Source: an uncultured delta proteobacterium (GTDB taxonomy: Bacteria; Desulfobacterota; Desulfomonilia; UBA1062). Taken from it: a stretch of 64,000 bases of DNA. Shown piece after piece: positions 1 to 64,000 of the stretch. Position 1 is the first letter of the stretch. Every line of letters starts with the position of its first letter. A program made the position numbers and the translations under genes. The stretch is taken from NCBI GenBank assembly GCA_963798485.1, contig CAWCTR010000002.1, forward strand, positions 1 to 64,000, read 5' to 3'. The notes beneath the pieces were generated by a model. It was not told where the DNA came from and ran no database searches. It saw only the letters and a program-made list of their open reading frames with translations.

Positions 1-2375
1 CCCGTCGTTCTTCAGCTCCAGACCATCTCCAAGACCTTTATGGATGACGTGCCTCCTGCCGTTGTTGTCCATGTTCATGCCCACCGAGCTCTTGATGATG
101 CCTGTGGCATCGGCATAGCGGTTGTTATAGACCACGAGCGAGCGCTCAACGCCATACCTGTTGGAATAGGCGAATATGTCTTCGTTCACATGTCCGTCCG
201 GCGTGCGCACATCATACATGACAAAGCTTTCCACACCGCTGAAGAGGCGGCGCTTTTTCAGGAGCGGGAAGATCTCGCGTTCATGACGCCTTACAAGGTT
301 CTCATCAATGGATTCTTCCCAATAGGCCCTCTTGTATTCCATGCCGTATTTTTCAGAGAACCCCTCGATCTGCCCATGGCCGAACATGGGCGGGCCCGGC
401 ATGGTTGCCATGAGTGTGGCCACGCCGAAATACTTATCGTCCTTGCCGAAACCGTGGACCGCAGGCTCTTCGTCAGGATTGTTCATGAAGTTGACGAACC
501 TCCTTAAGATCTCGGGGTTGAAGCGCAGCACGTTCTTCATGACATCGCGGTATTTGCTGTTCTCTTCGGTCTTGAGCATGTTCATGAAGGCGCTGTTATA
601 GACACGGTGCATGCCCAGAGACCTGACAAAGTAGCCCTCCATGAGCCAGAAGGCCTCTGCCAGGAGCAGGGTGTTGGCACCTCGGCTGAGCCCGGTCCAC
701 CAACTCCCTCCAGAATTCAACGGGAAAGAGTTTTTCGAACTCATCAGGCGATACCCCGTGGCCGGAGCGTGACGGTATGCCACCGCCATAGCCGGGAGGC
801 GGATACCAGAGACGCTGGAAGTGCCTCTTGGCAAGGGTCAGGCCGCATCGAACCGGATGAAAGGGAACTTCCTGGCAATGGCAATGGTCTGGTCGATGAC
901 CGCCTGGCGCACCTCGTGCTTCAAAAAGTCGAGCTGGGCCGTGTCGTTCCAGGGCATGCTCGTTCCGTCATTGCCATGGTAAAAATACCGGCTTTGACCG
1001 GTGTACCGGTCATGTCGCCGGAATACCACCGCGGCATCGCGCCTGTCCCAGTATCCGTCCTCAATTTGGATCTCCACGCGGTCTTCACCTGAAAGGTTGG
1101 CCCCGGTAACCGATAGCCCGGGAATGGGCTGTGGTCGAGCTGGATGAACCAGTCGGGATGTTCGATGACCCACTTGGAATAGATCCCCATATGGTTGGGC
1201 ACCATATCGGTGGCCATCCTTATGCCGTAACGCATGGCACGGCCTTTAAGGTTTTCGAAGGCCTCATCGCCGCCAAGTTCGGATGCAATGGAGTAATCAA
1301 AGATGGAATACGCCGAGGCGGCGGCCTCGGGGTTGCCGGTCATCTGCTTGATGGTGCGCGATGAAGGGCTCCGCTCCCATATTCCGATAAGCCATAGCCC
1401 GGTGAATCCCCATCTTGCGAGTATCTCCAGTTCCTCGTCAGGGATCTGATCGAGCCGCCAGATGTGCCTTTGATATTTGAGGCAGAGCTGGTGCAGCCAC
1501 ACATATACGCTCTTGGCCATAAGCACCAGGCTTGCCATCCAGTCAAGGTCCGCGCTGAACCGTTCAAGGTCTTCCAGGTCCTTCAGGGTGAAGAAAGGGA
1601 CAGGTGCGGTTCCCGGGCCAAGGAAGCGGGCCTTGGTCTCTTCCTTGATGAGGTCGAGACTGCGCAGGAGCTTGATGTAGAGCTCTGCCAAAAGAGATCC
1701 CCAGTGGAGCCTGATGTATTCGAGCTGGTCATAGAGAGAATGGGGTGCAGCCCTCAGCGGCGCCATCAGAAGATCGAGCAGGGTCTGTCCCATAGCCCCT
1801 AACGGCGGCTGTGTCCTGAAAAATTCATCGAGGCAGGAGATGATCTGGATATAAGGCGTTTCCTCTCTCAACTGTGAGTCGTCAAAGAGCTCCTTATAGG
1901 GCACCAGTGCAGGATTCTCATTGGAGATGAAGAGCATGAGCATCTCTTCCATGGCAATGAGCTTGTTTGAGACCCCTAACGTGTCGGATTGGAGATATTC
2001 CTTGACCGACAGTTTGCCCAGGTAAACATCCCTCGGTGGAAACTGTTCCAGGAAGAGCTCTAGGGTGTTATCCACCGCAGCGAGCTTGGAGGCTGCATAT
2101 CCGTAGGCATCCTTCATGATGTTCGGGTTAACCTGTCTGCGGTAAACCTCTATCATAAAGTGCAGCACCTCGTCGATCAAACCCATGGCATTGATATCAG
2201 AGGCGCGCACTGAGCGTTCAGGATGTGCTGCAACATCCCGGATATGGTTCATCTTCTCGGCAAATTCCCTTGCCGCATGCGCAGAGGCAAAGACCACATT
2301 GCCCGAAAAGGAAAACAACGTTTTATCGAACTGATACAGTTCCCGTGCTCTACGGGATATATGAAATTCAAACAT
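1..2375 (-). pseudogene. GH13 alpha-amylase family glycosyl hydrolase, frameshifted, runs off window start
   Basis: Motifs DMVPNH, MPWNDTAQLDF, IRFDAA, LAEAFWLMEGYFVR and FMNNPDE lie in successive frames. Single-base deletions near 1108, 840, 690 and 675 would restore one ORF. May be an assembly artefact. Confidence 0.8.
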
Positions 2376-2527
2376 AGATCCGGTTTCTCACCTTACGTCC
2401 ATCTCAAAAGAGGCTGGTAAAAGGTTTCATCCCCAATGCCATTCCAAATGCCCTTACCAACGGGTTGCAGCAGAATTTATGGTAAGGCTGCTCACCAGTC
2501 AAGATAAAAGCGCGGTATGGGTAAAGA

Positions 2528-5500
2528 TTATGGTGCCACGAATTGTATGATGAAACGTGCTATACCTACGAACATTATCCCTACGACCACAAAGAAATAC
2601 ATCACTTGTGAAACATGCCCCTTTGATACGGAACAGGATATAAAACAGCCCCCGCCTCCTCCACTGCCTCCTGTGCTCAGTGCAGCGGCAGCTTTTACCG
2701 ACACATGCACAGGTATTGTTTGAGGGCTGTTGGTAACATCTGCATCTGCAGAGGTGATGGTAATGTTCTGGTCATACTCCCCTGCAGCCAGGCCGGCGGT
2801 ATTTAAATGAACAGTGATCATGGTATGATCACTAGTCAAAGCCCCGTTTGCAGGTGAAACGGTGATCCAATTTGCATCGGCGGAAATGGAATAATTGAGC
2901 GTTCCGCTCCCCGAATTCCATATATCAAAACTTTGGTCTGCTGCATCAGATCCTTGTGTACATGTCACCGTGAGAGATGCAGGATCAATCGAGAAGGTTG
3001 ATTTTACCGTGCTGACGACGACCGGTTCACTCACAATCAGGCTCACGGGGATAGTCTGGGGGCTGTTTGACGCCCCTGGTGCGCTGATGGTTATAGTTGC
3101 CGGATATGTCCCTGAAACAAGGTCGGAGTTTGCAAAAGTGACAGTTATAACGCTATGCCCGCCAATGGATGTTCCGCTTGATGGTGTACATGACAGCCAC
3201 GAAGCGTCATCATAAATCGTATAATTAAGCGTCCCAGTTCCTGAGTTCCACACATCAAAAGACTGACTCGATGCATTGGATCCTTTCACGCACGTGACTG
3301 TGATGGATGCAGGGGTGTCTGAAATGGTTGGGACCGGTGCAGGGGCGTTCACTGTCAAGCTTACCGGTATAGTTTGTGGGTTATTTGATGCCCCTGAGGC
3401 ATTAATGGTAATGCTTGCCGGGTAACTCCCTGCTGTTAGCCCGGTTGTTGAATAACTGATCGTGATGGTGTTATGCCCGCTGCCACTGCACGTGGTAACG
3501 GATGTTCCGCTTGAGGGGATGCAAGAGAGCCAGGATTGACTGGATGCGATCGTATAACCCAAGGTCCCGCCCCCGGAGTTCCATATATTGAAAGATGTGC
3601 TTGACGGGTTGCTGCCTTGAATGCACGAAGCGGAAATTGTTGCAGGGGCATTATGAGCAATCACAGGACTGGGAGGGGGAGTTATATTTAAGGTCACAGG
3701 GAGAGTCTGTGGGTTATTGGATGCCATGGGATCGGTTATGGTAATAGTAGCTGAATAGTCCCCAGCGGTAAGGCCTGAAGCAGAGTAAAATACTGAGATA
3801 CTCTTTTTGTCATTTGGACCGGTTGAAGTCCCCGATGTTGCACAGGAAACCCATGATTGATCTGAAGATATCGTGTAATTCAGTGTACCGGCACCTGAGT
3901 TCCAGACATTGAATGTTTGGCCGGCTGCGTTACACCCCTGGGAACATGAGTTGGTTAGAGATAAAGGAGAAAATGATATGGTGGGAGTGAGGACCGTAAG
4001 ATTCACCGGGATAGTCTGAGGGCTGTTCGATGATCCTGCTGCGGTTATCGTGATAGTCGCCGAATAGTTCCCAGGAGGTAAGCCGGAGGTTATATAATTT
4101 ACGGTAATAGTCTGCTGATTTAATGGGCCTGATGAAGTGCCGCTTGCCGTGTCGCAGGATACCCAAGCCTGACCTGTTGTTATGGTGGTTGTAATTGTAT
4201 AATTGAGGGTTCCCGCCCCTGAGTTCCAGACTTGGAACGTTTGGGCAGGGGCATTATTTCCCACTACGCATGAATTAGTAAGAGAGGTTGGAGAAACTGC
4301 AATCGTAGGTGGAAGGACCGTAAGACTCACCGGGATAGTCTGAGGGCTGTTCGATGAACCTGGAGCGTTTATCGTGATAGTCGCCGAGTAGCTCCCTGGA
4401 GGCAAGCTGGAGGTTGAATAATTTACTGCAATAGCTTTCCTATCTGATGCACCTGATGAAATTCCGCTTGTAGTGTAGCAGGATACCCAATCCTGACCTG
4501 TTGTTATGGTGGTTGAAATCGTGTAATTCAGAGTCCCTGCCCCTGAGTTCCAGACTTGGAACGATTGGGCTGAGGCATTAGTCCCTGCCGGGCATGAATT
4601 AGTAAGAGAGGTTGGAGAGATCGCAATTGTAGGCGTAGGTGAAAGCACCGTGAGACTCACCGGGATAGTCTGAGGGCTATTCTGTGAGCCTTGTGCGGTT
4701 ATCGTGATATTGGCCGAGTAGTTCCCTGGGGCTAAGCTGGAGGTTGCATAATTTACTGTGATAGTATTCGTACTTGATGCACCTGATAATGTGCCGCTTG
4801 TTGTGTTGCAGGTTAACCACGCCTGATCTGTTGTAATTGTGTAATTGAGGGTCCCCGTGCCTGAGTTTGAGACTTGGAACGTTTGGGATGGGGCGATATT
4901 CCCTGTTACGCATGAATCAGCAAGAGAGGTTGGAGAGGAAGACAATATTTGTGGGATCGCGTAAGCAATATTCAGTGTCCAAAATTCGAAGCTATAATAT
5001 CCCGTTTGCCTGCCTATGCTATACTGACAATTATAACTCATGTTCATATCAAGGTGGAATATCCCGTTCGGTCTTCCTGAGGTTACACCCCAGCTGTTCA
5101 CTATGATCCAATAGGAGTTGTTGGGATCTTCATCATTGTAACCGACACAGAGCACCGCATGGCCCCAGCCAGTGGTATATCTGTGACCACAGGAGAAATC
5201 GGGATTCCAAATTATGTCTTCTGTTTGGTTTTCCCAGAAGGTATCAAAGTTAGTTCCATCTGCCGCTGTAGGCATGATAAAACCAAAATAAACAGCCTGA
5301 TTCTGATTGAGTATGCTCTTAATATTTGCAATGGCCGTAGCCTGAGAGACTGTTTGGGTCGGTATTGTTACAGCTGTTATCGATGAAATGGGATAATCAG
5401 GATTGGTACTGATAGATGCGCCTAGAGGACCACATGTGTCATTTCCAGACTGCCAGTTTGCATTTGTATTAGACCAGGGAATGGCCTGCTGATATCCGGG

Positions 5501-5950
5501 AGTAGAATAGAAATCGACCAGATAGGAAAGGTCGCCGCCTGCGCAACATGTTAACCCGGGTACCACCGTTGCATTTGAATTAAAATATTGGACAGAGAGG
5601 CTGTCGTATGTATTATCATTTACATCGAGGGCAATGGCCATTACCCCAGTCCCCGCCCACATCCAGCAGTCTCCGCACGAACCCTGGTCATATTCGGAAG
5701 GGATATAATCAAGATGGTTCAATAAACTCAATGATCCCGTAGATCCTGCGTTATACAGCACATTCTTTTTTATCTGTGCTTGTGGGGCGTCTTTATATCT
5801 CTGTTGCCAATTGATCAGGGTTTCACTGTCAGGCCGCATAACACCATGCGGCCTTCTGAGATCATCTGCTTGAGCAGCTTGAAAAATACCTGCCAAGAAT
5901 ATAAGGAACAGTATCGTAATATTGGCAAATGATTTCTTATAAGTAATCAT
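2528..5950 (-). CDS. Secreted papain-family (C1) cysteine peptidase with 7 BACON/Ig-like repeats and a GGGGGCFI-TM C-terminal sorting signal
   Basis: Signal peptide from MITYKK; catalytic motifs QGSCGDCW, GHAVLCVGY and VNSWG; seven ~105-110 aa repeats containing NSGxGTLxYxI; C-terminal GGGGGCFI plus hydrophobic helix. Confidence 0.85.
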   Translation of the reverse strand: MITYKKSFANITILFLIFLAGIFQAAQADDLRRPHGVMRPDSETLINWQQRYKDAPQAQIKKNVLYNAGSTGSLSLLNHLDYIPSEYDQGSCGDCWMWAGTGVMAIALDVNDNTYDSLSVQYFNSNATVVPGLTCCAGGDLSYLVDFYSTPGYQQAIPWSNTNANWQSGNDTCGPLGASISTNPDYPISSITAVTIPTQTVSQATAIANIKSILNQNQAVYFGFIMPTAADGTNFDTFWENQTEDIIWNPDFSCGHRYTTGWGHAVLCVGYNDEDPNNSYWIIVNSWGVTSGRPNGIFHLDMNMSYNCQYSIGRQTGYYSFEFWTLNIAYAIPQILSSSPTSLADSCVTGNIAPSQTFQVSNSGTGTLNYTITTDQAWLTCNTTSGTLSGASSTNTITVNYATSSLAPGNYSANITITAQGSQNSPQTIPVSLTVLSPTPTIAISPTSLTNSCPAGTNASAQSFQVWNSGAGTLNYTISTTITTGQDWVSCYTTSGISSGASDRKAIAVNYSTSSLPPGSYSATITINAPGSSNSPQTIPVSLTVLPPTIAVSPTSLTNSCVVGNNAPAQTFQVWNSGAGTLNYTITTTITTGQAWVSCDTASGTSSGPLNQQTITVNYITSGLPPGNYSATITITAAGSSNSPQTIPVNLTVLTPTISFSPLSLTNSCSQGCNAAGQTFNVWNSGAGTLNYTISSDQSWVSCATSGTSTGPNDKKSISVFYSASGLTAGDYSATITITDPMASNNPQTLPVTLNITPPPSPVIAHNAPATISASCIQGSNPSSTSFNIWNSGGGTLGYTIASSQSWLSCIPSSGTSVTTCSGSGHNTITISYSTTGLTAGSYPASITINASGASNNPQTIPVSLTVNAPAPVPTISDTPASITVTCVKGSNASSQSFDVWNSGTGTLNYTIYDDASWLSCTPSSGTSIGGHSVITVTFANSDLVSGTYPATITISAPGASNSPQTIPVSLIVSEPVVVSTVKSTFSIDPASLTVTCTQGSDAADQSFDIWNSGSGTLNYSISADANWITVSPANGALTSDHTMITVHLNTAGLAAGEYDQNITITSADADVTNSPQTIPVHVSVKAAAALSTGGSGGGGGCFISCSVSKGHVSQVMYFFVVVGIMFVGIARFIIQFVAP
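2690..4950 (-). repeat. Intragenic tandem repeat region, 7 units of ~320-330 bp
   Basis: Near-identical DNA such as caccgggatagtctgagggct recurs at ~4005, ~4328 and ~4658. Confidence 0.85.
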
Positions 5951-5979
5951 GTTGTTGTACCTATACTGTTTCCTGATTT

Positions 5980-6483
5980 TCACTTCAATGCCGGAAACTT
6001 GAAGATCATGGGGGTGCATGCACCTTTCGTGATAACCTTTAGGACACAATCAAGTTTCTTACCCGGTGTAATGTCATTCTTTCGAATGAACTCGGGGTCA
6101 GGATAAGACGAATCGGGAAGAAGGAGAACAAAATATCGAGACTCCACGTGAACAAAGGTCTCTTGAATCTTATTCTCCGGATAAAATGAATATTTTACTT
6201 CATATGACCCATCAGGCTTCTTTATGCTTGTTGAAGCACTGCCAAACTCTATCTTCTGAACAGATATTACCTCGGCCTTGCCTTTGTAGTCTTTGTACTC
6301 ACAAGGGCCGCCAACCTTTGCAGATGAGTCCTTTTGGATATTTATGTCAGAGGAATGTACTTGACAGCCGAATCCTAAGGTCAGCAGGAAAACAGTATAA
6401 AGGGCTACGAGCTGTTTATGAGGAAAAGTACTAAGACAATATTCGTTTGTGATTGGCTTTATCATTGTACTATATGTCGGCAT
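5980..6483 (-). CDS. Hypothetical exported protein or lipoprotein
   Basis: Hydrophobic stretch ending LGFGC; Cys motifs VGGPCEY and GACTP; start uncertain. Confidence 0.6.
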   Translation of the reverse strand: MPTYSTMIKPITNEYCLSTFPHKQLVALYTVFLLTLGFGCQVHSSDINIQKDSSAKVGGPCEYKDYKGKAEVISVQKIEFGSASTSIKKPDGSYEVKYSFYPENKIQETFVHVESRYFVLLLPDSSYPDPEFIRKNDITPGKKLDCVLKVITKGACTPMIFKFPALK

Positions 6484-6513
6484 AAGACTGCTTCATTATA
6501 ATGAATGAATCAA

Positions 6514-7365
6514 TTATCCGAAAGACTTCAATATCTTTTCTATGACCCGTTGGAAAGCCATGCCTGCAACACAGCTCATGTTATAGAGCATGAATGGTCT
6601 GCCGTTGTCGGTGTCCCGCACAACAGCAGGGTCAATAGGTATGGCACCGAGGAAAGGCACATTGAGCTCGTGGGCGGCACGTTCACCACCTCCTGCCTTG
6701 AACAGATCGATGGCATGCCCGCAGTGGGGGCAGGAAAAGGTGCTCATATTCTCGATAATGCCAAGCATGCTCAGGTTTAATGCCTTTGCGAACTCAACGC
6801 TCTTTCGTGAGTCCAGCAGGGCGACATCCTGGGGTGTCGTGACGATGACGGCATGGGGTGAGCGATCGGTCTGTGCCTGCCTTATGATCTGCGCAATAGA
6901 AAGCGGCTCGTCCCCTGTGCCGGGAGGGAGGTCGACGATGAGGAAATCGAGCTCACCCCATTTTACATCATTGATAAAATGCCTCATCACCGAATGTTTC
7001 ATGGGGCCGCGCCATATAATGGGCTGGTCCTTATTTTCCAGAAGGTTCCCTACGGAGACTACCTTAAGGTTTTTATAAACATCCACAGGGATCATATTCC
7101 CTTCTTCATCCCCCTTTATGGAGCAGTCCTCAATACCAAGGATCTTCGGGATATTGGGGCCATGGATGTCGCCGTCAAGGACGCCTACGGCATATCCCTG
7201 TTGCACCAGGCCTGCCGCCAGGTTTGCAGCCACAGTGGATTTGCCCACACCGCCCTTGCCGCTCATGACCATAATGGTGTGTCTGATGAGCCCTAGCCTC
7301 TCTTTGACCTTCTCTTTTCCTTCATCTTTTTTCTTGGCCCACGGTTTGTCTTTTATCTGAATCAT
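6514..7365 (-). CDS. Mrp/NBP35 (ApbC) family Fe-S cluster carrier ATPase
   Basis: SGKGGVGKST, DLPPGTGD, ENMS and CPHC motifs. Confidence 0.93.
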   Translation of the reverse strand: MIQIKDKPWAKKKDEGKEKVKERLGLIRHTIMVMSGKGGVGKSTVAANLAAGLVQQGYAVGVLDGDIHGPNIPKILGIEDCSIKGDEEGNMIPVDVYKNLKVVSVGNLLENKDQPIIWRGPMKHSVMRHFINDVKWGELDFLIVDLPPGTGDEPLSIAQIIRQAQTDRSPHAVIVTTPQDVALLDSRKSVEFAKALNLSMLGIIENMSTFSCPHCGHAIDLFKAGGGERAAHELNVPFLGAIPIDPAVVRDTDNGRPFMLYNMSCVAGMAFQRVIEKILKSFG

Positions 7366-7456
7366 ATGCTGCCCCGATTGCCTAAGATAGTATGATTGTA
7401 ACACTATGCTGCCTAACACAGATTCGATGTTACCTCAAGGACGTCAGGCATATTTA

Positions 7457-9022
7457 CTATTTGATAAGCGATATCACCTTGGTCTCGGGCCTGATCCTGC
7501 CCATAGAGGCATAGGCATAGTCCCGTACATACCATGAGGGATCTTCGCTTACAGCCTTGTCCAGGAGGTTTAATGCCTTATCCGACTGTATCTTGCCAAG
7601 CGCCCGGCATGCCTTGGTACGTACATTCATTTTGGGATCTTTCAATCGAGCCTCAATGGCGCTCAGAAGGGCCATGTCCATACGATCCCCGGCCTCAATC
7701 ACGGCATTTACCCGTACACGGGCGCTTGGGTCCTGCATCAACCTCACAAGGTCTTGCTTAGACAAGGCCCCCGGATAAGTGGCCACAACCGCATAGCGCA
7801 TCCTCTCCACAGGTGAGGCGGCATAGTCTGATATCTTTTCCGGATGAGACTTGAGCCGGGCCAGGAGATATGCCCCGTGGAACAGGGGCATAAAGACCGA
7901 CAGATAGGCAATAACAATTATGAACACAATTAACCTGCTCCGGGTAAAAATCATCTCCAGTGCAAGGGCAAACCATGACAAGATGAGGGCAGTAATGACG
8001 ATCAACGGTCCGGAAAAAAAGAAGAAGCCAATACCACCGCGCATCTGTTTATTGGGATCTATGCCCTTGCTCAGCTCGTCGATGATCCTGTTATTATCAT
8101 TCGCACTCAAGCTGTCATCCGGGAGCCTTACAGACCTGCAGTTCAAAGGCTGCCTGCTCACCGCAAAGGTTGCACCTTCAACCGAGCAAGGACTTTTTGA
8201 TCGAATCCAGAGGGTCCCGTGGGGTGTGTAACCCAGAGATTTTATATCATCAGAAAACGCAATCACGTTCTGGGACCTGGCGGAAATGGGTTTGATCACA
8301 TCAGCAGACAAGAGGGTATGATCATAATAGACGTCACTCAAGGCCTCGGTAACCCTCATGGAGAGCATGGAATCACGTATCGACATGAATGATGAGCCGG
8401 TTCCGATAATGATCGCCAGGGGGGCAATGATGATACCACAGAAGATAGCCCATCTTTTTATATTTATATTGATGCTTTTGTGTCCTGCTTTCCTAACCAT
8501 AAACAGCCATACAAGAGTGAAGACTAAGGGGCTCAGGAGCCCGAAACAGACGGATACCCAGGGCATGTCTTTGCTGAAGGTGAAAAATGTGCATACAAGG
8601 ACTGCCCCGGCAAAGGCAAAGAGGTCCCGGCGTACAAAACGGCCTGAAACCCATGCCGGTAAGGTGAGAGCCATGCACACAAGGGCATTCAGGACACCGA
8701 GGGTCATTCCGAAAAAAAGGGCACTGGCAAGCTGATGGCCCGGCGCTATCAGATGGACATCATCCGGATTGATGAGAACCGTCATACCGAAACGGGCCAA
8801 GAGGGCCGTCTCGGCTGTTATCCGAAGGGCATGCTCCCTGACAAAGACATATCCGAAAGCGGTATACAGCACAATACAGGCAACACTTCCCCAGAAAGAT
8901 GCCCTGTACCATCCGTTAATATCTCTATGCGCCCCGGCAGGACGTAACCACACTGACAGATTGGGGAATATACCCGTTTTCCGGCGGATAGAGGGCTCAG
9001 GACTTTCCAAGAGCTCCTCCAT
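7457..9022 (-). CDS. Polytopic membrane protein with C-terminal HEAT repeats
   Basis: Multiple hydrophobic helices; HEAT-like repeats DPSARVRVNA, DPKMNVRTKA, DPSWYVRDYA. Confidence 0.75.
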   Translation of the reverse strand: MEELLESPEPSIRRKTGIFPNLSVWLRPAGAHRDINGWYRASFWGSVACIVLYTAFGYVFVREHALRITAETALLARFGMTVLINPDDVHLIAPGHQLASALFFGMTLGVLNALVCMALTLPAWVSGRFVRRDLFAFAGAVLVCTFFTFSKDMPWVSVCFGLLSPLVFTLVWLFMVRKAGHKSININIKRWAIFCGIIIAPLAIIIGTGSSFMSIRDSMLSMRVTEALSDVYYDHTLLSADVIKPISARSQNVIAFSDDIKSLGYTPHGTLWIRSKSPCSVEGATFAVSRQPLNCRSVRLPDDSLSANDNNRIIDELSKGIDPNKQMRGGIGFFFFSGPLIVITALILSWFALALEMIFTRSRLIVFIIVIAYLSVFMPLFHGAYLLARLKSHPEKISDYAASPVERMRYAVVATYPGALSKQDLVRLMQDPSARVRVNAVIEAGDRMDMALLSAIEARLKDPKMNVRTKACRALGKIQSDKALNLLDKAVSEDPSWYVRDYAYASMGRIRPETKVISLIK

Positions 9023-9042
9023 CGCCGAAGTCCACTGTATGA

Positions 9043-9540
9043 TCAGCCTATTGACGGGACCTTATTCTTATACGCATTCAAGAGGCCTGCTATCTCCTCA
9101 TTGGACTTGACGCTCTTCCTTCCTCTCACCGCCTCAACATCTGACCTTGCCGTCCAGATATTCTTAAAACTCTTTGCCTGCTTTGTGAACAGGATAAAGT
9201 TGGCAACGGCATCATCGCAGACATGGGTGAACCTGCGGTTGTCAAAAGACGCGATGTCTCTGAGCCTTTCCACCAGGTTCTTGTCCAAACGCATGACATA
9301 GCGTATCCGCTTCTCGGATGTATCGTTCCTTGGGCCTACATATCTTCTCTTTTGGCGCAAAGGTACTTTCCCATCCAACTCACTTTCTTTTTTGAAGATA
9401 TAAGCATCAAGGGCAGCGCCTACAAAATCGACCATAGCGATGTTCAGCATCCGGGAGATGACCCTGAGCTCACTCAAGTTGTTTGGCTTAAAGTACATCA
9501 TAAACCGTGAAGAAACCTTTTCCTCTTTTGCGCGCATCAT
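9043..9540 (-). CDS. Hypothetical protein, possibly tandem ribbon-helix-helix DNA-binding protein
   Basis: Basic 165 aa ORF with RBS (gaggaggtg); two beta-helix-helix-like segments. Confidence 0.55.
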   Translation of the reverse strand: MMRAKEEKVSSRFMMYFKPNNLSELRVISRMLNIAMVDFVGAALDAYIFKKESELDGKVPLRQKRRYVGPRNDTSEKRIRYVMRLDKNLVERLRDIASFDNRRFTHVCDDAVANFILFTKQAKSFKNIWTARSDVEAVRGRKSVKSNEEIAGLLNAYKNKVPSIG

Positions 9541-9646
9541 AGATGCACCTCCTCGTTCTTTCCAATCAAGATATCTTCGTATAAATCATTACCAGGCTCA
9601 ACGCCTGTCTTATACCTATAAAATAATATGCCTTTACGTATAACCA

Positions 9647-10204
9647 TCATACTTCCATAATCTCTTTTTCTTTTATTGCAAGCTGTTCATCAATGAGTTT
9701 GATGCAGTTGTCGGTGAGGTCCTGCACCTTGTCCTGGGCAACCTTGAGCTCGTCTTTGTTGATCTCTTTTTCCTTCTCAAGGTCTTTTAAAAGGGTATTG
9801 GCATCACGACGATGGTTGCGGGCCTCTACACGAAATTCTTCGGCTGTTTTCTTTATCATTTTTACAAGATCCCTTCGCCTCTCTTCGTTCAGAGGGGGGA
9901 TGGGGACACGGATGATTCTCCCGTCGTTGTTGGGGGTAAGACCAAGTTCGGATTTCATTATTGCCTTCTCGATAGGTGCCAAGGCGCCTTTGTCCCAGGG
10001 CTGTATGGTGATGAGACGCGCCTCCGGTACAGCCATGGTTGCGAGTTGATTCATGGGGGTGGGTGTGCCGTAGTAATCCACCATAATGCCGTCTAAGATG
10101 CCGATGGATGCCCGGCCTGTGCGAACCTTTTGAAGTGAACCCTTCATGGAATCTACGGTCTTGTTCATGCCGTGCTTCATGTCATTGAGGATCTCATCAA
10201 CCAT
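9647..10204 (-). CDS. frr: Ribosome recycling factor
   Basis: RTGRAS, YYGTPTP and IPPLNEERR motifs; conserved gene order. Confidence 0.98.
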   Translation of the reverse strand: MVDEILNDMKHGMNKTVDSMKGSLQKVRTGRASIGILDGIMVDYYGTPTPMNQLATMAVPEARLITIQPWDKGALAPIEKAIMKSELGLTPNNDGRIIRVPIPPLNEERRRDLVKMIKKTAEEFRVEARNHRRDANTLLKDLEKEKEINKDELKVAQDKVQDLTDNCIKLIDEQLAIKEKEIMEV

Positions 10205-10920
10205 TAATTATCCCTCCTCGCTCTGACGACTGATCCGATCTCCTCTCCTTTCAGGAGTCTTGACAAGCTTTCATGCTCAAAAATATTGATTACCCTCACT
10301 TCAAGCCCGTTTTCACGGCACAGGGAAATCGCAGATGCATCCATGACGCCAAGGTTCATCTTAAGGACCATATCAAAGTCCAGCTCTTTGAAAAACCGGG
10401 CATCTTTATGTTTCATGGGGTCTTTATCATAAATGCCGTTTACCTTCGTGGCCTTTATGAGTACATCAGCCCTGATCTCAAGTGCCCTCAATGCCGCCGT
10501 GGTATCGGTAGTGAAAAATGGACTGCCGGTTCCACCTGCAAAGATTACAACCCTTCCCTTCTCAAGATGACGGATCGCCCTCTCGCTTACAACGGGTTCA
10601 GCCATGGAGGGTATGTGGATAGCGCTCATGATCCTGCACTGGCAACCCTGGGCAATAAGTGCGCTCTTTAAGGCCAGGGCGTTGATCACGGTAGCAAGCA
10701 TGCCCATGTGATCGGCGCTGACCCGGTCGATCACGGATGTGGCGCTTATCCCCCTGAACATGTTTCCCCCGCCGATAACAAGGCCGACTTGTGCCCCGGC
10801 ATCAATAGCTGCGTTCACCAATGCAACAAAGCCTTTTAATGTCGCATCATCAATGCCGAAACCCTTGCCTCCGGCGAGTGCCTCTCCGCTAACCTTGAGC
10901 AGTATTCGTTTATAATGCAA
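10204..10920 (-). CDS. pyrH: Uridylate kinase
   Basis: LLKVSGEAL, GGGNMFRG, FFTTDT; start placed at TTG 10920 after GAGAGG (ORF extends to 10947). Confidence 0.97.
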   Translation of the reverse strand: MHYKRILLKVSGEALAGGKGFGIDDATLKGFVALVNAAIDAGAQVGLVIGGGNMFRGISATSVIDRVSADHMGMLATVINALALKSALIAQGCQCRIMSAIHIPSMAEPVVSERAIRHLEKGRVVIFAGGTGSPFFTTDTTAALRALEIRADVLIKATKVNGIYDKDPMKHKDARFFKELDFDMVLKMNLGVMDASAISLCRENGLEVRVINIFEHESLSRLLKGEEIGSVVRARRDN

Positions 10921-10933
10921 GGGGACCCTCTCG

Positions 10934-11533
10934 TCAGATATCTTCACCCACCTGATACCGAACGAATCGTCTTACCAGGCACTTTTCTCCGGTTTTTGCC
11001 ATTAATTCATCCAAGAGTTGCTTTATGGTCCTGTCCTGATCCTTCACAAAAGGCTGGTCTATAAGACAACGCTCGGAGTAGAATTTGGTGAGCTTGCCTT
11101 CTACGATCTTCTCTATCACCTTCTCGGGCTTGCCTGTCTTGAGCGCCTGATCTTTGAGGATTTCTTTTTCTTTATCAAGGACCTGTTGCGGCACTTCATC
11201 CCTGGTAACCCACTCGGGGTTTGCAGCAGCGATCTGCATGGAAACGTCTTTGACGAAGTTGTTGAAGTCATCCGACTTTGCAACAAAATCACTCTCGCAG
11301 TTCACCTCTACAAGCACGCCGATCTTCCCGCCCATATGGATGTATGCAGCCACCGTACCCTGGCCGGCTTGCCTGCCGGAGCGTTTGTTGGCAACATCAA
11401 TGCCTTTCTTCCTGAGGGCCTCCACTGCCTTTTCAAAATCCCCATTCGTCTCTTCAAGGGCCTTCTTACAGTCCATCATGCCGACGCCGGTCTTATCTCT
11501 GAGTTTTTTTACCACATCCGATGTTATCTGCAC
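10934..11533 (-). CDS. tsf: Translation elongation factor Ts (short form)
   Basis: LRDKTGVGMMDCKKAL and EVNCESDFVA. Confidence 0.98.
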   Translation of the reverse strand: MQITSDVVKKLRDKTGVGMMDCKKALEETNGDFEKAVEALRKKGIDVANKRSGRQAGQGTVAAYIHMGGKIGVLVEVNCESDFVAKSDDFNNFVKDVSMQIAAANPEWVTRDEVPQQVLDKEKEILKDQALKTGKPEKVIEKIVEGKLTKFYSERCLIDQPFVKDQDRTIKQLLDELMAKTGEKCLVRRFVRYQVGEDI

Positions 11534-11554
11534 TCTCTACCTCCAACAACGTTT

Positions 11555-12445
11555 CTATGCTGATTCTTCCTCGCCGGTGGGGTTCACGGACTCTGCCGTT
11601 ATCTCAGCATCCTTTACCTTCGCCGGCTTGCTGTCTTTAACGATGATCTCGATCTCATGCTCAAGCCCCTTGCCCATAACCTCGGTGGAAGCAGCCTTCT
11701 GCTTGGTCTGGACCTTCTCATCGGCCGTGGCCTCTTTTACCTCGGTGGCCAGCTTTTCCTGCCAGAGCTGGCCGCCCTGATCCACTGCATCCGCTATCTT
11801 GGAGGTAAACAGCCTGATAGCCCTTATGGCATCGTCATTACCGGGAATGACATAGTCGATGAGCGTGGGATCGCAGTTGGTATCTACAATGGCGACTATG
11901 GGTATCTTCAGCTTCTTGGCCTCCCGGACCGCTATATACTCACGAGAGGGGTCAACAATGAAAAGGACATCAGGAAGACCGCCCAAATCCTTTATCCCAT
12001 GGAGCGAGCGCTCCAGCTTCATCTTGTGGCGCTTCATCATGATCTGTTCCTTCTTGGGATAGTTCTCGATATTGCTGTTATCGATGATTGATTCAAGCCA
12101 CTTGAGCTTGTCCACGCTCTTGCGGATGGTGGTGAAATTTGTGAGTGTGCCGCCGAGCCAGCGGTAATTCACGTAAAAGGCCCCTACCCTCTGGGATTCT
12201 TCCTCGATGGCGTCCTGTGCCTGTTTCTTGGTGCCTACGAACAAGACCTTGCCGCCGTTGGCAGCTGTTTCACGGATAACATCGCATGCCTTTTCGAAGA
12301 GCTTTTCGGTCTTCTGGAGATCGATGATATGGATGCCGTTACGTGAACCGAAAATGTAGGGTTTCATCTTTGGATTCCACCTCGGTGTCTGATGACCGAA
12401 ATGAACACCAGCCTCGAGCAGCTGTTTCATGGTGACGACTGACAT
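11555..12445 (-). CDS. rpsB: 30S ribosomal protein S2
   Basis: [30 protein letters not shown]. Confidence 0.99.
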
Positions 12446-12540
12446 GTACTACCTCCTTGGTTTTTCCTCCGCCCTACAAGGCTGATCCTTGGTTTGCAAG
12501 GACACCTCAGACCTTGTTATACTACGGGGCGTGTGTGCTG
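12446..12540 (-). promoter_or_regulatory. Probable rpsB (S2) autoregulatory leader
   Basis: 5' UTR starts CACACACGCCCC, contains GC-rich stems and GGCGGAGGAAAAACC before the SD, resembling S2 leaders. Confidence 0.55.
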
Positions 12541-12580
12541 GTTGAGCCATTTACCATACAAGAATCATGGTTTCAAGGGC

Positions 12581-13144
12581 TTAATGCTGTAACTTGAAAA
12601 GAACTGACAATTTTTTGAATAAATCCGTTCCGGCCTTTTCCATAAACATGAAGGCGATTGTCTCGGTGGGATATACGAGCACCCCGAGACGCACCATGGC
12701 ATCGAGCGAGGTCCCCCTGTCATGCGCCCTTCTGGAGCAGACAGCATCACCGGCAATAACAACGCAATAGCCGTCATTAAAAAGGTCAATCGCGGTCTGC
12801 ATGACACACACATGCGTCTCAATGCCGATAATGACAGCCGTCTTCCTGCCTGTTGATTTAATGGCCTTCTTTATCCCCTCATCCCTATAGCAGCTGAAGA
12901 AGAGCTTCTCATGCCTGCGTATGCCCTCAAGGTGTCCTGCCGCATCAGCTATGGTCGGTCCCAGCCCCTTGGGGTATTGCTCGGACACAATAATCGGGAT
13001 CTGACATGACTTGGCCGTCTCTATGAGGATCACACTATTCTTAACATAGGTTTCCTTGAGTTGGTCTTCCATGGCGGCATGGAGCCTCTCCTGGATGTCT
13101 ACTACAATGAGAAAACATTCATCTTTTTTAAGAAATGCACTCAA
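12581..13144 (-). CDS. Isochorismatase family hydrolase
   Basis: VVDIQERL, EQYPKGLG, GIETHVCV; TTG start after GGAGG. Confidence 0.9.
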   Translation of the reverse strand: MSAFLKKDECFLIVVDIQERLHAAMEDQLKETYVKNSVILIETAKSCQIPIIVSEQYPKGLGPTIADAAGHLEGIRRHEKLFFSCYRDEGIKKAIKSTGRKTAVIIGIETHVCVMQTAIDLFNDGYCVVIAGDAVCSRRAHDRGTSLDAMVRLGVLVYPTETIAFMFMEKAGTDLFKKLSVLFKLQH

Positions 13145-13257
13145 GAATACCTCCATCATGACCTTTTTATGTTAAGCCCTACCGGCCCTGTCAATGGACT
13201 TCTCTACCGGATGGGGAAGTTGCCGGTCAATGGCAAATTATTCATAAGAGATAGGAA

Positions 13258-13929
13258 TTATTTGCAGAGATACCCGAGCAGGTCCCTTGGATCATCCAGG
13301 AGAATCCTTGCACCGTTATTTATCAACTGTTGCTTATCCTGGTAACCCCATAAGGCGCCGAACGCTGCCATACCGGCCCTGCCGGCAGTCTCCATGTCGA
13401 TATCGCTGTCGCCTACAAAGATGCAGTGCCGCGGGTCTGCTCCCATACGGTCCGCACAAATACGGGCACCGGTCGGATCGGGCTTTCTAGGGATATCCGG
13501 GGAAAGACCCCTTACTTCGGCAAATTTCCAGTAGGGCAGCAATGAGGCGGCCATAGCCTTGGTAAATGAATCGAGCTTGTTGGAAAGGATGGAGAGCGCC
13601 ATGCCCCTTTCCGTCAGGCCATCGAGCAATTCGGGGATACCGGGAAAAGGCCTTGATTTGACAGACCACCGAACGTTGTATTCCTCCTTCATGAGATCCA
13701 CACTCCGGGCAATGGTATGGGCGGTGCGTTGCCCCTCAGGCAGCGACCTCTCGGCCAGGACCTCTATCCCGTCCCCCACGAACGCCCGATAACTGCTTAC
13801 CGGATGTACAGGAAATCCGAGACTATTTAATACCGCGTTCATGGAGTCGGCAATGTCCTCAATGGTGTCGAGCAAGGTGCCGTCCATGTCAAAGATCACG
13901 GCCTGATACTTATTCTCAAAGTGGTTCAT
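13258..13929 (-). CDS. HAD family hydrolase (phosphoglycolate phosphatase-like)
   Basis: FDMDGTLLDT, KPDP, VGDSDID. Confidence 0.9.
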   Translation of the reverse strand: MNHFENKYQAVIFDMDGTLLDTIEDIADSMNAVLNSLGFPVHPVSSYRAFVGDGIEVLAERSLPEGQRTAHTIARSVDLMKEEYNVRWSVKSRPFPGIPELLDGLTERGMALSILSNKLDSFTKAMAASLLPYWKFAEVRGLSPDIPRKPDPTGARICADRMGADPRHCIFVGDSDIDMETAGRAGMAAFGALWGYQDKQQLINNGARILLDDPRDLLGYLCK

Positions 13930-14160
13930 AGCGACAGAATACAGAATCCAGGGGCCGGAATCCAGATGAAAGGTAAATCTCTGTTTTCTCCGTGACTTTC
14001 CTTATCATGGATACCCCTACTCCCCATAATCCTTATGCATCATCTTTCACCATGATTCCGTTCAATCTAAGGGAGTGTCATTTCTAAGTCATTGAATATG
14101 GTCAAACGGGGTTTGGTAAAATATAAAACAGGGTCACAATGGAAATGGAGCTTAATGAGA

Positions 14161-14835
14161 GTCGAGTAGCCCGGGGGAATCTCACCCCCAGGCCCTCACA
14201 GAACCGGACGTGAGACTCTCACCTCATCCGGCTCCTGCCGTCCAGTCATCAGTAAAGAACATGACGACTTTACCTTATCCATAAGCTCCTCCCATTGCTG
14301 GTTGACTCACGAACAAGGTCGGACAGCTCAGCCCCTTCGCTCCATCCGCATTACCGGACTTCATCACTACTACGGACTGATCCGCCCCTGCGCTCTGCAT
14401 CGGTACTCTCGTCTTCATGGGTCCTCCACTTCAACTTGTCCCTTAGCATCAGAGCGCCAGGTTCCCACGTTCCGCATGAAAGCCCAAACCAGGCTCGCGC
14501 CACCTTTCTGCCGGCCACCATCTGGGCAGTAAACAGGTTCCCCCCAGACTCTGTCCCGGACCCGATAAAGTAGCCCGGTTTCGATGACGTCTTTAACTTT
14601 TCGACAGCTCATCAGTGGTTCACTCTCGTTCGCCTTCCTGGTCCTCACCTGCCGAGGTCTTGCCTCGACTTTTCCTGAACCGCTCACCACCTGGGATCTT
14701 ATCCCCACGCAGCGTCAGGCGGTTTGGGATCTGATCCTGTAACCCGATCCCGAGGGGCCTCCCCTCATCTCCCATGCAGCATGGCTGCTCCAATGTAGCC
14801 TTTGCAGACTACCTCTTCGCGCCTTCGTGGCGCAC
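14161..14835 (-). mobile_element. Group II intron (IIB-like) with intron-encoded protein ORF deleted
   Basis: 5' end GTGCGCCACG; domains V/VI GAGCCGGATGAGGTGAGAGTCTCACGTCCGGTTC...GGGCTACTCGAC; EBS1 TTTATCG (14563-14569) complements IBS1 CGATAAA; EBS2 AGTTA (14594-14598) complements IBS2 TAACT. Confidence 0.93.
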
Positions 14836-14848
14836 TTTATCGCAGTTA

Positions 14849-15110
14849 TCAGGGGAGATGGAGAGAAAAGACCTCTTTTGCCTCTCCAATTTTTTCCTGA
14901 AGCAATCTGAGATGGTAATTCACCCGGATCCGGGTGATCTTGAGTATACCATAGACATTCTCTATATCACCTTCGACTTCTGCCCAGTATTTATCCTCAG
15001 GTGTGGGAATCTTTTTCCCGGCCAGTATCGTGGCCAGTGTTCCCATCATTCAGGTAGCAACTGCTGCTACGATATGATCAAGGGTCGCAGCGTGCTCCTT
15101 TCAGGTTCGA
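14849..15110 (-). pseudogene. Truncated OsmC-family (seleno)protein remnant
   Basis: EHAATLDHIVAAVAT-[TGA 15050-15052]-MMGTLA...EGDIENVYGILKITRIRVNYHL; upstream frameshift, N-terminus and C-terminal CP motif missing. Confidence 0.7.
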
Positions 15111-15213
15111 CTCTTTCAACATCATGGATCGCGTGGCTAATCTCGATTACGCCAGGCTCCATAAGAACCACCATGTCTCCCTGACAATTCTTAGCGAACA
15201 ACAAGCACTCGTT

Positions 15214-15867
15214 TTATTTCTGAACACCAGCCTTTTTGTAATACTCATCCTTTTTTACCATCTCTCTGATCCCCTTCAGTGATTTGAAAGGTATATCCAC
15301 AGCCATGAAATTTACAAGCGAAACAGGTATATTCCCTCCAAGATCGGATCTATTCGTGAAGGCCACGGTCGTTTTATTTTTATTAATCCTTGTAAGAACA
15401 TAACCCCCACCGATATCCAACATACGGACATAATCTTTATTCCGCGGCACTATACCGTCAGAGTCCTTGATGTAGTTGAGCGAGATGGTATGTTCAACTT
15501 TTTCCGGGGAATCATAATTTAAGGTATAAAATACCACATCCCTGTCCGCCACAGGCCAGCCGGGGCTGATGACCAAATAGACGACTGAATTATTTTTTTC
15601 ATCCCTTTTGATCAACCGGCTTTCCTTGCAGTTTGGAAACCACTTGGTGTATGATGGGAGGTCTTTAAGGACCTCAAGAACGACCTCCCAGGGAGCATCA
15701 ACATCGCAGACTCCTTTGAAGATAGCAAAATCTTTACCTTGAGGATCTTTCATTGTGTATACCTTTATTCCACCCGACTCTTTAGCAAGTTTCCATTGGT
15801 CTTCAGCATGTACATCGATGCAGAGGAGAAAGACCATTGCCATGAGAAATACTACTGTTTTTTTCAT
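15214..15867 (-). CDS. Secreted START (lipid-binding) domain protein
   Basis: Signal peptide MKKTVVFLMAMVFLLCIDVHA; WKLAKESGGIKVY, WPVADRD, DLGGNIP. Confidence 0.85.
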   Translation of the reverse strand: MKKTVVFLMAMVFLLCIDVHAEDQWKLAKESGGIKVYTMKDPQGKDFAIFKGVCDVDAPWEVVLEVLKDLPSYTKWFPNCKESRLIKRDEKNNSVVYLVISPGWPVADRDVVFYTLNYDSPEKVEHTISLNYIKDSDGIVPRNKDYVRMLDIGGGYVLTRINKNKTTVAFTNRSDLGGNIPVSLVNFMAVDIPFKSLKGIREMVKKDEYYKKAGVQK

Positions 15868-16262
15868 GAATACCTCCTGCGTGTAGAGTGGATTACATTC
15901 TTCGGTAGTTCCATTTATCGGGTGGTGACGGTTCGCATCCACCTTCAATCTTACATTAAATGATTCTTTAAGGATCTGCAAAGAGAAAGCTGCCTAAAGG
16001 CTTTCGACTATCTCAATCTTTAACGTCAACCGTTGACTGTAAGGCAATATGCTGCTAAAATATTTAAAACCATAGATGATGTGCCAGGTGCAACGCTCTG
16101 GTATAACGAATCTTACTTCATATGTTTCAAACCAAGATCTTCGGTTCCCAGGCATCATAACCAAAAATAAACCGAAGTGATATCCACCCGAGCCGTTTTT
16201 TTTGTGAATATGCCTTTATGCGATAGTCAGTTTACTCCGGATGAATTCCTTATAACTCATCC

Positions 16263-16318
16263 TTGACTTAAAATTTATTCAGCTTATATTAACACTGTTC
16301 ACTGAACGGCGTTAATAT
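16263..16318 (+). promoter_or_regulatory. Sigma70-like promoter with overlapping palindromic operator
   Basis: TTGACT-16-TATATT; 33-bp imperfect palindrome ATATTAACACTGTTCACTGAACGGCGTTAATAT at 16286-16318. Confidence 0.6.
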
Positions 16319-16344
16319 CTATTAGAAGAAATGAAGAGGGCCTT

Positions 16345-16995
16345 ATGCCAAAGGCTGCCTGGACCCGGGATAAGATAAACAACACCAAGGAAAAGATCCT
16401 CGATGTGGCCCTTGCGCTGATTATCGAAGAAGGATTCAATAAGCTGAGCATGCGCAAAATAGCATCGCGGCTTGGTATCACAGCAGCAAATATTTATAAC
16501 TACTTTTCCAGCAAGGACGAGATCAATCTCATGATCAGGATCAGGGGATTTGAGATGCTCTTTTCCATGCTCTCAAAGGAATCAGGTAAGAAAACCGCTC
16601 TTACAAACAAAATAAAGGCCCTGGTCTGGGCCTATGTCAATTTCGGCATCACCTACCCAGGCTATTATGACCTCATGTTCAACCTCCACACGCCCAAGTA
16701 TATCGACTACATAGGCACCGCGCTGGAACCTGTGGCAGCCTTTGAGAAGGCAACTGCCATGAAAAACTTCCATCTCAGCGCCGGCATCATCAAAGAGCTG
16801 ATGGGTGCGGGAGATAATCATGAAGCCCTGATCCGCGACATCAACATCCAGTTGTGGTCCGACCTGCACGGCATCATCAGCCTTTTCAACAGCCATGTCC
16901 TTGCCGAGGTTGATGAAAACAGCAAAGATGCCCTCCAGAGAAGGGTCGATAATCTTATTGAACGGCTTACCACAGTGAAACACGCATTCACATGA
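16345..16995 (+). CDS. TetR/AcrR family transcriptional regulator
   Basis: HTH LSMRKIASRLGITAANIYNYFSSKDEI; WSDLHG C-terminal motif. Confidence 0.93.
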   Translation: MPKAAWTRDKINNTKEKILDVALALIIEEGFNKLSMRKIASRLGITAANIYNYFSSKDEINLMIRIRGFEMLFSMLSKESGKKTALTNKIKALVWAYVNFGITYPGYYDLMFNLHTPKYIDYIGTALEPVAAFEKATAMKNFHLSAGIIKELMGAGDNHEALIRDINIQLWSDLHGIISLFNSHVLAEVDENSKDALQRRVDNLIERLTTVKHAFT

Positions 16996-17024
16996 CATAA
17001 ATCCATACCTTAGGGGGGTGTACC

Positions 17025-20021
17025 ATGATGTTAGAGAAAGCCGGACAGGAACACGTCAGGAAGACATCCACCAATATCATGATCCACATGCTGCTTCGCC
17101 TCATGTCAGCCGGTTACAACCTGTGGGGCCCTTTGAATGCCTATTTGAAAAGCGACATGGGGTGGATCAATTTTTCGCTGGGCATACGAACGGAAAACGA
17201 TTCCGTTACGGCGGGCATCATCTTTCATGAAGGTACTGTTACGGTGAAAGGTTCCATCCCCGAAAAGGCCGATGTGATTCTGCACTTCAGCACGGACAAG
17301 GCAGTAAAAAAACTGCTTTCCGCCACACCCACGGAGCAGATCTTCATGATGCTCAAGAGCGAGCTCAGGTTCGAGGGCAACGCCTCGTACCTCAATCTGT
17401 TCTTCTTCCTCCTGTCCGTGCTCATCAACAAGAAGCAGAAAACCCTCATGGAAAAAGAGAGGGCAACTGATAAGAAAAACCTTTTAAAGGAATCGCCTAT
17501 AGCGAGGACCGATCTGAGCAACGAGATCCGTGCGCGTAGCGCGTACGGCATGAAGGCCGAGTCCGTTGATCCGGGTGTAAGTTATCTCAAGGAGCCCTAC
17601 CTGTCCATGTACTCACTGAAAGACTTCCCCCGGGTAAAGGAATTTCTGGATATTCACCTGACCTTAAGGCCCGAGGTCTGCCACGAGCTGCCCAAGCTCA
17701 TCACTGACTGGCACAAGGCCTTTGGCTTTGAAACGGACCGTGATGGCAAGCCCTGGGTCCCCATTACAAGAAAGGCCCTTGCCTTCAAGAACTTCCTGGA
17801 AAACAAGAAACCCATTATACGGGAAAACGACCTCATCGCCGGCACCACGACCACCAAGGACATCGGCGTGGTGGTATATCCCGAAGGCCATGGAACCATG
17901 ATCTGGTCCGAGCTGCTCACCCTGCCCTACCGGACGCTCAACCCGGCAGACCTCTCGGAAGAAACCATGAAGATCCTGCACCATGAGGTCTTCCCCTACT
18001 GGGCAAACCGGAACTTCAAGGAGTGGGTGCGTGATAAATTTGGCAATCCCCTATGCCAGAAGATCGACGAGCGCTTTGCCGTGTACTTCAACTGGAAGCA
18101 GGCCACCATATCCCACACCATCCCCGACTTTCCCAAGATCATGGGGCTGGGCACCAAGGGCATGATGGAAGAGATCCGCTCAGAACTGGCTTCCGGGGCT
18201 TGCGACGAAGAAAAGGGGGCAACACTTAATGCTATGATCCTCTGCCTTGAAGGACTCACAATCTATTCGAAGAACTTGGCAAAACAGGCATTAAGCAATG
18301 CCGGGGCGCAAACCGATCCCGCACGCAGGATGGAGCTGATGAAGCTTGCCGAAATCTGCTCTCAGGTGGTGGAAAACCCTGCCCGGACCCTGGACGAAGC
18401 GGTGAACGCCGTGTGGATCACCTGGGTTGCCCTCCACCAGGAGAGCACCAATGCCGGGCTCTCGCTGGGAAGGCTCGACCAATGGTTCCAGCCCTACTTT
18501 GCAGCCGACATGTCCAAGCTGACCACCGATGCAGAGCGTGACGAATACATCCGGCACGCCATCGAGCTTATCGGGTGTTTTTATATGCGCTGCACCGACC
18601 ATCTGCCGCTGACACCCGACCTGGCCAACTTTTACTTCGGCGGCAGCTCCTCGGACCAGGCCATCACCTTGGGTGGCGTTACCCCTGAGGGCGAAGATGC
18701 CGTGTGCGACATGACCTACATCTTCCTCAAGGTGACAGAGATGCTCAGCATCCGCGACCCCAATGTGAATGCACGCTTCCACCCCGGCATCAACAGCGAC
18801 ACCTATTTGAAGCGGCTCTGCGAGGTGAACCTCATCACCGCCGCCACCCCGTCCATGCACAATGACGAGGTGGTAATGGGCTCTTTGAAGAAATTCAACT
18901 ACGACATCAAAGACCTGCGCAACTGGTCGGCAACCGGCTGCGTTGAGCCGACGCTCTCGTGCAAACACATCGGCCACACCAACATGCAGATGATGAACAT
19001 GGTGGCTGCCCTGGAGATGGCCATGAATAACGGCTTGCACCCCGTGATGAACTGGAAGCTTGGGCCTGATACCGGCAGGATAGAAAACGGTTCGTTCAAA
19101 ACATTCGATGACTTCTTCGATGCCTTCACCACACAGTTCGCCTTCATCATCGACCAGTCCATCGAGTACAACCATATGCTTGCCCGGGCCCACCAGGAGC
19201 TGCGCCCTACCCCGCTGCTCTCTTCGCTCATCGGCGGCTGCATCGGCAAAGGAAAGGATGTCACCAAAGGGGGTGCGGTGTACAACAGCTCGGGTGCAGC
19301 CATTATCGGACTGGCGGATGTGACGGATTCCCTCATGGTCATCAAGAAGCTCGTGTTCGAAGAAAAAAAGGTAACCTTTGAAGAGCTGAAAAGGGCAGTG
19401 GATACCAATTTCAAGAATAATCCCGCCCTCTATGCTTTGGTGACCAAGAAGGTGCCCCTGTTCGGCTCCGGCAGCGATGAGGCCGTTGCCATGGCCAACC
19501 GTGTTACCAAGTGGGCCCATGACCATTACTACGGCCTGGAGCATTACCGGGGAGGGAAATATACCGTGGGCTTCTGGTCCATGTCCAACCATGTGATCTT
19601 CGGGAACCTCACCGGCGCCCTGCCGTCAGGGCGGCTTGCAGGCAAACCCTTCACACCCGGGCTCACCCCCCAGCCCTGCGCGTCGAGGAACCTGCTGGAC
19701 AATATAAAGGACGTGGCCAGGCTGGATGCGGCCAACATCACCAACAACATCGCCTTCAATGTCAAGGTGGTCCCGTCGGCCCATGACACCCGCGAGAAGA
19801 CGGTCAATGACATGTTCTCCTATGCCAAGACCTACTTCCAGCTGGGCGGCATGCAGATGCAGATGAATGTTGTAACAACGGAAACGCTCCGGGACGCCAT
19901 GGCCCACCCCGAGAACTACCGGAACCTGCTGGTGCGCATATCCGGGTATAACGCCTATTTCGTCACACTCAACAGGGATATGCAGCTTGAGCTCATCGAA
20001 CGTGCAGAGTATGGGATATGA
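17025..20021 (+). CDS. Glycyl radical enzyme (PFL superfamily, eliminase-type motif) with N-terminal SCP2-like extension
   Basis: Cys loop ATGCVEP, Gly loop LVRISGYNAYF, GRLDQ; 998 aa with ~150-200 extra N-terminal residues. Confidence 0.92.
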   Translation: MMLEKAGQEHVRKTSTNIMIHMLLRLMSAGYNLWGPLNAYLKSDMGWINFSLGIRTENDSVTAGIIFHEGTVTVKGSIPEKADVILHFSTDKAVKKLLSATPTEQIFMMLKSELRFEGNASYLNLFFFLLSVLINKKQKTLMEKERATDKKNLLKESPIARTDLSNEIRARSAYGMKAESVDPGVSYLKEPYLSMYSLKDFPRVKEFLDIHLTLRPEVCHELPKLITDWHKAFGFETDRDGKPWVPITRKALAFKNFLENKKPIIRENDLIAGTTTTKDIGVVVYPEGHGTMIWSELLTLPYRTLNPADLSEETMKILHHEVFPYWANRNFKEWVRDKFGNPLCQKIDERFAVYFNWKQATISHTIPDFPKIMGLGTKGMMEEIRSELASGACDEEKGATLNAMILCLEGLTIYSKNLAKQALSNAGAQTDPARRMELMKLAEICSQVVENPARTLDEAVNAVWITWVALHQESTNAGLSLGRLDQWFQPYFAADMSKLTTDAERDEYIRHAIELIGCFYMRCTDHLPLTPDLANFYFGGSSSDQAITLGGVTPEGEDAVCDMTYIFLKVTEMLSIRDPNVNARFHPGINSDTYLKRLCEVNLITAATPSMHNDEVVMGSLKKFNYDIKDLRNWSATGCVEPTLSCKHIGHTNMQMMNMVAALEMAMNNGLHPVMNWKLGPDTGRIENGSFKTFDDFFDAFTTQFAFIIDQSIEYNHMLARAHQELRPTPLLSSLIGGCIGKGKDVTKGGAVYNSSGAAIIGLADVTDSLMVIKKLVFEEKKVTFEELKRAVDTNFKNNPALYALVTKKVPLFGSGSDEAVAMANRVTKWAHDHYYGLEHYRGGKYTVGFWSMSNHVIFGNLTGALPSGRLAGKPFTPGLTPQPCASRNLLDNIKDVARLDAANITNNIAFNVKVVPSAHDTREKTVNDMFSYAKTYFQLGGMQMQMNVVTTETLRDAMAHPENYRNLLVRISGYNAYFVTLNRDMQLELIERAEYGI

Positions 20022-20026
20022 CAATA

Positions 20027-20126
20027 CAGTATTCAGTAGTCAGTATTCAGTATCCAGGATTAGAAAAACTGGATTAAGGATATTTACCATGATTCTGACT
20101 ACTGGATCCTGGATACTGGATACTGA
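20027..20126. repeat. Inverted heptamer repeat array (CAGTAT-like units) able to form a long hairpin
   Basis: cagtatt cagtagt cagtatt cagtatc caggatt ... ctgactactggatcctggatactggatactga. Confidence 0.8.
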
Positions 20127-20129
20127 GTT

Positions 20130-21044
20130 ATGACCCCGCTCATCCTTGAGATAAAGGGAAACAGCCTTGATGACGGCCCGGGCATACGCACTGTGGTGTT
20201 CTTCAAAGGGTGCCCGCTTTCCTGTGTCTGGTGCCACAACCCGGAGAGCAAGGTCCCCGGTCTCGAGATATCCTTCGATGAGAAGGACTGCATCGGGTGC
20301 GACACCTGCCTGGATGTCTGCAAGGAAAAGGCCCTTTCACGGAAGAATCCGCATTTCATTGACCGCAGCCGTTGCAGCCTGTGCCTTGACTGCACGGATG
20401 CCTGCCCGTCCGGCGCCCTGTCACGGGTGGGCCTTGAGATGTCTACTGATGACATTGTGAAAAAGGTCCTCTCGGATAAACCATTTTTTGACAACTCCGG
20501 AGGTGGTGTTACCCTGTCCGGCGGCGAGCCCGCCATGTTCATGGATTACACGTCAGATCTCCTGAGGAAGCTCAAAGATGCAGGCATTCACACCCTGATG
20601 GAGACCTGCGGCCTGTTCAACTTCGATGCATTCGAAAAGAAGGTCCTGCCCTATGTCGATGCGATCTATTTTGATATCAAACTCTTTGACGCACAAGATC
20701 ATCATCGGTACTGCGGCATGCCCAATGATTCGATCCTGAAAAACTTTGAGAGGCTTCTTGGTGAAGCTTCCGGGGATAATAAGGTGGTCCTTCCCAGGAT
20801 ACCGCTGATCCCGGGCATTACGGATACCGAGTCCAACCTCAATGCCATTGCGGTCTTCCTCAAGGGCCACGGGGTGCACAGGGCAGACATCCTTGCCTAC
20901 AATCCGCTCTGGTTTGAGAAGTGCAGCAAGATCGGCCTTGATACCCCCTTCCAAACAGACAATGCCAAGAAAAACTGGATCAGTAAAGAGCGATTGCAGA
21001 GGGCAAAGGAGATATTCCTGATTAATGGCATATGCATGGCATGA
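20130..21044 (+). CDS. Glycyl-radical enzyme activating protein (radical SAM with two extra [4Fe-4S] motifs)
   Basis: DDGPGIRTVVFFKGCPLSCVWCHNPES, CIGCDTCLDVC, CSLCLDCTDACP, SGGEP. Confidence 0.95.
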   Translation: MTPLILEIKGNSLDDGPGIRTVVFFKGCPLSCVWCHNPESKVPGLEISFDEKDCIGCDTCLDVCKEKALSRKNPHFIDRSRCSLCLDCTDACPSGALSRVGLEMSTDDIVKKVLSDKPFFDNSGGGVTLSGGEPAMFMDYTSDLLRKLKDAGIHTLMETCGLFNFDAFEKKVLPYVDAIYFDIKLFDAQDHHRYCGMPNDSILKNFERLLGEASGDNKVVLPRIPLIPGITDTESNLNAIAVFLKGHGVHRADILAYNPLWFEKCSKIGLDTPFQTDNAKKNWISKERLQRAKEIFLINGICMA

Positions 21045-21085
21045 TTGAATTCAGCGCATAACAAGTACCTCTTTTAGGGGAAAGA

Positions 21086-21946
21086 ATGATGCATGGGGGA
21101 GCTATGAAAGACTTCAGCAACAAACTCGTTTATATTACCGGCGGGTCCAGCGGTATAGGGCTTGAGACAGCCCGTCTGTTGTCATCGATGGGGGCCAATG
21201 TCGCCATATTCGCCCGGAACAAAGACAGGCTCGACCAGGCAAGGCAAGATATCGAAATACACAGGCGCTCTCCTGACCAGAAGATTTGTGTCATGCAGGT
21301 CGATGTGGCAGACAATGACGATGTCCAAGGAAAGATGAAGGAAGCGATAATTCAATTCGGCATACCTGATATCGTTATCACCAGCGCAGGTGTCGGCCAG
21401 GCAGCTCTTTTCGAGAATATCTCCCACCAGGCCTTCGATGCACTTATGAAGATCAATGTGTATGGGACACGGAACATTATTGCCGCCCTGCTTCCATCCA
21501 TGAAGGACAGGGGCGGACAGATCGTGATCATATCTTCCGCAGCTGGGCTCATGGGCATGTTCGGGTACACCTCATACGCAACATCAAAGTATGCACTGGT
21601 GGGCCTTGCCGAGTGCCTCAGGAGTGAGCTCAAGCTCTATAACATTGCAGTTACACTGGTTTGCCCGCCCGAAGTGGATACGCCGTTTCTGATAAATGAA
21701 GCGGGCATCCCCCCCGAGGCCAGGGCTTTAAAAAACTTCGCAGGCACCCTGAAACCCGGCCCGGTGGCCAGGACAATAATCAAGGGCATAGGAAAAAAGA
21801 AATTCCTGGTTGTCCCAGGACTGCTCGCAAAATTGCTGTTCCTCAATCACCGCCTCACAAACGGGCTTACCACCAGGTTCAGTTCGGATTTTATTGTGAA
21901 GCTGGTGCGGATGATGCGAAGACCTGGGCAAGATTGTCCTCATTAA
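21086..21946 (+). CDS. SDR oxidoreductase, 3-ketodihydrosphingosine reductase (KDSR)-like
   Basis: ITGGSSGIG, YATSK, CPPEVDTP; probable start MKDFSNK at 21104. Confidence 0.85.
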   Translation: MMHGGAMKDFSNKLVYITGGSSGIGLETARLLSSMGANVAIFARNKDRLDQARQDIEIHRRSPDQKICVMQVDVADNDDVQGKMKEAIIQFGIPDIVITSAGVGQAALFENISHQAFDALMKINVYGTRNIIAALLPSMKDRGGQIVIISSAAGLMGMFGYTSYATSKYALVGLAECLRSELKLYNIAVTLVCPPEVDTPFLINEAGIPPEARALKNFAGTLKPGPVARTIIKGIGKKKFLVVPGLLAKLLFLNHRLTNGLTTRFSSDFIVKLVRMMRRPGQDCPH

Positions 21947-22068
21947 AGATACAACACGGTATTTTGATCTTAATGTTGTGAACTTAATGTCGCATTTATT
22001 GACAGGGTTCCTTCATATGCACTAAACTCACACATGGCTTTATCCATATAATGCGCAAGGGAGGGAGT

Positions 22069-22881
22069 ATGAACCTGGTATATGAGAAGGCAGGACACAT
22101 CGCCAAGATAGGGCTTAACCGTCCACAGCAACTCAACGCCCTGGACCCGGGCCTCCTGCTCGAACTGCACAATACCTGGATAGACATCAATGAAGATGCG
22201 AACATACGTGTTGCCGTGCTTTACTCGGCCCTGCCGAATATCTTCTGCGCGGGCATGGACCTGAAGACCGCCATACCCATACTCACTGGCGCAAGGCCCC
22301 CTGAGAATGAGGCAGAGAAGTGGATCGTGGCCGGGTGGGACGGCAAGGGGGTCGGCGAGGCCATGCTCAAGATCAGCTTCGTAAATAAACCGATCATCGC
22401 AGCCATCCATGGCTACTGCCTCACGGGCGGTTTCGAGATGGTCATGGGTGCAGATCTGCGGGTAGCGTCTGAAGACGCCGTATTCCAGATGCGGGAGGCA
22501 AGCCTCGGCATCATGCCCACAGGCGGCGGCAACATCTTTCTTCCAAGGCATGTGGGTACCTGCAGGGCACTTGAGATCCTCCTCACGGCAGGCAACTTCG
22601 ACGCCAAGACTATGTACGAGTGGGGATTCCTCAACAGAGTAGTGCCCAAAGAGAAGCTCATGGACACCACCATGGAGCTTGCCGAGAAGATAGCTGCAAA
22701 CGGTCCCCTTGCCACCCAGGGCATCATCAGGCTCAACCGCGAGATGCGCATGAGGGAATTCAAAGACGTCTTCATCAAAGAGGTAGAGATCGGTATGCCC
22801 ATCTTTGCCAGCGAGGATGCCCGCGAGGGGGTACGCGCCCAGAAAGAGAAAAGAAAGCCCAATTTCCCGGGAAAGTATTAG
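22069..22881 (+). CDS. Enoyl-CoA hydratase/isomerase family protein
   Basis: FCAGMDL, IHGYCLTGGFE, DAREG. Confidence 0.92.
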   Translation: MNLVYEKAGHIAKIGLNRPQQLNALDPGLLLELHNTWIDINEDANIRVAVLYSALPNIFCAGMDLKTAIPILTGARPPENEAEKWIVAGWDGKGVGEAMLKISFVNKPIIAAIHGYCLTGGFEMVMGADLRVASEDAVFQMREASLGIMPTGGGNIFLPRHVGTCRALEILLTAGNFDAKTMYEWGFLNRVVPKEKLMDTTMELAEKIAANGPLATQGIIRLNREMRMREFKDVFIKEVEIGMPIFASEDAREGVRAQKEKRKPNFPGKY

Positions 22882-22883
22882 CC

Positions 22884-24377
22884 GTGCCTGGCATAAACGG
22901 ATTGGGGCACCTCTTTGAGCCGGGAAGCATCGCGTTCATCGGCGCCTCCACGGATATTTTCAAGTGGGGGTTTAATATCCTCCACACCCTTTTCAAGCGT
23001 GGCTTTTCAGGAGAGGTCTATCCAGTCAACCCCAAGGGTGGGGAATGGTTCGGCAGGAAGGTGTACGCATCGCTGAGTGAGATCGATAAGACAATCGATC
23101 TTGCCGTCATCGTGGTCGCTGATAACCTTGTACTGGAAACGGTGAAGCAGTGTGTCGAGAAGAGGATCCCAGCCGGCATCATCATAACCGCAGGCTTTTC
23201 CGAGACCGGTCCCGAGGGGGCCCGGATGGAGCGTGAGATAGTCGATATCGCGAGGGAGGGCGCTATGAGGCTCGTGGGCCCCAACACCATGGGGGTATTC
23301 AGCGCGTATCCTTCCATCATGCAGGCCCTCATGGGTTCCATGCCGCTCATACCCGGGAACATCGGCCTCATCACACAGAGCGGCAACCTCGGATCTTCCA
23401 TCTCCTACCGCTTTCTCCGCAGGGGCATGGGCATCAGCCGACTCATCAGCTCGGGCAACGAGGCGGACCTCACCCTGGAAGACTTCCTCGAATACCTGGA
23501 GAATGACGGCAAGACCAGGATCATCTGCCTCTACGTTGAGGGCTTGCGGAGGCCCAGGCCTTTCTTCGAGGCTGCCAGGAGGATATCGCCCGTAAAACCA
23601 ATCATCCTCATCAAGGGCGGCCGCACCGAGAAAGGTGCCGCTGCGGCCATGTCACACACGGGTGCAATGGCGGGCGACGACAACCTCTTCACCTCTATGT
23701 GCCGCCAGGCAGGCATCATCAGGGTGGATACCATGGACGAGATGGTCGATGTGGCCGGCATGCTCATGCAGCCCATTTCTTCCGGCAGACGGGTGGCCAT
23801 CATCACACCGGGCGGCGGGTGGGGCGTTCTGGCCACTGACCTGTGCATACAAAATGGGCTTTCCATCAACCCCCTGGATCAATCACTGGTTGAATCCCTT
23901 AATACGAAACTGCCCCGCTACTGGAGCAGAGGCAATCCCATAGACTTGGTGGCGCCTCAGCGGGTGAGCGTGATTGCGGACACCATTACCGAGCTCATGG
24001 AGCATGCCTCCGCAGATGCGGTCCTACTCATGGGGCTCGGATACATGAGCCTGCGCGCCTACGGCTGGCTGAGGTCAAGCACCGTGCCCACCGAGGCGGT
24101 GAAACTCTCGGCCGAGCTCATGATCAAGGAGGAGACCAGGCTCTTCTCTCTCATCGTGGAGCTCATTGATAAATATAAGAGGCCCATAATCCCGGTCTTC
24201 GACATTATGAGTTTTGACCTTCAGATGGACAACAACCCGGTGAAGTTTCTGGACACACATGCCATCATGCCCTATCCGGCCCCGGACCGGGCCGTATTCG
24301 CCCTGGCAAAGGCAGTAAAATACAAAAAATGGGTTGAAGAGGAAACCCATGCTCAAGTGCAGACCACGCAACCCTGA
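22884..24377 (+). CDS. ADP-forming acyl-CoA synthetase alpha subunit (CoA-binding protein)
   Basis: IGAS, YPVNP, GPNTMG, QSGN, SHTGAMAG, NPIDL; GTG start inferred. Confidence 0.88.
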   Translation: MPGINGLGHLFEPGSIAFIGASTDIFKWGFNILHTLFKRGFSGEVYPVNPKGGEWFGRKVYASLSEIDKTIDLAVIVVADNLVLETVKQCVEKRIPAGIIITAGFSETGPEGARMEREIVDIAREGAMRLVGPNTMGVFSAYPSIMQALMGSMPLIPGNIGLITQSGNLGSSISYRFLRRGMGISRLISSGNEADLTLEDFLEYLENDGKTRIICLYVEGLRRPRPFFEAARRISPVKPIILIKGGRTEKGAAAAMSHTGAMAGDDNLFTSMCRQAGIIRVDTMDEMVDVAGMLMQPISSGRRVAIITPGGGWGVLATDLCIQNGLSINPLDQSLVESLNTKLPRYWSRGNPIDLVAPQRVSVIADTITELMEHASADAVLLMGLGYMSLRAYGWLRSSTVPTEAVKLSAELMIKEETRLFSLIVELIDKYKRPIIPVFDIMSFDLQMDNNPVKFLDTHAIMPYPAPDRAVFALAKAVKYKKWVEEETHAQVQTTQP

Positions 24378-24396
24378 TGAGCATGGGTGTCTTTCT

Positions 24397-25455
24397 TTAT
24401 CTTCTCCTCCCTCCAGGGCCAATGCCTAAGGGCCTTCCTATGGAGTCGAAGAAGGCCTTGAAGTCCTGGATAGCGCCGTCCGCCTTTTTCACATTGCCCT
24501 TGCCGGGATAGATCTCATAGAGCCTGGCATAGTCCTGGGGTGTGAAAACCGGCATGAAGATGTTCGCACCTGCCTCAAAGGCCTTTTTCCTGCTCGCGCC
24601 ATCCAGCACGCCCAGCGCTGTGGTGGACGGGATGTTGGTGTCCCGGGTCACCAGGCGGATAACGGCCAACATCTTCAGAACGAGGAGGGCATCGCCCGGC
24701 GCATGATTATTCAGCGGTGTCTGCTCATGGGGGATGAAGGGACCGATGCCGATCATGTCCGCCCCAAGCCCCTTGATGAGGAGCACATCGTCTGCAAGGT
24801 CTTCAACCGTCTGTCCCGGAAGTCCGACCATACATCCCATGCCCACCTCGTAATCCAGCTCCCTGAGCCACTTCAGGCACTGTATCCTTTCATCTAAGGT
24901 CCTGCCGGGGCACAGGTTTGCGTAGAGGTCCGGGTTGGCTGTCTCGTGACGCAACAGATAGCGGTCCGCGCCCGCCTCCCGGAAGGCCTTGTAGTCTTCA
25001 TAGGGCCGCTGTCCTATTGACAGGGTGATGGCAAGCCCGGTGTCATCCTTGATGCGTGTGATGATCCGGCACATCCGGTCCCTGTTATAGAGCGGGTCTT
25101 CTCCCGACTGCAGCACGACAGTGCTGCATGCCCGGGATTGGATGGCCTTTGCAAGGCCCAAAATCTCATCATCCTCCATGCGGTACCGCTCGGCCGGAAG
25201 GTTATCGCGCCTGAGTCCGCAATAGAGACAGTTATTCCTGCAGTAATTCGAGAATTCGATAATCCCCCGCAGGAAGACCTCATCACCCACATATTCCTTG
25301 CGGACACGGTCTGCAGCCTGGAACAGTCCCTCCATATCACCGGGGGTGTCAAGCGACAGGAGCTCTATGATCTCATCACGGCTCAAATCAAGGCCCTGCC
25401 CGGCCCGAAGGATCACCCCTGAAGCAGCCTCAGATGTACAGGTCATGCATTCCAT
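24397..25455 (-). CDS. hydE: [FeFe]-hydrogenase H-cluster radical SAM maturase HydE
   Basis: RGIIEFSNYCRNNCLYCGLR, LQSGED, YLLRHET, YEIYPGK; follows hydG. Confidence 0.92.
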   Translation of the reverse strand: MECMTCTSEAASGVILRAGQGLDLSRDEIIELLSLDTPGDMEGLFQAADRVRKEYVGDEVFLRGIIEFSNYCRNNCLYCGLRRDNLPAERYRMEDDEILGLAKAIQSRACSTVVLQSGEDPLYNRDRMCRIITRIKDDTGLAITLSIGQRPYEDYKAFREAGADRYLLRHETANPDLYANLCPGRTLDERIQCLKWLRELDYEVGMGCMVGLPGQTVEDLADDVLLIKGLGADMIGIGPFIPHEQTPLNNHAPGDALLVLKMLAVIRLVTRDTNIPSTTALGVLDGASRKKAFEAGANIFMPVFTPQDYARLYEIYPGKGNVKKADGAIQDFKAFFDSIGRPLGIGPGGRRR

Positions 25456-26824
25456 GTTCGATCTTCTTCAGCCGGTCTTCAAGCAGGTCCTTAACACTGG
25501 TATCTTTGGTCTCCGCCAGGAGCCGGTCTATAAGCTGAATGCCGGCCTGTCTGGTATGCCCCGATGCGTAATCCTCGAGATATTCCTTGAAGGTCAGGAT
25601 GGCGTTCGTCCGGCAGAATTTCTGTATAAGCCCGGGTTTAGCCATATCCATGAAGTCGGCCCCTACCCTACCGAGCCGGTAGCAGGCAGTGCAGAAGCTC
25701 GGGATATGTCCCTTGGTGGTGATGTCATAGATCACCTCATCCAAGGTCCTTGTGTCGCCCAGGTTGAACTGGGCCGCCCTGAAGGCTTCACCGTCATCGG
25801 CCTTGTAACCGCCAGGGTTGGTACGGGAGCCGGCGCTGATCTGGGATATCCCCAGATCGAACACCTCACTGCGCAGCTCGGGACGCTCCCTGGTGGAAAG
25901 GATCATCCCGGTATACGGTACCGCGAGCCTGATGACAGCGACCAGTTTCTTGAACTCATGGTCGGAAACGGGCATGGGGGGCTTAATGGCAGCAGGCGCA
26001 TTCAATGCCGGCTCCAGCCTGGGTATGGATATGGTGTGGGGTCCGACGCCGTAGACCTCCTCAAGGTGCATGGCGTGGTGCAGCAGGCCCATCACCTCAT
26101 ACTTGTAGTCATATAATCCGAAGAGCGCCCCGATGCCCACGTCATTGATGCCGCCTTCCATGGCCCTGTCCTGGGCGGTCACCCTCCAGACAAAGTCGGC
26201 CTTGGGCCCGCTCGGGTGCACCTCCTTATACGTTGCATGATGATAGGTCTCCTGGAAGAGCACATAGGTCCCGATCTTTGCCGCCTTGAGCCTCCCAAAG
26301 TCTTCCACGCTCTGGGGGGCTATCTCCACATTGATGCGGCGTATCTCTCCACCATGCTCCGTAGTGGTGGCATAGGCCGTCTCGATGGCCTCCAGGAAAT
26401 AATCCATTGAGCTCTTTTTATGGTTTTCACCGCAGAGCATAAGGAGCCTTTTGTGCCCTTCCCTCTCCAGCATCCTTACCTCGTCGGCGATCTCATCCAT
26501 GGTAAGGGCCCTGCGCTTCAGCTCCTTGTTGTCTTTCCGGAAACCGCAGTACAGGCAGTTGTTTGAGCAGTAGTTGGAGATGTACAAAGGGGCGAAGAGC
26601 ACAAGGCGGTTGCCGTAGATGCCCCGCTTGATAAACCGTGCGGTTGTAAAGATCTCGTCTATGAGATCATGGTCCTCACACTGGAGTAATGTTGCCGCTT
26701 CCTCAGGGGAGAGTCCATGGAGATCCCTTGCCTTTTCAATGATCTCCAGAACCCTGCCTTTTTCGGGATTCTTTGCATGCGCCAGCGTTTCTTCTATACG
26801 TGTATCGCTAATGAAATCCTGCAT
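25430..26824 (-). CDS. hydG: [FeFe]-hydrogenase H-cluster radical SAM maturase HydG
   Basis: FAPLYISNYCSNNCLYC, GVGPHTIS, PSFCTACYR. Confidence 0.96.
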   Translation of the reverse strand: MQDFISDTRIEETLAHAKNPEKGRVLEIIEKARDLHGLSPEEAATLLQCEDHDLIDEIFTTARFIKRGIYGNRLVLFAPLYISNYCSNNCLYCGFRKDNKELKRRALTMDEIADEVRMLEREGHKRLLMLCGENHKKSSMDYFLEAIETAYATTTEHGGEIRRINVEIAPQSVEDFGRLKAAKIGTYVLFQETYHHATYKEVHPSGPKADFVWRVTAQDRAMEGGINDVGIGALFGLYDYKYEVMGLLHHAMHLEEVYGVGPHTISIPRLEPALNAPAAIKPPMPVSDHEFKKLVAVIRLAVPYTGMILSTRERPELRSEVFDLGISQISAGSRTNPGGYKADDGEAFRAAQFNLGDTRTLDEVIYDITTKGHIPSFCTACYRLGRVGADFMDMAKPGLIQKFCRTNAILTFKEYLEDYASGHTRQAGIQLIDRLLAETKDTSVKDLLEDRLKKIEHGMHDLYI

Positions 26825-26835
26825 GGCTATCTCCT

Positions 26836-27093
26836 TTAAGCCTTTGTAAGGACCGACTTGACTTCCACATCCGGTAGAGAACCGAGCTTTCCGGTAAGCG
26901 CACCGATGTCGTCAGTGGTGCCATGAATGATGAGCGCAATAATACTAATCCCCTTCGGTTCGTAAGGAATACCCATGCGGCCTATTATGCTGTCGCCATA
27001 TTGAGTGATTATTTCATTCACTCTCATCGCCGATTCTTTTCTCTTATGGATGATAATGCTTACTACTCCGATTCTTCGAGATTTTTCTTCCAT
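26836..27093 (-). CDS. TM1266-family iron-only hydrogenase system putative regulator
   Basis: IIGRMGIP and ALTGKLGSL; lies between hydA and hydG. Confidence 0.88.
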   Translation of the reverse strand: MEEKSRRIGVVSIIIHKRKESAMRVNEIITQYGDSIIGRMGIPYEPKGISIIALIIHGTTDDIGALTGKLGSLPDVEVKSVLTKA

Positions 27094-27105
27094 GTGTCTT
27101 CTCCT

Positions 27106-27148
27106 AAAATAAAAGGGCCTTTACCCGCGAGATAGGGTAAAGGCCCTT
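27106..27148 (-). terminator. Rho-independent terminator or stem-loop after hydA
   Basis: 14-bp stem aagggcctttaccc/gggtaaaggccctt followed by T-rich tract on minus strand. Confidence 0.75.
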
Positions 27149-27225
27149 GATACGTCCTTCAATTACCCTCAAGGTCAGTTCTTGAAAACCTCCCTCGCAG
27201 GCTCGTTGCCGTTATATGTGTTCGC

Positions 27226-28983
27226 TTACTTGATGTTCACCTTCTTGTGGGGCATGTTCGTCCCCCGTTTTATATAATGGGTGTGCAGCAGCTCATGGGA
27301 TTTGTGCCCAAGGGGCTTCTCAAGGAAGATCTCATAGATCCTCTTGACCGATGGGTTCTCGTGAGACTGGCGGAACTTCTGCACGGCTCCGTCGTCCTTG
27401 TACAGGGCCGCTGCCCTGTTCAGTCTCTTCAAGTTGCTGGGTGCGATGGGCTGACCGCCTCCGGATACACAGCCTCCCGGACAGCACATGACCTCGATGA
27501 AGGCGTAGTCTGCCGTTCCCTCGCGGATCTTGTCCATGAGTTTGCGGGCATTGCCGAGCCCATGTGCCACAGCGACCTTGACCTTCCCGAGCGGACCCAC
27601 TTCCACTGTCGCCTCCTTGACGCCGTCGAGTCCACGAACAGGAGTAATATCGAGGCTCTCGAGGTTGGTGCCGGTGACGACCGCGTACACGGTCCGTAGT
27701 GCCGCCTCCATGACACCGCCGGTAGCGCCGAAGATTGTTGCTGCACCGGTGTACTCGCCCAACGGGTTGTCATAATCGCCCTCAGGCAGGTTCACGAAGT
27801 CGATGCCTGCCTGCTTGATCATGCGGGCAAGCTCACGGGTGGTAAGCACGTAGTCCACGTCCTGGTACCCGCTGTCATTCATCTCTTCGCGCGCGCATTC
27901 GTACTTCTTTGCCGTGCAAGGCATGATGGAGACCGACACGATGTCCTTGGGATCGACGCCCGACTGCTGGGCATAGTAGGATTTGATCAGGGCACCCATC
28001 ATCTGCTGGGGTGACTTGCAGGTGGAGAGGTTATCCACCAGGTCCGGGTAAAAATGCTCACAGAACTTGATCCAGCCCGGTGAGCACGACGTGATCATGG
28101 GCAGCTTGCCGCCCTCTTTTACCCTCTGCAGCAGCTCGTTGCCTTCCTCGATGATGGTGAGGTCAGCCGAGAAGTTGGTGTCGAACACCTTGTCGAATCC
28201 CAGACGGCGGAGAGCCGTCAGCATTTTCCCGGTAACCAGGGTGCCCACGGGCATCCCGAATTCCTCGCCAAGGGCTGCACGGATGGCAGGTGCCTCCTGG
28301 ACAACCACGTGCTTGGTTGGGTCCTGAAGTGCGGCCCAGACCGCTTCGGTGTCGTCTTTCTCGTACAGAGCGCCCACCGGACATGCAAGCACGCACTGGC
28401 CGCACATGGTGCAGTTGGTCTCGATCAGCGGCATGTCGAACGGAGGGCCGATAAAGACCTTGTCGCCCCTGAATGAGGGCTGCAGAATATTGGCGGTCTG
28501 AATGCTTTCGCACACGGTAACGCAGCGGTAGCACTTGATACATTTGCTGGGATCGCGCACAATGGCCGGGCTGCTCGTGTCGAGCTTTTTCTTTTTGTCC
28601 TTCGGGTACTCGAAGCGTACGGTGCGCAGACCAACCGCCTCGGCTACATTCTGGAGCTCGCAGTTGCCGTTACGGATGCAAATGTTGCAGTCCGTGGGGT
28701 GGTTCGCCAGGAGCAGCTCGACATTGAGCTTCCGTGCATGCCTTACACGCTCTGTGGTGGTCCTCACTATCATGCCTTCTGCCACCGGGAACACGCACGA
28801 AGCAACCAGGTTCCTCTGGCCTTCAACCTCGCACAGGCAGACCCGGCAGGCGCCCGGTGTATGACCTATTTCGGTCCAGGCGCACAACGTGGGGATATTG
28901 ATACCCACGGTCTTGGCAGCCTCTAAAATGGTGCTGCCCTCTTTCACGCTCACCTTTATGTTATCAATTGTCAGATTAACCAT
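27226..28983 (-). CDS. hydA: [FeFe]-hydrogenase catalytic subunit (group A, HydA/HndD type)
   Basis: H-cluster motifs TSCSPGW, MPCTAKKYE, EVMCCPGGCVSGGGQP; N-terminal [2Fe-2S], HxxxC and 2x[4Fe-4S] domains. Confidence 0.96.
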   Translation of the reverse strand: MVNLTIDNIKVSVKEGSTILEAAKTVGINIPTLCAWTEIGHTPGACRVCLCEVEGQRNLVASCVFPVAEGMIVRTTTERVRHARKLNVELLLANHPTDCNICIRNGNCELQNVAEAVGLRTVRFEYPKDKKKKLDTSSPAIVRDPSKCIKCYRCVTVCESIQTANILQPSFRGDKVFIGPPFDMPLIETNCTMCGQCVLACPVGALYEKDDTEAVWAALQDPTKHVVVQEAPAIRAALGEEFGMPVGTLVTGKMLTALRRLGFDKVFDTNFSADLTIIEEGNELLQRVKEGGKLPMITSCSPGWIKFCEHFYPDLVDNLSTCKSPQQMMGALIKSYYAQQSGVDPKDIVSVSIMPCTAKKYECAREEMNDSGYQDVDYVLTTRELARMIKQAGIDFVNLPEGDYDNPLGEYTGAATIFGATGGVMEAALRTVYAVVTGTNLESLDITPVRGLDGVKEATVEVGPLGKVKVAVAHGLGNARKLMDKIREGTADYAFIEVMCCPGGCVSGGGQPIAPSNLKRLNRAAALYKDDGAVQKFRQSHENPSVKRIYEIFLEKPLGHKSHELLHTHYIKRGTNMPHKKVNIK

Positions 28984-29007
28984 TGCTATCTCTCCTGTCG
29001 TTTCACC

Positions 29008-32000
29008 CTAGAGCTCTGCGTCGCAGCGCAGGCACCTGCAGGACTCTTTGTAGGCAGTCTTCTTGGAATAACCTAGTTCCACCTCTTTGAAGCTGATCAT
29101 GCGCTCCGATTTCTTGAGCTCGGGCATCTTGGCCTTGGGGCTCTCGATGACCTCTTCATCCACCTCGAAGGGGATCTCGATGACTTCGTCTTCAGGTATC
29201 CTGTAGGCGGGCTCGTTGTTCTTGGCGCGGATGAGACCGTCAACGTCTGAGGCAGTCTTGTGGCCCATGGCAATGGCCTCCACAACGGTGGCCGGACCGC
29301 TTGCCGCATCGCCTGCTATGAATACGCCCTCCGCCGTGGTCTTGTTCTTTGCCTTGCCTGTGGCCTTTATTCCGCCCCACTTGTCCAGGTTCACATCCGA
29401 ACCCGCTGCGATGAATGATGCATCGGTGCCCTGGGAGATTGCCGGGACTATGGTGTCTATGGAGAGCACGAACTCGCTGCCTGCAATGGCTACCGGTTTG
29501 CGCCTGCCGGAACGGTCGAACTCGCCCAGCTTCATGCGCTGGCACTCGACGCCGGCGAGTTTGTCGCCCTTGCCGATGAGTTTGGTCGGTGCGACCAGGT
29601 ACATGATCTTGACGCCTTCATGCTCGGCAGCCACAATCTCGTTCTCCCATGCGGGCATGTCTTTGCGCTCGCGGCGGTAGAGGATGGTGACGTCCTTGGC
29701 GCCAAGGCGGATAGCCGTGCGGGCCGCGTCGATGGCGGAGTTGCCGCCGCCTACGATAGCCACCTTCGAACCAATGCTCACCTTTTTGCCCAGGTTGACC
29801 TCGCGGAGGAATTCCACCGCACCCCAGACACCGGAGAGTTCTTCGCCCTCGATGCCCAGCCTTGTGCTCTTGTGCGCACCGACGGTGATGACGGTTATGT
29901 CGAAGTCCTTTCGGACCTGATCAAAGCTGATGTCCTTGCCTACCCTGGTATTGGTCTTGATATCCACACCCAGTGCGCGGATGTCGGCGACTTCCTGCTC
30001 CACGATGTCCCTGGGCATGCGGTATTCGGGGATGGCATAACGCATCATGCCGCCGGCAAAGGGCAGTTCCTCGAACACGGTTACCTTGTAGCCCCTTAAG
30101 GCCAGATCCTGTGCAGCAGTGAGTCCTGCAGGCCCTGCCCCGATAACCGCGATCTTCTCTTTGCGGGTGACCGGGGCTGCATCGACCTTGGGCCTCTTTG
30201 CGTTGTCCGATATATAGCGCTTAAGCCATGCAATGGCCATGGGTTCATCGAGCTGGCCCCTGCGGCACTTGTCGGCGCAGAACTGCGGGCAGACCCTGCC
30301 GCACACGCCGGGGAACGGATTGGTCCGCTTCATAACCTTGAATGCATCTGCGAGTCTGCCTGCCCTGATGAGTGCCATGTATGAGGGCACGTCCATCTCG
30401 ATGGGGCATGCATGCTGGCAGGGTGACTTGAACAGCTTCGAGCAGACAACAGCAGGACACTTCTTGTCGTAGATATGGGCCTCGTACTCGTGCCTGAAAT
30501 ACTTTATGGTCGACAGGACCGGGTTCGGGGCCGTCTGGCCGAGACCGCACAGGGCGGAGTCTTTAATAACGGCTGCCAGGTCTTCCAAGAGCTCGATGTC
30601 GCCTGCCTTGCCCTCGCCGCCGCATATCCTCTGGAGAATCTCCAGCATGCGCTTGGTGCCTTCACGGCACGGTGTGCACTTGCCGCAGGACTCTTCCTGG
30701 CAGAACTCCATGAAGAACTTGGCCGTGTCCACCATGCAGGTGTCCTCGTCCATGACGATAAGACCACCGGAACCCATGATGGCGCCGAGTTTGATGATTT
30801 CTTCGTAATCGGTGGGGGTGTTCAATGCCTCGGCCGGGATACAACCGCCGGACGGACCGCCGAGCTGGGCGGCCTTGTACTGTTTGCCGTTCCTGATGCC
30901 GCCGCCGATATCAAAGATAATCTCGCCGATTGCCGTGCCCATGGGGACTTCAACCAGACCGACATTGTTGACCGCGCCGGTAAGGGCGAACACCTTGGTG
31001 CCCTTAGAGCGCTCGGTACCCATGGAGGCATACCACTCGCCACCGTTTAGGATGATCTGCGAGATGTTTGCAAAGGTCTCAACGTTATTCAAGACCGAGG
31101 GCTTCTGCCACAGGCCCTTGCTCGCCGGGAACGGGGGACGGGGCCGCGGCATGCCTCGCTTGCCTTCGATGGAGTTCATCAGGGCCGTTTCTTCGCCGCA
31201 CACAAACGCGCCGGCGCCCTGGTAGACATGGATGTTCAGGCTGTAGCCGGAACCCAGGATGTTCTGACCGAGCAGCCCGTACTCCTTGGCCTGGTCGATG
31301 GCGATGGTGAGCCTCTTGATGGCCAGAGGATACTCGGCCCGGCAATAGATGTAGCCTTCATTGGCGCCGATGGCGTAGCCTCCGATGATCATGCCTTCGA
31401 GCACTGCATGGGGGTCGGCCTCAAGGACGGAGCGGTCCATGAATGCACCCGGGTCGCCCTCGTCCGCGTTGCACAGGATATATTTGACGTCGCTCACAGC
31501 CTTGCTTGCAAAAGACCACTTCATACCGGTGGGGAACCCGCCGCCCCCACGGCCGCGGAGACCGGATTTCTTCACCTCGTCGATGACCTGGTCCCTCTTC
31601 ATCTCGGTCAGGGCCTTGGCTGCCGCCATATAGCCGTCGCGGGCGATGTACTCGTCGATCTTTTCCGCGTCGATCAATCCTCTGTTCTTAAGGACAATGA
31701 GCTTCTGCTTTCCGAAGAACGGGATATCCATCATGTGGGGAATGGGCGCTTCCGTTGTCGGCTCTTTGTACATGAGCCTCTTGACCGGCCTGCCCTTGAC
31801 GATGTGTTCCTCGATGATCTCTGGGACATCTTGGGCCTTCACGTACTGGTAGAACGTCCCTTCCGGATATATGACCATAATGGGGCCTGCAGCGCAGAAC
31901 CCGTTACAGCCGGTTTCCACCACGGTTACCTCGTCGGTGAGATTCTTTGCAGCCAGTTCCTGTATAATAGCTCTATGGACTTCTCCACTGCCCGTGGCAT

Positions 32001-32049
32001 TGCACCCTGTGCCGCCGCAGACAAGTATATGTGCGCGAAAGACTTTCAT
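29008..32049 (-). CDS. NuoF-like hydrogenase diaphorase subunit (HydB/HndC) fused to a GltD-like FAD/NADP(H) oxidoreductase
   Basis: GRGGGGFPTG, NADEGDPGAFMDR, GAFVCGEETAL, ESCGKCTPCREG; then CQHACP, CGRVCP, GAGPAG, GGGNSAIDAAR, RCLRC. Confidence 0.93.
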   Translation of the reverse strand: MKVFRAHILVCGGTGCNATGSGEVHRAIIQELAAKNLTDEVTVVETGCNGFCAAGPIMVIYPEGTFYQYVKAQDVPEIIEEHIVKGRPVKRLMYKEPTTEAPIPHMMDIPFFGKQKLIVLKNRGLIDAEKIDEYIARDGYMAAAKALTEMKRDQVIDEVKKSGLRGRGGGGFPTGMKWSFASKAVSDVKYILCNADEGDPGAFMDRSVLEADPHAVLEGMIIGGYAIGANEGYIYCRAEYPLAIKRLTIAIDQAKEYGLLGQNILGSGYSLNIHVYQGAGAFVCGEETALMNSIEGKRGMPRPRPPFPASKGLWQKPSVLNNVETFANISQIILNGGEWYASMGTERSKGTKVFALTGAVNNVGLVEVPMGTAIGEIIFDIGGGIRNGKQYKAAQLGGPSGGCIPAEALNTPTDYEEIIKLGAIMGSGGLIVMDEDTCMVDTAKFFMEFCQEESCGKCTPCREGTKRMLEILQRICGGEGKAGDIELLEDLAAVIKDSALCGLGQTAPNPVLSTIKYFRHEYEAHIYDKKCPAVVCSKLFKSPCQHACPIEMDVPSYMALIRAGRLADAFKVMKRTNPFPGVCGRVCPQFCADKCRRGQLDEPMAIAWLKRYISDNAKRPKVDAAPVTRKEKIAVIGAGPAGLTAAQDLALRGYKVTVFEELPFAGGMMRYAIPEYRMPRDIVEQEVADIRALGVDIKTNTRVGKDISFDQVRKDFDITVITVGAHKSTRLGIEGEELSGVWGAVEFLREVNLGKKVSIGSKVAIVGGGNSAIDAARTAIRLGAKDVTILYRRERKDMPAWENEIVAAEHEGVKIMYLVAPTKLIGKGDKLAGVECQRMKLGEFDRSGRRKPVAIAGSEFVLSIDTIVPAISQGTDASFIAAGSDVNLDKWGGIKATGKAKNKTTAEGVFIAGDAASGPATVVEAIAMGHKTASDVDGLIRAKNNEPAYRIPEDEVIEIPFEVDEEVIESPKAKMPELKKSERMISFKEVELGYSKKTAYKESCRCLRCDAEL

Positions 32050-32444
32050 TTACGGACCCCCTTCTTGTCTTGTTCCGTGCCCCTTGCCATGACAAAGTCC
32101 ACCTGCACCTCGCCGTTCATGACGTGGCGCTTGAAGATCTGCCTGGCCTTGTTCGGGGTTAGATATTCATAGACGATTGCTTCTTTGCCCTGCTCTTCGA
32201 GGGTTGCCAGAGGCTCCCTGCTGCAGATGCCGATGCAACCCGAGGTGGTGATGAGGACATCGTTCACATTGTTTTCGCTGATCTCGCTCATGAAGGTGTC
32301 AAGGATCTCCTTGGCGCCGGATGCGATACCGCAGGTGCCCATATGCACGGTAAGCTTGATGCGCTTCGTGCCGGACCTGAACTGGTCCTCTTTCTCCACC
32401 CTGTTCTTAATCTTTTTCAGATCATCAATAGTCAGCTTCGCCAT
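32046..32444 (-). CDS. Thioredoxin-like [2Fe-2S] ferredoxin subunit (HndB/HydD type)
   Basis: VHMGTCGIASGA, SGCIGICSREP. Confidence 0.9.
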   Translation of the reverse strand: MAKLTIDDLKKIKNRVEKEDQFRSGTKRIKLTVHMGTCGIASGAKEILDTFMSEISENNVNDVLITTSGCIGICSREPLATLEEQGKEAIVYEYLTPNKARQIFKRHVMNGEVQVDFVMARGTEQDKKGVRK

Positions 32445-32454
32445 AGGGCCCCTC

Positions 32455-32961
32455 CTAATTATACTTCGCGAGCGTCTGCTCGAGTTTGGCCGGTTTTACC
32501 TGCCCGTGGGTGTCGGCGTCGACAACCACCACAGGTGCGAGACCGCATGCACCGAGACACCGCACCGTCTCCAGGGAGAAGTTCCTGTCTGCCGTGCATT
32601 CGCCCGGGGCAATCTTGAGGATATCGCCCACCCTGTCCAGAACCCTCTGCCCTCCTCTTACGTAACATGCCGTACCGAGGCATACGCGGATAACATGCTT
32701 GCCTCTGGGGATCATGGTGAAAAAGGAGTAGAAGGTTACCACACCGAACACGTTTGCCACGGGCAGATTCAGCCCGTCAGCCACCCTCATCTGGATGGAC
32801 ATGGGAAGAAAGCCGGTCACATCCTGAACCTGCTCGAGAACAGGGATCAGGGCGCCTGGTTTTCCCTTGTGATCCGTAATGATTTTGTCAACCTGCGCAA
32901 GTTGTTCAGAGGTGAACTCCGCCAACCCCGCGTCTGCCTGGGTATTATCGATCGCTTCCAC
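32455..32961 (-). CDS. NuoE-like [2Fe-2S] subunit (HydC/HndA)
   Basis: VTFYSFF, CLGTACYVRG, RCLGACGLAP. Confidence 0.93.
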   Translation of the reverse strand: MEAIDNTQADAGLAEFTSEQLAQVDKIITDHKGKPGALIPVLEQVQDVTGFLPMSIQMRVADGLNLPVANVFGVVTFYSFFTMIPRGKHVIRVCLGTACYVRGGQRVLDRVGDILKIAPGECTADRNFSLETVRCLGACGLAPVVVVDADTHGQVKPAKLEQTLAKYN

Positions 32962-33281
32962 GGTTTACCCCCTATCGCGTATTAAGTCTTGTTAATCTTG
33001 TGACTCTTTCGAGCATATTTCCTTATCATACAGTCATGCCGGCATCAAGAATAAACTGAATTGTGGTTCACCACTCAGAAAATCACAGTCAATAGGTTGA
33101 TGTTTCTTGGGAAATTAATCCGAAAAACGGCCCTGGCCTTCTGATACCTTTTGCTCATAGGAAGACCCCGGTAAAAATAGTAACGGTAGTTTGGGCGATT
33201 TCTTCCTTATGGTCATTGCCAATCGGCGATACAACACCCTGACATACTGACAGAATATTGTCCTTATTATCTTGGTTATCT

Positions 33282-34772
33282 TTATAATGTGCCCTGTCTG
33301 TTTTTCAGAAGACACTTCCTGAAGTGGATACCTACGATCATAAGACGTACTACCTCACCGAAGGTCTTCGGGCAAGTTAGGATGCTCCTGATGAGGAGCC
33401 TCCAGTAGTAGCTCCTGAACCCTTCCTCATTACAGATACCAATACGCCAGAGACTCTTGAACAAAGCCTTGATGCCTGACCTGTCGATTGTTGAAACCGT
33501 ATGCTGCTTATACAGGCATAGAAACTCTTTACACCGTCGGTAATAGGCCGCAGGTGAATAAATGGTTTCAAGGACACCACGATAACCGTTGATGAGCTTT
33601 TCCCGATCCATTTTCGGGATGAAATTGAGCATACCGTCAGTATTGTTACCGGAAGATTCACAAAGCAGTCTGCCCTCGGAGTGTAGGCGCTTCCATAGCC
33701 TTGTCCCTTTCAGTGCCTCCAGAAGCCCTACCATTGCCATAATGATGCCGCTATGCTGGATGAACTCGATCTGCTTTTCAAAAATGTCATCCGGGTCGCT
33801 GTCGAATCCGATTATAAAGCCCCCCATAACCTCAAGACCGTGTCTTTGGAGGATGTGAACTGATTTAAGCAAGTCGGCCTTGAGATTCTGCACCTTGCCG
33901 GTCTCCTCGAGACTTTGGGTATTCGGTGTCTCAATGCCGATAAACACCTTGTTGAAGCCTGCCTGGACCATGAGGTCAATGAGCTCTGCGTCTTGGGCCA
34001 GATTCAGGGAGGCCTCGGTAAAAAAATGGAAAGGCCTTTCATGTTCATCCATCCATCGTGCAAGATCCTTAAGCATTTCCTTTACCTTTGATTTCACCCC
34101 GATAAAATTATCATCCACAATGAAAACAGAGCCTCTCCAGCCTTTCAAGAACAACCCCTCGACCTCAGCAATGAATTGGGATGCGCTCTTTGTACGCTGC
34201 TTTCTTCCGTTCATACGAACGATGTCGCAGAATTCGCAGTCATAAGGACAGCCGCGGGAAAACTGCAATAACATGGAATCATAGTCTTGAAAATCGATGA
34301 GCGACCAGTCGGGCTCGCAGGTAAGGCACAGGTCGGGTTGAGACTCAGGCACATATATCTCTTTGGCCTGACCTTGAAGGAGATCTTCTAAAAAATGCCT
34401 GAATGTTTCCTCTGCCTCGCCGAGTATGAGGTGCTCCACCCCTGCAATAGCGACTTCTTCAACTGTGAAATAAGGTCCGCCTGCCACCACCTTGACCCCT
34501 ACTTCCCTGCACCTGTCAAGCACCTGGGTAAAGGAGGCTTTCTGCACGCTCATTACGCTGATAAAGGCATAGTCCGCCCATTGGAGGTCCTCATGAGTAA
34601 GCGATCTTATATTCATATCTACAAGTCGTTTGTTCCATGTATCAGGAACCAGGGCTGCAATAGTAAGCAGGCCCAGGGGGGGAAATGCCGATTTTTTTGA
34701 AACAAATTCCAGGGCGTATTTAAAGCTCCAGAATGTCTCCGGGATTTCGGGATAAATGAATAGCACGTTCAT
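33282..34772 (-). CDS. B12-binding domain radical SAM protein (DUF4070-type C-terminus)
   Basis: PPLGLLTIAA, SRGCPYDCEFCDI, VDDNFIG, GGFIIGFDSD. Confidence 0.9.
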   Translation of the reverse strand: MNVLFIYPEIPETFWSFKYALEFVSKKSAFPPLGLLTIAALVPDTWNKRLVDMNIRSLTHEDLQWADYAFISVMSVQKASFTQVLDRCREVGVKVVAGGPYFTVEEVAIAGVEHLILGEAEETFRHFLEDLLQGQAKEIYVPESQPDLCLTCEPDWSLIDFQDYDSMLLQFSRGCPYDCEFCDIVRMNGRKQRTKSASQFIAEVEGLFLKGWRGSVFIVDDNFIGVKSKVKEMLKDLARWMDEHERPFHFFTEASLNLAQDAELIDLMVQAGFNKVFIGIETPNTQSLEETGKVQNLKADLLKSVHILQRHGLEVMGGFIIGFDSDPDDIFEKQIEFIQHSGIIMAMVGLLEALKGTRLWKRLHSEGRLLCESSGNNTDGMLNFIPKMDREKLINGYRGVLETIYSPAAYYRRCKEFLCLYKQHTVSTIDRSGIKALFKSLWRIGICNEEGFRSYYWRLLIRSILTCPKTFGEVVRLMIVGIHFRKCLLKNRQGTL

Positions 34773-34888
34773 ATCTGATCCTCCATTTTTTCATAACATA
34801 TGAATGTATATAGGATAATATGAGGTTATCATTATTCAAGGGAATCAGTGTAAAAGTTACCTAAACTTACTGTTACAGTTTTGAAAAT

Positions 34889-34934
34889 AAAAAAAGACTT
34901 CATTGTCCCTGCATGGGGGCCGGACAATGAAGTC
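34889..34934 (-). terminator. Rho-independent terminator downstream of PAS-LuxR gene
   Basis: 13-bp stem gacttcattgtcc/ggacaatgaagtc followed by T7 on minus strand. Confidence 0.75.
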
Positions 34935-35046
34935 AATAATCAAAATCTATACCCTCCTTTACATATCGGACATTAATGCCATAATTCAGGATAAATTTAA
35001 ATGCTAAAAATTACATAGTTGAATGACAGGTTTATCCTGGTAATAG

Positions 35047-36357
35047 TTATGTCTCTTGCTCAATGGTATTCAGATATGCCCTGAGATTCTTCTTGGCCTT
35101 GAGCAGCCCACACTTTTTCCTTATATTACTCCGGTGAAATGATACTGCAAAGGCTGATACCTTAAGCATTGTTGCGATTTCTTTGGTGGACTTACCTTGT
35201 TTGATAAGGTCGGCTATCCTCATCTCCATGGGGGTAAAATTCAGATAATGCTGTGAAAGAGGATTGATATAGGGAGAGAGGAGTTCATCAAGATTTGCCT
35301 TAACGATATTAAGATAGATCCGATTTTCGTCATCGAGATTACTTGATTCAATCTTTTCCAGATAAGGGTAAATAATCTTTCGTGCCCTGGAGATAATAGA
35401 CTCCTGGGCCTGCTTCTTCTCCTTATCTCGGGAATCGAGCAGCACTTTCAATGTAATATTCATTTCTTCAAGGTAACGGGCCTGATTGGCCAACTCCCTC
35501 TCCTTTGCAAGCAGCTGTTCTTCAAAGCGTTTGCGCTCGGTGATATCCCTGGCTATGCCGCACAATCCTGTTACATTGCCGGAACTGTCACGCATAGGTG
35601 ATTTGATGAAATGAAAGGTCAGGAGGGACTCATTGATAACCCTTGAGTATTCTCCCTCCACAATATCTCCGCCCAAAACCTTCCTATCGGTTTCTCTGAC
35701 ATCCGGTTCGACGTCCTTTATACAGAGATCTTCATTCTTCTTGCCCAGGATATCCTTGGAAGAAATCCCAAACAACTTCTCTATACATGGGTTTACGAAG
35801 ACATATTCATAGTTGAGATTCTTGATGTAGATACAATCCTGGGCTGACTCGAAGATCGTCCGGAAGCGCTCTTCACTCTCCCGGAGGACCTTTTCCATCT
35901 CGATACGTTCTGTAATGTCTCTAGCTACCGAGATGACTGCCCGGTCCTTTCCTCCCGGCATATAGGGCACACCGTTGATCTCTCCATACCTGACCTCACC
36001 GTCTTTTGTTATAAATTGATAGGTCGAAGAGAAGACACTCTTTCCTGAAAGCACCAACAGCGTCTCATCTATGGCCTTTTGGATATATTCAGGCGCAATG
36101 ATATTCAGCTCGGCAAATGATCTGCCAATGAGCTCTTCCGGCTTATAACCCAGTACCCGCTCAACACTGGGCGAAACACTCTGTATGACAAAGCTCCCAT
36201 CTATCGTATAAATTACATCGTTAGCCAAAGAAAAATGGATCTGGTACTTTTCTGCAGTCTCGCGCAGAGTAGCCTCTACACCCGCCCGCTCGGCAGCTGA
36301 CCGCTCCAACTCGCTAACCCTCCTCTTCAATTCCTGGTAAATAGATTTCTCATTCAT
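35047..36357 (-). CDS. PAS-PAS-LuxR transcriptional regulator
   Basis: Two PAS domains ending ARDITER; C-terminal FTPMEMRIA...GKSTKEIA...HRSNIRKK. Confidence 0.9.
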   Translation of the reverse strand: MNEKSIYQELKRRVSELERSAAERAGVEATLRETAEKYQIHFSLANDVIYTIDGSFVIQSVSPSVERVLGYKPEELIGRSFAELNIIAPEYIQKAIDETLLVLSGKSVFSSTYQFITKDGEVRYGEINGVPYMPGGKDRAVISVARDITERIEMEKVLRESEERFRTIFESAQDCIYIKNLNYEYVFVNPCIEKLFGISSKDILGKKNEDLCIKDVEPDVRETDRKVLGGDIVEGEYSRVINESLLTFHFIKSPMRDSSGNVTGLCGIARDITERKRFEEQLLAKERELANQARYLEEMNITLKVLLDSRDKEKKQAQESIISRARKIIYPYLEKIESSNLDDENRIYLNIVKANLDELLSPYINPLSQHYLNFTPMEMRIADLIKQGKSTKEIATMLKVSAFAVSFHRSNIRKKCGLLKAKKNLRAYLNTIEQET

Positions 36358-36540
36358 ACCCTGCTCTTTGAGAAAAGATTATCACAAATCATTTGATATT
36401 TTCATTTCACTATATAAGTAAGATAGTCGTGATTATGATAAGGCAATTTGAGCAATCTATCAATTATTTTTTTTTATAATCCTTATTTAATACCAAGCCT
36501 GCCAGACAACGCTTTTAAAATAGCTTAATACATTTTATTC

Positions 36541-37740
36541 TCAAAAGGCAAATTTACCATCTTCATAGATGGTAACAATCTTTCCTGAGGCCAACTGAGC
36601 CTTTACCCGCTTCCTCTCGGTATTTACCAGATCCCAATGCAGGGCGGAGTCGTTGAACCCGAGTTCTTTCTTCTTATCAGGCGTAAGCTCTGCTGCATTA
36701 CCATCAAAGGTATCGGAATATGATGCCCCAAGGGCAACATGGCAATTCCCGCTCTTGCCCCCATAGTTCTCATCATAAAGGGTGTTTGCCATGAAAGTGC
36801 TTATCTTGGAAAATCTCTTGTCTGTCAGGGAAAACTCGCCTAATTTGTTGGCACCACCATCCATGGCGATCTGCTTTTTGAGGAACTCCCCCCCTTGTTC
36901 GGCAGAGGCACGCTCAACAGAACCCGCCTTGAAAAAAAGGCGTATCCCTTTCACGTAATTCCCGCTGCGGTATGTCGGCTGATCGGCATAAAAGGTGCCT
37001 TCAGTACCCCGCCAATCAGGCGAAAGGAATAACTCGAAGCTCGGTATATTATGCCCCGAAATACCCACCCATTTTCTCTTCAGCCCAGGGGTTACCTTCA
37101 GATCCACATGCTCTGATTCAATAATATATCTGATGACCTTCATACTGTTCAGCCATTTTTTAATTGACTGGGCATCGTTATAAATATTCTTCCACCAGGC
37201 TACGGGGTCGGTCTTTTTTAGAGAGCAGGCATTAATAATCTGCTCGGAGTATTCTTCCACGCTCAGTCCTGCATGCCTGGCAAGCTCTGTTGTTGGGTAT
37301 ACACACAAGGTCCATCCAAACTTTCCTTCAGCCTCACGCCTATCAAGGATATCGTTCAGATACTTGCGGGCTACCGCCGCCTTACCGATCTTCTCAGGCC
37401 TCACATCGCAAAGGTGAGTTATAGAAGCCGGGGCTCGGAGCGTAATGTTGCCATGAATAGCCTTGAACAGCTCTTCATCCCCAGGGGTTTTAAATATAAG
37501 CTGTTTTGTATTCGAGAGACTATAGTAGTCATGCTCCATCCTTGGTGAAAAGGAAGTGCGCTGCACCGGGTTCAGTCCCATTTCGAGCAAGTGGGCATAG
37601 ACAACCTCAGCCAGAGGCAATGCAGGCATATCATAGCGGATAAGTACGATATCGCCCTTTTTGAATCTTTCTATCCTAGCGGTCTTCAAACCCCAGATGA
37701 GGACCTGCGCATATCTCTGTAGGTGAATAGCTCTCAGCAT
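36541..37740 (-). CDS. Aminopeptidase (M29 family)
   Basis: NIPSFELFLSP, GEFSLTD, TLYDEN, CHVALG, SALHWDLV. Confidence 0.9.
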   Translation of the reverse strand: MLRAIHLQRYAQVLIWGLKTARIERFKKGDIVLIRYDMPALPLAEVVYAHLLEMGLNPVQRTSFSPRMEHDYYSLSNTKQLIFKTPGDEELFKAIHGNITLRAPASITHLCDVRPEKIGKAAVARKYLNDILDRREAEGKFGWTLCVYPTTELARHAGLSVEEYSEQIINACSLKKTDPVAWWKNIYNDAQSIKKWLNSMKVIRYIIESEHVDLKVTPGLKRKWVGISGHNIPSFELFLSPDWRGTEGTFYADQPTYRSGNYVKGIRLFFKAGSVERASAEQGGEFLKKQIAMDGGANKLGEFSLTDKRFSKISTFMANTLYDENYGGKSGNCHVALGASYSDTFDGNAAELTPDKKKELGFNDSALHWDLVNTERKRVKAQLASGKIVTIYEDGKFAF

Positions 37741-37813
37741 ACGGTCTCCTGTTGCAAAGCTTGTAAAAGTCTTTTATCAAAAAAGTGCCTTGGCACACAA
37801 TATATATAATCCG

Positions 37814-38884
37814 TCACTTGGCACCCAGATTCTTGCATATCTCATCAACCACTTCGCTTGTGGTGCTTTTGCCTCCCATATCCGGCGTCCTTACCTTTCT
37901 GGCAGCAAGAACGGATTCGAGCGCCCCCATGAGCAGTCCTGCCATATCTGCCAGATCAAGATGTTCCAGCATCAATACCATCGACCAGATCATGCCCACT
38001 GGGTTTGCAATACCCTTGCCTGCAATATCCGGCGCCGACCCATGAATGGGCTCGAACATGCTGGGAAATCGCTTTTCCGGGTTGATGTTTGCCGAAGGCG
38101 ATATGCCTATGCTCCCGAGCATGGCAGAACCGAGGTCGGTCAAGATATCGCCGAAAAGATTACTCGCCACCACTACGTCAAGGTCGTTCGGTCTCATAAT
38201 CATGAGCCCGGCAAGGGCATCCACATGCATGCCCCGTGATTCGATGTCTCGGTATTCTGTCCGTACGTCCTCAAAAATCCTGTCCCAGAAGACCATCGAA
38301 TAGTTAAGCGCATTGGACTTTGTGGCGCTGACCATACTCTTACGGCCATGTTTTCGGGCATACTCAAAGGCGTACCGGATGACCCTGGTAACACCCTTGA
38401 GGGTAAAATGCGACTCTTGAACAGCCTCTTCATCAGGGGTGCCTACATTGAGGAATGATCCGTGGCCGCAATACTCGCCTTCGGAGTTCTCACGAATCAC
38501 CACGAAGTCGATATCATGGGAAGATTTCACCTTTAAAGGTGAGTCCAGCCCATCGAGGAGCCTTATAGGTCTGAAATTTATATACTGGTCGAATCCCTGC
38601 CGGATAGGAAGCAGCAGATTCTGAAGCGAGATATGGTCAGGAACGCTCGGAAAACCCACTGCGCCAAGCAGGATAACGTCACAGTCAGAGAGGATCTTCA
38701 ACCCATCGTCGGGCATCATGGACGCGTGTTTCAGGTAATACCCGCATCCCCATTCGACCTCTCTGGTCATGAAAACAAGACCGCCATGGATCTCCTCGAG
38801 TCTCCTTAAGATCCTGATACATTCATTGGTTACTTCGATGCCAATGCCATCGCCGGGTATGAGTGTTATTGCAACTTTTCTCAT
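37814..38884 (-). CDS. Tartrate/D-malate dehydrogenase-like beta-decarboxylating dehydrogenase
   Basis: IPGDGIG, PDHISL, SATKSN, NLFGDILTDL, EPIHGSAPDIAGKGIANP. Confidence 0.85.
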   Translation of the reverse strand: MRKVAITLIPGDGIGIEVTNECIRILRRLEEIHGGLVFMTREVEWGCGYYLKHASMMPDDGLKILSDCDVILLGAVGFPSVPDHISLQNLLLPIRQGFDQYINFRPIRLLDGLDSPLKVKSSHDIDFVVIRENSEGEYCGHGSFLNVGTPDEEAVQESHFTLKGVTRVIRYAFEYARKHGRKSMVSATKSNALNYSMVFWDRIFEDVRTEYRDIESRGMHVDALAGLMIMRPNDLDVVVASNLFGDILTDLGSAMLGSIGISPSANINPEKRFPSMFEPIHGSAPDIAGKGIANPVGMIWSMVLMLEHLDLADMAGLLMGALESVLAARKVRTPDMGGKSTTSEVVDEICKNLGAK

Positions 38885-39275
38885 GCGCTACCTTCCTTAG
38901 GACAGATTGTCTGTTCATTTTCAAGGACGTGATTTGGGCATCACTGACCTACAAAAATTTATTTACATTAGCCATAACATTCTCATCGACGCACATAAAG
39001 AGTACCGATATATGAAAGAATCTTATTCAGGTATTAATTCCTGATTAATTGTGATAGTGGTTACATATGAACATCGGGGATGTGAAGATAGCTGCTATCT
39101 TCATCTATTGCCTCCATTATGGCTTTATGGCATTACCCCTCTTATGTATTCCCCACACTCACAGGGGAGAGGGTAGGCGTACAGGTGTCTCACCCCATGC
39201 AGATTCCTGTATGTTCGCACCTCCCCCTTTTTTTAATGCAGTGATGCCCTCATGAGGGCGTAAATACAAGAGCGT

Positions 39276-41123
39276 TCAGATCAGGTCTTTGCTCAAGTCC
39301 ATCCCGATAGTGGTGCTCTTAAGCTCTAAGCCTGACAGGGCCGCGGCTGTAACACCCAGATCAGCAATGCGAATCGGCCTGTCATGTGTGCCAGTCTTCC
39401 CACCGGGTATCGAGATCGCAGCAACGATAGGGAGTGTATCCACGGATCCGTGGCCTCCATTATACACACGCCAGGGGGGAGACCATGTGGGCGCCTTGAT
39501 GCCCACATTGGGGATCTGGCCGTTATAGACCGGGATCTGCCAGCCGTTTTTCGCCAGAATGATGAGGTCGGGCCAGATGACGGTCTGTTCCTTGTCAACA
39601 TCTACATAGAATGTGTGATAGAGCTCTCCGGGCAGGCAGACGCCTTCAATGCCGTTTTTCATATCGTTCCTGTCAACAACCCACCACGGGCACTCATTCT
39701 TAAGAGTCTGAGGGTTCAGTGCCCGGTGGACCGACAGCACCGCCTTCGCCTTTGAGACCTTTTCTTTGTTTTCCCGCCAGTACAATACACCATAGCTGCT
39801 CACGCTGAAGGCATACATCTCCTTTTTTTCCAGTATCCCCCTCTTCTCAATTATCCCTGCACTCTCAAGGAGGCCCACGCAATCGGTTGATGAAAAATCA
39901 TCGGTATAGAGGTGATTTACTGCAGAGTGGTCGCTCAGGAGGATGATTTTTGCATGGCCCAGCACCCCCTGTTTCTCAAGGCCAGCCATAAGGCGGCCGA
40001 ACTGGATGTCCACATCGCGGATTACATCCAGGATTGCCTCTTTGAAAAGGAGCTTGTTCCTGCTGCTGACCAGCTGATACTCAGGCTTGTTTTCACACCC
40101 CTCAGGCGGTTCATACGGCGGATTGACATTGATGAATTCCGATGGGTCCCATGCACTTCCGATGGCATGCCCCGCATCGTCGCACTGGGCAAGCAGAATG
40201 TAGGCCATATCGGGCTTATCGCGTTTGAATATCTCAAGGGTTGAGTCCACGATCCAGCTGTCATGGGGAAAATGATTCGCAAAGTGTTCCATCTGCCAGG
40301 TCAGGAGACTGCCTTGGCCCGTATAGAGCCGTGTCATGACATCGCTTGTCCTCATAGATCCCCCGAAGAATCCGAGGTGTGTCGATTCCGGGTCACAGGC
40401 TGCATCCTGGTCTGTATGAGGATCTGCAAGGCTCTCCCTCTTCGGGGGTTTGAGGTAACCAGGGTGGTTAGGCCCTGTCACCAAAATATCCACACCAGAG
40501 GCGTCCCCGTTTCCACGGAACATCTCCCCCACCCATTCCTTGCCTGTAATGAGCATGGTCTTGGAGTGGGGCCAGCTGCGTTTCCAGGCCGTAAAGAGTG
40601 TGTCCACGGGCCGACCTTTATCATCCCTTGCAAAGGACATGCTGGTGCGCTGTATGACTACCTCCCCGGACTCGTCCCAGCCGGTGGGCTGTGCCCATAC
40701 GCTTATGATGCCGGTTTGGGCACTCGAAGTACCAGCCAGGGCGTTCAGGTGGTTCATATCCGTAGCGGCCGGCAGGAAGCTTTTTGCATTTCTGAACCAC
40801 ATGGAATTTTTCAGAAATGCACGAATATTAGGCATCAGCCAGTTCCCCTCGCTTCCCCCCGGCATACCCCGGGCATCGAGCTCAAGATATTTCGGATTGA
40901 GCGCATCTATGGCTATGAAGATAAGCTTTTCTCGGTTGTAAGCTGAATTTCCTGCAGGCAGCGTGGCACCATTCACTTTCATGGGGAATATCCCCCAGTT
41001 CATGAAGGTGATTCCTCCAAGGAGGGCTGTTAACTTTTTTATAAACGACCTGCGCCCGATTCCTCTGTTCACCGTGAGATGCTTGCTTGTCATGCTGTGT
41101 TTTCGAGCCATATTTCCCCCCAT
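39276..41123 (-). CDS. Tat-exported alkaline phosphatase superfamily protein (NPP/phosphodiesterase-like)
   Basis: Twin-arginine GRRSFIK; IAIDAL, PAATDMNH, DDAGH, SDHS, GGHGS. Confidence 0.8.
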   Translation of the reverse strand: MGGNMARKHSMTSKHLTVNRGIGRRSFIKKLTALLGGITFMNWGIFPMKVNGATLPAGNSAYNREKLIFIAIDALNPKYLELDARGMPGGSEGNWLMPNIRAFLKNSMWFRNAKSFLPAATDMNHLNALAGTSSAQTGIISVWAQPTGWDESGEVVIQRTSMSFARDDKGRPVDTLFTAWKRSWPHSKTMLITGKEWVGEMFRGNGDASGVDILVTGPNHPGYLKPPKRESLADPHTDQDAACDPESTHLGFFGGSMRTSDVMTRLYTGQGSLLTWQMEHFANHFPHDSWIVDSTLEIFKRDKPDMAYILLAQCDDAGHAIGSAWDPSEFINVNPPYEPPEGCENKPEYQLVSSRNKLLFKEAILDVIRDVDIQFGRLMAGLEKQGVLGHAKIILLSDHSAVNHLYTDDFSSTDCVGLLESAGIIEKRGILEKKEMYAFSVSSYGVLYWRENKEKVSKAKAVLSVHRALNPQTLKNECPWWVVDRNDMKNGIEGVCLPGELYHTFYVDVDKEQTVIWPDLIILAKNGWQIPVYNGQIPNVGIKAPTWSPPWRVYNGGHGSVDTLPIVAAISIPGGKTGTHDRPIRIADLGVTAAALSGLELKSTTIGMDLSKDLI

Positions 41124-41278
41124 GTTTTTTTGAACTGATACAAAGTTGCCATCAAATACATATCAAATATGCGTAAGGCCGCTCACCTTCCCCTCTTCCC
41201 TCAAATCTTATGGGTGAGGGGGCCAAGGTGAGCGAGGTATTTTATACCATGCCACTGAGAATAATTCACTCACCATAA

Positions 41279-42442
41279 TCAGAAAGCCGGAGAAGTGGCA
41301 TACAGACACAAGATACCCCCCTGGCGGTTGACCTCTGCCTTTGACTTTCTGCCGTTCATCACATCGATGGAAAGGTCGATGATCTCTTCTGCGATACGTT
41401 CAAGGCTCACACCTTCGAGCACGGCACCTGCATTCACATCGATGTCATTCTCCATGGCAAGGAAGAGCCTGCTGGTACTCGATACCTTGATGACAGGTAT
41501 GATGGGAAAGCCACAGGGGGTCCCCCGTCCGGTGGTAAAGATGATAAGCTGGCAGCCTGCCGCACCGAGGCCGGCCATGGATTCCATGTCATAGCCCGGG
41601 CCGTCAAGGATGACGAGGCCCTTGCCTTTCGGGTTCCGGCCATAATCCACCACCTCGTTGATGGGGCGGCTTCCTGCCTTGCAGATACAACCCAGCGATT
41701 TCTCCTGGATGGAGCTCATGCCCCCGTCCATATTTCCGGGCGCTATCACATATGAGGCCAGCGGTCCTAAGATATCCTTGGTGCGCTTTTCCGCTGCTTC
41801 GATTATCTGCACGATCCGCTGAGCGACCTCAGTGGTCTTTGCCCTCCTTGATAGTATATGTGAGGTCCCGATCATCTCGGTGTTCTCTGTGAGGATCACC
41901 GTACCCCCTGCATCCACCAGCCAATCGGAAACCAGCCCCACAGCAGGATTTGCCGTGATGCCTGAAAAGGCATCCGAACCCCCGCACTCAAGCCCGATGG
42001 TTATGGATTCCAGAGGGCATTCGATACGCTTCATGCCGGTTGCATCCTCCACCATCTTCTTTGCAGACCGGATGCCTTTGACAGCAGTCTTGCGCGATCC
42101 ACCTTCATTCTGGATAACAAAAGATTCGACCGGTTTACCGGTCTGTGCGATCTCGGAGGCAATGGCCAGGGCGCTGATGGTCTCGCACCCAAGCCCGATG
42201 ACAATGGCGCCCGAGACATTAGGGTTCTTGCCGAGACCTGCAAGGGCATTCGTGTGCATGCCTATCTCAAGTGCCCGGCCGCAACCGTGCCCGTGCAGAA
42301 AGGGGACCGTTCCTCTGACCTCCCGGCCGATCATGTCCGCCACGCCGTTCGCACACGCCACCGTTGGAATGATTGCGACATGGTTTCTGATGCCAACCGA
42401 GCCATTGGGCCGCATATAGCCTTGTATGGTATCGCGCTTCAT
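41279..42442 (-). CDS. UxaA-family dehydratase/sulfo-lyase large subunit (SuyB-like)
   Basis: VGIRNH, GLGCE, ECGGSDAFSG, EKSLG, FTTGRGTP. Confidence 0.9.
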   Translation of the reverse strand: MKRDTIQGYMRPNGSVGIRNHVAIIPTVACANGVADMIGREVRGTVPFLHGHGCGRALEIGMHTNALAGLGKNPNVSGAIVIGLGCETISALAIASEIAQTGKPVESFVIQNEGGSRKTAVKGIRSAKKMVEDATGMKRIECPLESITIGLECGGSDAFSGITANPAVGLVSDWLVDAGGTVILTENTEMIGTSHILSRRAKTTEVAQRIVQIIEAAEKRTKDILGPLASYVIAPGNMDGGMSSIQEKSLGCICKAGSRPINEVVDYGRNPKGKGLVILDGPGYDMESMAGLGAAGCQLIIFTTGRGTPCGFPIIPVIKVSSTSRLFLAMENDIDVNAGAVLEGVSLERIAEEIIDLSIDVMNGRKSKAEVNRQGGILCLYATSPAF

Positions 42443-42717
42443 ACCGTTACCCCTTCGATGGTGAGGTTGTGGGTGTGTACCCAGGCGCCTTTTTTGATAT
42501 CACCCAAGGCATACCCGATCGCCTCGCCGTACTTAAGCACCGCCATGCCTTGCTGAATATCAACAAGCGCTACTTTGTGGCTGTAGGGGATCCTTTCGAG
42601 TGCAGTGAATTCATTACCATCCGGCAGCATCACAACCTCGCCCTCGGGGATGTCTTCCAGGGCCACAGCCACTGTATCCTGCTCTTTGATGACAATAACA
42701 TTGGGCTTCATCTGCAA
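42439..42717 (-). CDS. UxaA-family small subunit, SAF domain (SuyA-like)
   Basis: DTVAVAL, IPYSHKVAL, KYGEAIG, WVHTHN. Confidence 0.9.
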   Translation of the reverse strand: MQMKPNVIVIKEQDTVAVALEDIPEGEVVMLPDGNEFTALERIPYSHKVALVDIQQGMAVLKYGEAIGYALGDIKKGAWVHTHNLTIEGVTV

Positions 42718-42765
42718 TCTCCCCCTTCGTTCAAGAGCGCAATTATGGCAGCTATAAATGCTTTG

Positions 42766-45426
<2,661 letters not shown>

Positions 45427-45671
45427 TCATCCCCCGTTTTATCACTGCCGGTTGATAAAGTATGTTTATCTTATTAGCATACTTATCCTGTCATGAATAC
45501 GGCTTTCAACAGTCTTTAAACCCCTCTACAGCCGGATATCAGTAGTCCTCACCCGGCATACTCAAGTGATTGTTTGCCCGCATGAAAGAGTACGTTGGTA
45601 GAATTCAGGGTAGACTAAATACTGCCATGCCTTTATTGTAATAGGCAAATCCACTCTGAAAGAAGAAGGCT

Positions 45672-46173
45672 ATGGAACCCTTATCCGAAAATCTCGTTGA
45701 GAGAACCTGGCAGGAGATTGCCCACTATGATTCAGACCGCGCCACGAAAGAGATGATGGAGCTCGGACAGGTACAACCGGATCTCCTTTCTTTCATTCTG
45801 GAATTCACTGAGGACCTTGGTGAGCAGGCAGGAGAACTGGGCGTCTATCTGCTTTTTGTCATATATCACCTGTTCAAGAAGGGCTATGGCAAGGAGATCA
45901 AGCCGGTAACGCCTGAAGAGATTGTAGAATGCTATGAAGAGAACGAACGGCTCATGGAGAAGCTGGAAAAGGCCCAGGACGAATTCTTTAACAGGGTGGC
46001 CGAGGTACAGCTCTCTCCTCAACCTTATGTGATCAGGTATGTGGTTGACTCATTATCGGATAGAACCTGAAGACGATGACGACAGGGAACCTCTGAGTGA
46101 AGAAGAAGTGGGCTTTCTCTTCATGTTGCTCAAAACCGTTATCGATGTGTTAAACATGAAGACCAACGAATAA
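45672..46173 (+). pseudogene. Acidic hypothetical protein with frameshift near 46060
   Basis: ORF stops at 46070 but coding-like sequence EPEDDDDREPLSEEEVGFLFMLLKTVIDVLNMKTNE* continues in another frame to 46173. Confidence 0.6.
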
Positions 46174-46187
46174 ACCCTGTACGCTTA

Positions 46188-47411
46188 TCAATCTTGCTGC
46201 AAAAGATCAGGAGAAAATGCAACAGAAGTCGGATAGGACTTTGGAACACGGACCTGTAAGGCGGCCAGGAGATTACCGAGTGCTATGAATGTCCCAAGCA
46301 GAAATACATACTGAAAGCCCAAGCGGTTCCAGATCAACCCGCCCAGCAAGGCAACCATAATGGAAAAGCAATGATCGATACTCACTGACATAGTCAGCGC
46401 CGGTTGGACGTGTGAGGGTTGCAGTGCTATCTTTTTCATATACATGGCCCGGGCCATATTCACCGACATGAGCATCTGATCCATGAGAAAGCACCCACAC
46501 GCGATAAAAAATGCGGTGTTTTCAGACACCAGGAACCTGGCAAATCCATACCCCAAACAGACAAACACCAGCAGCACGGACTCGCACACCAGGACGATCC
46601 GCTCCCCCAGACGGTCGGTCGCCCAACCCAGCAACGGCTGGAAGACAATGCCGATGATCCCGCCGATCATCAAGAGCGTGGCTATGGTTTGTGTGGGCTG
46701 ATGGAACACCGTGACCAGCACCCAGGGCGCAAAGGTGAGGAACAGCTGTTTACGCGAACCATAAAGCACGGATAGAAAATAATACAGCCGGTATTCCCGG
46801 TGGAGTTTCAAATGAAGGGCCGGCGGCTGTGTTTGCTCCGGTCTCATGGCGAACATCAGAAGTGCCGCCGTCATGAAGGCCACGGCAGCTAAAGCAAAGG
46901 TGTGGTGAAAGGTGAACCCCAGGTACTTGAACCCGATAAACACCAAGAAACTCCCGAGTATGGCGGCCAGGTTCCGGATTGCGTTTAACTGTCCCAGACG
47001 CTGCCCTGTCTTGCCTTCTTCGGCCAGTTCCATACCGATTGTTGAAGACAGGGGGAGAAAGATATGCTGGCCCAGGCTGTAGATGAACAACCAGAGCACC
47101 ATGACCACATAGGAAGGTGAAGCAAAACCGATCAGCATAGTCCCCGCCGCCCCAAGCAGCATGGCTACCACGGCAAGGCGGCGGCTGCAGAGAAACCATA
47201 GCAGGGCTGAGGCAAAAACCACCAGGACGCCGGGAAGCTCACGGGGAATCTCAAGAAAAGAACGTTCGAACCCGCTCAGGGCGAAACGCTCGTTCAGGAA
47301 GTTATTAAACGTCGCATCAATAATGCTGTACGCCATGCCGATGGCCAATGAAGCTACGATAAACACTGAGAGTTCCCGGGACATGCGTGTTAAGCGTGCA
47401 GTAAACATCAT
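46188..47411 (-). CDS. MFS transporter
   Basis: About 12 hydrophobic helices; GWATDRLGER motif A. Confidence 0.9.
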   Translation of the reverse strand: MMFTARLTRMSRELSVFIVASLAIGMAYSIIDATFNNFLNERFALSGFERSFLEIPRELPGVLVVFASALLWFLCSRRLAVVAMLLGAAGTMLIGFASPSYVVMVLWLFIYSLGQHIFLPLSSTIGMELAEEGKTGQRLGQLNAIRNLAAILGSFLVFIGFKYLGFTFHHTFALAAVAFMTAALLMFAMRPEQTQPPALHLKLHREYRLYYFLSVLYGSRKQLFLTFAPWVLVTVFHQPTQTIATLLMIGGIIGIVFQPLLGWATDRLGERIVLVCESVLLVFVCLGYGFARFLVSENTAFFIACGCFLMDQMLMSVNMARAMYMKKIALQPSHVQPALTMSVSIDHCFSIMVALLGGLIWNRLGFQYVFLLGTFIALGNLLAALQVRVPKSYPTSVAFSPDLLQQD

Positions 47412-47489
47412 GGCGAAGACTTACCAATTAAAGGGACTTGCGTCAATGGAAGCTGATATCGCAAGGCGGCAAGGGAATAATTCTAAGGC

Positions 47490-48839
47490 TCAATCCCTCT
47501 CATCGAGTGGTATGTATTTCGATTCCTTTGGCAGCGAACTCACATATGCAGGCCGTATGAGCTTGGCCTGGATGATCTGCTCGATCCGGTGCGCAGACCA
47601 GCCGACTACCCGCGCCATGGCAAAGATAGGGGTGAAAAGGTCAATAGGGATATGAAGCATCTTGTAGACAAACCCGGAGTAGAAATCTACATTCGGGGCC
47701 ACAATCTGGCCCTTACGCTCGCGGATGAGCTCACTGCCGACCTCTGCCACTAGTCTCATGAGGTTCAGCTCTTTTTGGAACTCCGTCTTGCCGGCCATGT
47801 CATCAGCCTTTTCCAGGAGGATCTCGGCCCTGGGATCTGATACCGTATATACCGCATGACCTATGCCATAGATCTTACCGGCACCGTCATGGGCCTTACC
47901 GTCGAGGATCCTGGTCAGATACCTTTTCACTTGATTGCGGTCTCCCCAATTCTTCACATGTTTTTTCACATCCTTCATCATCTTCATGACCGCCTCGTTG
48001 GCGCCTCCATGGAGATGGCCGCTTAAGGAAGCGATGCCCGAGCAGATGGCCATATAGGTGTTGGCGCCGCTGGATGAAACAGTGCGCACCGTGAAGGTGG
48101 AGTTGTTTCCCCCTCCATGCTCTGCATGCAGCATGAGGGACAGGTCAAACAGCATTGCCTCATCACGATGCGGTCTTGTGCCCGTGAGCATGTAGAGGAA
48201 GTTTTCCGCCATGGAGAGATCGGGGTCCGGCGGGATGATACGCAGGCTTCCACCCTGACGGTAGCGGGACACCTTGTGATTGTATGCAACCACTGTGGGG
48301 AACTTTGCGATAAGGTTGATGCATGTCATGATCACATCTTTAAGCTCCAGGGAGACCGGGTTTGAATCGCACCTGCTCAGGTGTGATATAACCGAGTGCA
48401 GTGCAAACATCTGGTTCTCGTTTTCTGCCTCCTGGGTGATGATGCCCCGTTCAACCTTGTTGAGCGACCTCCCCTTGCTGAGCAATTCTGAAAATATTTT
48501 CAGGTCTTCCCGGTTCGGGAGCTCGCCGGTGAGCAGGAGGTAGGCCACTTCTTCAAAACCGAACCGGCCTTCAGCCTGGATCTTCCTGGCAAGGTCGATG
48601 GCATTGTACCCGCAGTAGGTCAGCCTTCCCGGGGCAGGCAGGACGACTTCCCCCTTGCCATCCTCAGAGGGTATCCTTTTGAAGCCGAATACGGTGCCCT
48701 TGGAAGTGATACCCACCACCACACCCGTGCCATCTGAATTGCGGAGCCCCAGCTTGATGTCCTTGGCCTTGATAAGATCGGGGGATACATTATCGTGGTA
48801 CCGTGCGAGCGCATGGATCTTTTGTATGATGTGTTCCAT
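47490..48839 (-). CDS. Citrate/2-methylcitrate synthase (Si-type)
   Basis: HAEHGGGNNSTF, LHGGAN, YGIGHAVY, PNVDFYSG, GWSAHR. Confidence 0.93.
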   Translation of the reverse strand: MEHIIQKIHALARYHDNVSPDLIKAKDIKLGLRNSDGTGVVVGITSKGTVFGFKRIPSEDGKGEVVLPAPGRLTYCGYNAIDLARKIQAEGRFGFEEVAYLLLTGELPNREDLKIFSELLSKGRSLNKVERGIITQEAENENQMFALHSVISHLSRCDSNPVSLELKDVIMTCINLIAKFPTVVAYNHKVSRYRQGGSLRIIPPDPDLSMAENFLYMLTGTRPHRDEAMLFDLSLMLHAEHGGGNNSTFTVRTVSSSGANTYMAICSGIASLSGHLHGGANEAVMKMMKDVKKHVKNWGDRNQVKRYLTRILDGKAHDGAGKIYGIGHAVYTVSDPRAEILLEKADDMAGKTEFQKELNLMRLVAEVGSELIRERKGQIVAPNVDFYSGFVYKMLHIPIDLFTPIFAMARVVGWSAHRIEQIIQAKLIRPAYVSSLPKESKYIPLDERD

Positions 48840-48841
48840 AC

Positions 48842-50329
48842 TCACCTCATCTCGATATTTCTCTTCCAGGCATATTCTGAAACATGGCTCAGTGCCCTTA
48901 ACGCATTCCCCAGGTCGTTGAACACCGGTATGCCTTTTTCGAGAAAGACCTGCCTGGTCTCCCTGATAAGATCTGTTATATCAAGAGAATCCCGGCCCTG
49001 CTTGAACTCGGGCATTACAAGGATTATGGGCTTGCCGGTTGAGTCTATTGCCTCCCTCATGGCTATGCTGAGCTCCCTGAACGGGGTAATCTCCTTGACC
49101 GATTCAACACCCAGCCCCAGGGCAACGGCCTTGAAATGATGCAGAAGTTGGATGATCACCTGGACATCAATGCGCGCATCACTGCCCGAGAGCAGGAACA
49201 CCTGCCGGTATGCATCGGGGTCCACAAAGGGATTGGCTGCATCAATGGGGTTTTTGGCACTGGACCCAGGTCTGGGGAGTGATTCAAGGATCCTCTCGCT
49301 CAAGGCATCATCAAATTTGGGCAGATCGAGCCCAAAGCGTTCAGCCAGATCACCGGCGCTCACACCCAGCGCCCCGCCGCCCCCTGCCACGCTGACGCCA
49401 TGGTATCTCATTATTGGAAGCATGGAAAAGGCTAGACACGTCTGAGCAAGCTCCCACAGATCAGCCACCTGGATGGCGCCTGCCTGACGCAGCGCAGACT
49501 CCCAGATCACCTTGCTCCCGCCCATGGAGGCCGTATGACTGGCAACAGCTCTGCCCCCTGCCTCCGAGAGGCCGCCCTTATTGATGATCACGGGCTTGCG
49601 GGCTGCCACCTGCCTGAGAACCCTGAAGAACTCGCGTCCGTCCTTGACCCCTTCCATGTACATAGCAATGACCTTGGTCTGGCGGTCGTTGCCGAGATAC
49701 TCCAGGAGCTCGGTCTCCCGCAGGTCAGCACCGTTGCCGAAACTGATGACCTTGGAGAACTTCACGCCCATCCACTTGCCGATATGTGCAAAATCTATGG
49801 ACATGCCCCCGCTCTGGGAGATAAAGGCGACATGTCCGCTCTCCCGGGAGAGGTCCGGGCCGGGCAGCAAGGTAAGCCCGCTAGCCGGACAGTAGACACC
49901 GAAGCAATTGGGGCCGATCACGCGTATCCCTTTTGCTGCGACCTCGCGTATCTCATCTTCCAGGGCCTCACCCTTGGTTGTTCCGGCCTCGGAAAAACCT
50001 GCAGAGAGGATCTCGGCGCCTGCAATACCCATGGTCCTGCATTTTTCCAGGGTTTGCGGTACATGCTCAGCCGGCACGGCGATGATGGCGAAATCCACTT
50101 GCGCCGGGATTTCATCAAGGCTCCGGTATAGCTCATTACCATTGATTCGGCCGCCATTGGGGTTTACCGGGTAGATCCCGCCGGCAAATCCAATGGCGGT
50201 AAGCGCGCTCATGATGCCGCTGCCGAAACCGGCACCCTTTGGAGAGACCCCTATGATGGCGATGTTTCCGGGATGGAAGATGCGGTTAAAAACCTCGTCG
50301 TTGCGGGTTCGCTCAATAATGCTCTCCAT
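48842..50329 (-). CDS. ADP-forming acyl-CoA synthetase alpha subunit (CoA-binding protein)
   Basis: YPVNP, GPNCFG, SQSGG, SHTASM, NPIDA. Confidence 0.88.
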   Translation of the reverse strand: MESIIERTRNDEVFNRIFHPGNIAIIGVSPKGAGFGSGIMSALTAIGFAGGIYPVNPNGGRINGNELYRSLDEIPAQVDFAIIAVPAEHVPQTLEKCRTMGIAGAEILSAGFSEAGTTKGEALEDEIREVAAKGIRVIGPNCFGVYCPASGLTLLPGPDLSRESGHVAFISQSGGMSIDFAHIGKWMGVKFSKVISFGNGADLRETELLEYLGNDRQTKVIAMYMEGVKDGREFFRVLRQVAARKPVIINKGGLSEAGGRAVASHTASMGGSKVIWESALRQAGAIQVADLWELAQTCLAFSMLPIMRYHGVSVAGGGGALGVSAGDLAERFGLDLPKFDDALSERILESLPRPGSSAKNPIDAANPFVDPDAYRQVFLLSGSDARIDVQVIIQLLHHFKAVALGLGVESVKEITPFRELSIAMREAIDSTGKPIILVMPEFKQGRDSLDITDLIRETRQVFLEKGIPVFNDLGNALRALSHVSEYAWKRNIEMR

Positions 50330-50475
50330 GGTAACACCTCATTTAAAACATGATGATCTCATTCTTTCTGTTTCCTAAAGTTTTGTCAATGCAGACAGGA
50401 TAGTTGCACAACCTCTTTACAGGTCAGTCCGGCAACATTATACTTGAAGCACATTCATGAGCACGGCAGGGGACT

Positions 50476-51396
50476 ATGCCCAAAGAAAATACCCACCTCC
50501 ACTTTGCCTACGGGCTCCTTGAGGAGTTCCAGGACTGCGATATCCTGAAGGATGTCTCTGACAACATCTGGAACTATCTCTTGGGCTCCATCATCCCGGA
50601 TACGTTCTACTATGGGAGCAGTGCATCTCTCAGGCGTATCTCGGAATCCTTCCACGGCAAGGACGGCAACCCGACTAATATAACCATTGTGCAGGTGCTT
50701 GACAATGCACGGGATAAGAAAGATCTTTCATTCATACTTGGGTATATCTCCCACTGCGCCCTGGACATCACCTTTCACCCGGTTATTTACTATCTTTCCG
50801 GCAACTACTATGATGAATCTCCCCAGAAGAGGGCCCGGGCCGTCTACCTGCACCGCCACCTGGAGACCTGCCTCGATCTGGATATCAAAAATTCCATGCG
50901 CCTGCACAGGCTCATCAGGATAAAATACCTAAAAGGACTTGTTTTTGAAGAGATTATCTCTCATACATTCAAGGTTCCGATAAAAAATCTGCGACATTCC
51001 CTGAGAAGACAGATCGTTTATAATGTTCTCTTTACAATAAATACAGCCTATCACCTCGCCAAGCTGGCCTCAAAGACCGGTCTTTTCAATGACACGTCGC
51101 AGCTGGGCCTCTTCTATGGCGATGCAGGACACGACGAGCAAATCCCACCTACGATAGAAGCAGCCGACCTCATAGAGGGCCGCCAATGGACTACCACCAT
51201 CAACGAGCTCTTTTCCAATGCCCGCATCTTGGCTAGATCCATGATGGAAGCCGCCTATGGCTACTGGATACAATCAGTAACCCGCGATGAAATGCTCCAC
51301 GCAATACCTGGGTTAAGCCTTGATACAGGCAAGCTCGGTGTGAGCGCCTCGAATATCCGCCACACAAAGGGGGACAGCGCTTTGAAGGAGAACTAG
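50476..51396 (+). CDS. Zinc-dependent phospholipase C family protein
   Basis: THLHF, GSIIPD, GYISHCALD, FHP, HRHLE. Confidence 0.8.
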   Translation: MPKENTHLHFAYGLLEEFQDCDILKDVSDNIWNYLLGSIIPDTFYYGSSASLRRISESFHGKDGNPTNITIVQVLDNARDKKDLSFILGYISHCALDITFHPVIYYLSGNYYDESPQKRARAVYLHRHLETCLDLDIKNSMRLHRLIRIKYLKGLVFEEIISHTFKVPIKNLRHSLRRQIVYNVLFTINTAYHLAKLASKTGLFNDTSQLGLFYGDAGHDEQIPPTIEAADLIEGRQWTTTINELFSNARILARSMMEAAYGYWIQSVTRDEMLHAIPGLSLDTGKLGVSASNIRHTKGDSALKEN

Positions 51397-51433
51397 TATC
51401 TCCATCTAGAATTCAATCGATTGATCATGGATC

Positions 51434-51715
51434 TCACAAGGTAAGAATCTCGTCGATGGTGAGGTCTTCCACACAGAGCGGGTCGATCCCCTTTAACCTG
51501 GCCGACAGCTCCTTGGCAGAGATTTCTGAAAGAGGCATGATGACCCTGTAGTTGTGTTTATCAAGCCAGATGAGAAACTGCCATGCATAACATTCCCGGC
51601 AGTGGACTTTCTTTTTCTCCAAGTAAGCCTCATTATCCAGCGTTTCCAGCTCCTTGTGGCGGGGGCAAGCGATATCGATACAGAAGGTACCGGATTTGTA
51701 TTTCTTCGTTGCCAT
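51434..51715 (-). CDS. Small Cys-containing hypothetical protein
   Basis: RBS GAGGT; FCIDIACPRH and HCRECYAW. Confidence 0.65.
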   Translation of the reverse strand: MATKKYKSGTFCIDIACPRHKELETLDNEAYLEKKKVHCRECYAWQFLIWLDKHNYRVIMPLSEISAKELSARLKGIDPLCVEDLTIDEILTL

Positions 51716-51863
51716 GGTTTACCTCATGTAGAGTTTTATTGATTGAAATCATATCACTTCTGCCCGGACTTGGCAACTTTTACCCGTGTAAATCTCATAA
51801 ACTACTGTATTTTCAGTTAATTCTAAAAATGTTTCCAAAATTATTCCTTCGGACATTAAGTGG

Positions 51864-51908
51864 TTGACAAACCGGATTCAAATATTTATTATTAGTTAAT
51901 ATTAACTA
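51864..51908 (+). promoter_or_regulatory. Sigma70 promoter with downstream perfect palindrome (candidate XRE operator)
   Basis: TTGACA-17-TATTAT; TAGTTAATATTAACTA at 51893-51908. Confidence 0.7.
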
Positions 51909-51926
51909 TATAGAATATTTGATATT

Positions 51927-52469
51927 ATGAATATTGGATCGATACTACGCAAGAAAAGAAAAGAGCGAAAGCTCATCTTAAAGACTGTGGCGGAAAAGGC
52001 CGGCATATCAGAGGGCTTTTTAAGCCAGGTGGAGAATGAGGTTAATTCACCATCGGTATATACACTCGTCAAGATCTGCAATGCCATAGGCATCGAGGCG
52101 GGCGATTTACTCAACCAGGCCAAGCAGATGGAAAGGTTGATAGTAATCCGCAAATCGGAGTGGAAAGATGTTGAGCTGCCGCACACAGGGTTTATTACCC
52201 AAAGGTTTTTCCCCCCTGAGAACAGAAATGTCATCGACAGCGCCGTATTGGTTTTGGAACCGGGAAAGAGCATCCCAGCAAGAAAAAATATCAAGAACGG
52301 CCAGGAGGTACTCTGTGTGCTGAAAGGTATGGTGGAACTTGTGCATATCGACAAGACCGTAACACTTTCCGAGGGCGATTCCATACATTACTATTCAACC
52401 CCTGAGAAGGAGATGATCACCAACAAAAGCAAAGGTCTCTCCGTCGTCTTTTGGGTTGGAACAATTTAA
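51927..52469 (+). CDS. XRE-family HTH/cupin transcriptional regulator
   Basis: VAEKAGISEGFLSQVEN; cupin GQEVLCVLKG...LSEGDSI. Confidence 0.92.
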   Translation: MNIGSILRKKRKERKLILKTVAEKAGISEGFLSQVENEVNSPSVYTLVKICNAIGIEAGDLLNQAKQMERLIVIRKSEWKDVELPHTGFITQRFFPPENRNVIDSAVLVLEPGKSIPARKNIKNGQEVLCVLKGMVELVHIDKTVTLSEGDSIHYYSTPEKEMITNKSKGLSVVFWVGTI

Positions 52470-52625
52470 TACAGTTTTATTTTTTAAGCACCATTTTTTA
52501 CTTGAGCGTTTTTTTGAATCGGATGGTTTCTTATCTAAAGAAACATCCATTAATGGGATAGGTTTCATGAAAGCAACGAAAGCAGTGCGGATATACCTAT
52601 AATTCCATGAGACGGGGGGATTCCT

Positions 52626-54062
52626 ATGATCAAATTCAGTAAGCAACAGTTAAAGGTGCCCAAGTTGATGAGGCCGGTCTATTTGGTGTCGGCGGGACAG
52701 TCAAAATTCGACAGGGCCATGCCTGACAAACGGACCGAGGAGCTTTGTGTGGACGCATTTACCATGGCGGCGGACCTCCTGAACATGTCGCCGGCTGAAC
52801 TGAAGCGATATATTCACACATGCTACTACGGACATTTTGCCGACCATTTCGGAGACCAGCTCCTGGGCGAAGCGGTCATACACGACAGGCTCGGCCTGGA
52901 CCCGCTCGGCAATAGCGGCATAAAAACCGGCGGTGCAACAGGAGGTTCCACGCTCTGGGAGGCAATGAAGACCGTTGCTTCCGGGTATTCCGACTGCGTG
53001 CTCGCCATGGGATGGGAGAGGATGGACGAAGTCCCCACGGACGAGGGCAACTTCCTGATATCATGCGCTGCCGACAAGGATTGGGAATCTCCTCTGGGGC
53101 ACATCTATACCGGATATTATGCCGTTATGGCCCAGAAATACTGGCAGGTATTCGGAAAGGCCGAAGATTCCTTCAGAAGGACCCTTGCCGAAATATCCGT
53201 GAAGCACCACGGCTATGCCCGCTTCAACCCCTTCGCCCATGGCCCTATGAAGATCACGGTTGATGATGTCTTGAAATCACCGGTAATCGCAGACCCATTG
53301 AGGGCTCTGGATGCGTGCCTCATGAGTGTAGGCGCTGCGTGCGCTATCATTTGCGACGAGGATACGGCAATAAAGCTGACAAAGAATTCCAAGAATACGC
53401 CGCTCAGAATCTGGGTGGCGGCCGGCTCCCACACCCTGCGTCCTGCGGACAGAAGGGACATGGAGATACCGCTTCTGCCCAACGAGAGAGCGGATCAGTA
53501 CAAAAATTTGGGGAAAGAATTTCCCGGTGGTGAACGTTATCCCGGCTTCAGCGGATTTCTTGCCGCAAGAATTGCCGCCTGGTATGCATATCGAATGACA
53601 GGTATTGTTGATCCCACAAAAGATCTCGATGTGATCGAACTTCATGATGCATTCACCATCAGCGATGTGCAGACCTATGAAGATATCGGGATAAGACCCT
53701 ATGGCCATGGACGTGAGTACGTGGAGTCCGGTGACTGCTATCATACCAACCCCAAGACAGGCAAGCCCGGCAAGCTTCCGTCCAACATCTCCGGGGGCCT
53801 GCTTGGATGCATGCATGCGGTGGGGGCGACAGGCATTATGCAGACGTTCGAGATTGCGACTCATATCTGGAATCGCTGGGCCGAGATGCATGGCGATGAA
53901 AAGCTCTGGAAGAAATTCAACAGGAAGAAGCCATCGGACTGGACCAATCTGCAAGTCAAGGGCGCCAAGAGGGCACTTGCCATAAGTCATGCCGGTGTGG
54001 GGTCGCACGTGACGGCAACGATCCTGATGCATCCTGATCATTTATTGAAAAAAGACGCATAA
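52626..54062 (+). CDS. Thiolase-superfamily protein (SCP-x/Ltp type) lacking the canonical nucleophilic Cys
   Basis: GGATGGS at the Cys position; ELHDAFT; SGGLLGCMHAVGATG. Confidence 0.85.
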   Translation: MIKFSKQQLKVPKLMRPVYLVSAGQSKFDRAMPDKRTEELCVDAFTMAADLLNMSPAELKRYIHTCYYGHFADHFGDQLLGEAVIHDRLGLDPLGNSGIKTGGATGGSTLWEAMKTVASGYSDCVLAMGWERMDEVPTDEGNFLISCAADKDWESPLGHIYTGYYAVMAQKYWQVFGKAEDSFRRTLAEISVKHHGYARFNPFAHGPMKITVDDVLKSPVIADPLRALDACLMSVGAACAIICDEDTAIKLTKNSKNTPLRIWVAAGSHTLRPADRRDMEIPLLPNERADQYKNLGKEFPGGERYPGFSGFLAARIAAWYAYRMTGIVDPTKDLDVIELHDAFTISDVQTYEDIGIRPYGHGREYVESGDCYHTNPKTGKPGKLPSNISGGLLGCMHAVGATGIMQTFEIATHIWNRWAEMHGDEKLWKKFNRKKPSDWTNLQVKGAKRALAISHAGVGSHVTATILMHPDHLLKKDA

Positions 54063-54074
54063 AGGAGAAAAACG

Positions 54075-54665
54075 ATGAGCATGTTCGGACAGGTATATGT
54101 AAAGAACAACCAATATAAGATAAAGGGTAATTTCCACCACCTTACCCCCAATATGCCGATAAGGAATGCCGACGACGGCTGGAAGCTCATGGGGGTAACA
54201 AACCCCAGGGATATGACGTATATCCATTCATACGGCGGTGAGGCCATATTTTTTGAATCTCTCTCCCATGGAAAACTGATGGCCACCAAATGTATCAATC
54301 CGAAATGTGAATCCAAGGGCTCCATTTATCAGCCCTTCAGGATCTTCTGCCCCGATTGCCTGGGAAAGAACTCGGTAATAGATATGACGGAGGTCGCACA
54401 AAAAACCGCGAAGATCCATACGTTCATGGTGTGCGAGAGATCGGGTGCCTTCAGCCTGCTCGATAAGCCCATCAAATTCATCAACATTGAATTCGACGGC
54501 GTATGCACCATTTTGATGAGCTATCTTGCAAAAGGCGACCCGAAGATAGGGATGAAGGTTGTACCTATATTCCAGAAAATGAATCCGACTTACACAATCC
54601 TGGATCTGGCTTGGGTCCCAAAAGGTACCAAGGCTGACTCTCTGCCACAAGGATTTTCATTTTAA
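54075..54665 (+). CDS. DUF35-type Zn-ribbon/OB-fold acyl-CoA-binding partner protein
   Basis: KCINPKC and FCPDC; follows thiolase gene. Confidence 0.85.
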   Translation: MSMFGQVYVKNNQYKIKGNFHHLTPNMPIRNADDGWKLMGVTNPRDMTYIHSYGGEAIFFESLSHGKLMATKCINPKCESKGSIYQPFRIFCPDCLGKNSVIDMTEVAQKTAKIHTFMVCERSGAFSLLDKPIKFINIEFDGVCTILMSYLAKGDPKIGMKVVPIFQKMNPTYTILDLAWVPKGTKADSLPQGFSF

Positions 54666-54713
54666 ACGACTACTATATGCGGATGCTACTAGGCTGAATA
54701 TTTTCCCCATGAC

Positions 54714-55883
54714 TTGGAGGAAGCTATGTGTGACTTTGGATTATCAAGCGAACAAAGGCTTCTCCGTCAAAACATCAGGGAGTTTGCCGAGAACGAGATA
54801 GCGCCGGTTGCGCAGCAACTTGATGAGACGGAAACATTTTCAATCGAGCTTACCAGGAAGATGGCCGGCCTGGGGCTCTTCGGAATCGTGGTTGCCGAGG
54901 AATATGGCGGCGCCCACATGGATTACCTGGCATACATAATCGCCATAGAGGAGATAGCCCGCATCGATGGCTCCCAGGCGGCTACGGTGGCGGCCGCCAA
55001 TTCGCTGGGCATCGGCCCCATATACTACTTCGGAAACGAGGATCAGAAGCAGGAATGGCTGCCCAGACTGTGCAGGGGTGAGATACTGTCATCCTTCGGC
55101 CTCACGGAAGCCAATGCCGGTTCCGATGCCGGTGCCAGCAAGACAACGGCCAGGCTTGAGAACGGCCAGTGGGTGGTAAACGGCAGCAAGATTTTCATAA
55201 CAAACTCGACGTCGGCACTCTCAGGAATCTGTACGGTCCAGGCCATCACCGGGAAGAAACCCGACGGCAAGAAAGAGGTTTCCTGCATACTCGTACCAAA
55301 CGGCACCCCCGGGTTCACAACAAAGAAGATGACCGGGAAGATGATGTGGAGATCTTCTGACACAGGAGAGCTGTACTTCGATGACTGCCGGGTCCCACAG
55401 GAGAACCTGCTCGGAAAACGGGGAGACGGCTTTCACCAGATGCTCTCAACGCTGGACAACGGCAGGCTCGCTATCGCGGCCATGGGGCTGGGTGGGGCTC
55501 AGGGGGCGTTTGAGCTGGCACTCAAGTATGCAAAAACCCGAGAACAGTTCGGCAAGCCCATATCTTCCTTCCAGGTCAACGCCTTCAAGCTCGCCGACAT
55601 GGACACCGAGATCGAGGTTGCCAGGGACCTGCTCTACAAGGCATGCAAGCTGAAAGACTCTAGCTTGCCCTTCCGCAAGCTTGCCGCCATGTCGAAGCTC
55701 TACTGCGCCGAGATGATGGGTCGTGTGGTGGACCAGGCCGTCCAGATACACGGCGGTTACGGCCTCATGAAGGAATACAATATCGAGCGCTTCTTCCGGG
55801 ATTACAAGCTGCTGACCATCGGTGAGGGAACATCTGAGATCCAGCGTGTCGTTATCTCAAGGGAGATCGGATGCTACTCATGA
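54714..55883 (+). CDS. Acyl-CoA dehydrogenase
   Basis: GLTEANAGSDA, NGSKIFITN, QIHGGYG, IGEGTSEIQR. Confidence 0.95.
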   Translation: MEEAMCDFGLSSEQRLLRQNIREFAENEIAPVAQQLDETETFSIELTRKMAGLGLFGIVVAEEYGGAHMDYLAYIIAIEEIARIDGSQAATVAAANSLGIGPIYYFGNEDQKQEWLPRLCRGEILSSFGLTEANAGSDAGASKTTARLENGQWVVNGSKIFITNSTSALSGICTVQAITGKKPDGKKEVSCILVPNGTPGFTTKKMTGKMMWRSSDTGELYFDDCRVPQENLLGKRGDGFHQMLSTLDNGRLAIAAMGLGGAQGAFELALKYAKTREQFGKPISSFQVNAFKLADMDTEIEVARDLLYKACKLKDSSLPFRKLAAMSKLYCAEMMGRVVDQAVQIHGGYGLMKEYNIERFFRDYKLLTIGEGTSEIQRVVISREIGCYS

Positions 55884-56881
55884 CAGAGGAAAAAGACAAT
55901 GAATTAAAATCCGGGCAGAACGAATTATTCTCCAATCCTGACGCGGATGCTGCCAGGGAATTTTTCAGAACAAAATCACGGGCACTGAAGCCGAAACTCT
56001 CAACGGTTGAAGAAGTCGTGAGGACATTGGTACATGACGGCGATTATATCGGAATTGGTGGGTTCGGCGCCAACAGGATACCCACGGCAATTCTTCACGA
56101 GATGGTAAGGCAGGGGAAAAAGCATCTGGGTCTCGCGGGTCATACCTCCACACATGACTTCCAGATCCTTGTTGCGGGTGAATGTTTTGACCGGTGTGAT
56201 ATCGCATATATAATAGGCCTTGAGGCGCGTGGACTTTCTCCCAATGCAAGACGGTACATCGAAAGCGGCAAGGTGAAGATCACCGAATGGACCAACGCGA
56301 CACTTTCCTGGCGTATAAAAGCGGCTGCTATGGGGCTTTCCTTTCTACCGGCCAGGAACATAATGGGGACGGATACATTCAAATACAGCGCAGCGAAAGA
56401 GATAATCTGCCCGTTCACCGGACAAAAGTACGTTGCGCATCCGGCGCTGTATCCGGACTTTGCCGCCATCCATGTGCACGAGAGCGATATCTACGGCAAC
56501 GCACACGTATATGGGGCCTCTGTCTCGGACCAGGATCTGGCAAAGGCCTCCAAGCGCGTCGTCCTTACCACGGAGAGGTTAATCTCGACCGAGAAGATCC
56601 GTCAAAATCCGGAAGCGACCTTTATTCCCTTCTGGTGTGTCGACGCCGTCATTGAGGTTCCCTATGGAAGCTATCCAGGTAACATGCCCTATGAGTACTT
56701 CTCGGATGAGGAGCACCTGAGAGAGTGGCTCACCATTGAAAAGGACCCGGATGAATTCAAAAAGTTCATTGAGAAGCAGATATATAGGACCAAGAATTTT
56801 TATGAATACCTCGAACTCAACGGCGGCATAGAGAAGATGAAGAAGCTCCGGGCCATAGAGCTCTTAATCGATAAAAAGTAG
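55880..56881 (+). CDS. CoA-transferase subunit A (glutaconate CoA-transferase-like)
   Basis: GDYIGIGGF, AAAMGLSFLP, DIYGNA, VPYGSYP. Confidence 0.88.
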   Translation: MTEEKDNELKSGQNELFSNPDADAAREFFRTKSRALKPKLSTVEEVVRTLVHDGDYIGIGGFGANRIPTAILHEMVRQGKKHLGLAGHTSTHDFQILVAGECFDRCDIAYIIGLEARGLSPNARRYIESGKVKITEWTNATLSWRIKAAAMGLSFLPARNIMGTDTFKYSAAKEIICPFTGQKYVAHPALYPDFAAIHVHESDIYGNAHVYGASVSDQDLAKASKRVVLTTERLISTEKIRQNPEATFIPFWCVDAVIEVPYGSYPGNMPYEYFSDEEHLREWLTIEKDPDEFKKFIEKQIYRTKNFYEYLELNGGIEKMKKLRAIELLIDKK

Positions 56882-56891
56882 GGGTGCCACA

Positions 56892-57662
56892 ATGGCTGAC
56901 TATAATCAGATCGAGCTCATGATCTGCGTCGCGGCAAGAAATCTGGAGGACGGATCAACTGTTGTGGTCGGCACAGGGGCCCCATGCGCTGCTGCAATGC
57001 TCGCACAGAAGACCCACTCACCCAACATCTGCATACTGTTTGAGGCAGGGGGGGTAGCGCCGATCCTTCCCGCCATGCCCATATCGGTGGGGGACTCTAG
57101 GACGTTCCATAAGGCTATCATGGCGAGTTCTATGCCCGAGATAATGGAAACGTGCCAGCGAGGGATGGTCGATTACACATTTCTGGGCGGTGCCCAGATC
57201 GACATGTATGGAAATATCAATTCCACCATGATAGGCAAGGACCATTCCAAGCCCAAGGTAAGATTCCCGGGATCGGGAGGGGCGAATGACCTTGCTTCGC
57301 TCTGCTGGCGCACCATGATGATGACTGTGCAGGATGCAAAGCGTTTTACGAATGATATCGATTTCATCACATCGCCGGGATACCTCCAGGGTGGTAACTC
57401 ACGTTATGAAGCGGGACTCCCGAAGGGAACAGGTCCTTACAGGATAATCACCCATATGGCCATCATGGGATTTGATGATGAGACCAAAAGGATGAAGGTC
57501 CTCTCCATAAACCCCGGGTACACCAGGAAGGATGTCCAGGACAACTGTGGTTTTGAACTGCTGTGGTCTGATAATATTACGGAAACCGATCCGCCGCATA
57601 AATCCGAGCTTCGGATACTGAGGGAAGAAGTCGATCCCAACAGATATATCATAGGAAGGTGA
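56892..57662 (+). CDS. CoA-transferase subunit B (glutaconate CoA-transferase-like)
   Basis: LFEAGG, FLGGAQIDMYGNIN, RFPGSGGAND, DFITSPG. Confidence 0.9.
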   Translation: MADYNQIELMICVAARNLEDGSTVVVGTGAPCAAAMLAQKTHSPNICILFEAGGVAPILPAMPISVGDSRTFHKAIMASSMPEIMETCQRGMVDYTFLGGAQIDMYGNINSTMIGKDHSKPKVRFPGSGGANDLASLCWRTMMMTVQDAKRFTNDIDFITSPGYLQGGNSRYEAGLPKGTGPYRIITHMAIMGFDDETKRMKVLSINPGYTRKDVQDNCGFELLWSDNITETDPPHKSELRILREEVDPNRYIIGR

Positions 57663-57741
57663 TGAGTTGAGGCAGAAGCTCGATTGAGGCACACCGTGAA
57701 ATTCCAGAAGGCGCCTCTTTACAAAAGGCCGGAAGGATGAA

Positions 57742-58569
57742 ATGAGATCGGGCCGAGCACTCGAAAAATTTGTCTTGTATCTCAAGCGACATCGCGTCGG
57801 CAAAGGAACCATATTGATCGAGTCCCCCAAACGCCTTCGTGATAAGTCAACAGGCCGCCTTTGCAAACATGATGTTGTCCTGACAATCAATTCCGGAAAT
57901 CATGCGGTGCTGGTTGCAATTGAATACCGGGAACAAAGCCGGCCGGTCGGACTGTCTCAACTTGAGGCATTTGCTCAAAAGTGCTCGGCAACATCCATGA
58001 ACAAATCCGTTATTGTCTCTTCCAGCGGTTTTACCAAAACCGCACTTTGCAAGGCAAAGGCACTTGACATACATTGCCTGTCTCTTGAGCAAATCAAGAG
58101 TTTCCCTTGGTTTCATTGCGTGACGAAACTCTGTCAGATTCGAACGAATTACACGCACATCGATTTTGCGATTATCCCCGAGAAGGACTTTGTGAGAAAG
58201 CCTGTCTCATTCACGCTCATAAACGATGATGGCCAGACTATCTCCCCTGATGATTTACGTGACTACCTGCTTGCAGCCTTGATCCAACGACAGAGAGATT
58301 CTTCTGATCTTCAGCCTGGAGATAAAGTTGAGCGCATCAGAACGTTTCCAAGGAATCTCAGCATCATTGATACCGATACGGGCATAACCCGGAAAGTACA
58401 GCAAATCAGCGTGGTCGCATACTGCAAGAGTGAAAAGATGGAACAGTCTTTTTTATTGCAGGAGCAAAGAGATACCAAGTCCAACACCCATTATGCCCAG
58501 TTCCCGCAACTATTGAACAAGCCCGACTTCAGTGATGTTGGAATAGTTATGCGTAAAAGTAAAAATTAG
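57742..58569 (+). CDS. Mrr-like PD-(D/E)xK restriction endonuclease domain protein, catalytic motif degenerate
   Basis: GRALE, HDVVL...VAIEYRE, VIVSSSGFTKTA. Confidence 0.65.
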   Translation: MRSGRALEKFVLYLKRHRVGKGTILIESPKRLRDKSTGRLCKHDVVLTINSGNHAVLVAIEYREQSRPVGLSQLEAFAQKCSATSMNKSVIVSSSGFTKTALCKAKALDIHCLSLEQIKSFPWFHCVTKLCQIRTNYTHIDFAIIPEKDFVRKPVSFTLINDDGQTISPDDLRDYLLAALIQRQRDSSDLQPGDKVERIRTFPRNLSIIDTDTGITRKVQQISVVAYCKSEKMEQSFLLQEQRDTKSNTHYAQFPQLLNKPDFSDVGIVMRKSKN

Positions 58570-58638
58570 GACAAAAGGGTGCAATTCTTTAACATTCCCC
58601 ACATACATCGGGTGTTCTTCACGCGGTGCACCAACATG

Positions 58639-59040
58639 TCAGAATTTCTTTACTGCGTCTCTCAGCAGCTTGCGTGCTTCATCTGAATACCAGCAATCAA
58701 TGAACTCCTGTGTCTTCTTTTCTCCTGATATGAGAAAACGCTTTTCGACTTCTTCTGTCCGATTCTGTTTTATTAATGCAAATGCACCGAGAGGCCAAGA
58801 ACCTATGCATTTTGCATTCCTAACGGCATGCTCTTTTACTTCACCTGTCGGGAAAACCTTGTCAACCAGGCCCATCTGCAGGGACTCCATCGGCCTATAG
58901 AATTCCCCGGTATCTATTATCTCCTTTGCAATACGGGTACCCACGATATCCCTCAGCACGCAGTCGGCAAGATAAGGGACAGGGACCCCAAGCTTGATTT
59001 CATTCAGCCCCATCCATATCACACTCTGCCCGGTCATATA
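58639..59040 (-). pseudogene. N-terminally truncated enoyl-CoA hydratase/isomerase
   Basis: MGLNEIKLGVPVP and GLVDKV match the C-terminal half of crotonases; N-terminal half absent. Confidence 0.7.
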
Positions 59041-59171
59041 CCCGGATAGATGACAGGTCAAACTGCACAAACTAATCTACCGCATTATACGTTGTTCATG
59101 TGTTGTTTGATAGGTGGAATTTCCTGTTTTGAAAGTTAACATAGTGATATTTACTACCGGAAAGGACCCCC

Positions 59172-59378
59172 ATGGCATTCATACGGATGAAAGGTGTGGA
59201 AGGATTAGTCTATGTCCCTGAGGATGATGCGGGCTTGAAGAAGCACCCATGCGAAGACTGCTACTTCTGCCAGTGGTGCAGTGATAACAGGTGTGACCTG
59301 TGTCTTAAGGGCAAAAAGTGCAAAAATATCCAATGCCGGAGTGATTTGATACCCCCTGATAAGATCAAACCTGCTTAA
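59172..59378 (+). CDS. Small Cys-rich hypothetical protein
   Basis: RBS AAGGA; CEDCYFCQWCSDNRCDLC. Confidence 0.65.
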   Translation: MAFIRMKGVEGLVYVPEDDAGLKKHPCEDCYFCQWCSDNRCDLCLKGKKCKNIQCRSDLIPPDKIKPA

Positions 59379-59460
59379 TCTCTTGATAAATTGAGCCCGG
59401 GTGTTATCGAATTTATCATTCTGACGATACTATCTATGAATACATCAGAGGAGAAACCGC

Positions 59461-59607
59461 ATGAACTATGGGCCCGAACTAATGATCAGTAATGCGATAA
59501 AAGAATTATTCCAGGTTATGACTGTATCAGCTGAAGAAGAGGCTAAGAACAATATCAAAAAGAATCTCGATAGTATCGTAGTCAAAGAGCGGATGTCAGC
59601 ATCGTGA
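59461..59607 (+). CDS. Putative 48-aa small protein (not in ORF track)
   Basis: GAGGAG RBS before ATG; MNYGPELMISNAIKELFQV...KERMSAS*. Confidence 0.4.
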   Translation: MNYGPELMISNAIKELFQVMTVSAEEEAKNNIKKNLDSIVVKERMSAS

Positions 59608-59653
59608 AGTAACTTTATTTTGATTCTTTAATTTTCTACCGTATCGTATTAGG

Positions 59654-60283
59654 ATGTCTATTGAGGTTAACCCCGCAATGAATATTTCCGGAGAAACCCG
59701 CCTTGGCCTCGCTATTGATGAAAACCAATTACACCATCTTTTTCTTATCCTGCAGTCCGGGTTCTTCCTGAAGATACAGGTGGGCTGCACCTTGAAGACA
59801 TTCCTCATGGTAGAGATCGGCCTCAACCAGGAATTCATAGAAGAAAGGATACAAACCATCTTTCTCGATGGTCAAGTAGTAGATGACCTGGGCTCTGCAA
59901 TCATCAAGGACGGCTCATCCCTTGCCTTGTCTTCGGCCATGCCGGGACTTGTCGGGGCAGCCATGAGGCGGGGAGGCTTCTACGGTGCGCTGAGGTCATC
60001 CATAACCTACCGGGAAAAAGGGCAACCGGACCAGTTGCATGACGGCACTGTCCAAATTAAGCTCTATAACCTTCTTATGGCTGATCTTGGACCGCTGTTT
60101 TTCCGGAAAGGGATTTATGTTTCATCTTCCTTTCTTTATGATTTTCTCTCTAAGCAGCCCGAATCTTTCTGGATGGGATGCAAGTGTATTATCCTGAACG
60201 AGAAGCCCATTACTAAGGATATGCTGCTGAGATCTGAAAACCGGTTTCATCCTGAACATACATTCCTTTTCTTAAGCCCTTAA
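59654..60283 (+). CDS. Hypothetical protein with ubiquitin/MoaD-like segment
   Basis: IQTIFLDGQVVDD...LALSSAMPGLVGA. Confidence 0.6.
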   Translation: MSIEVNPAMNISGETRLGLAIDENQLHHLFLILQSGFFLKIQVGCTLKTFLMVEIGLNQEFIEERIQTIFLDGQVVDDLGSAIIKDGSSLALSSAMPGLVGAAMRRGGFYGALRSSITYREKGQPDQLHDGTVQIKLYNLLMADLGPLFFRKGIYVSSSFLYDFLSKQPESFWMGCKCIILNEKPITKDMLLRSENRFHPEHTFLFLSP

Positions 60284-60296
60284 AGGCAGAAAACCC

Positions 60297-61334
60297 TCAC
60301 ACAAAAACGCCTGCCATCCTTTTTTCGATGGTCTCGGCCTCCCTCACGATCCGATCGAACAGTTCCTTGACCGACGGTTCATCGTGAATCAGGCCGGTAC
60401 ACTGGCCCACAGGCAGCACGCCCTTCTGAAGGTCACCCACCTCGGTTGCCAGCTGGAAGGCCTTGGAGGCATTAGCCAGGTAGGCAAGCTGCTTTGCGTT
60501 CTTCCATCCGGACAGCACTACGCCGATGAAGAGCTTGATGAATGGCAGGCGGAGCGTCTTCGCAATGTCCTGCGCATTGATGAATGCCGCAGGCAGGTTC
60601 AATCCGCGCCGCTTGACACGCTTGGCCGTATCGGTCTTGAGGACGCGGCACCACAGCCCATCGATGCGCTTCGAGTAGAGGGTGTCCGTGACATCCTTCT
60701 TGATGGAGAGGTCTTTGTAATTCTGGTGGAGGGGGCTTTCCTTGGTCGTCATCAGCCTGGTACCCATTGCGATTCCCTCTGCGCCCAGGGCAATCGCTGC
60801 TGCAAGACCCCGCCCATCTGCAATGCCGCCGGCCGCCACCACAGGGATGGTAAGGGCATCCACAAGGCTCGGTATGAGGCAGAACGTGGTGACGAATTCA
60901 CCGTGTGCAGCAGCCTCATTACCCGTGGCGATCACTGCATCGCACCCATATTCCTGTGCTCGCTTGGCGTGCCGGGCGTTTACCACGGTGGCCATAACCT
61001 TGCCACCGTATTTGTGGGCTTCCTGTACGATCCAGTCGCCCTTACCCAGTGCAAAGTTGATCACAGGGACCTGCTCTTCCAGGAGGACCTTTGCAGATTC
61101 CTTTGCGCCCGGGAACAGCAGTGATGCATTGGCCCCGAAAGGTCTGTCCGTGAGCTTTCGGATTTGTCTTATCGATTCCCTGGTGGTATCCTTGTCGAGG
61201 GGGCCTGTGGCGAGAATTCCCAGACCGCCTGCATTGGAAACCGCAGCCACCATCTTGGGCACACTGATCCAGCTCATCCCGGACAGCAAAATGGGATAAT
61301 GAATCCCCAACATCTCGGTAATCCTGGTTTTCAT
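60297..61334 (-). CDS. Nitronate monooxygenase / FabK-like flavin oxidoreductase
   Basis: AAVSNAGGLG, GNEAAAH, AAGGIADGRG, MGTR. Confidence 0.9.
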   Translation of the reverse strand: MKTRITEMLGIHYPILLSGMSWISVPKMVAAVSNAGGLGILATGPLDKDTTRESIRQIRKLTDRPFGANASLLFPGAKESAKVLLEEQVPVINFALGKGDWIVQEAHKYGGKVMATVVNARHAKRAQEYGCDAVIATGNEAAAHGEFVTTFCLIPSLVDALTIPVVAAGGIADGRGLAAAIALGAEGIAMGTRLMTTKESPLHQNYKDLSIKKDVTDTLYSKRIDGLWCRVLKTDTAKRVKRRGLNLPAAFINAQDIAKTLRLPFIKLFIGVVLSGWKNAKQLAYLANASKAFQLATEVGDLQKGVLPVGQCTGLIHDEPSVKELFDRIVREAETIEKRMAGVFV

Positions 61335-61383
61335 AGTACTCCTCCTGGAAGCTCACTTAGGTTATTGACAAACAAAGGGAACA

Positions 61384-62520
61384 TTAAAATCCTTCCATGC
61401 GGGCGATGATCTCACACATGATTTCATCAGCACCTGCGCCTATGGACATGATGCGGGAATCCCTGAAATAGCGTGAGATCAGTGTCTCATTCATGAATCC
61501 CATGCCCCCGAACATCTGAAGGCATCCGCTTGCAACCTCGGAGATCAGCTGCCCGGCAAAAAGCTTTCCCATGGATATCTCGCGGGTGACATCAAGCCCT
61601 TTCATCTTCATACGGACAATATGGTAGGATAATTGTTTCAGGCATTCATTCTTCGTGAGCCACCCGGCCAGGCGGTGCCGCAGTACCTGTTTCGTAATGA
61701 GGGGTTTGCCGAAGACAAAGCGCTGTCTCAAATACTGAACAGTCATATCGATCATGTCGCGGACGCACACGTAGGTCCCGGGCAAGACTGCAAACCGCTC
61801 ATGCTGGAACTGCTGCATCTGATAAATAAACCCTTCCCCTTCAAAGCCTATCAAATTCTCGGCAGGTACCTTGACGTTGTCGAAAAAGAGCTCGGCCGTA
61901 TCGCTGCTCCTGAGGCCCACCTTGTCGAGTTTCTTGCTTACGGAAAACCCGGGGAGATTTGTCGGCACAATAAAAAGACTGAACGAATGATACCCCGAAT
62001 CATCCCCTGATCGCGCGAGCAAGGTCAGGAAGTCTGCCTGGGTGCCGTTGGTTATAAATGTTTTAGAGCCATTGATTATATAGCTGTCACCTTTCTTTAC
62101 GGCCCGTGTCCTGATGGCAAAGACATCGGAGCCGGCATCGGGCTCTGTGACTGCAATGGCCGATACCATGTCGCCCGCGATAGCCGCCTTTAAATATGTC
62201 TCTTTCAGGTACTCGCTTCCATAAGCAGCAATGGCAGGTGTAGCCATATTCGTCTGGACAGCAATGGCTGTAGAAACACCCATTCCGTGGATATGCCCGA
62301 GCTCCTCGAGCAGGATGGTCTCATACCAGTAATCAAGACCCTGGCCCCCATATTGGGGGTCATAACGGATTCCTAAGAATCCGAGGTCCCCCATCTTCTT
62401 GAACAGGTCATGGAGCGGAGCAGTCTTTTCCTCCCATTCATCCATGTAGGGGTTAATTTCCTTGTCCACGAATTTTTTTATAGAAGCCCGAAAAGCCTCG
62501 TGTGTATCGTCAAAATACAT
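61384..62520 (-). CDS. Acyl-CoA dehydrogenase (AtuD-like context)
   Basis: AVTEPDAGSDV, GSKTFITNG, FQHER, IGAGADEIM; downstream of an atuA-like gene. Confidence 0.92.
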   Translation of the reverse strand: MYFDDTHEAFRASIKKFVDKEINPYMDEWEEKTAPLHDLFKKMGDLGFLGIRYDPQYGGQGLDYWYETILLEELGHIHGMGVSTAIAVQTNMATPAIAAYGSEYLKETYLKAAIAGDMVSAIAVTEPDAGSDVFAIRTRAVKKGDSYIINGSKTFITNGTQADFLTLLARSGDDSGYHSFSLFIVPTNLPGFSVSKKLDKVGLRSSDTAELFFDNVKVPAENLIGFEGEGFIYQMQQFQHERFAVLPGTYVCVRDMIDMTVQYLRQRFVFGKPLITKQVLRHRLAGWLTKNECLKQLSYHIVRMKMKGLDVTREISMGKLFAGQLISEVASGCLQMFGGMGFMNETLISRYFRDSRIMSIGAGADEIMCEIIARMEGF

Positions 62521-62646
62521 CCCGACCTCCCTTTTTCTCAAGCGCCGTATCTGGAGTGAACCTCTTCATCCGGCCACATGGGTAGAGTTGCGAGTACAGC
62601 GTGCAATCTCTCTAAAGCATTAATCCCTTGCAGGTTGTTGCACCTA

Positions 62647-64000
62647 TCAAGCAGGCACTATGGATTCCGGCATCTCCACAAGGCGTGCCCGCAGATATTC
62701 GCCCAGGGTCTTTGCCTGGGGGTCCATACGGAAAGAAGCCGCTGCGCCCTCCCCCAGGATACCCTTGATATAGAAGTTCACTGCCAGCAGATTGGGCAGC
62801 TCGTAACGGTCGATCTCATAGTCCTTCAAGTCCAGGAGCATATTTTTAAGCCTTCCCGTGGTCAGAAATTTCTGAAGGAAGGCATATGCCTCGGGCGTCT
62901 TTGCCCATACACCGAGATTTGCATTGCCCCCCTTGTCGCCCGAGCGGGTTGCAAACACCCGTCCGAACGGTACACGGGTAGTCTTGCCGCCGGGTGCAGC
63001 AGGCACATCTATCGCAAGGGGCTTGGGTGCGACAAACCCTTCCACAGGCTTCACGCACTCCACAATGAATTCCTTGTCATCCACCACTATCTTCTGGTGA
63101 ATCCGGCTGCTGGAAACAAGAGCAGGCCAGTACACGATTGCCGGCGTCCCCTTTGCGGGCGGCGCTGTACCGGTAAAGCCGGGGATATTGGCAAGGGCAA
63201 GTTCCACGATCTTGGACGAGATCTTGTCCACCTTTTTCTGGTCCGGGTCGATCACGGTGATGCGCAGATATGCGAAGGCCTCCTCATTGGTATCTGGGTC
63301 ATCCTTGTTGGACCGGATAAGCTGGATCTCGGCCTTCTGAAACTGCCCTTTTCCACCGATGGCATCAAAGAGTGCCTCTTCAAGGATGCGGGCCTTCTTA
63401 TCGATGTCCAGTCCGGTAAGGATCACGGTCATGGAATTTCGATAGCCGCCCAGGGTGTTGATGCAGACCTTGGAAGTATCGGTTGGTGGTTCCCCCTTGA
63501 CACCCTCCACCTGAACGCGATCAGGACCTTGCTGGGAGACCCTGATGGTGTCGAAGCGGGCAACCATGTCCGGGGTCAGATAGCGTGGATCGCTGATCTC
63601 ATAGAGGAGCTGCGCCTTGACGGTATCAACAGAAACGAGCCCTCCGGTTCCCGGATGCTTGGTGATGACAAAGGAGCCCTCACCATGAATTTCCGCAATG
63701 GGGAACCCCACCTTTTTGAAGTTCGGGACCTCATCGATGAATGAATAGTTGCCGCCGGTGGCCTGTGCCCCGCACTCGATGATGTGCCCGGCCGTTGTCG
63801 CCCCTGCGAGCTTGTCCCACTCGTCCTGCTTCCATCCATGCCACCAGGCAGCAGGGCCGACTACAAGGGATGCGTCCGCTATCCGGCCACCCACCACAAT
63901 ATCAGCACCCTCTTCCAGGGCCTTCACGATTCCCCAGCACCCCAGATAGGCATTTGCGGATATGACAATGGCCTTGGAATCTTTCAGGGCGATCCCCTTG
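62647..64000 (-). CDS. Acyclic terpene utilization AtuA family protein (5' end outside window)
   Basis: ANAYLGCWGI, AGHIIECGAQATGGNY, QLLYEI, RSGDKGGNAN, DPQAKTLGE. Confidence 0.9.
   Translation of the reverse strand, partial: KGIALKDSKAIVISANAYLGCWGIVKALEEGADIVVGGRIADASLVVGPAAWWHGWKQDEWDKLAGATTAGHIIECGAQATGGNYSFIDEVPNFKKVGFPIAEIHGEGSFVITKHPGTGGLVSVDTVKAQLLYEISDPRYLTPDMVARFDTIRVSQQGPDRVQVEGVKGEPPTDTSKVCINTLGGYRNSMTVILTGLDIDKKARILEEALFDAIGGKGQFQKAEIQLIRSNKDDPDTNEEAFAYLRITVIDPDQKKVDKISSKIVELALANIPGFTGTAPPAKGTPAIVYWPALVSSSRIHQKIVVDDKEFIVECVKPVEGFVAPKPLAIDVPAAPGGKTTRVPFGRVFATRSGDKGGNANLGVWAKTPEAYAFLQKFLTTGRLKNMLLDLKDYEIDRYELPNLLAVNFYIKGILGEGAAASFRMDPQAKTLGEYLRARLVEMPESIVPA

Follow-up and report, generated by a model that had tools for sequence, protein, structure and literature searches.

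A compact ORF-less group II intron of an uncultured deltaproteobacterium: a probable non-autonomous retroelement

A group II intron without an RT/maturase gene can be viewed either as an inert remnant or as an element that spreads with the help of a protein encoded elsewhere. The question of which of these applies is raised by a 675-nt element found in a 64,000-nt stretch of DNA (hereinafter the window), namely positions 1–64000 of contig C2 in a MAG of 32 contigs (denoted here by C-numbers) and 4.30 Mb, which is 97.5% complete, with 6.96% contamination. A preliminary description, made from the sequence of the window, took the element for a probable non-autonomous retroelement that may use an IEP from elsewhere. 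The stretch from 14835 to 14161 is a complete ORF-less group II intron, structurally of type IIB. The retroelement claim gains from the rest of the genome, which contains copies sharing the same deletion as well as an intact IEP gene; that this IEP serves the ORF-less RNA, that the RNA is spliced and that the window copy is active at present, we infer.

The ribozyme and the remnant of its ORF

The complete intron described initially, with a GUGCG start, a domain V containing the AGC triad and a domain VI ending in AC, was recovered with all its coordinates on the minus strand (Table 1). Its termini, GUGCG (14835–14831) and ...GAC (14163–14161, in the context ...CUCGAC), agree with the GUGYG/AY boundary rule, and the boundaries are fixed by an exact empty paralog of the copy on C7, described below. 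When the 64-kb window was compared with Rfam at gathering thresholds, exactly two families matched, both inside the intron. RF00029 (domain V/VI), which the preliminary description had proposed as a check, matches at 14236–14161 with 64 bits (E 2.9e-10, gathering score 40) across the whole model, and RF01999 matches with 106.8 bits, again over the whole model (positions 1–118 of 118). Among the open reading frames of the window, no RT/maturase-type ORF is present within the 675 nt.

Table 1. Coordinates of the intron, its parts, its exon targets and its relatives. Positions without a contig prefix refer to the window.
Feature	Coordinates	Strand	Evidence or remark
Complete ORF-less group II intron, 675 nt	14161–14835	−	Sequence, Rfam, boundaries same in 4/4 complete copies
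Domain I core, RF01999 group-II-D1D4-2	14647–14766	−	106.8 bits, E 5e-21, gathering score 36
EBS2 AGUUA, in 11-nt loop GAAAAGUUAAA	14594–14598	−	Sequence, copy comparison
EBS1 UUUAUCG, in 9-nt terminal loop	14563–14569	−	Sequence, consensus fold
Domain IV stub	14196–14293	−	RBS GGGAGGAG 14293–14286, ATG 14282–14280, 28-codon remnant ORF
Domain V, 34 nt	14201–14234	−	AGC triad 14233–14231, 2-nt bulge; RF00029 and helix 29
Domain VI	about 14164–14198	−	Unpaired A 14167, candidate branch point; Rfam alignment and consensus fold
5' exon target: IBS2 UAACU 14848–14844, 1-nt linker, IBS1 14842–14836	14836–14848	−	
First 3' exon base T, candidate IBS3	14160	−	T in 9/9 distinct occupied sites read
5' flank: OsmC-like gene fragment with in-frame TGA	14849–15112	−	Homology to intact G002 gene
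Complete copy (window copy)	C2:14161–14835		100%
Complete copy (C14a)	C14:505640–506314		98.8% identity to window copy
Complete copy	C7:625386–626060		98.4% identity to window copy
Complete copy	C17:79233–79907		96.9% identity to window copy
3'-truncated copy	C14:382112–382499		Query 1–388
3'-truncated copy	C14:57327–57513		Query 1–186
Full-length relative	C18:1258–5079		94.4% over first 572 nt
Full-length relative	C10:123568 to contig end		94.4% over first 572 nt
IEP ORFs	C18:1811–3061 and C10:124121–125371		Identical, intact, 417 aa

Folding of the RNA had been proposed as well. A consensus fold of 211 pairs was predicted by RNAalifold from an alignment of the seven complete ORF-less copies available (four from this genome and three from two sister species) and two copies of a 70%-identical sister family. 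In a comparison favoured by the derivation of the structure from the same alignment, standard pairs account for 98.8% of the cells, against 36–44% when the partners are slid by 1–3 columns, and 61 of the 211 pairs are changed on both sides, most of them separating no more than two lineages, against 3–6 with slid partners; the observed values were reached by 0 of 500 shuffles. Double changes also occur among the ORF-less copies, at columns 650/670 (domain VI) and 168/184. The domain V helix (helix 29) consists of 15 pairs, with 100% of the cells paired in all nine sequences, and helix 30 of domain VI includes four pairs with compensatory change, among them a CG to GC replacement within the ORF-less copies. 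The unpaired A at 14167 is located 7 nt from the 3' end of the intron, within the 7–8 nt expected of the bulged A.

Domain IV was initially described as having lost nearly the entire RT/maturase while keeping the RBS and the IEP start codon at 14282, and this holds. Alignment to a full-length relative indicates that about 1.2 kb of the parental ORF is gone, the residue being its first 20–30 nt and about its last 15 nt. A remnant ORF of 28 codons (14282–14196) is left, with a TGA (14198–14196) in the linker between domains V and VI. In the same alignment, the C-terminal remnant (...ACT GGA CGG CAG) shares the reading frame of the ATG; the stop codon TAG of the parent, which abuts domain V, became CAG in the ORF-less copy, so that the stub reads 28 codons into the linker. 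An out-of-frame peptide, FFTDDWTAGAG*, had been proposed as the IEP C-terminus. It does not agree with the full-length relative, which puts the true remnant in the ATG frame, and was rejected as a chance reading. The stretch between the RBS and domain V is 58 nt long in all four complete copies of the genome, with differences at 1–3 positions only. In the consensus fold, the remnants of the two ORF ends form a short hairpin with each other (helix 28), which may be the base of the original DIVb stem.

The claimed pairing of the window copy with its target, 7/7 for EBS1 and 5/5 for EBS2 (AGUUA/UAACU), was found as described. EBS1 (14569–14563) pairs with IBS1 CGAUAAA (14842–14836), and the 7/7 match extends to all seven complete ORF-less copies, that is, the four in this genome, two in the sister species G007 and one in the sister species G003 (one G-U; G-numbers denote genomes of relatives), and also to the truncated copy C14b. 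G007 combines EBS1 GUUAUCG with IBS1 CGAUAAC, compared with UUUAUCG and CGAUAAA here, a compensatory change of intron and target. EBS2/IBS2 pairing is 5/5 in the C2, C14a and C7 copies and imperfect (3–4/5, counted by hand) in the C17 copy, G007, G003 and the full-length copies. The 11-nt EBS2 loop, which comes from a hand fold and is left unclosed by RNAalifold, reads GAAAAGAUACA in the C17 copy, G007 and the full-length copies. The linker base at -8 varies (G in three sites, T in three), while the paired positions are invariant.

Copies, full-length relatives and the homing repeat

The preliminary description had called for a search of the genome for copies with the same deletion and for a full-length parent, and had considered that a single copy with no related IEP and no splicing would speak for in-place decay and against mobilisation in trans. 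Both additional copies and an IEP are present. A blastn search of the 675 nt against the whole assembly detected four complete copies, including that of the window, with the same domain IV junction at unrelated loci, and two 3'-truncated ones, along with a decayed copy on C3 and two distant relatives (67–69%); intron 3' ends were found at the starts of contigs C21 and C15, either of which may continue the end of C10. The ORF beside the truncated copy C14c gave no match in a Pfam scan. All four complete copies are intergenic, and their flanks are unrelated beyond about 14–16 nt upstream and 1–2 nt downstream. Upstream, the bases in common coincide exactly with IBS2, a single linker base and IBS1; downstream, the shared base is T, the 3' flanks being otherwise essentially unrelated (TCTCATT.., TTTATGA.., TCGGTGG.. 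and TCAATGG..). Alternative versions of the C2 and C7 loci, attached to other intron variants, are found on contigs C3 and C15, which points to a strain mixture, recombination between copies or chimeric assembly. Given these alternative loci and the contamination level of the MAG, the copies possibly do not all belong to one cell.

The search for a parent yielded two full-length relatives (94%) with an intact 417-aa RT/maturase. Comparison by BLAST segments and direct reading shows that the C18 relative matches positions 1–572, 591–641 and 642–675 of the intron, the pieces being separated by additional sequence of about 1.2 kb and 1.9 kb; the C10 relative is arranged in the same way until the contig ends inside domain V. 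What is intact in these relatives is the IEP ORF, the C18 copy being interrupted in domain VI and the C10 copy ending in domain V. The second C18 insert, inside domain VI, is an RF02005 intron (144 bits) with its own RT/maturase, so that the C18 element is a twintron. RF02005-type introns are seen in domain VI of three outer introns, at C18, C3 and C7:265206. The 417-aa IEP contains RVT_1 (residues 68–288, 156 bits), with YADD at 225, and GIIM (315–392, 54.8 bits); these are the only Pfam domains detected in it, the D/En domains being absent. That the copies encoding the IEP are only 94% identical to the ORF-less RNA counts against mobilisation in trans, for which their IEP would have to be compatible with that RNA.

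The preliminary description had tentatively placed the intron in class D because of the leftover termini. This label is supported, by the parental IEP rather than by the termini: D/En is lacking, the C-terminal LGRIAKRNVDLFVLW agrees at six of the eight fixed positions (L, A, L, F, V and W, the P and the H of the motif being replaced by V and L) with the class D motif LX3AX3PXLF[V/A]HW as it appears in the excerpted text of PMC4615759, and the best plasmid matches in tblastn are from Bradyrhizobium (64%) and a multi-copy Sinorhizobium meliloti IEP (61.6%, not necessarily that of RmInt1). Judged by the domain content of the IEP, the partial motif match and tblastn, the intron is most likely a bacterial class D (RmInt1-like) intron.

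The intron targets a dispersed repeat. Its 13-nt target motif TAACTNCGATAAA is present 12 times in the 4.3-Mb genome, compared with about 0.5 occurrences expected, by our own arithmetic, from length alone; the intron follows the motif in 5 of these 12 cases and does not in the other 7. At least five perfect targets with the following T are empty (C7:253618, C9:75502, C9:80518, C9:83698 and C30:241785), a sign of activity that is low or lies in the past. The motif makes up the 5' portion of the repeat, which is about 70 nt long and has one fixed insertion position. A repeat profile built by iterated nhmmer identified 62 copies at E<=1e-3, one of them inside the window (16186–16120). None of the 62 overlaps an ATG-initiated ORF of at least 120 aa (such ORFs cover 79% of contigs C9 and C17), hence the repeats are intergenic. 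Two subtypes can be distinguished, ...CGATAAA/TTGGCGC... and ...CGATTTC/TTCTCGG.... The full-length C10 copy occupies the homologous position of the second subtype, where its EBS1 pairs at only 4/7 positions, which suggests that features beyond EBS1 guide insertion. The empty paralog of the C7 copy, at C9:75464–75585, is contiguous: it matches the flanks of the C7 intron over the 51 nt that precede the insertion point (86%) and the 71 nt that follow it (94%), and the intron is missing precisely at the boundary of ...CGATAAA and TCGG....

Introns of a second family (5' GUGUG, likewise with a match to RF01999) use other positions of this repeat, its 3' end at C9:74201 and the opposite strand in the relative G002, where they are represented by ORF-less copies of 640/641 nt. 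Two readings of the repeat itself were abandoned. A palindromic hairpin is not claimed for it, given that its fold energy is not significant against shuffles (mean MFE z -0.27, with 10% below -2, for the 30 best-scoring of the 62 copies and 100 mononucleotide shuffles). Nor is it read as an integron attC site: the ends RYYYAAC/GTTRRRY, which we take to be the attC consensus, are not conserved in the repeat alignment.

At the window locus, the intron and its two neighbouring genes all point in one direction. Downstream lies a gene for a HAD hydrolase (13929–13258; HAD_2, E 1e-28) and upstream the OsmC-like fragment, whose homology to the intact G002 gene is confined to query positions 289–550 and stops 15 nt before the intron. 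The fragment lacks the C-terminal FCPAAQ... part, has a frameshifted N-terminus and ends where the repeat and the intron begin. Because the intron lies between this fragment and the HAD hydrolase gene, no host gene needs its removal. The repeat is recognisable over no more than about its first 16 nt, and the 3' flank is not repeat-like. Judging by these flanks, the window locus is rearranged, and a simple insertion into an intact repeat is at most a possible history of the window copy. When the segment 13600–15400 was compared with 41 genomes (40 relatives and its own), the two flanks were matched only separately, the OsmC-like flank in G002 and G003 and the HAD flank elsewhere; because the 5' flank homology stops 15 nt before the intron, no orthologous empty site can be read. 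For annotation purposes, the element is not a gene, its small internal ORFs are spurious and what lies upstream is a gene fragment.

Among the 20 public sequencing runs listed, none contained half of the sampled words, and the contigs of four (two DNA and two RNA libraries) were compared with the locus. They include no joint and, as contigs of a repeated element, are uninformative on the presence or absence of splicing. Contigs of the RNA libraries carry pieces of the intron, one of them ending at 14835, and provide no measure of transcription. A loose end at 14843 in the DNA run X1 reads like sequencing adapter.

Origin and spread of the ORF-less form

The ORF-less form is not limited to this genome. 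It is present, with 675/676 nt and 92% identity, in G007 (two copies) and G003 (one copy) at non-orthologous sites, and a scan for the ORF-less junction across 185,579 species genomes, with the window's own genome left out, returned only these three copies. G007, 93% complete in 10 contigs, contains two ORF-less copies but 0 RVT_1 matches and no IEP match. By our own count, the 18-nt core of the junction is identical at only 8 of 18 positions between the ORF-less copies of this genome and those of G007 and G003, and the 70%-identical sister family in G002 has an ORF-less form of its own, with a similar stub of 53 nt. In a tree built from 12 rows of the first 560 nt, without the two truncated copies, the ORF-less copies of this genome form a group with the full-length ones (100/98) that leaves out their counterparts in G007 and G003, and the ORF-less copies are monophyletic in 0% of the bootstrap trees. 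Two or more losses of the ORF at almost identical points would explain this, as would gene conversion within a genome that blurs the tree; across lineages, the loss of the ORF is probably recurrent unless such conversion misleads the tree.

The explanation that we favour, and hold to be very probable, is a non-autonomous group II intron that lost its ORF once and spread by retrohoming with the IEP of sister copies acting in trans. An ancestor would have lost about 1.2 kb of its RT/maturase ORF through an in-frame deletion in distal domain IV, which would spare the entire ribozyme together with the RBS, the start codon and a few codons at each end of the ORF. The RNA thus reduced would be transcribed, spliced with the 417-aa endonuclease-less IEP from the C18 and C10 sister copies and reverse-spliced into DNA, with the cDNA made by the same IEP. 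The choice of the DNA site would depend on the 7 bp of EBS1/IBS1, the 5 bp of EBS2/IBS2 with the 1-nt linker and the T at +1, and the preferred landing place would be the fixed position near the 5' end of the repeat of about 70 nt, at least 62 copies of which would supply many near-identical targets.

Three alternatives can be set against this scenario. The tree, with its grouping of full-length and local ORF-less copies and its 0% support for a single ORF-less group, the divergent junction cores and the separate ORF-less form in G002 are all compatible with decay in place, whereby each copy would have lost the ORF from a full-length intron independently; yet all four complete copies of the genome have one and the same junction, with no differing breakpoints seen, so that one deletion followed by spread is far more economical within the genome, and such independent decay is the most improbable of the explanations considered. 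Nearly as improbable is spread at the DNA level, with the intron carried passively by duplication or recombination of the repeat, regarded as MITE-like, or of larger segments. The intron is always found within the same repeat family, the window locus is rearranged, and C3 and C15 combine the same flank with different intron versions, hinting at recombination or strain mixtures. Against passive carriage, the introns are 97–99% identical while the surrounding repeat halves differ strongly, the 3' flanks are essentially unrelated, the empty paralog lacks exactly the intron, and EBS1 co-varies with IBS1.

The more serious contender, which we consider possible but unlikely, accepts the past spread in trans and holds that the copies are now dead relics, neither splicing nor moving. 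It would account for the unfilled perfect targets, for the 1–3% divergence of the copies, none of which is brand new, and for the 3'-truncation of two of them; furthermore, intergenic copies need no splicing for the sake of the host, and G007 keeps two ORF-less copies without any RVT_1 match. Against it stand the catalytic and pairing elements, intact in all four complete copies, the changes between the ORF-less copies, which preserve helices, and an intact IEP gene that is present twice. Beyond these alternatives, an extension of retrohoming in trans is conceivable, albeit rather doubtful: the repeat might be a shared landing pad of at least two intron families (GUGCG and GUGUG), with ORF-less forms that arise recurrently and persist across species without a detectable RT, as in G007, using horizontally shifting IEPs. 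The loss of the ORF would then perhaps result from a jump of the RT across the base of the DIVb stem, and the stubs left behind would be almost constant in length (58 and 53 nt).

Known parallels and implications

The closest precedent is TeI3 of Thermosynechococcus, with 17 ORF-less introns that derive from one DIVb deletion and are mobilised by the IEPs of related introns, as experimentally shown according to the excerpted text of PMC2882425, on which the following comparison is based. As in the TeI3/TeI4 system of T. elongatus, a single deletion with identical breakpoints characterises all ORF-less copies (here, those of this genome), N- and C-terminal ORF remnants are recognisable, EBS/IBS pairing is good at many, mostly intergenic sites, twintrons occur in the same genome, and the IEP comes from related ORF-containing introns, the 'driver' TeI4 there and presumably the C18 and C10 copies here. 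The two cases differ in several respects. TeI3 belongs to a different intron lineage, its closest IEP being that of EcI5, whereas the present intron looks like class D, without an endonuclease domain; 17 ORF-less copies contrast with four complete and two truncated ones; an extra U disrupts the frame of the TeI3 remnant, whereas the deletion here preserves it; mobility in trans was established by experiment for TeI3 and is deduced here from genome comparison; and, unlike those of TeI3, the targets here belong to a single dispersed repeat about 70 nt long.

With regard to the protein and its target, the similarity is to RmInt1, RmInt2 and Sr.md.I1, class D (IIB3) introns of Sinorhizobium described in the excerpted text of PMC4615759. 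Their IEP of about 419 aa lacks D/En, as does the 417-aa IEP here, RmInt1 has the same single-nucleotide linker between IBS2 and IBS1, and the targets are in repeated DNA (ISRm2011-2 and IS inverted repeats). Retrohoming of these introns tolerates EBS2/IBS2 mismatches, and such mismatches are found here as well. The Sinorhizobium introns carry the ORF, the excerpted text of PMC4615759 describing no natural ORF-less lineage, and their target is an insertion sequence, unlike the short non-coding repeat here; the present host belongs to a deltaproteobacterial MAG lineage and is not a rhizobium. The sister copies C18, C3 and C7:265206, as opposed to the window copy, resemble the twintrons of Methanosarcina acetivorans, nested arrays of group II introns cited in the excerpted text of PMC2882425, in that one group II intron has homed into another. 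The insertion is in domain VI directly after domain V, whereas in the T. elongatus twintrons it is within the IEP ORF, between the first two ATGs.

Thus, the lifestyle of an ORF-less intron mobilised in trans is already known, and the present intron represents a new example from another class and another phylum. To our knowledge, well-documented natural introns of this kind are few. ORF-less group II introns that use the RT of a sister element are a bacterial model for the possible evolution of spliceosomal-type introns and a common splicing apparatus and for the origin of non-autonomous retroelements. The intron described here adds to them an endonuclease-less lineage, probably of class D, from uncultured deltaproteobacteria and, with its defined deletion, candidate driver IEP, short repeat as the homing site, and filled and empty sites, offers a ready-made system for mobility assays.

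ORF-less and nested introns

The genome of the relative G002 carries a sister intron family, with the 5' terminus GUGUG and 70% identity to the 675-nt intron family, in which the two complete ORF-less copies keep a short stub of their own, MSIAKPSYTIG*; RVT_1, the Pfam reverse transcriptase domain, gives a single match in this genome, at 77 bits. In the genome of another relative, G007 (10 contigs, 93% complete), neither an RVT_1 domain nor a homologue of the intron-encoded protein (IEP) was found, and the two intact-looking ORF-less introns there are orphan ribozymes. The assembly that includes the window has eight RVT_1 matches, from at least five IEP lineages.

This assembly also harbors a second intron family, of the RF02005 type, represented by three copies and encoding its own RT/maturase of 447 aa. 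In all three cases, a different group II intron serves as host: the RF02005-type intron lies within its domain VI, inserted immediately 3' of the conserved domain V ...ACGGUUCUGAG(R)G. Because the outer introns come from at least two different families, the RF02005-type family appears to use other introns as homing targets.

Coordinates of the introns, genes and repeat copy
Feature	Location	Strand	Remarks
Sister-family intron, G002	L033:2326-2965	+	Complete, ORF-less, 640 nt
Sister-family intron, G002	L034:1841-2481	-	Complete, ORF-less, 641 nt
Sister-family intron, G002	L033:4537-5150		Truncated
ORF-less intron, G007	L031:3011-3685	+	Intact-looking
ORF-less intron, G007	L030:3002-3677	-	Intact-looking
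RF02005-type inner intron	C18:3105-5044 (L016)		Rfam RF02005
RF02005-type inner intron	C7:265206-267167		Rfam RF02005
RF02005-type inner intron	C3:1914-3908 (L017)		Rfam RF02005; without long ORF
DDE transposase gene	C18:5279-6637 (L016)		DDE_5, DDE_Tnp_1; adjoins the C18 twintron, downstream
OsmC-like gene fragment	Window 14849-15112	-	In-frame TGA
OsmC-like homologue, G002	L024:1370-1838		Intact; same in-frame TGA
~70-nt repeat copy	Window 16120-16186	-	61 others elsewhere in the assembly

Alternative versions of the intron loci

Contig C3 (1-18103) of the same assembly is an alternative version of the locus at window positions 1-16089. The two are 99.65% identical over the 14.2 kb downstream of the intron and only 87.9% identical upstream, the intron included, with the switch located within the intron 3' end; at the C3 locus, the 5' splice site of the intron is mutated, and the intron contains an inner, RF02005-type intron. 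A mixture of strains, recombination at the intron and a chimeric contig are all possible sources of this discrepancy. Two further contigs, C15 (1-633) and C21 (1-33), both begin with the final 33 nt of an intron. In C15, the domain VI is of the parent type, and over 600 nt the 3' flank joined to it matches the flank of the ORF-less copy on C7 with 100% identity, so that this single site may be occupied by different intron versions within the population.

The OsmC-like gene and the dispersed repeat

The in-frame TGA of the OsmC-like gene is located where we would expect the catalytic Cys of the family. Given that the intact homologue in G002 shares this codon, the sequences suggest a candidate selenoprotein; the window copy itself is broken, with a frameshifted N-terminus and the C-terminus cut off.

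The ~70-nt intergenic repeat is present in 62 copies genome-wide (E<=1e-3), none of them inside a long ORF, and the fold energy of these repeats is not significant; MITE-like and regulatory elements are the candidate natures. The sister-family introns of G002 also lie within members of this repeat family, but on its opposite strand. The repeat is a landing site for two intron families.

Follow-up and report, generated by a model that had tools for sequence, protein, structure and literature searches.

The window, the whole 64,000-nucleotide stretch analysed here (GCA_963798485.1 CAWCTR010000002.1:1-64000, from an uncultured delta proteobacterium), encodes an intact glycyl radical enzyme (GRE), oxygen-sensitive and of lyase/dehydratase type, with a long extension ahead of its catalytic core. 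This locus raises the question of what the extension is and on what kind of substrate such an enzyme may act. Domains, motifs, fold, conservation, neighbouring genes and operator were computed, and the features on which the argument rests are listed below.

16286..16318, + strand: palindromic operator-like site, two 16-nt arms with a 1-nt spacer (inverted repeat I2, 88% complementary)
16345..16995, + strand: TetR-family repressor, 216 aa (Pfam TetR_N, E 6.1e-15; TetR_C_33, E 1.6e-7)
17025..20021, + strand: SCP2-fused GRE (SCP2-GRE), 998 aa (Pfam, NCBIfam, PDB comparison, member alignment)
17064..17429, + strand: predicted SCP2-fold domain, aa 14-135 (AlphaFold2 model, Foldseek, VIA-align; Pfam SCP2 sub-threshold)
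17430..17624, + strand: helical/coil linker between SCP2 domain and GRE core, aa 136-200 (AlphaFold2 secondary structure)
18114..18116, + strand: His364, aligned with His164 of glycerol dehydratase (GD), proposed general acid (HMMER alignment to 1r8w)
18936..18950, + strand: Cys loop GCVEP (single motif occurrence; 37/37 members)
19935..19949, + strand: Gly loop RISGY (single motif occurrence; Pfam Gly_radical)
20130..21044, + strand: radical SAM activase of the GRE, 304 aa, two ferredoxin-type clusters (TIGR02494; cysteine motifs)
21086..21946, + strand: classical SDR, 286 aa (Pfam adh_short, E 6e-47)
22051..22881, + strand: enoyl-CoA hydratase/isomerase family protein, 276 aa (Pfam ECH_1, E 4.8e-51)
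22884..24377, + strand: ADP-forming acyl-CoA synthetase-like protein (Pfam Succ_CoA_lig, CoA_binding_2)

The GRE gene starts with ATG, has a G-rich ribosome-binding site 7-12 nt 5' of the start and is preceded by an in-frame stop at 16998. The PFL-like domain (PF02901) was found at aa 219-860 with an E-value of 7.8e-164, and Gly_radical (PF01228) at aa 877-980 with an E-value of 5.8e-24. Both the Cys loop (aa 638-642, with Cys639 and Glu641) and the Gly loop (aa 971-975, with the radical glycine Gly974) are invariant in the 37 aligned family members. His364 is likewise invariant in the 37 members and was replaced in three of six distant, catalytically intact SCP2-GREs. The catalytic Cys and Glu are missing from two distant relatives, P0184 and P0194, which retain the SCP2 domain. 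In the full-length model, pLDDT falls below 50 in the active-site loops (341-362, 531-544, 851-882 and 960-998). The adjoining activase carries the motif CPLSCVWC at aa 28 (CX3CX2C) and two ferredoxin-type CxxCxxC motifs at aa 54 and aa 82, scores 287.5 bits against the TIGR02494 cut-off of 174.35, and has a homologue next to the GRE in 58 of the 80 loci. Thus, the 998-aa GRE with intact loops and the cognate ferredoxin-containing activase, both claimed in an earlier note made from the sequence, were recovered at the same positions.

C639-V-E641 matches the Cys-x-Glu motif that defines GRE 1,2-eliminases/isomerases (PMC13450708) and is present in all GRE eliminases and isomerases (PMC13450708, sections 5.6 and 5.7), enzymes that break a C-O, C-N or C-S bond heterolytically beside a carbinol carbon. 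In GD, Glu435 is assigned the role of base and His164 that of acid (PMC13450708, section 5.6.1 for His164). The motif is also kept in the decarboxylases HPAD (Cys503/Glu505) and IAD (Glu502) (2026 review, PMC13450708), and Cys-x-Glu is therefore a necessary but insufficient mark of eliminase/isomerase GREs. The reading of GCVEP as typical of eliminases holds for all of them as to Cys-x-Glu, but that motif is shared with GRE isomerases, HPAD and IAD.

Solved GREs begin to align with the query at residues 200-240, placing the extension ahead of the known GRE cores: residue 13 of propanediol dehydratase (PD; 5i2a) corresponds to query 202, residue 25 of HypD (6vxc) to 200, and residue 10 of CutC (5a0u) to 203. 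The earlier note had put the extension at about 150-200 aa, and the peptides it quoted all occur in the translation. The AlphaFold2 model of residues 1-210 has a mean pLDDT of 77 and reaches about 90 across residues 20-90. When this model was searched against the PDB with Foldseek, the best match was UbiJ-SCP2 (6h6p; E 4e-6, TM by target 0.68), and all the matches listed down to an E-value of 5e-3 were SCP2 proteins or SCP2 domains. VIA-align, which is independent of Foldseek, gave SCP2 folds in all of its top ten matches (Z 8.5-11.9, residues about 14-135), with 8af2 aligned at Z 11.9 and an rmsd of 2.4 A across 109 residues. In neither search did the structural matches listed for the N-terminal domain include a solved GRE chain. 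Judging from the predicted model, which was built on a 37-sequence alignment, residues 14-135 are assigned to the SCP2 fold. The SCP2-like N-terminus suspected earlier is thus supported by structure comparison, whereas sequence-only support is weak: Pfam SCP2 (PF02036) matches residues 62-124 at 15.6 bits (E 0.021), under the gathering cut-off of 21.3, and is found at E <= 1 in 6 of the 37 members. Nine residues of the extension (G46, W47, T56, G70, P79, T101, P102, M108 and G118) are invariant in the 37 aligned members. Behind the domain, the model predicts helices to about residue 156 and at 163-173, followed by coil with lower pLDDT. Since GREs dimerise through their N-terminal helices (2026 review, PMC13450708), the SCP2 domain might, by analogy, sit at that interface.

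The same fold occurs in UbiJ (6h6p), the alkylsulfatases SdsA1 and Pisa1 (2cfu, 2yhe) and the SCP2-like domain of MFE-2 (1ikt), with Foldseek E-values of 4e-6 to 9e-4 and VIA Z of up to 11.9. These systems share with the window's protein the design principle of coupling a lipid-carrier module to a catalytic one; they differ in that identity to their SCP2 domains is just 12-19% and that the domain here is N-terminal and attached to a radical enzyme. Judging from the entry titles, the SCP2 domains of SdsA1, Pisa1, MFE-2 and UbiJ serve hydrophobic substrates. The fusion of this fold to a GRE points to a greasy substrate for radical bond cleavage, and the domain of the GRE may bind lipid.

The core was then compared with characterised GREs, and it reached none of their NCBIfam cut-offs. 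TIGR01774 (glycerol/1,2-propanediol dehydratase, PFL2-3 subfamily) gave 516.4 bits against a cut-off of 678.2, HypD 410.2 against 1100, CutC 396.1 against 1050, HpsG 374 against 1000, the PflD model PRK09983 370.2 against 1109, and HpfG 364.8 against 1000. The best sequence matches in the PDB were PD (5i2a, 379.5 bits), PFL2 (2f3o, 378.5 bits) and GD (1r8w, 370.8 bits), and PFL matched weakly (86 bits). In the HMMER alignment to 1r8w, GD H281, S282, D447, Y339 and Y640 correspond to A477, G478, N653, D544 and W851, respectively. In GD, His281, Ser282 and Asp447 bind the diol; of the diol-binding set completed by His164, only H364 is kept and the other three are replaced. A core that falls in with a characterised GRE and keeps its full substrate-binding residue set, which would have told against the earlier note, is not what these comparisons show.

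GD and PD, both C-O 1,2-eliminases, share with the window's protein the ten-stranded barrel domains, Cys-x-Glu, the equivalent of GD His164 and a two-ferredoxin activase, while the latter has about 200 extra N-terminal residues with the SCP2 fold. YbiW/PflD (8id7, 8id0), GRE isomerases with Cys-x-Glu in common with the window's GRE, break a C-O ether bond by a ketyl-radical mechanism (PMC13450708, section 5.7) and are, by analogy, a chemical precedent for ether cleavage in the Cys-x-Glu branch; they act on sugar phosphates, lack an SCP2 domain and match the window's GRE at a lower 265-311 bits. PFL2 of Archaeoglobus fulgidus (2f3o), the second-best PDB match, is likewise an uncharacterised GRE and has been debated with regard to long-chain alkane use (PMC13450708, its reference 186), but it comprises 776 aa without the N-terminal SCP2 domain and differs in the segment aligned with N476-S480. 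The long-form choline trimethylamine-lyase 9f3w (1150 aa) is a GRE eliminase that also has a long extension before its core, query 202 matching its residue 364, but the window's residues 1-200 have no alignment to the CutC extension. Membership among the X-succinate synthases was considered and rejected, as the protein resembles MasD (218 bits) and TutD (164.5 bits) far less than PD and the operon, with gaps of 29, 108 and 41 nt, leaves no room for a small-subunit gene; the small subunits of fumarate-adding enzymes are absent, as claimed earlier.

In reference genomes, 576 relatives of the SCP2-GRE were found. The best 120 of 933 matches were 895-1045 aa long with 89-100% query coverage, so that the extension is conserved at full length, and from phylum to phylum the fusion stays near 1000 aa. 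Members occur in Desulfatibacillum alkenivorans DSM 16219, Desulfosudis oleivorans, other Desulfobacterota and Smithella MAGs, and the family is also common in Spirochaetota, Actinomycetes and Acidobacteriota MAGs. It is unevenly spread: of 401 genomes sampled in the window's own phylum, 24 possess it, and it was not found in the two other genomes of the same genus. No paper describing this architecture was found in a literature search. The SCP2-GRE is a new and widespread architecture; the proposal of a candidate new radical lyase class stands as to the architecture, but 'new class' is too strong for a protein that falls within the Cys-x-Glu branch, in which it probably represents a new substrate type. 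That substrate may, as was also proposed earlier, be hydrophobic and long-chain.

The activase and TetR are the only neighbours that most loci share. An NAD(P) oxidoreductase, namely a classical SDR, an extended SDR (epimerase/3-beta-HSD type) or an Fe-ADH, was found in 13 of 80 operon-like strings. The SDR of the window has as its best PDB match the (3R)-hydroxyacyl-CoA dehydrogenase of MFE-2 (2et6, E 2.4e-35), and its homologues (44-57% identity) adjoin the GRE in L005, L010, L017, L037, L039, L051, L067 and L071. Among 81 sources (the 80 loci and the window), neighbour clusters comprised AMP-forming acyl-CoA synthetase (11), ADP-forming ligase (8), aldehyde:ferredoxin oxidoreductase (6) and acyl-CoA dehydrogenase (5); the aldehyde oxidoreductase, acyl-CoA dehydrogenase and ligase counts are not independent because these genes come largely from one related syntenic group (L068, L072, L074, L077 and L078). 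Homologues of the window's ADP-forming acyl-CoA synthetase-like gene occur in 8 of the 80 loci; either GTG 22884 or TTG 22902 could be its start codon, and the mechanical ORF, which begins at 22620, overlaps the hydratase gene. The enoyl-CoA hydratase/isomerase, with a homologue near the GRE in 1 of the 80 loci, is not a conserved neighbour. A secreted START-domain lipid-binding protein adjoins the GRE operon in the window.

A TetR homologue lies beside the GRE in 40 of the 80 loci by tblastn and in 34 of the 81 sources by clustering. The operator-like site is 27 nt 5' of the TetR start and overlaps promoter-like hexamers at 16263-16290 and 16289-16318. With two or fewer mismatches allowed, its half-site, TTAACAnTGTTAA, precedes the TetR gene in 26 of 34 loci and occurs in none of 33 control segments. 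Such a pairing of a dedicated TetR and a conserved operator is a typical arrangement in the inducible catabolism of hydrophobic compounds.

With moderate confidence, we favour a reading in which a hydrophobic substrate is cleaved by radical chemistry at a C-O/C-X bond of its hydroxylated head to give a carbonyl product. This reading is supported by the intact GRE and activase, the invariant Cys-x-Glu and His364, the best matches to eliminases (PD and GD), the small residues A477 and G478 at the positions of GD H281 and S282, and the conserved length of the fusion across phyla. It is also supported by an SCP2 fold whose matches include domains fused to enzymes of hydrophobic substrates, by the dedicated TetR with a conserved operator, and by the recurring oxidoreductase and acyl-CoA neighbours. 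We infer the chemical steps as follows. The TetR-repressed operon would encode a functional GRE, whose SCP2-fold domain may hold or hand over the hydrophobic tail of a lipid-like substrate. The adjacent activase would install a radical on Gly974, from which it would move to Cys639; the resulting thiyl radical would take hydrogen from the carbinol carbon in the polar head, and Glu641 would deprotonate the hydroxyl to yield a ketyl radical. The adjoining leaving group, a hydroxyl or alkoxide or possibly some other heteroatom, would be expelled with His364 as the acid, and the product radical would regain hydrogen from Cys639, giving a hydrophobic aldehyde or ketone to be processed by NAD(P)-dependent reductases/dehydrogenases, aldehyde:ferredoxin oxidoreductase and acyl-CoA enzymes.

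It is rather unlikely that the enzyme instead shares the preference of known eliminases for small polar substrates, with the SCP2 domain serving as a membrane or lipid-body tether, a site of lipid-ligand regulation, or a means of oligomerisation or activase docking. All characterised Cys-x-Glu GREs act on small polar substrates (PMC13450708). The position of the GRE N-terminus at the dimer interface, the variable neighbourhood with no fixed lipid pathway, and P0184 and P0194, which imply that the domain can matter without catalysis, all fit such a role; the scores far under every small-substrate GRE model do not. Neither do the replacement of the diol-binding residues of GD by A, G and N and the enzyme-fused SCP2 domains that, judging from entry titles, serve hydrophobic substrates. 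It is improbable that the enzyme is biosynthetic and not a catabolic lyase, altering membrane lipids of its own cell or forming a hydrophobic product (for instance at an ether-lipid, hydrocarbon or polyol-lipid step). That the top SCP2 match UbiJ serves a biosynthetic lipid pathway, that the START-domain protein lies beside the operon, and that the family occurs in Desulfatibacillum and other Desulfobacterota, some of which make alkylglycerol ether lipids, would suit biosynthesis, but the patchy spread in phylum and genus argues against it, and TetR with its operator and the aldehyde-oxidation and acyl-CoA-activation neighbours suit inducible catabolism better.

We regard as highly improbable a decarboxylase of a hydrophobic carboxylic acid that uses Cys-x-Glu as HPAD and IAD do: these enzymes keep the same motif, and acyl-CoA and fatty-acid genes lie near the GRE in some loci, but the decarboxylase models score lower (IAD 265.6 bits, HPAD 196.1 bits) than HypD and CutC, known GRE decarboxylases need an aryl group for radical stabilisation, and His364, the counterpart of the GD acid, is conserved. 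A shade more remote still is a hydrocarbon-activating enzyme functionally akin to X-succinate synthases, which control a hydrophobic channel by accessory subunits that the fused SCP2 domain would replace. Several hosts (D. alkenivorans DSM 16219, Desulfosudis oleivorans and Smithella MAGs) are known alkane/alkene degraders or their relatives, but the family is also common in the three other groups named above, MasD and TutD score well below PD, Cys-x-Glu with His is a feature of heterolytic cleavage enzymes, and no succinate-processing genes were seen in the operon-like strings.

Returning to radical C-O/C-X cleavage on a hydrophobic substrate, a bolder and doubtful extension is that the SCP2-GRE is the first GRE acting on lipids, an oxygen-free lyase that would split water-insoluble lipids at their ether or vicinal-diol head, yielding a fatty aldehyde or ketone and an alcohol. 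Candidates would be ether lipids of the alkylglycerol or archaeal type, long-chain diols, polyol lipids such as hopanepolyols, and man-made alkyl ethoxylates. If true, the enzyme would be an anaerobic counterpart of oxygen-dependent ether-lipid cleavage and would offer an answer to how lipids of these kinds are degraded in anoxic sediments and peat.

The open reading frame (ORF) encoding the glycyl radical enzyme (GRE) studied here, termed SCP2-GRE together with its relatives, its two catalytic loops and the next gene are as follows:

17025-20021, forward strand: SCP2-GRE ORF, ATG start, 998 residues
18936-18950, forward strand: Cys loop GCVEP (residues 638-642), single occurrence in SCP2-GRE
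19935-19949, forward strand: Gly loop RISGY (residues 971-975), single occurrence in SCP2-GRE
20130-21044: GRE activase, next gene after SCP2-GRE, TIGR02494 287.5 bits (cut-off 174.35)

The loop positions in the earlier note were exactly right, and the activase that it had described as cognate and ferredoxin-containing indeed carries the radical SAM motif CPLSCVWC and two ferredoxin-type CxxCxxC motifs. Pfam assigned residues 219-860 of SCP2-GRE to a PFL-like domain (E 7.8e-164) and residues 877-980 to Gly_radical (E 5.8e-24). The start codon follows a G run 7-12 nt upstream, and an in-frame stop at 16998, the nearest one upstream, prevents the frame from beginning earlier. A mis-called start or a chimeric ORF was ruled out, as the N-terminus is conserved in full length across phyla. 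The gaps in the series TetR regulator, SCP2-GRE, activase and short-chain dehydrogenase/reductase (SDR) are 29, 108 and 41 nt, leaving no room between them for a small-subunit gene, in agreement with the absence of small subunits noted earlier. Among sequencing runs, no RNA run was listed as containing the query, and the best DNA run contained 0.39 of the query words.

The N-terminal extension of SCP2-GRE is real and conserved. In the comparison with PDB sequences, solved GREs began to align only at residues 200-240, and therefore approximately 200 residues lie ahead of the canonical fold. When 5.8 billion proteins were searched and 8000 candidates scored, 933 matches were obtained; the best 120 of these have lengths of 895-1045 aa, identities of 66-93% and query coverages of 89-100%, and bear only generic names, for instance 'pyruvate formate lyase family protein' or 'formate acetyltransferase'. 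Among 37 aligned members, the identity to the query was 45-82% in the extension versus 66-88% over the whole protein, and nine positions of the extension (G46, W47, T56, G70, P79, T101, P102, M108 and G118) were invariant. With residues 1-210 as the query, phmmer matched 131 of 1.8 billion representative proteins, nearly all of them short pieces or of about 1000 aa and some only 27-36% identical there; canonical SCP2 proteins were not reached in this search.

The SCP2-like nature of the extension, as had been supposed from the sequence, was supported by an AlphaFold2 prediction for residues 1-210 from the 37-row alignment (mean pLDDT 77.2, about 90 across residues 20-90). The predicted elements are, in order, two helices, four strands, two helices, a strand and a long helix. 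Foldseek against PDB found UbiJ-SCP2 (6h6p) with an E-value of 4.2e-6 and a target TM of 0.68, and the rows listed to E 5e-3 were all SCP2 proteins or SCP2 domains of alkylsulfatase or MFE-2. A second, independent structural search (48,161 chains) placed SCP2 folds in all of the top ten rows (Z 8.5-11.9), led by human SCP2 (8af2; Z 11.9, rmsd 2.4 Å over 109 residues); these folds span model residues ~14-135, and subsequent rows had Z of 6.7 or below. The Pfam SCP2 model was sub-threshold in SCP2-GRE (E 0.021, 15.6 bits against the cut-off of 21.3) and matched 6 of the 37 members at E <= 1. This weak signal at the sequence level may be the reason why the homologue names make no mention of SCP2. 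The best ESM Atlas score for residues 1-180 (0.84) is regarded as a lead only. Residues 136-200 were modelled as helices and coil of lower confidence, and the active-site loops were of low confidence in the full-length model.

In a survey of reference genomes (one per species, with two family peptides), at least 605 stretches were matched, and at least 576 of them encode an SCP2-GRE relative. The best 80 loci of these, used below, belong to Desulfobacterota (among them the cultured Desulfatibacillum alkenivorans DSM 16219, a Desulfosudis oleivorans MAG, and Smithella and Syntrophales MAGs), Spirochaetota, Leptospirales, Actinomycetes, one Vicinamibacteraceae MAG and one Chloroflexota MAG. Residues 1-210 were matched in 24 of 401 genomes of the window's own phylum (~6%, the genome of the window counted) and in 18 of 254 genera; 23 of the 30 matched places had an open frame of at least 900 aa. 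Neither of the two further genomes from the window's genus gave a match. All of eight distant full-length relatives (37-55% identical overall) possess the N-terminal domain, while the Cys and Gly loops are intact in six. The remaining two, P0184 and P0194 (~1000 aa), retain the SCP2 domain and the GRE fold, have lost the catalytic Cys and Glu and carry a degenerate Gly loop; they are likely catalytically dead paralogues.

The core of SCP2-GRE fell far below the cut-offs of the NCBIfam models for characterised GREs, namely HypD (410 bits against 1100), CutC (396 against 1050), HpsG (374 against 1000), PRK09983 (370 against 1109), HpfG (365 against 1000), IAD (266 against 1100), HPAD (196 against 1150) and PFL (121 against 994). 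The broad subfamily TIGR01774 gave 516.4 bits against 678.2. The best solved relatives were propanediol dehydratase (5i2a; 379.5 bits), Archaeoglobus fulgidus PFL2 (2f3o; 378.5) and glycerol dehydratase (GD; 1r8w; 370.8). In the HMMER alignment to 1r8w, C433, E435 and H164 of GD are matched by C639, E641 and H364, whereas H281, S282, D447, Y339 and Y640 are replaced by A477, G478, N653, D544 and W851, respectively, and the full residue set of GD is thus not kept in the core. H281, S282 and D447 are diol-binding residues in GD. The His at the position of His164 is retained in three of the six distant relatives with intact loops.

According to Imrich et al. (PMC13450708), Glu435 of GD deprotonates the C1 hydroxyl and His164 protonates the leaving C2 hydroxyl, and in every eliminase and isomerase the Glu of Cys-x-Glu forms a hydrogen bond with the substrate. 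The review places Cys-x-Glu in HPAD and IAD as well. The GCVEP loop had been taken as typical of eliminases; its Cys-x-Glu motif is indeed in all of them but is shared with isomerases, HPAD and IAD.

We searched the flanks of the 80 loci by tblastn with the proteins of the window. Homologues were found near SCP2-GRE for the activase in 58 loci, TetR in 40, the SDR in 15 (weak paralogues included), the ADP-forming ligase in 8 and the hydratase in 1, these and the neighbour counts that follow being lower bounds because many loci lie on short contigs. The enoyl-CoA hydratase gene was set aside as a pathway member on this single homologue. When the ORFs of the 80 loci and the window (81 sources) were clustered and named by Pfam, the activase was found in 52 sources, TetR in 34, AMP-forming acyl-CoA synthetase in 11, SDR in 10, ADP-forming ligase in 8, aldehyde:ferredoxin oxidoreductase in 6, and ferredoxin, acyl-CoA dehydrogenase and extended SDR (epimerase/3-beta-HSD type) in 5 each; the clustering missed one GRE, in locus L052. 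Several of the loci that carry genes for aldehyde oxidoreductase, acyl-CoA dehydrogenase or ligase are closely related to one another and have their genes in the same order. An NAD(P) oxidoreductase stood in an operon-like string (same strand, gaps <250 nt) in 13 of 80 sources. In the PDB, the SDR of the window best matched MFE-2, in its (3R)-hydroxyacyl-CoA dehydrogenase portion (E 2.4e-35); this match is insufficient to define the substrate of the SDR.

As called mechanically, the ADP-forming ligase ORF begins at GTG 22620 and shares 262 nt (22620-22881) with the final part of the hydratase gene. Its CoA-binding domain begins only at residue 100-103, which makes GTG 22884 or TTG 22902 the probable true start. 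In one Desulfobacterales MAG, a sulfatase gene directly follows SCP2-GRE (L040, 10975-12501, forward strand), a single case of interest because alkylsulfatases too have SCP2 domains. A 614-aa ORF after the GRE in the Desulfosudis oleivorans MAG (L039, 10954-12798, forward strand) joins an SDR portion of the extended type (epimerase/3-beta-HSD) to one of the classical type, which are separate genes in another locus (L071).

Upstream of the operon, the following feature was detected:

16286-16318: operator-like palindrome of 33 nt, just upstream of the TetR gene, overlapping promoter-like hexamers

A 27-nt pattern derived from this palindrome (up to 4 substitutions) was present in 11 of the 80 loci and in each case stood upstream of the TetR or GRE gene, compared with 1 match in shuffled loci. 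Of 34 loci, 26 carried its 13-nt half-site (up to 2 mismatches) no more than 250 nt ahead of the TetR start, and 11 carried it twice at a spacing of 14 nt; none of 33 control segments from inside the GRE gene contained it. Promoter-like sites were no commoner than in shuffles (7 vs. 6.7). The putative repressor, its predicted operator, the GRE and the activase thus constitute a unit conserved across phyla.

Divergent from this operon lies a START-domain lipid-binding protein (15214-15867, reverse strand) with a signal-peptide-like N-terminus, a likely start at 15867 and AGGAGG upstream; tblastn found no homologue of it in the 80 related loci. Directly downstream of the operon is an [FeFe]-hydrogenase cluster (24397-32961, reverse strand):

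24397-25455, reverse strand: radical SAM maturase-like gene
25430-26824, reverse strand: radical SAM maturase-like gene with a BATS domain
27226-28983, reverse strand: hydrogenase large subunit
29008-32049, reverse strand: 1013-aa fusion of NuoF-like and pyridine-nucleotide-disulphide oxidoreductase domains
32455-32961, reverse strand: NuoE-like 2Fe-2S protein

Elsewhere in the window, BACON and Ig-like repeats accompany a papain-family cysteine protease domain in a 1173-aa protein (2528-6049, reverse strand). Two further GREs are encoded close together in the same genome (contig C4, ~118.6-125.4 kb), one (838 aa) accompanied by a GntR/FadR-like regulator and an activase, the other 792 aa long; both are below all NCBIfam equivalog cut-offs. 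The former is 69% identical to the second GRE of the Chloroflexota MAG locus, located immediately after SCP2-GRE and the activase there.

On balance, we slightly favor SCP2-GRE being a Cys-x-Glu GRE that would cleave a bond beside the carbinol carbon of a hydrophobic-tailed substrate to give a carbonyl product. In PMC13450708, YbiW and PflD are shown to cleave the C-O bond of a ring ether via the Cys-x-Glu route, and the substrates of characterised members of this branch are all small polar molecules. A role of the SCP2 domain unrelated to the substrate is rather unlikely in our estimation, and a biosynthetic role of the enzyme more so. Decarboxylation is a poor prospect, a shade less probable again. 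MasD and TutD gave 218 and 164.5 bits against SCP2-GRE, and hydrocarbon activation is, by a narrow margin, the least probable of the readings.

No mention of a GRE with an SCP2 domain or a lipid substrate was found in the literature searched in full text, which comprised few subscription journals, nor in the available part of the June 2026 review (PMC13450708). SCP2-GRE is a new domain architecture within the GRE superfamily, and its substrate is probably of a new type. Conserved as it is, the fusion with a lipid-carrier domain suggests that radical chemistry takes place on water-insoluble substrates. Such chemistry is not mentioned in the available part of that review, which notes that whole GRE clades are still without validation (PMC13450708). 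The fusion is widespread, with at least 576 relatives in reference genomes and a presence in ~6% of the sampled genomes of one phylum. Experimental work on the family is feasible in the cultured Desulfatibacillum alkenivorans DSM 16219 (L051), and the family's own repressor and operator may be used as a ligand sensor for finding the substrate. Should that substrate prove to be an ether or polyol lipid, SCP2-GRE would fill a gap in the anaerobic carbon cycling of recalcitrant membrane lipids.
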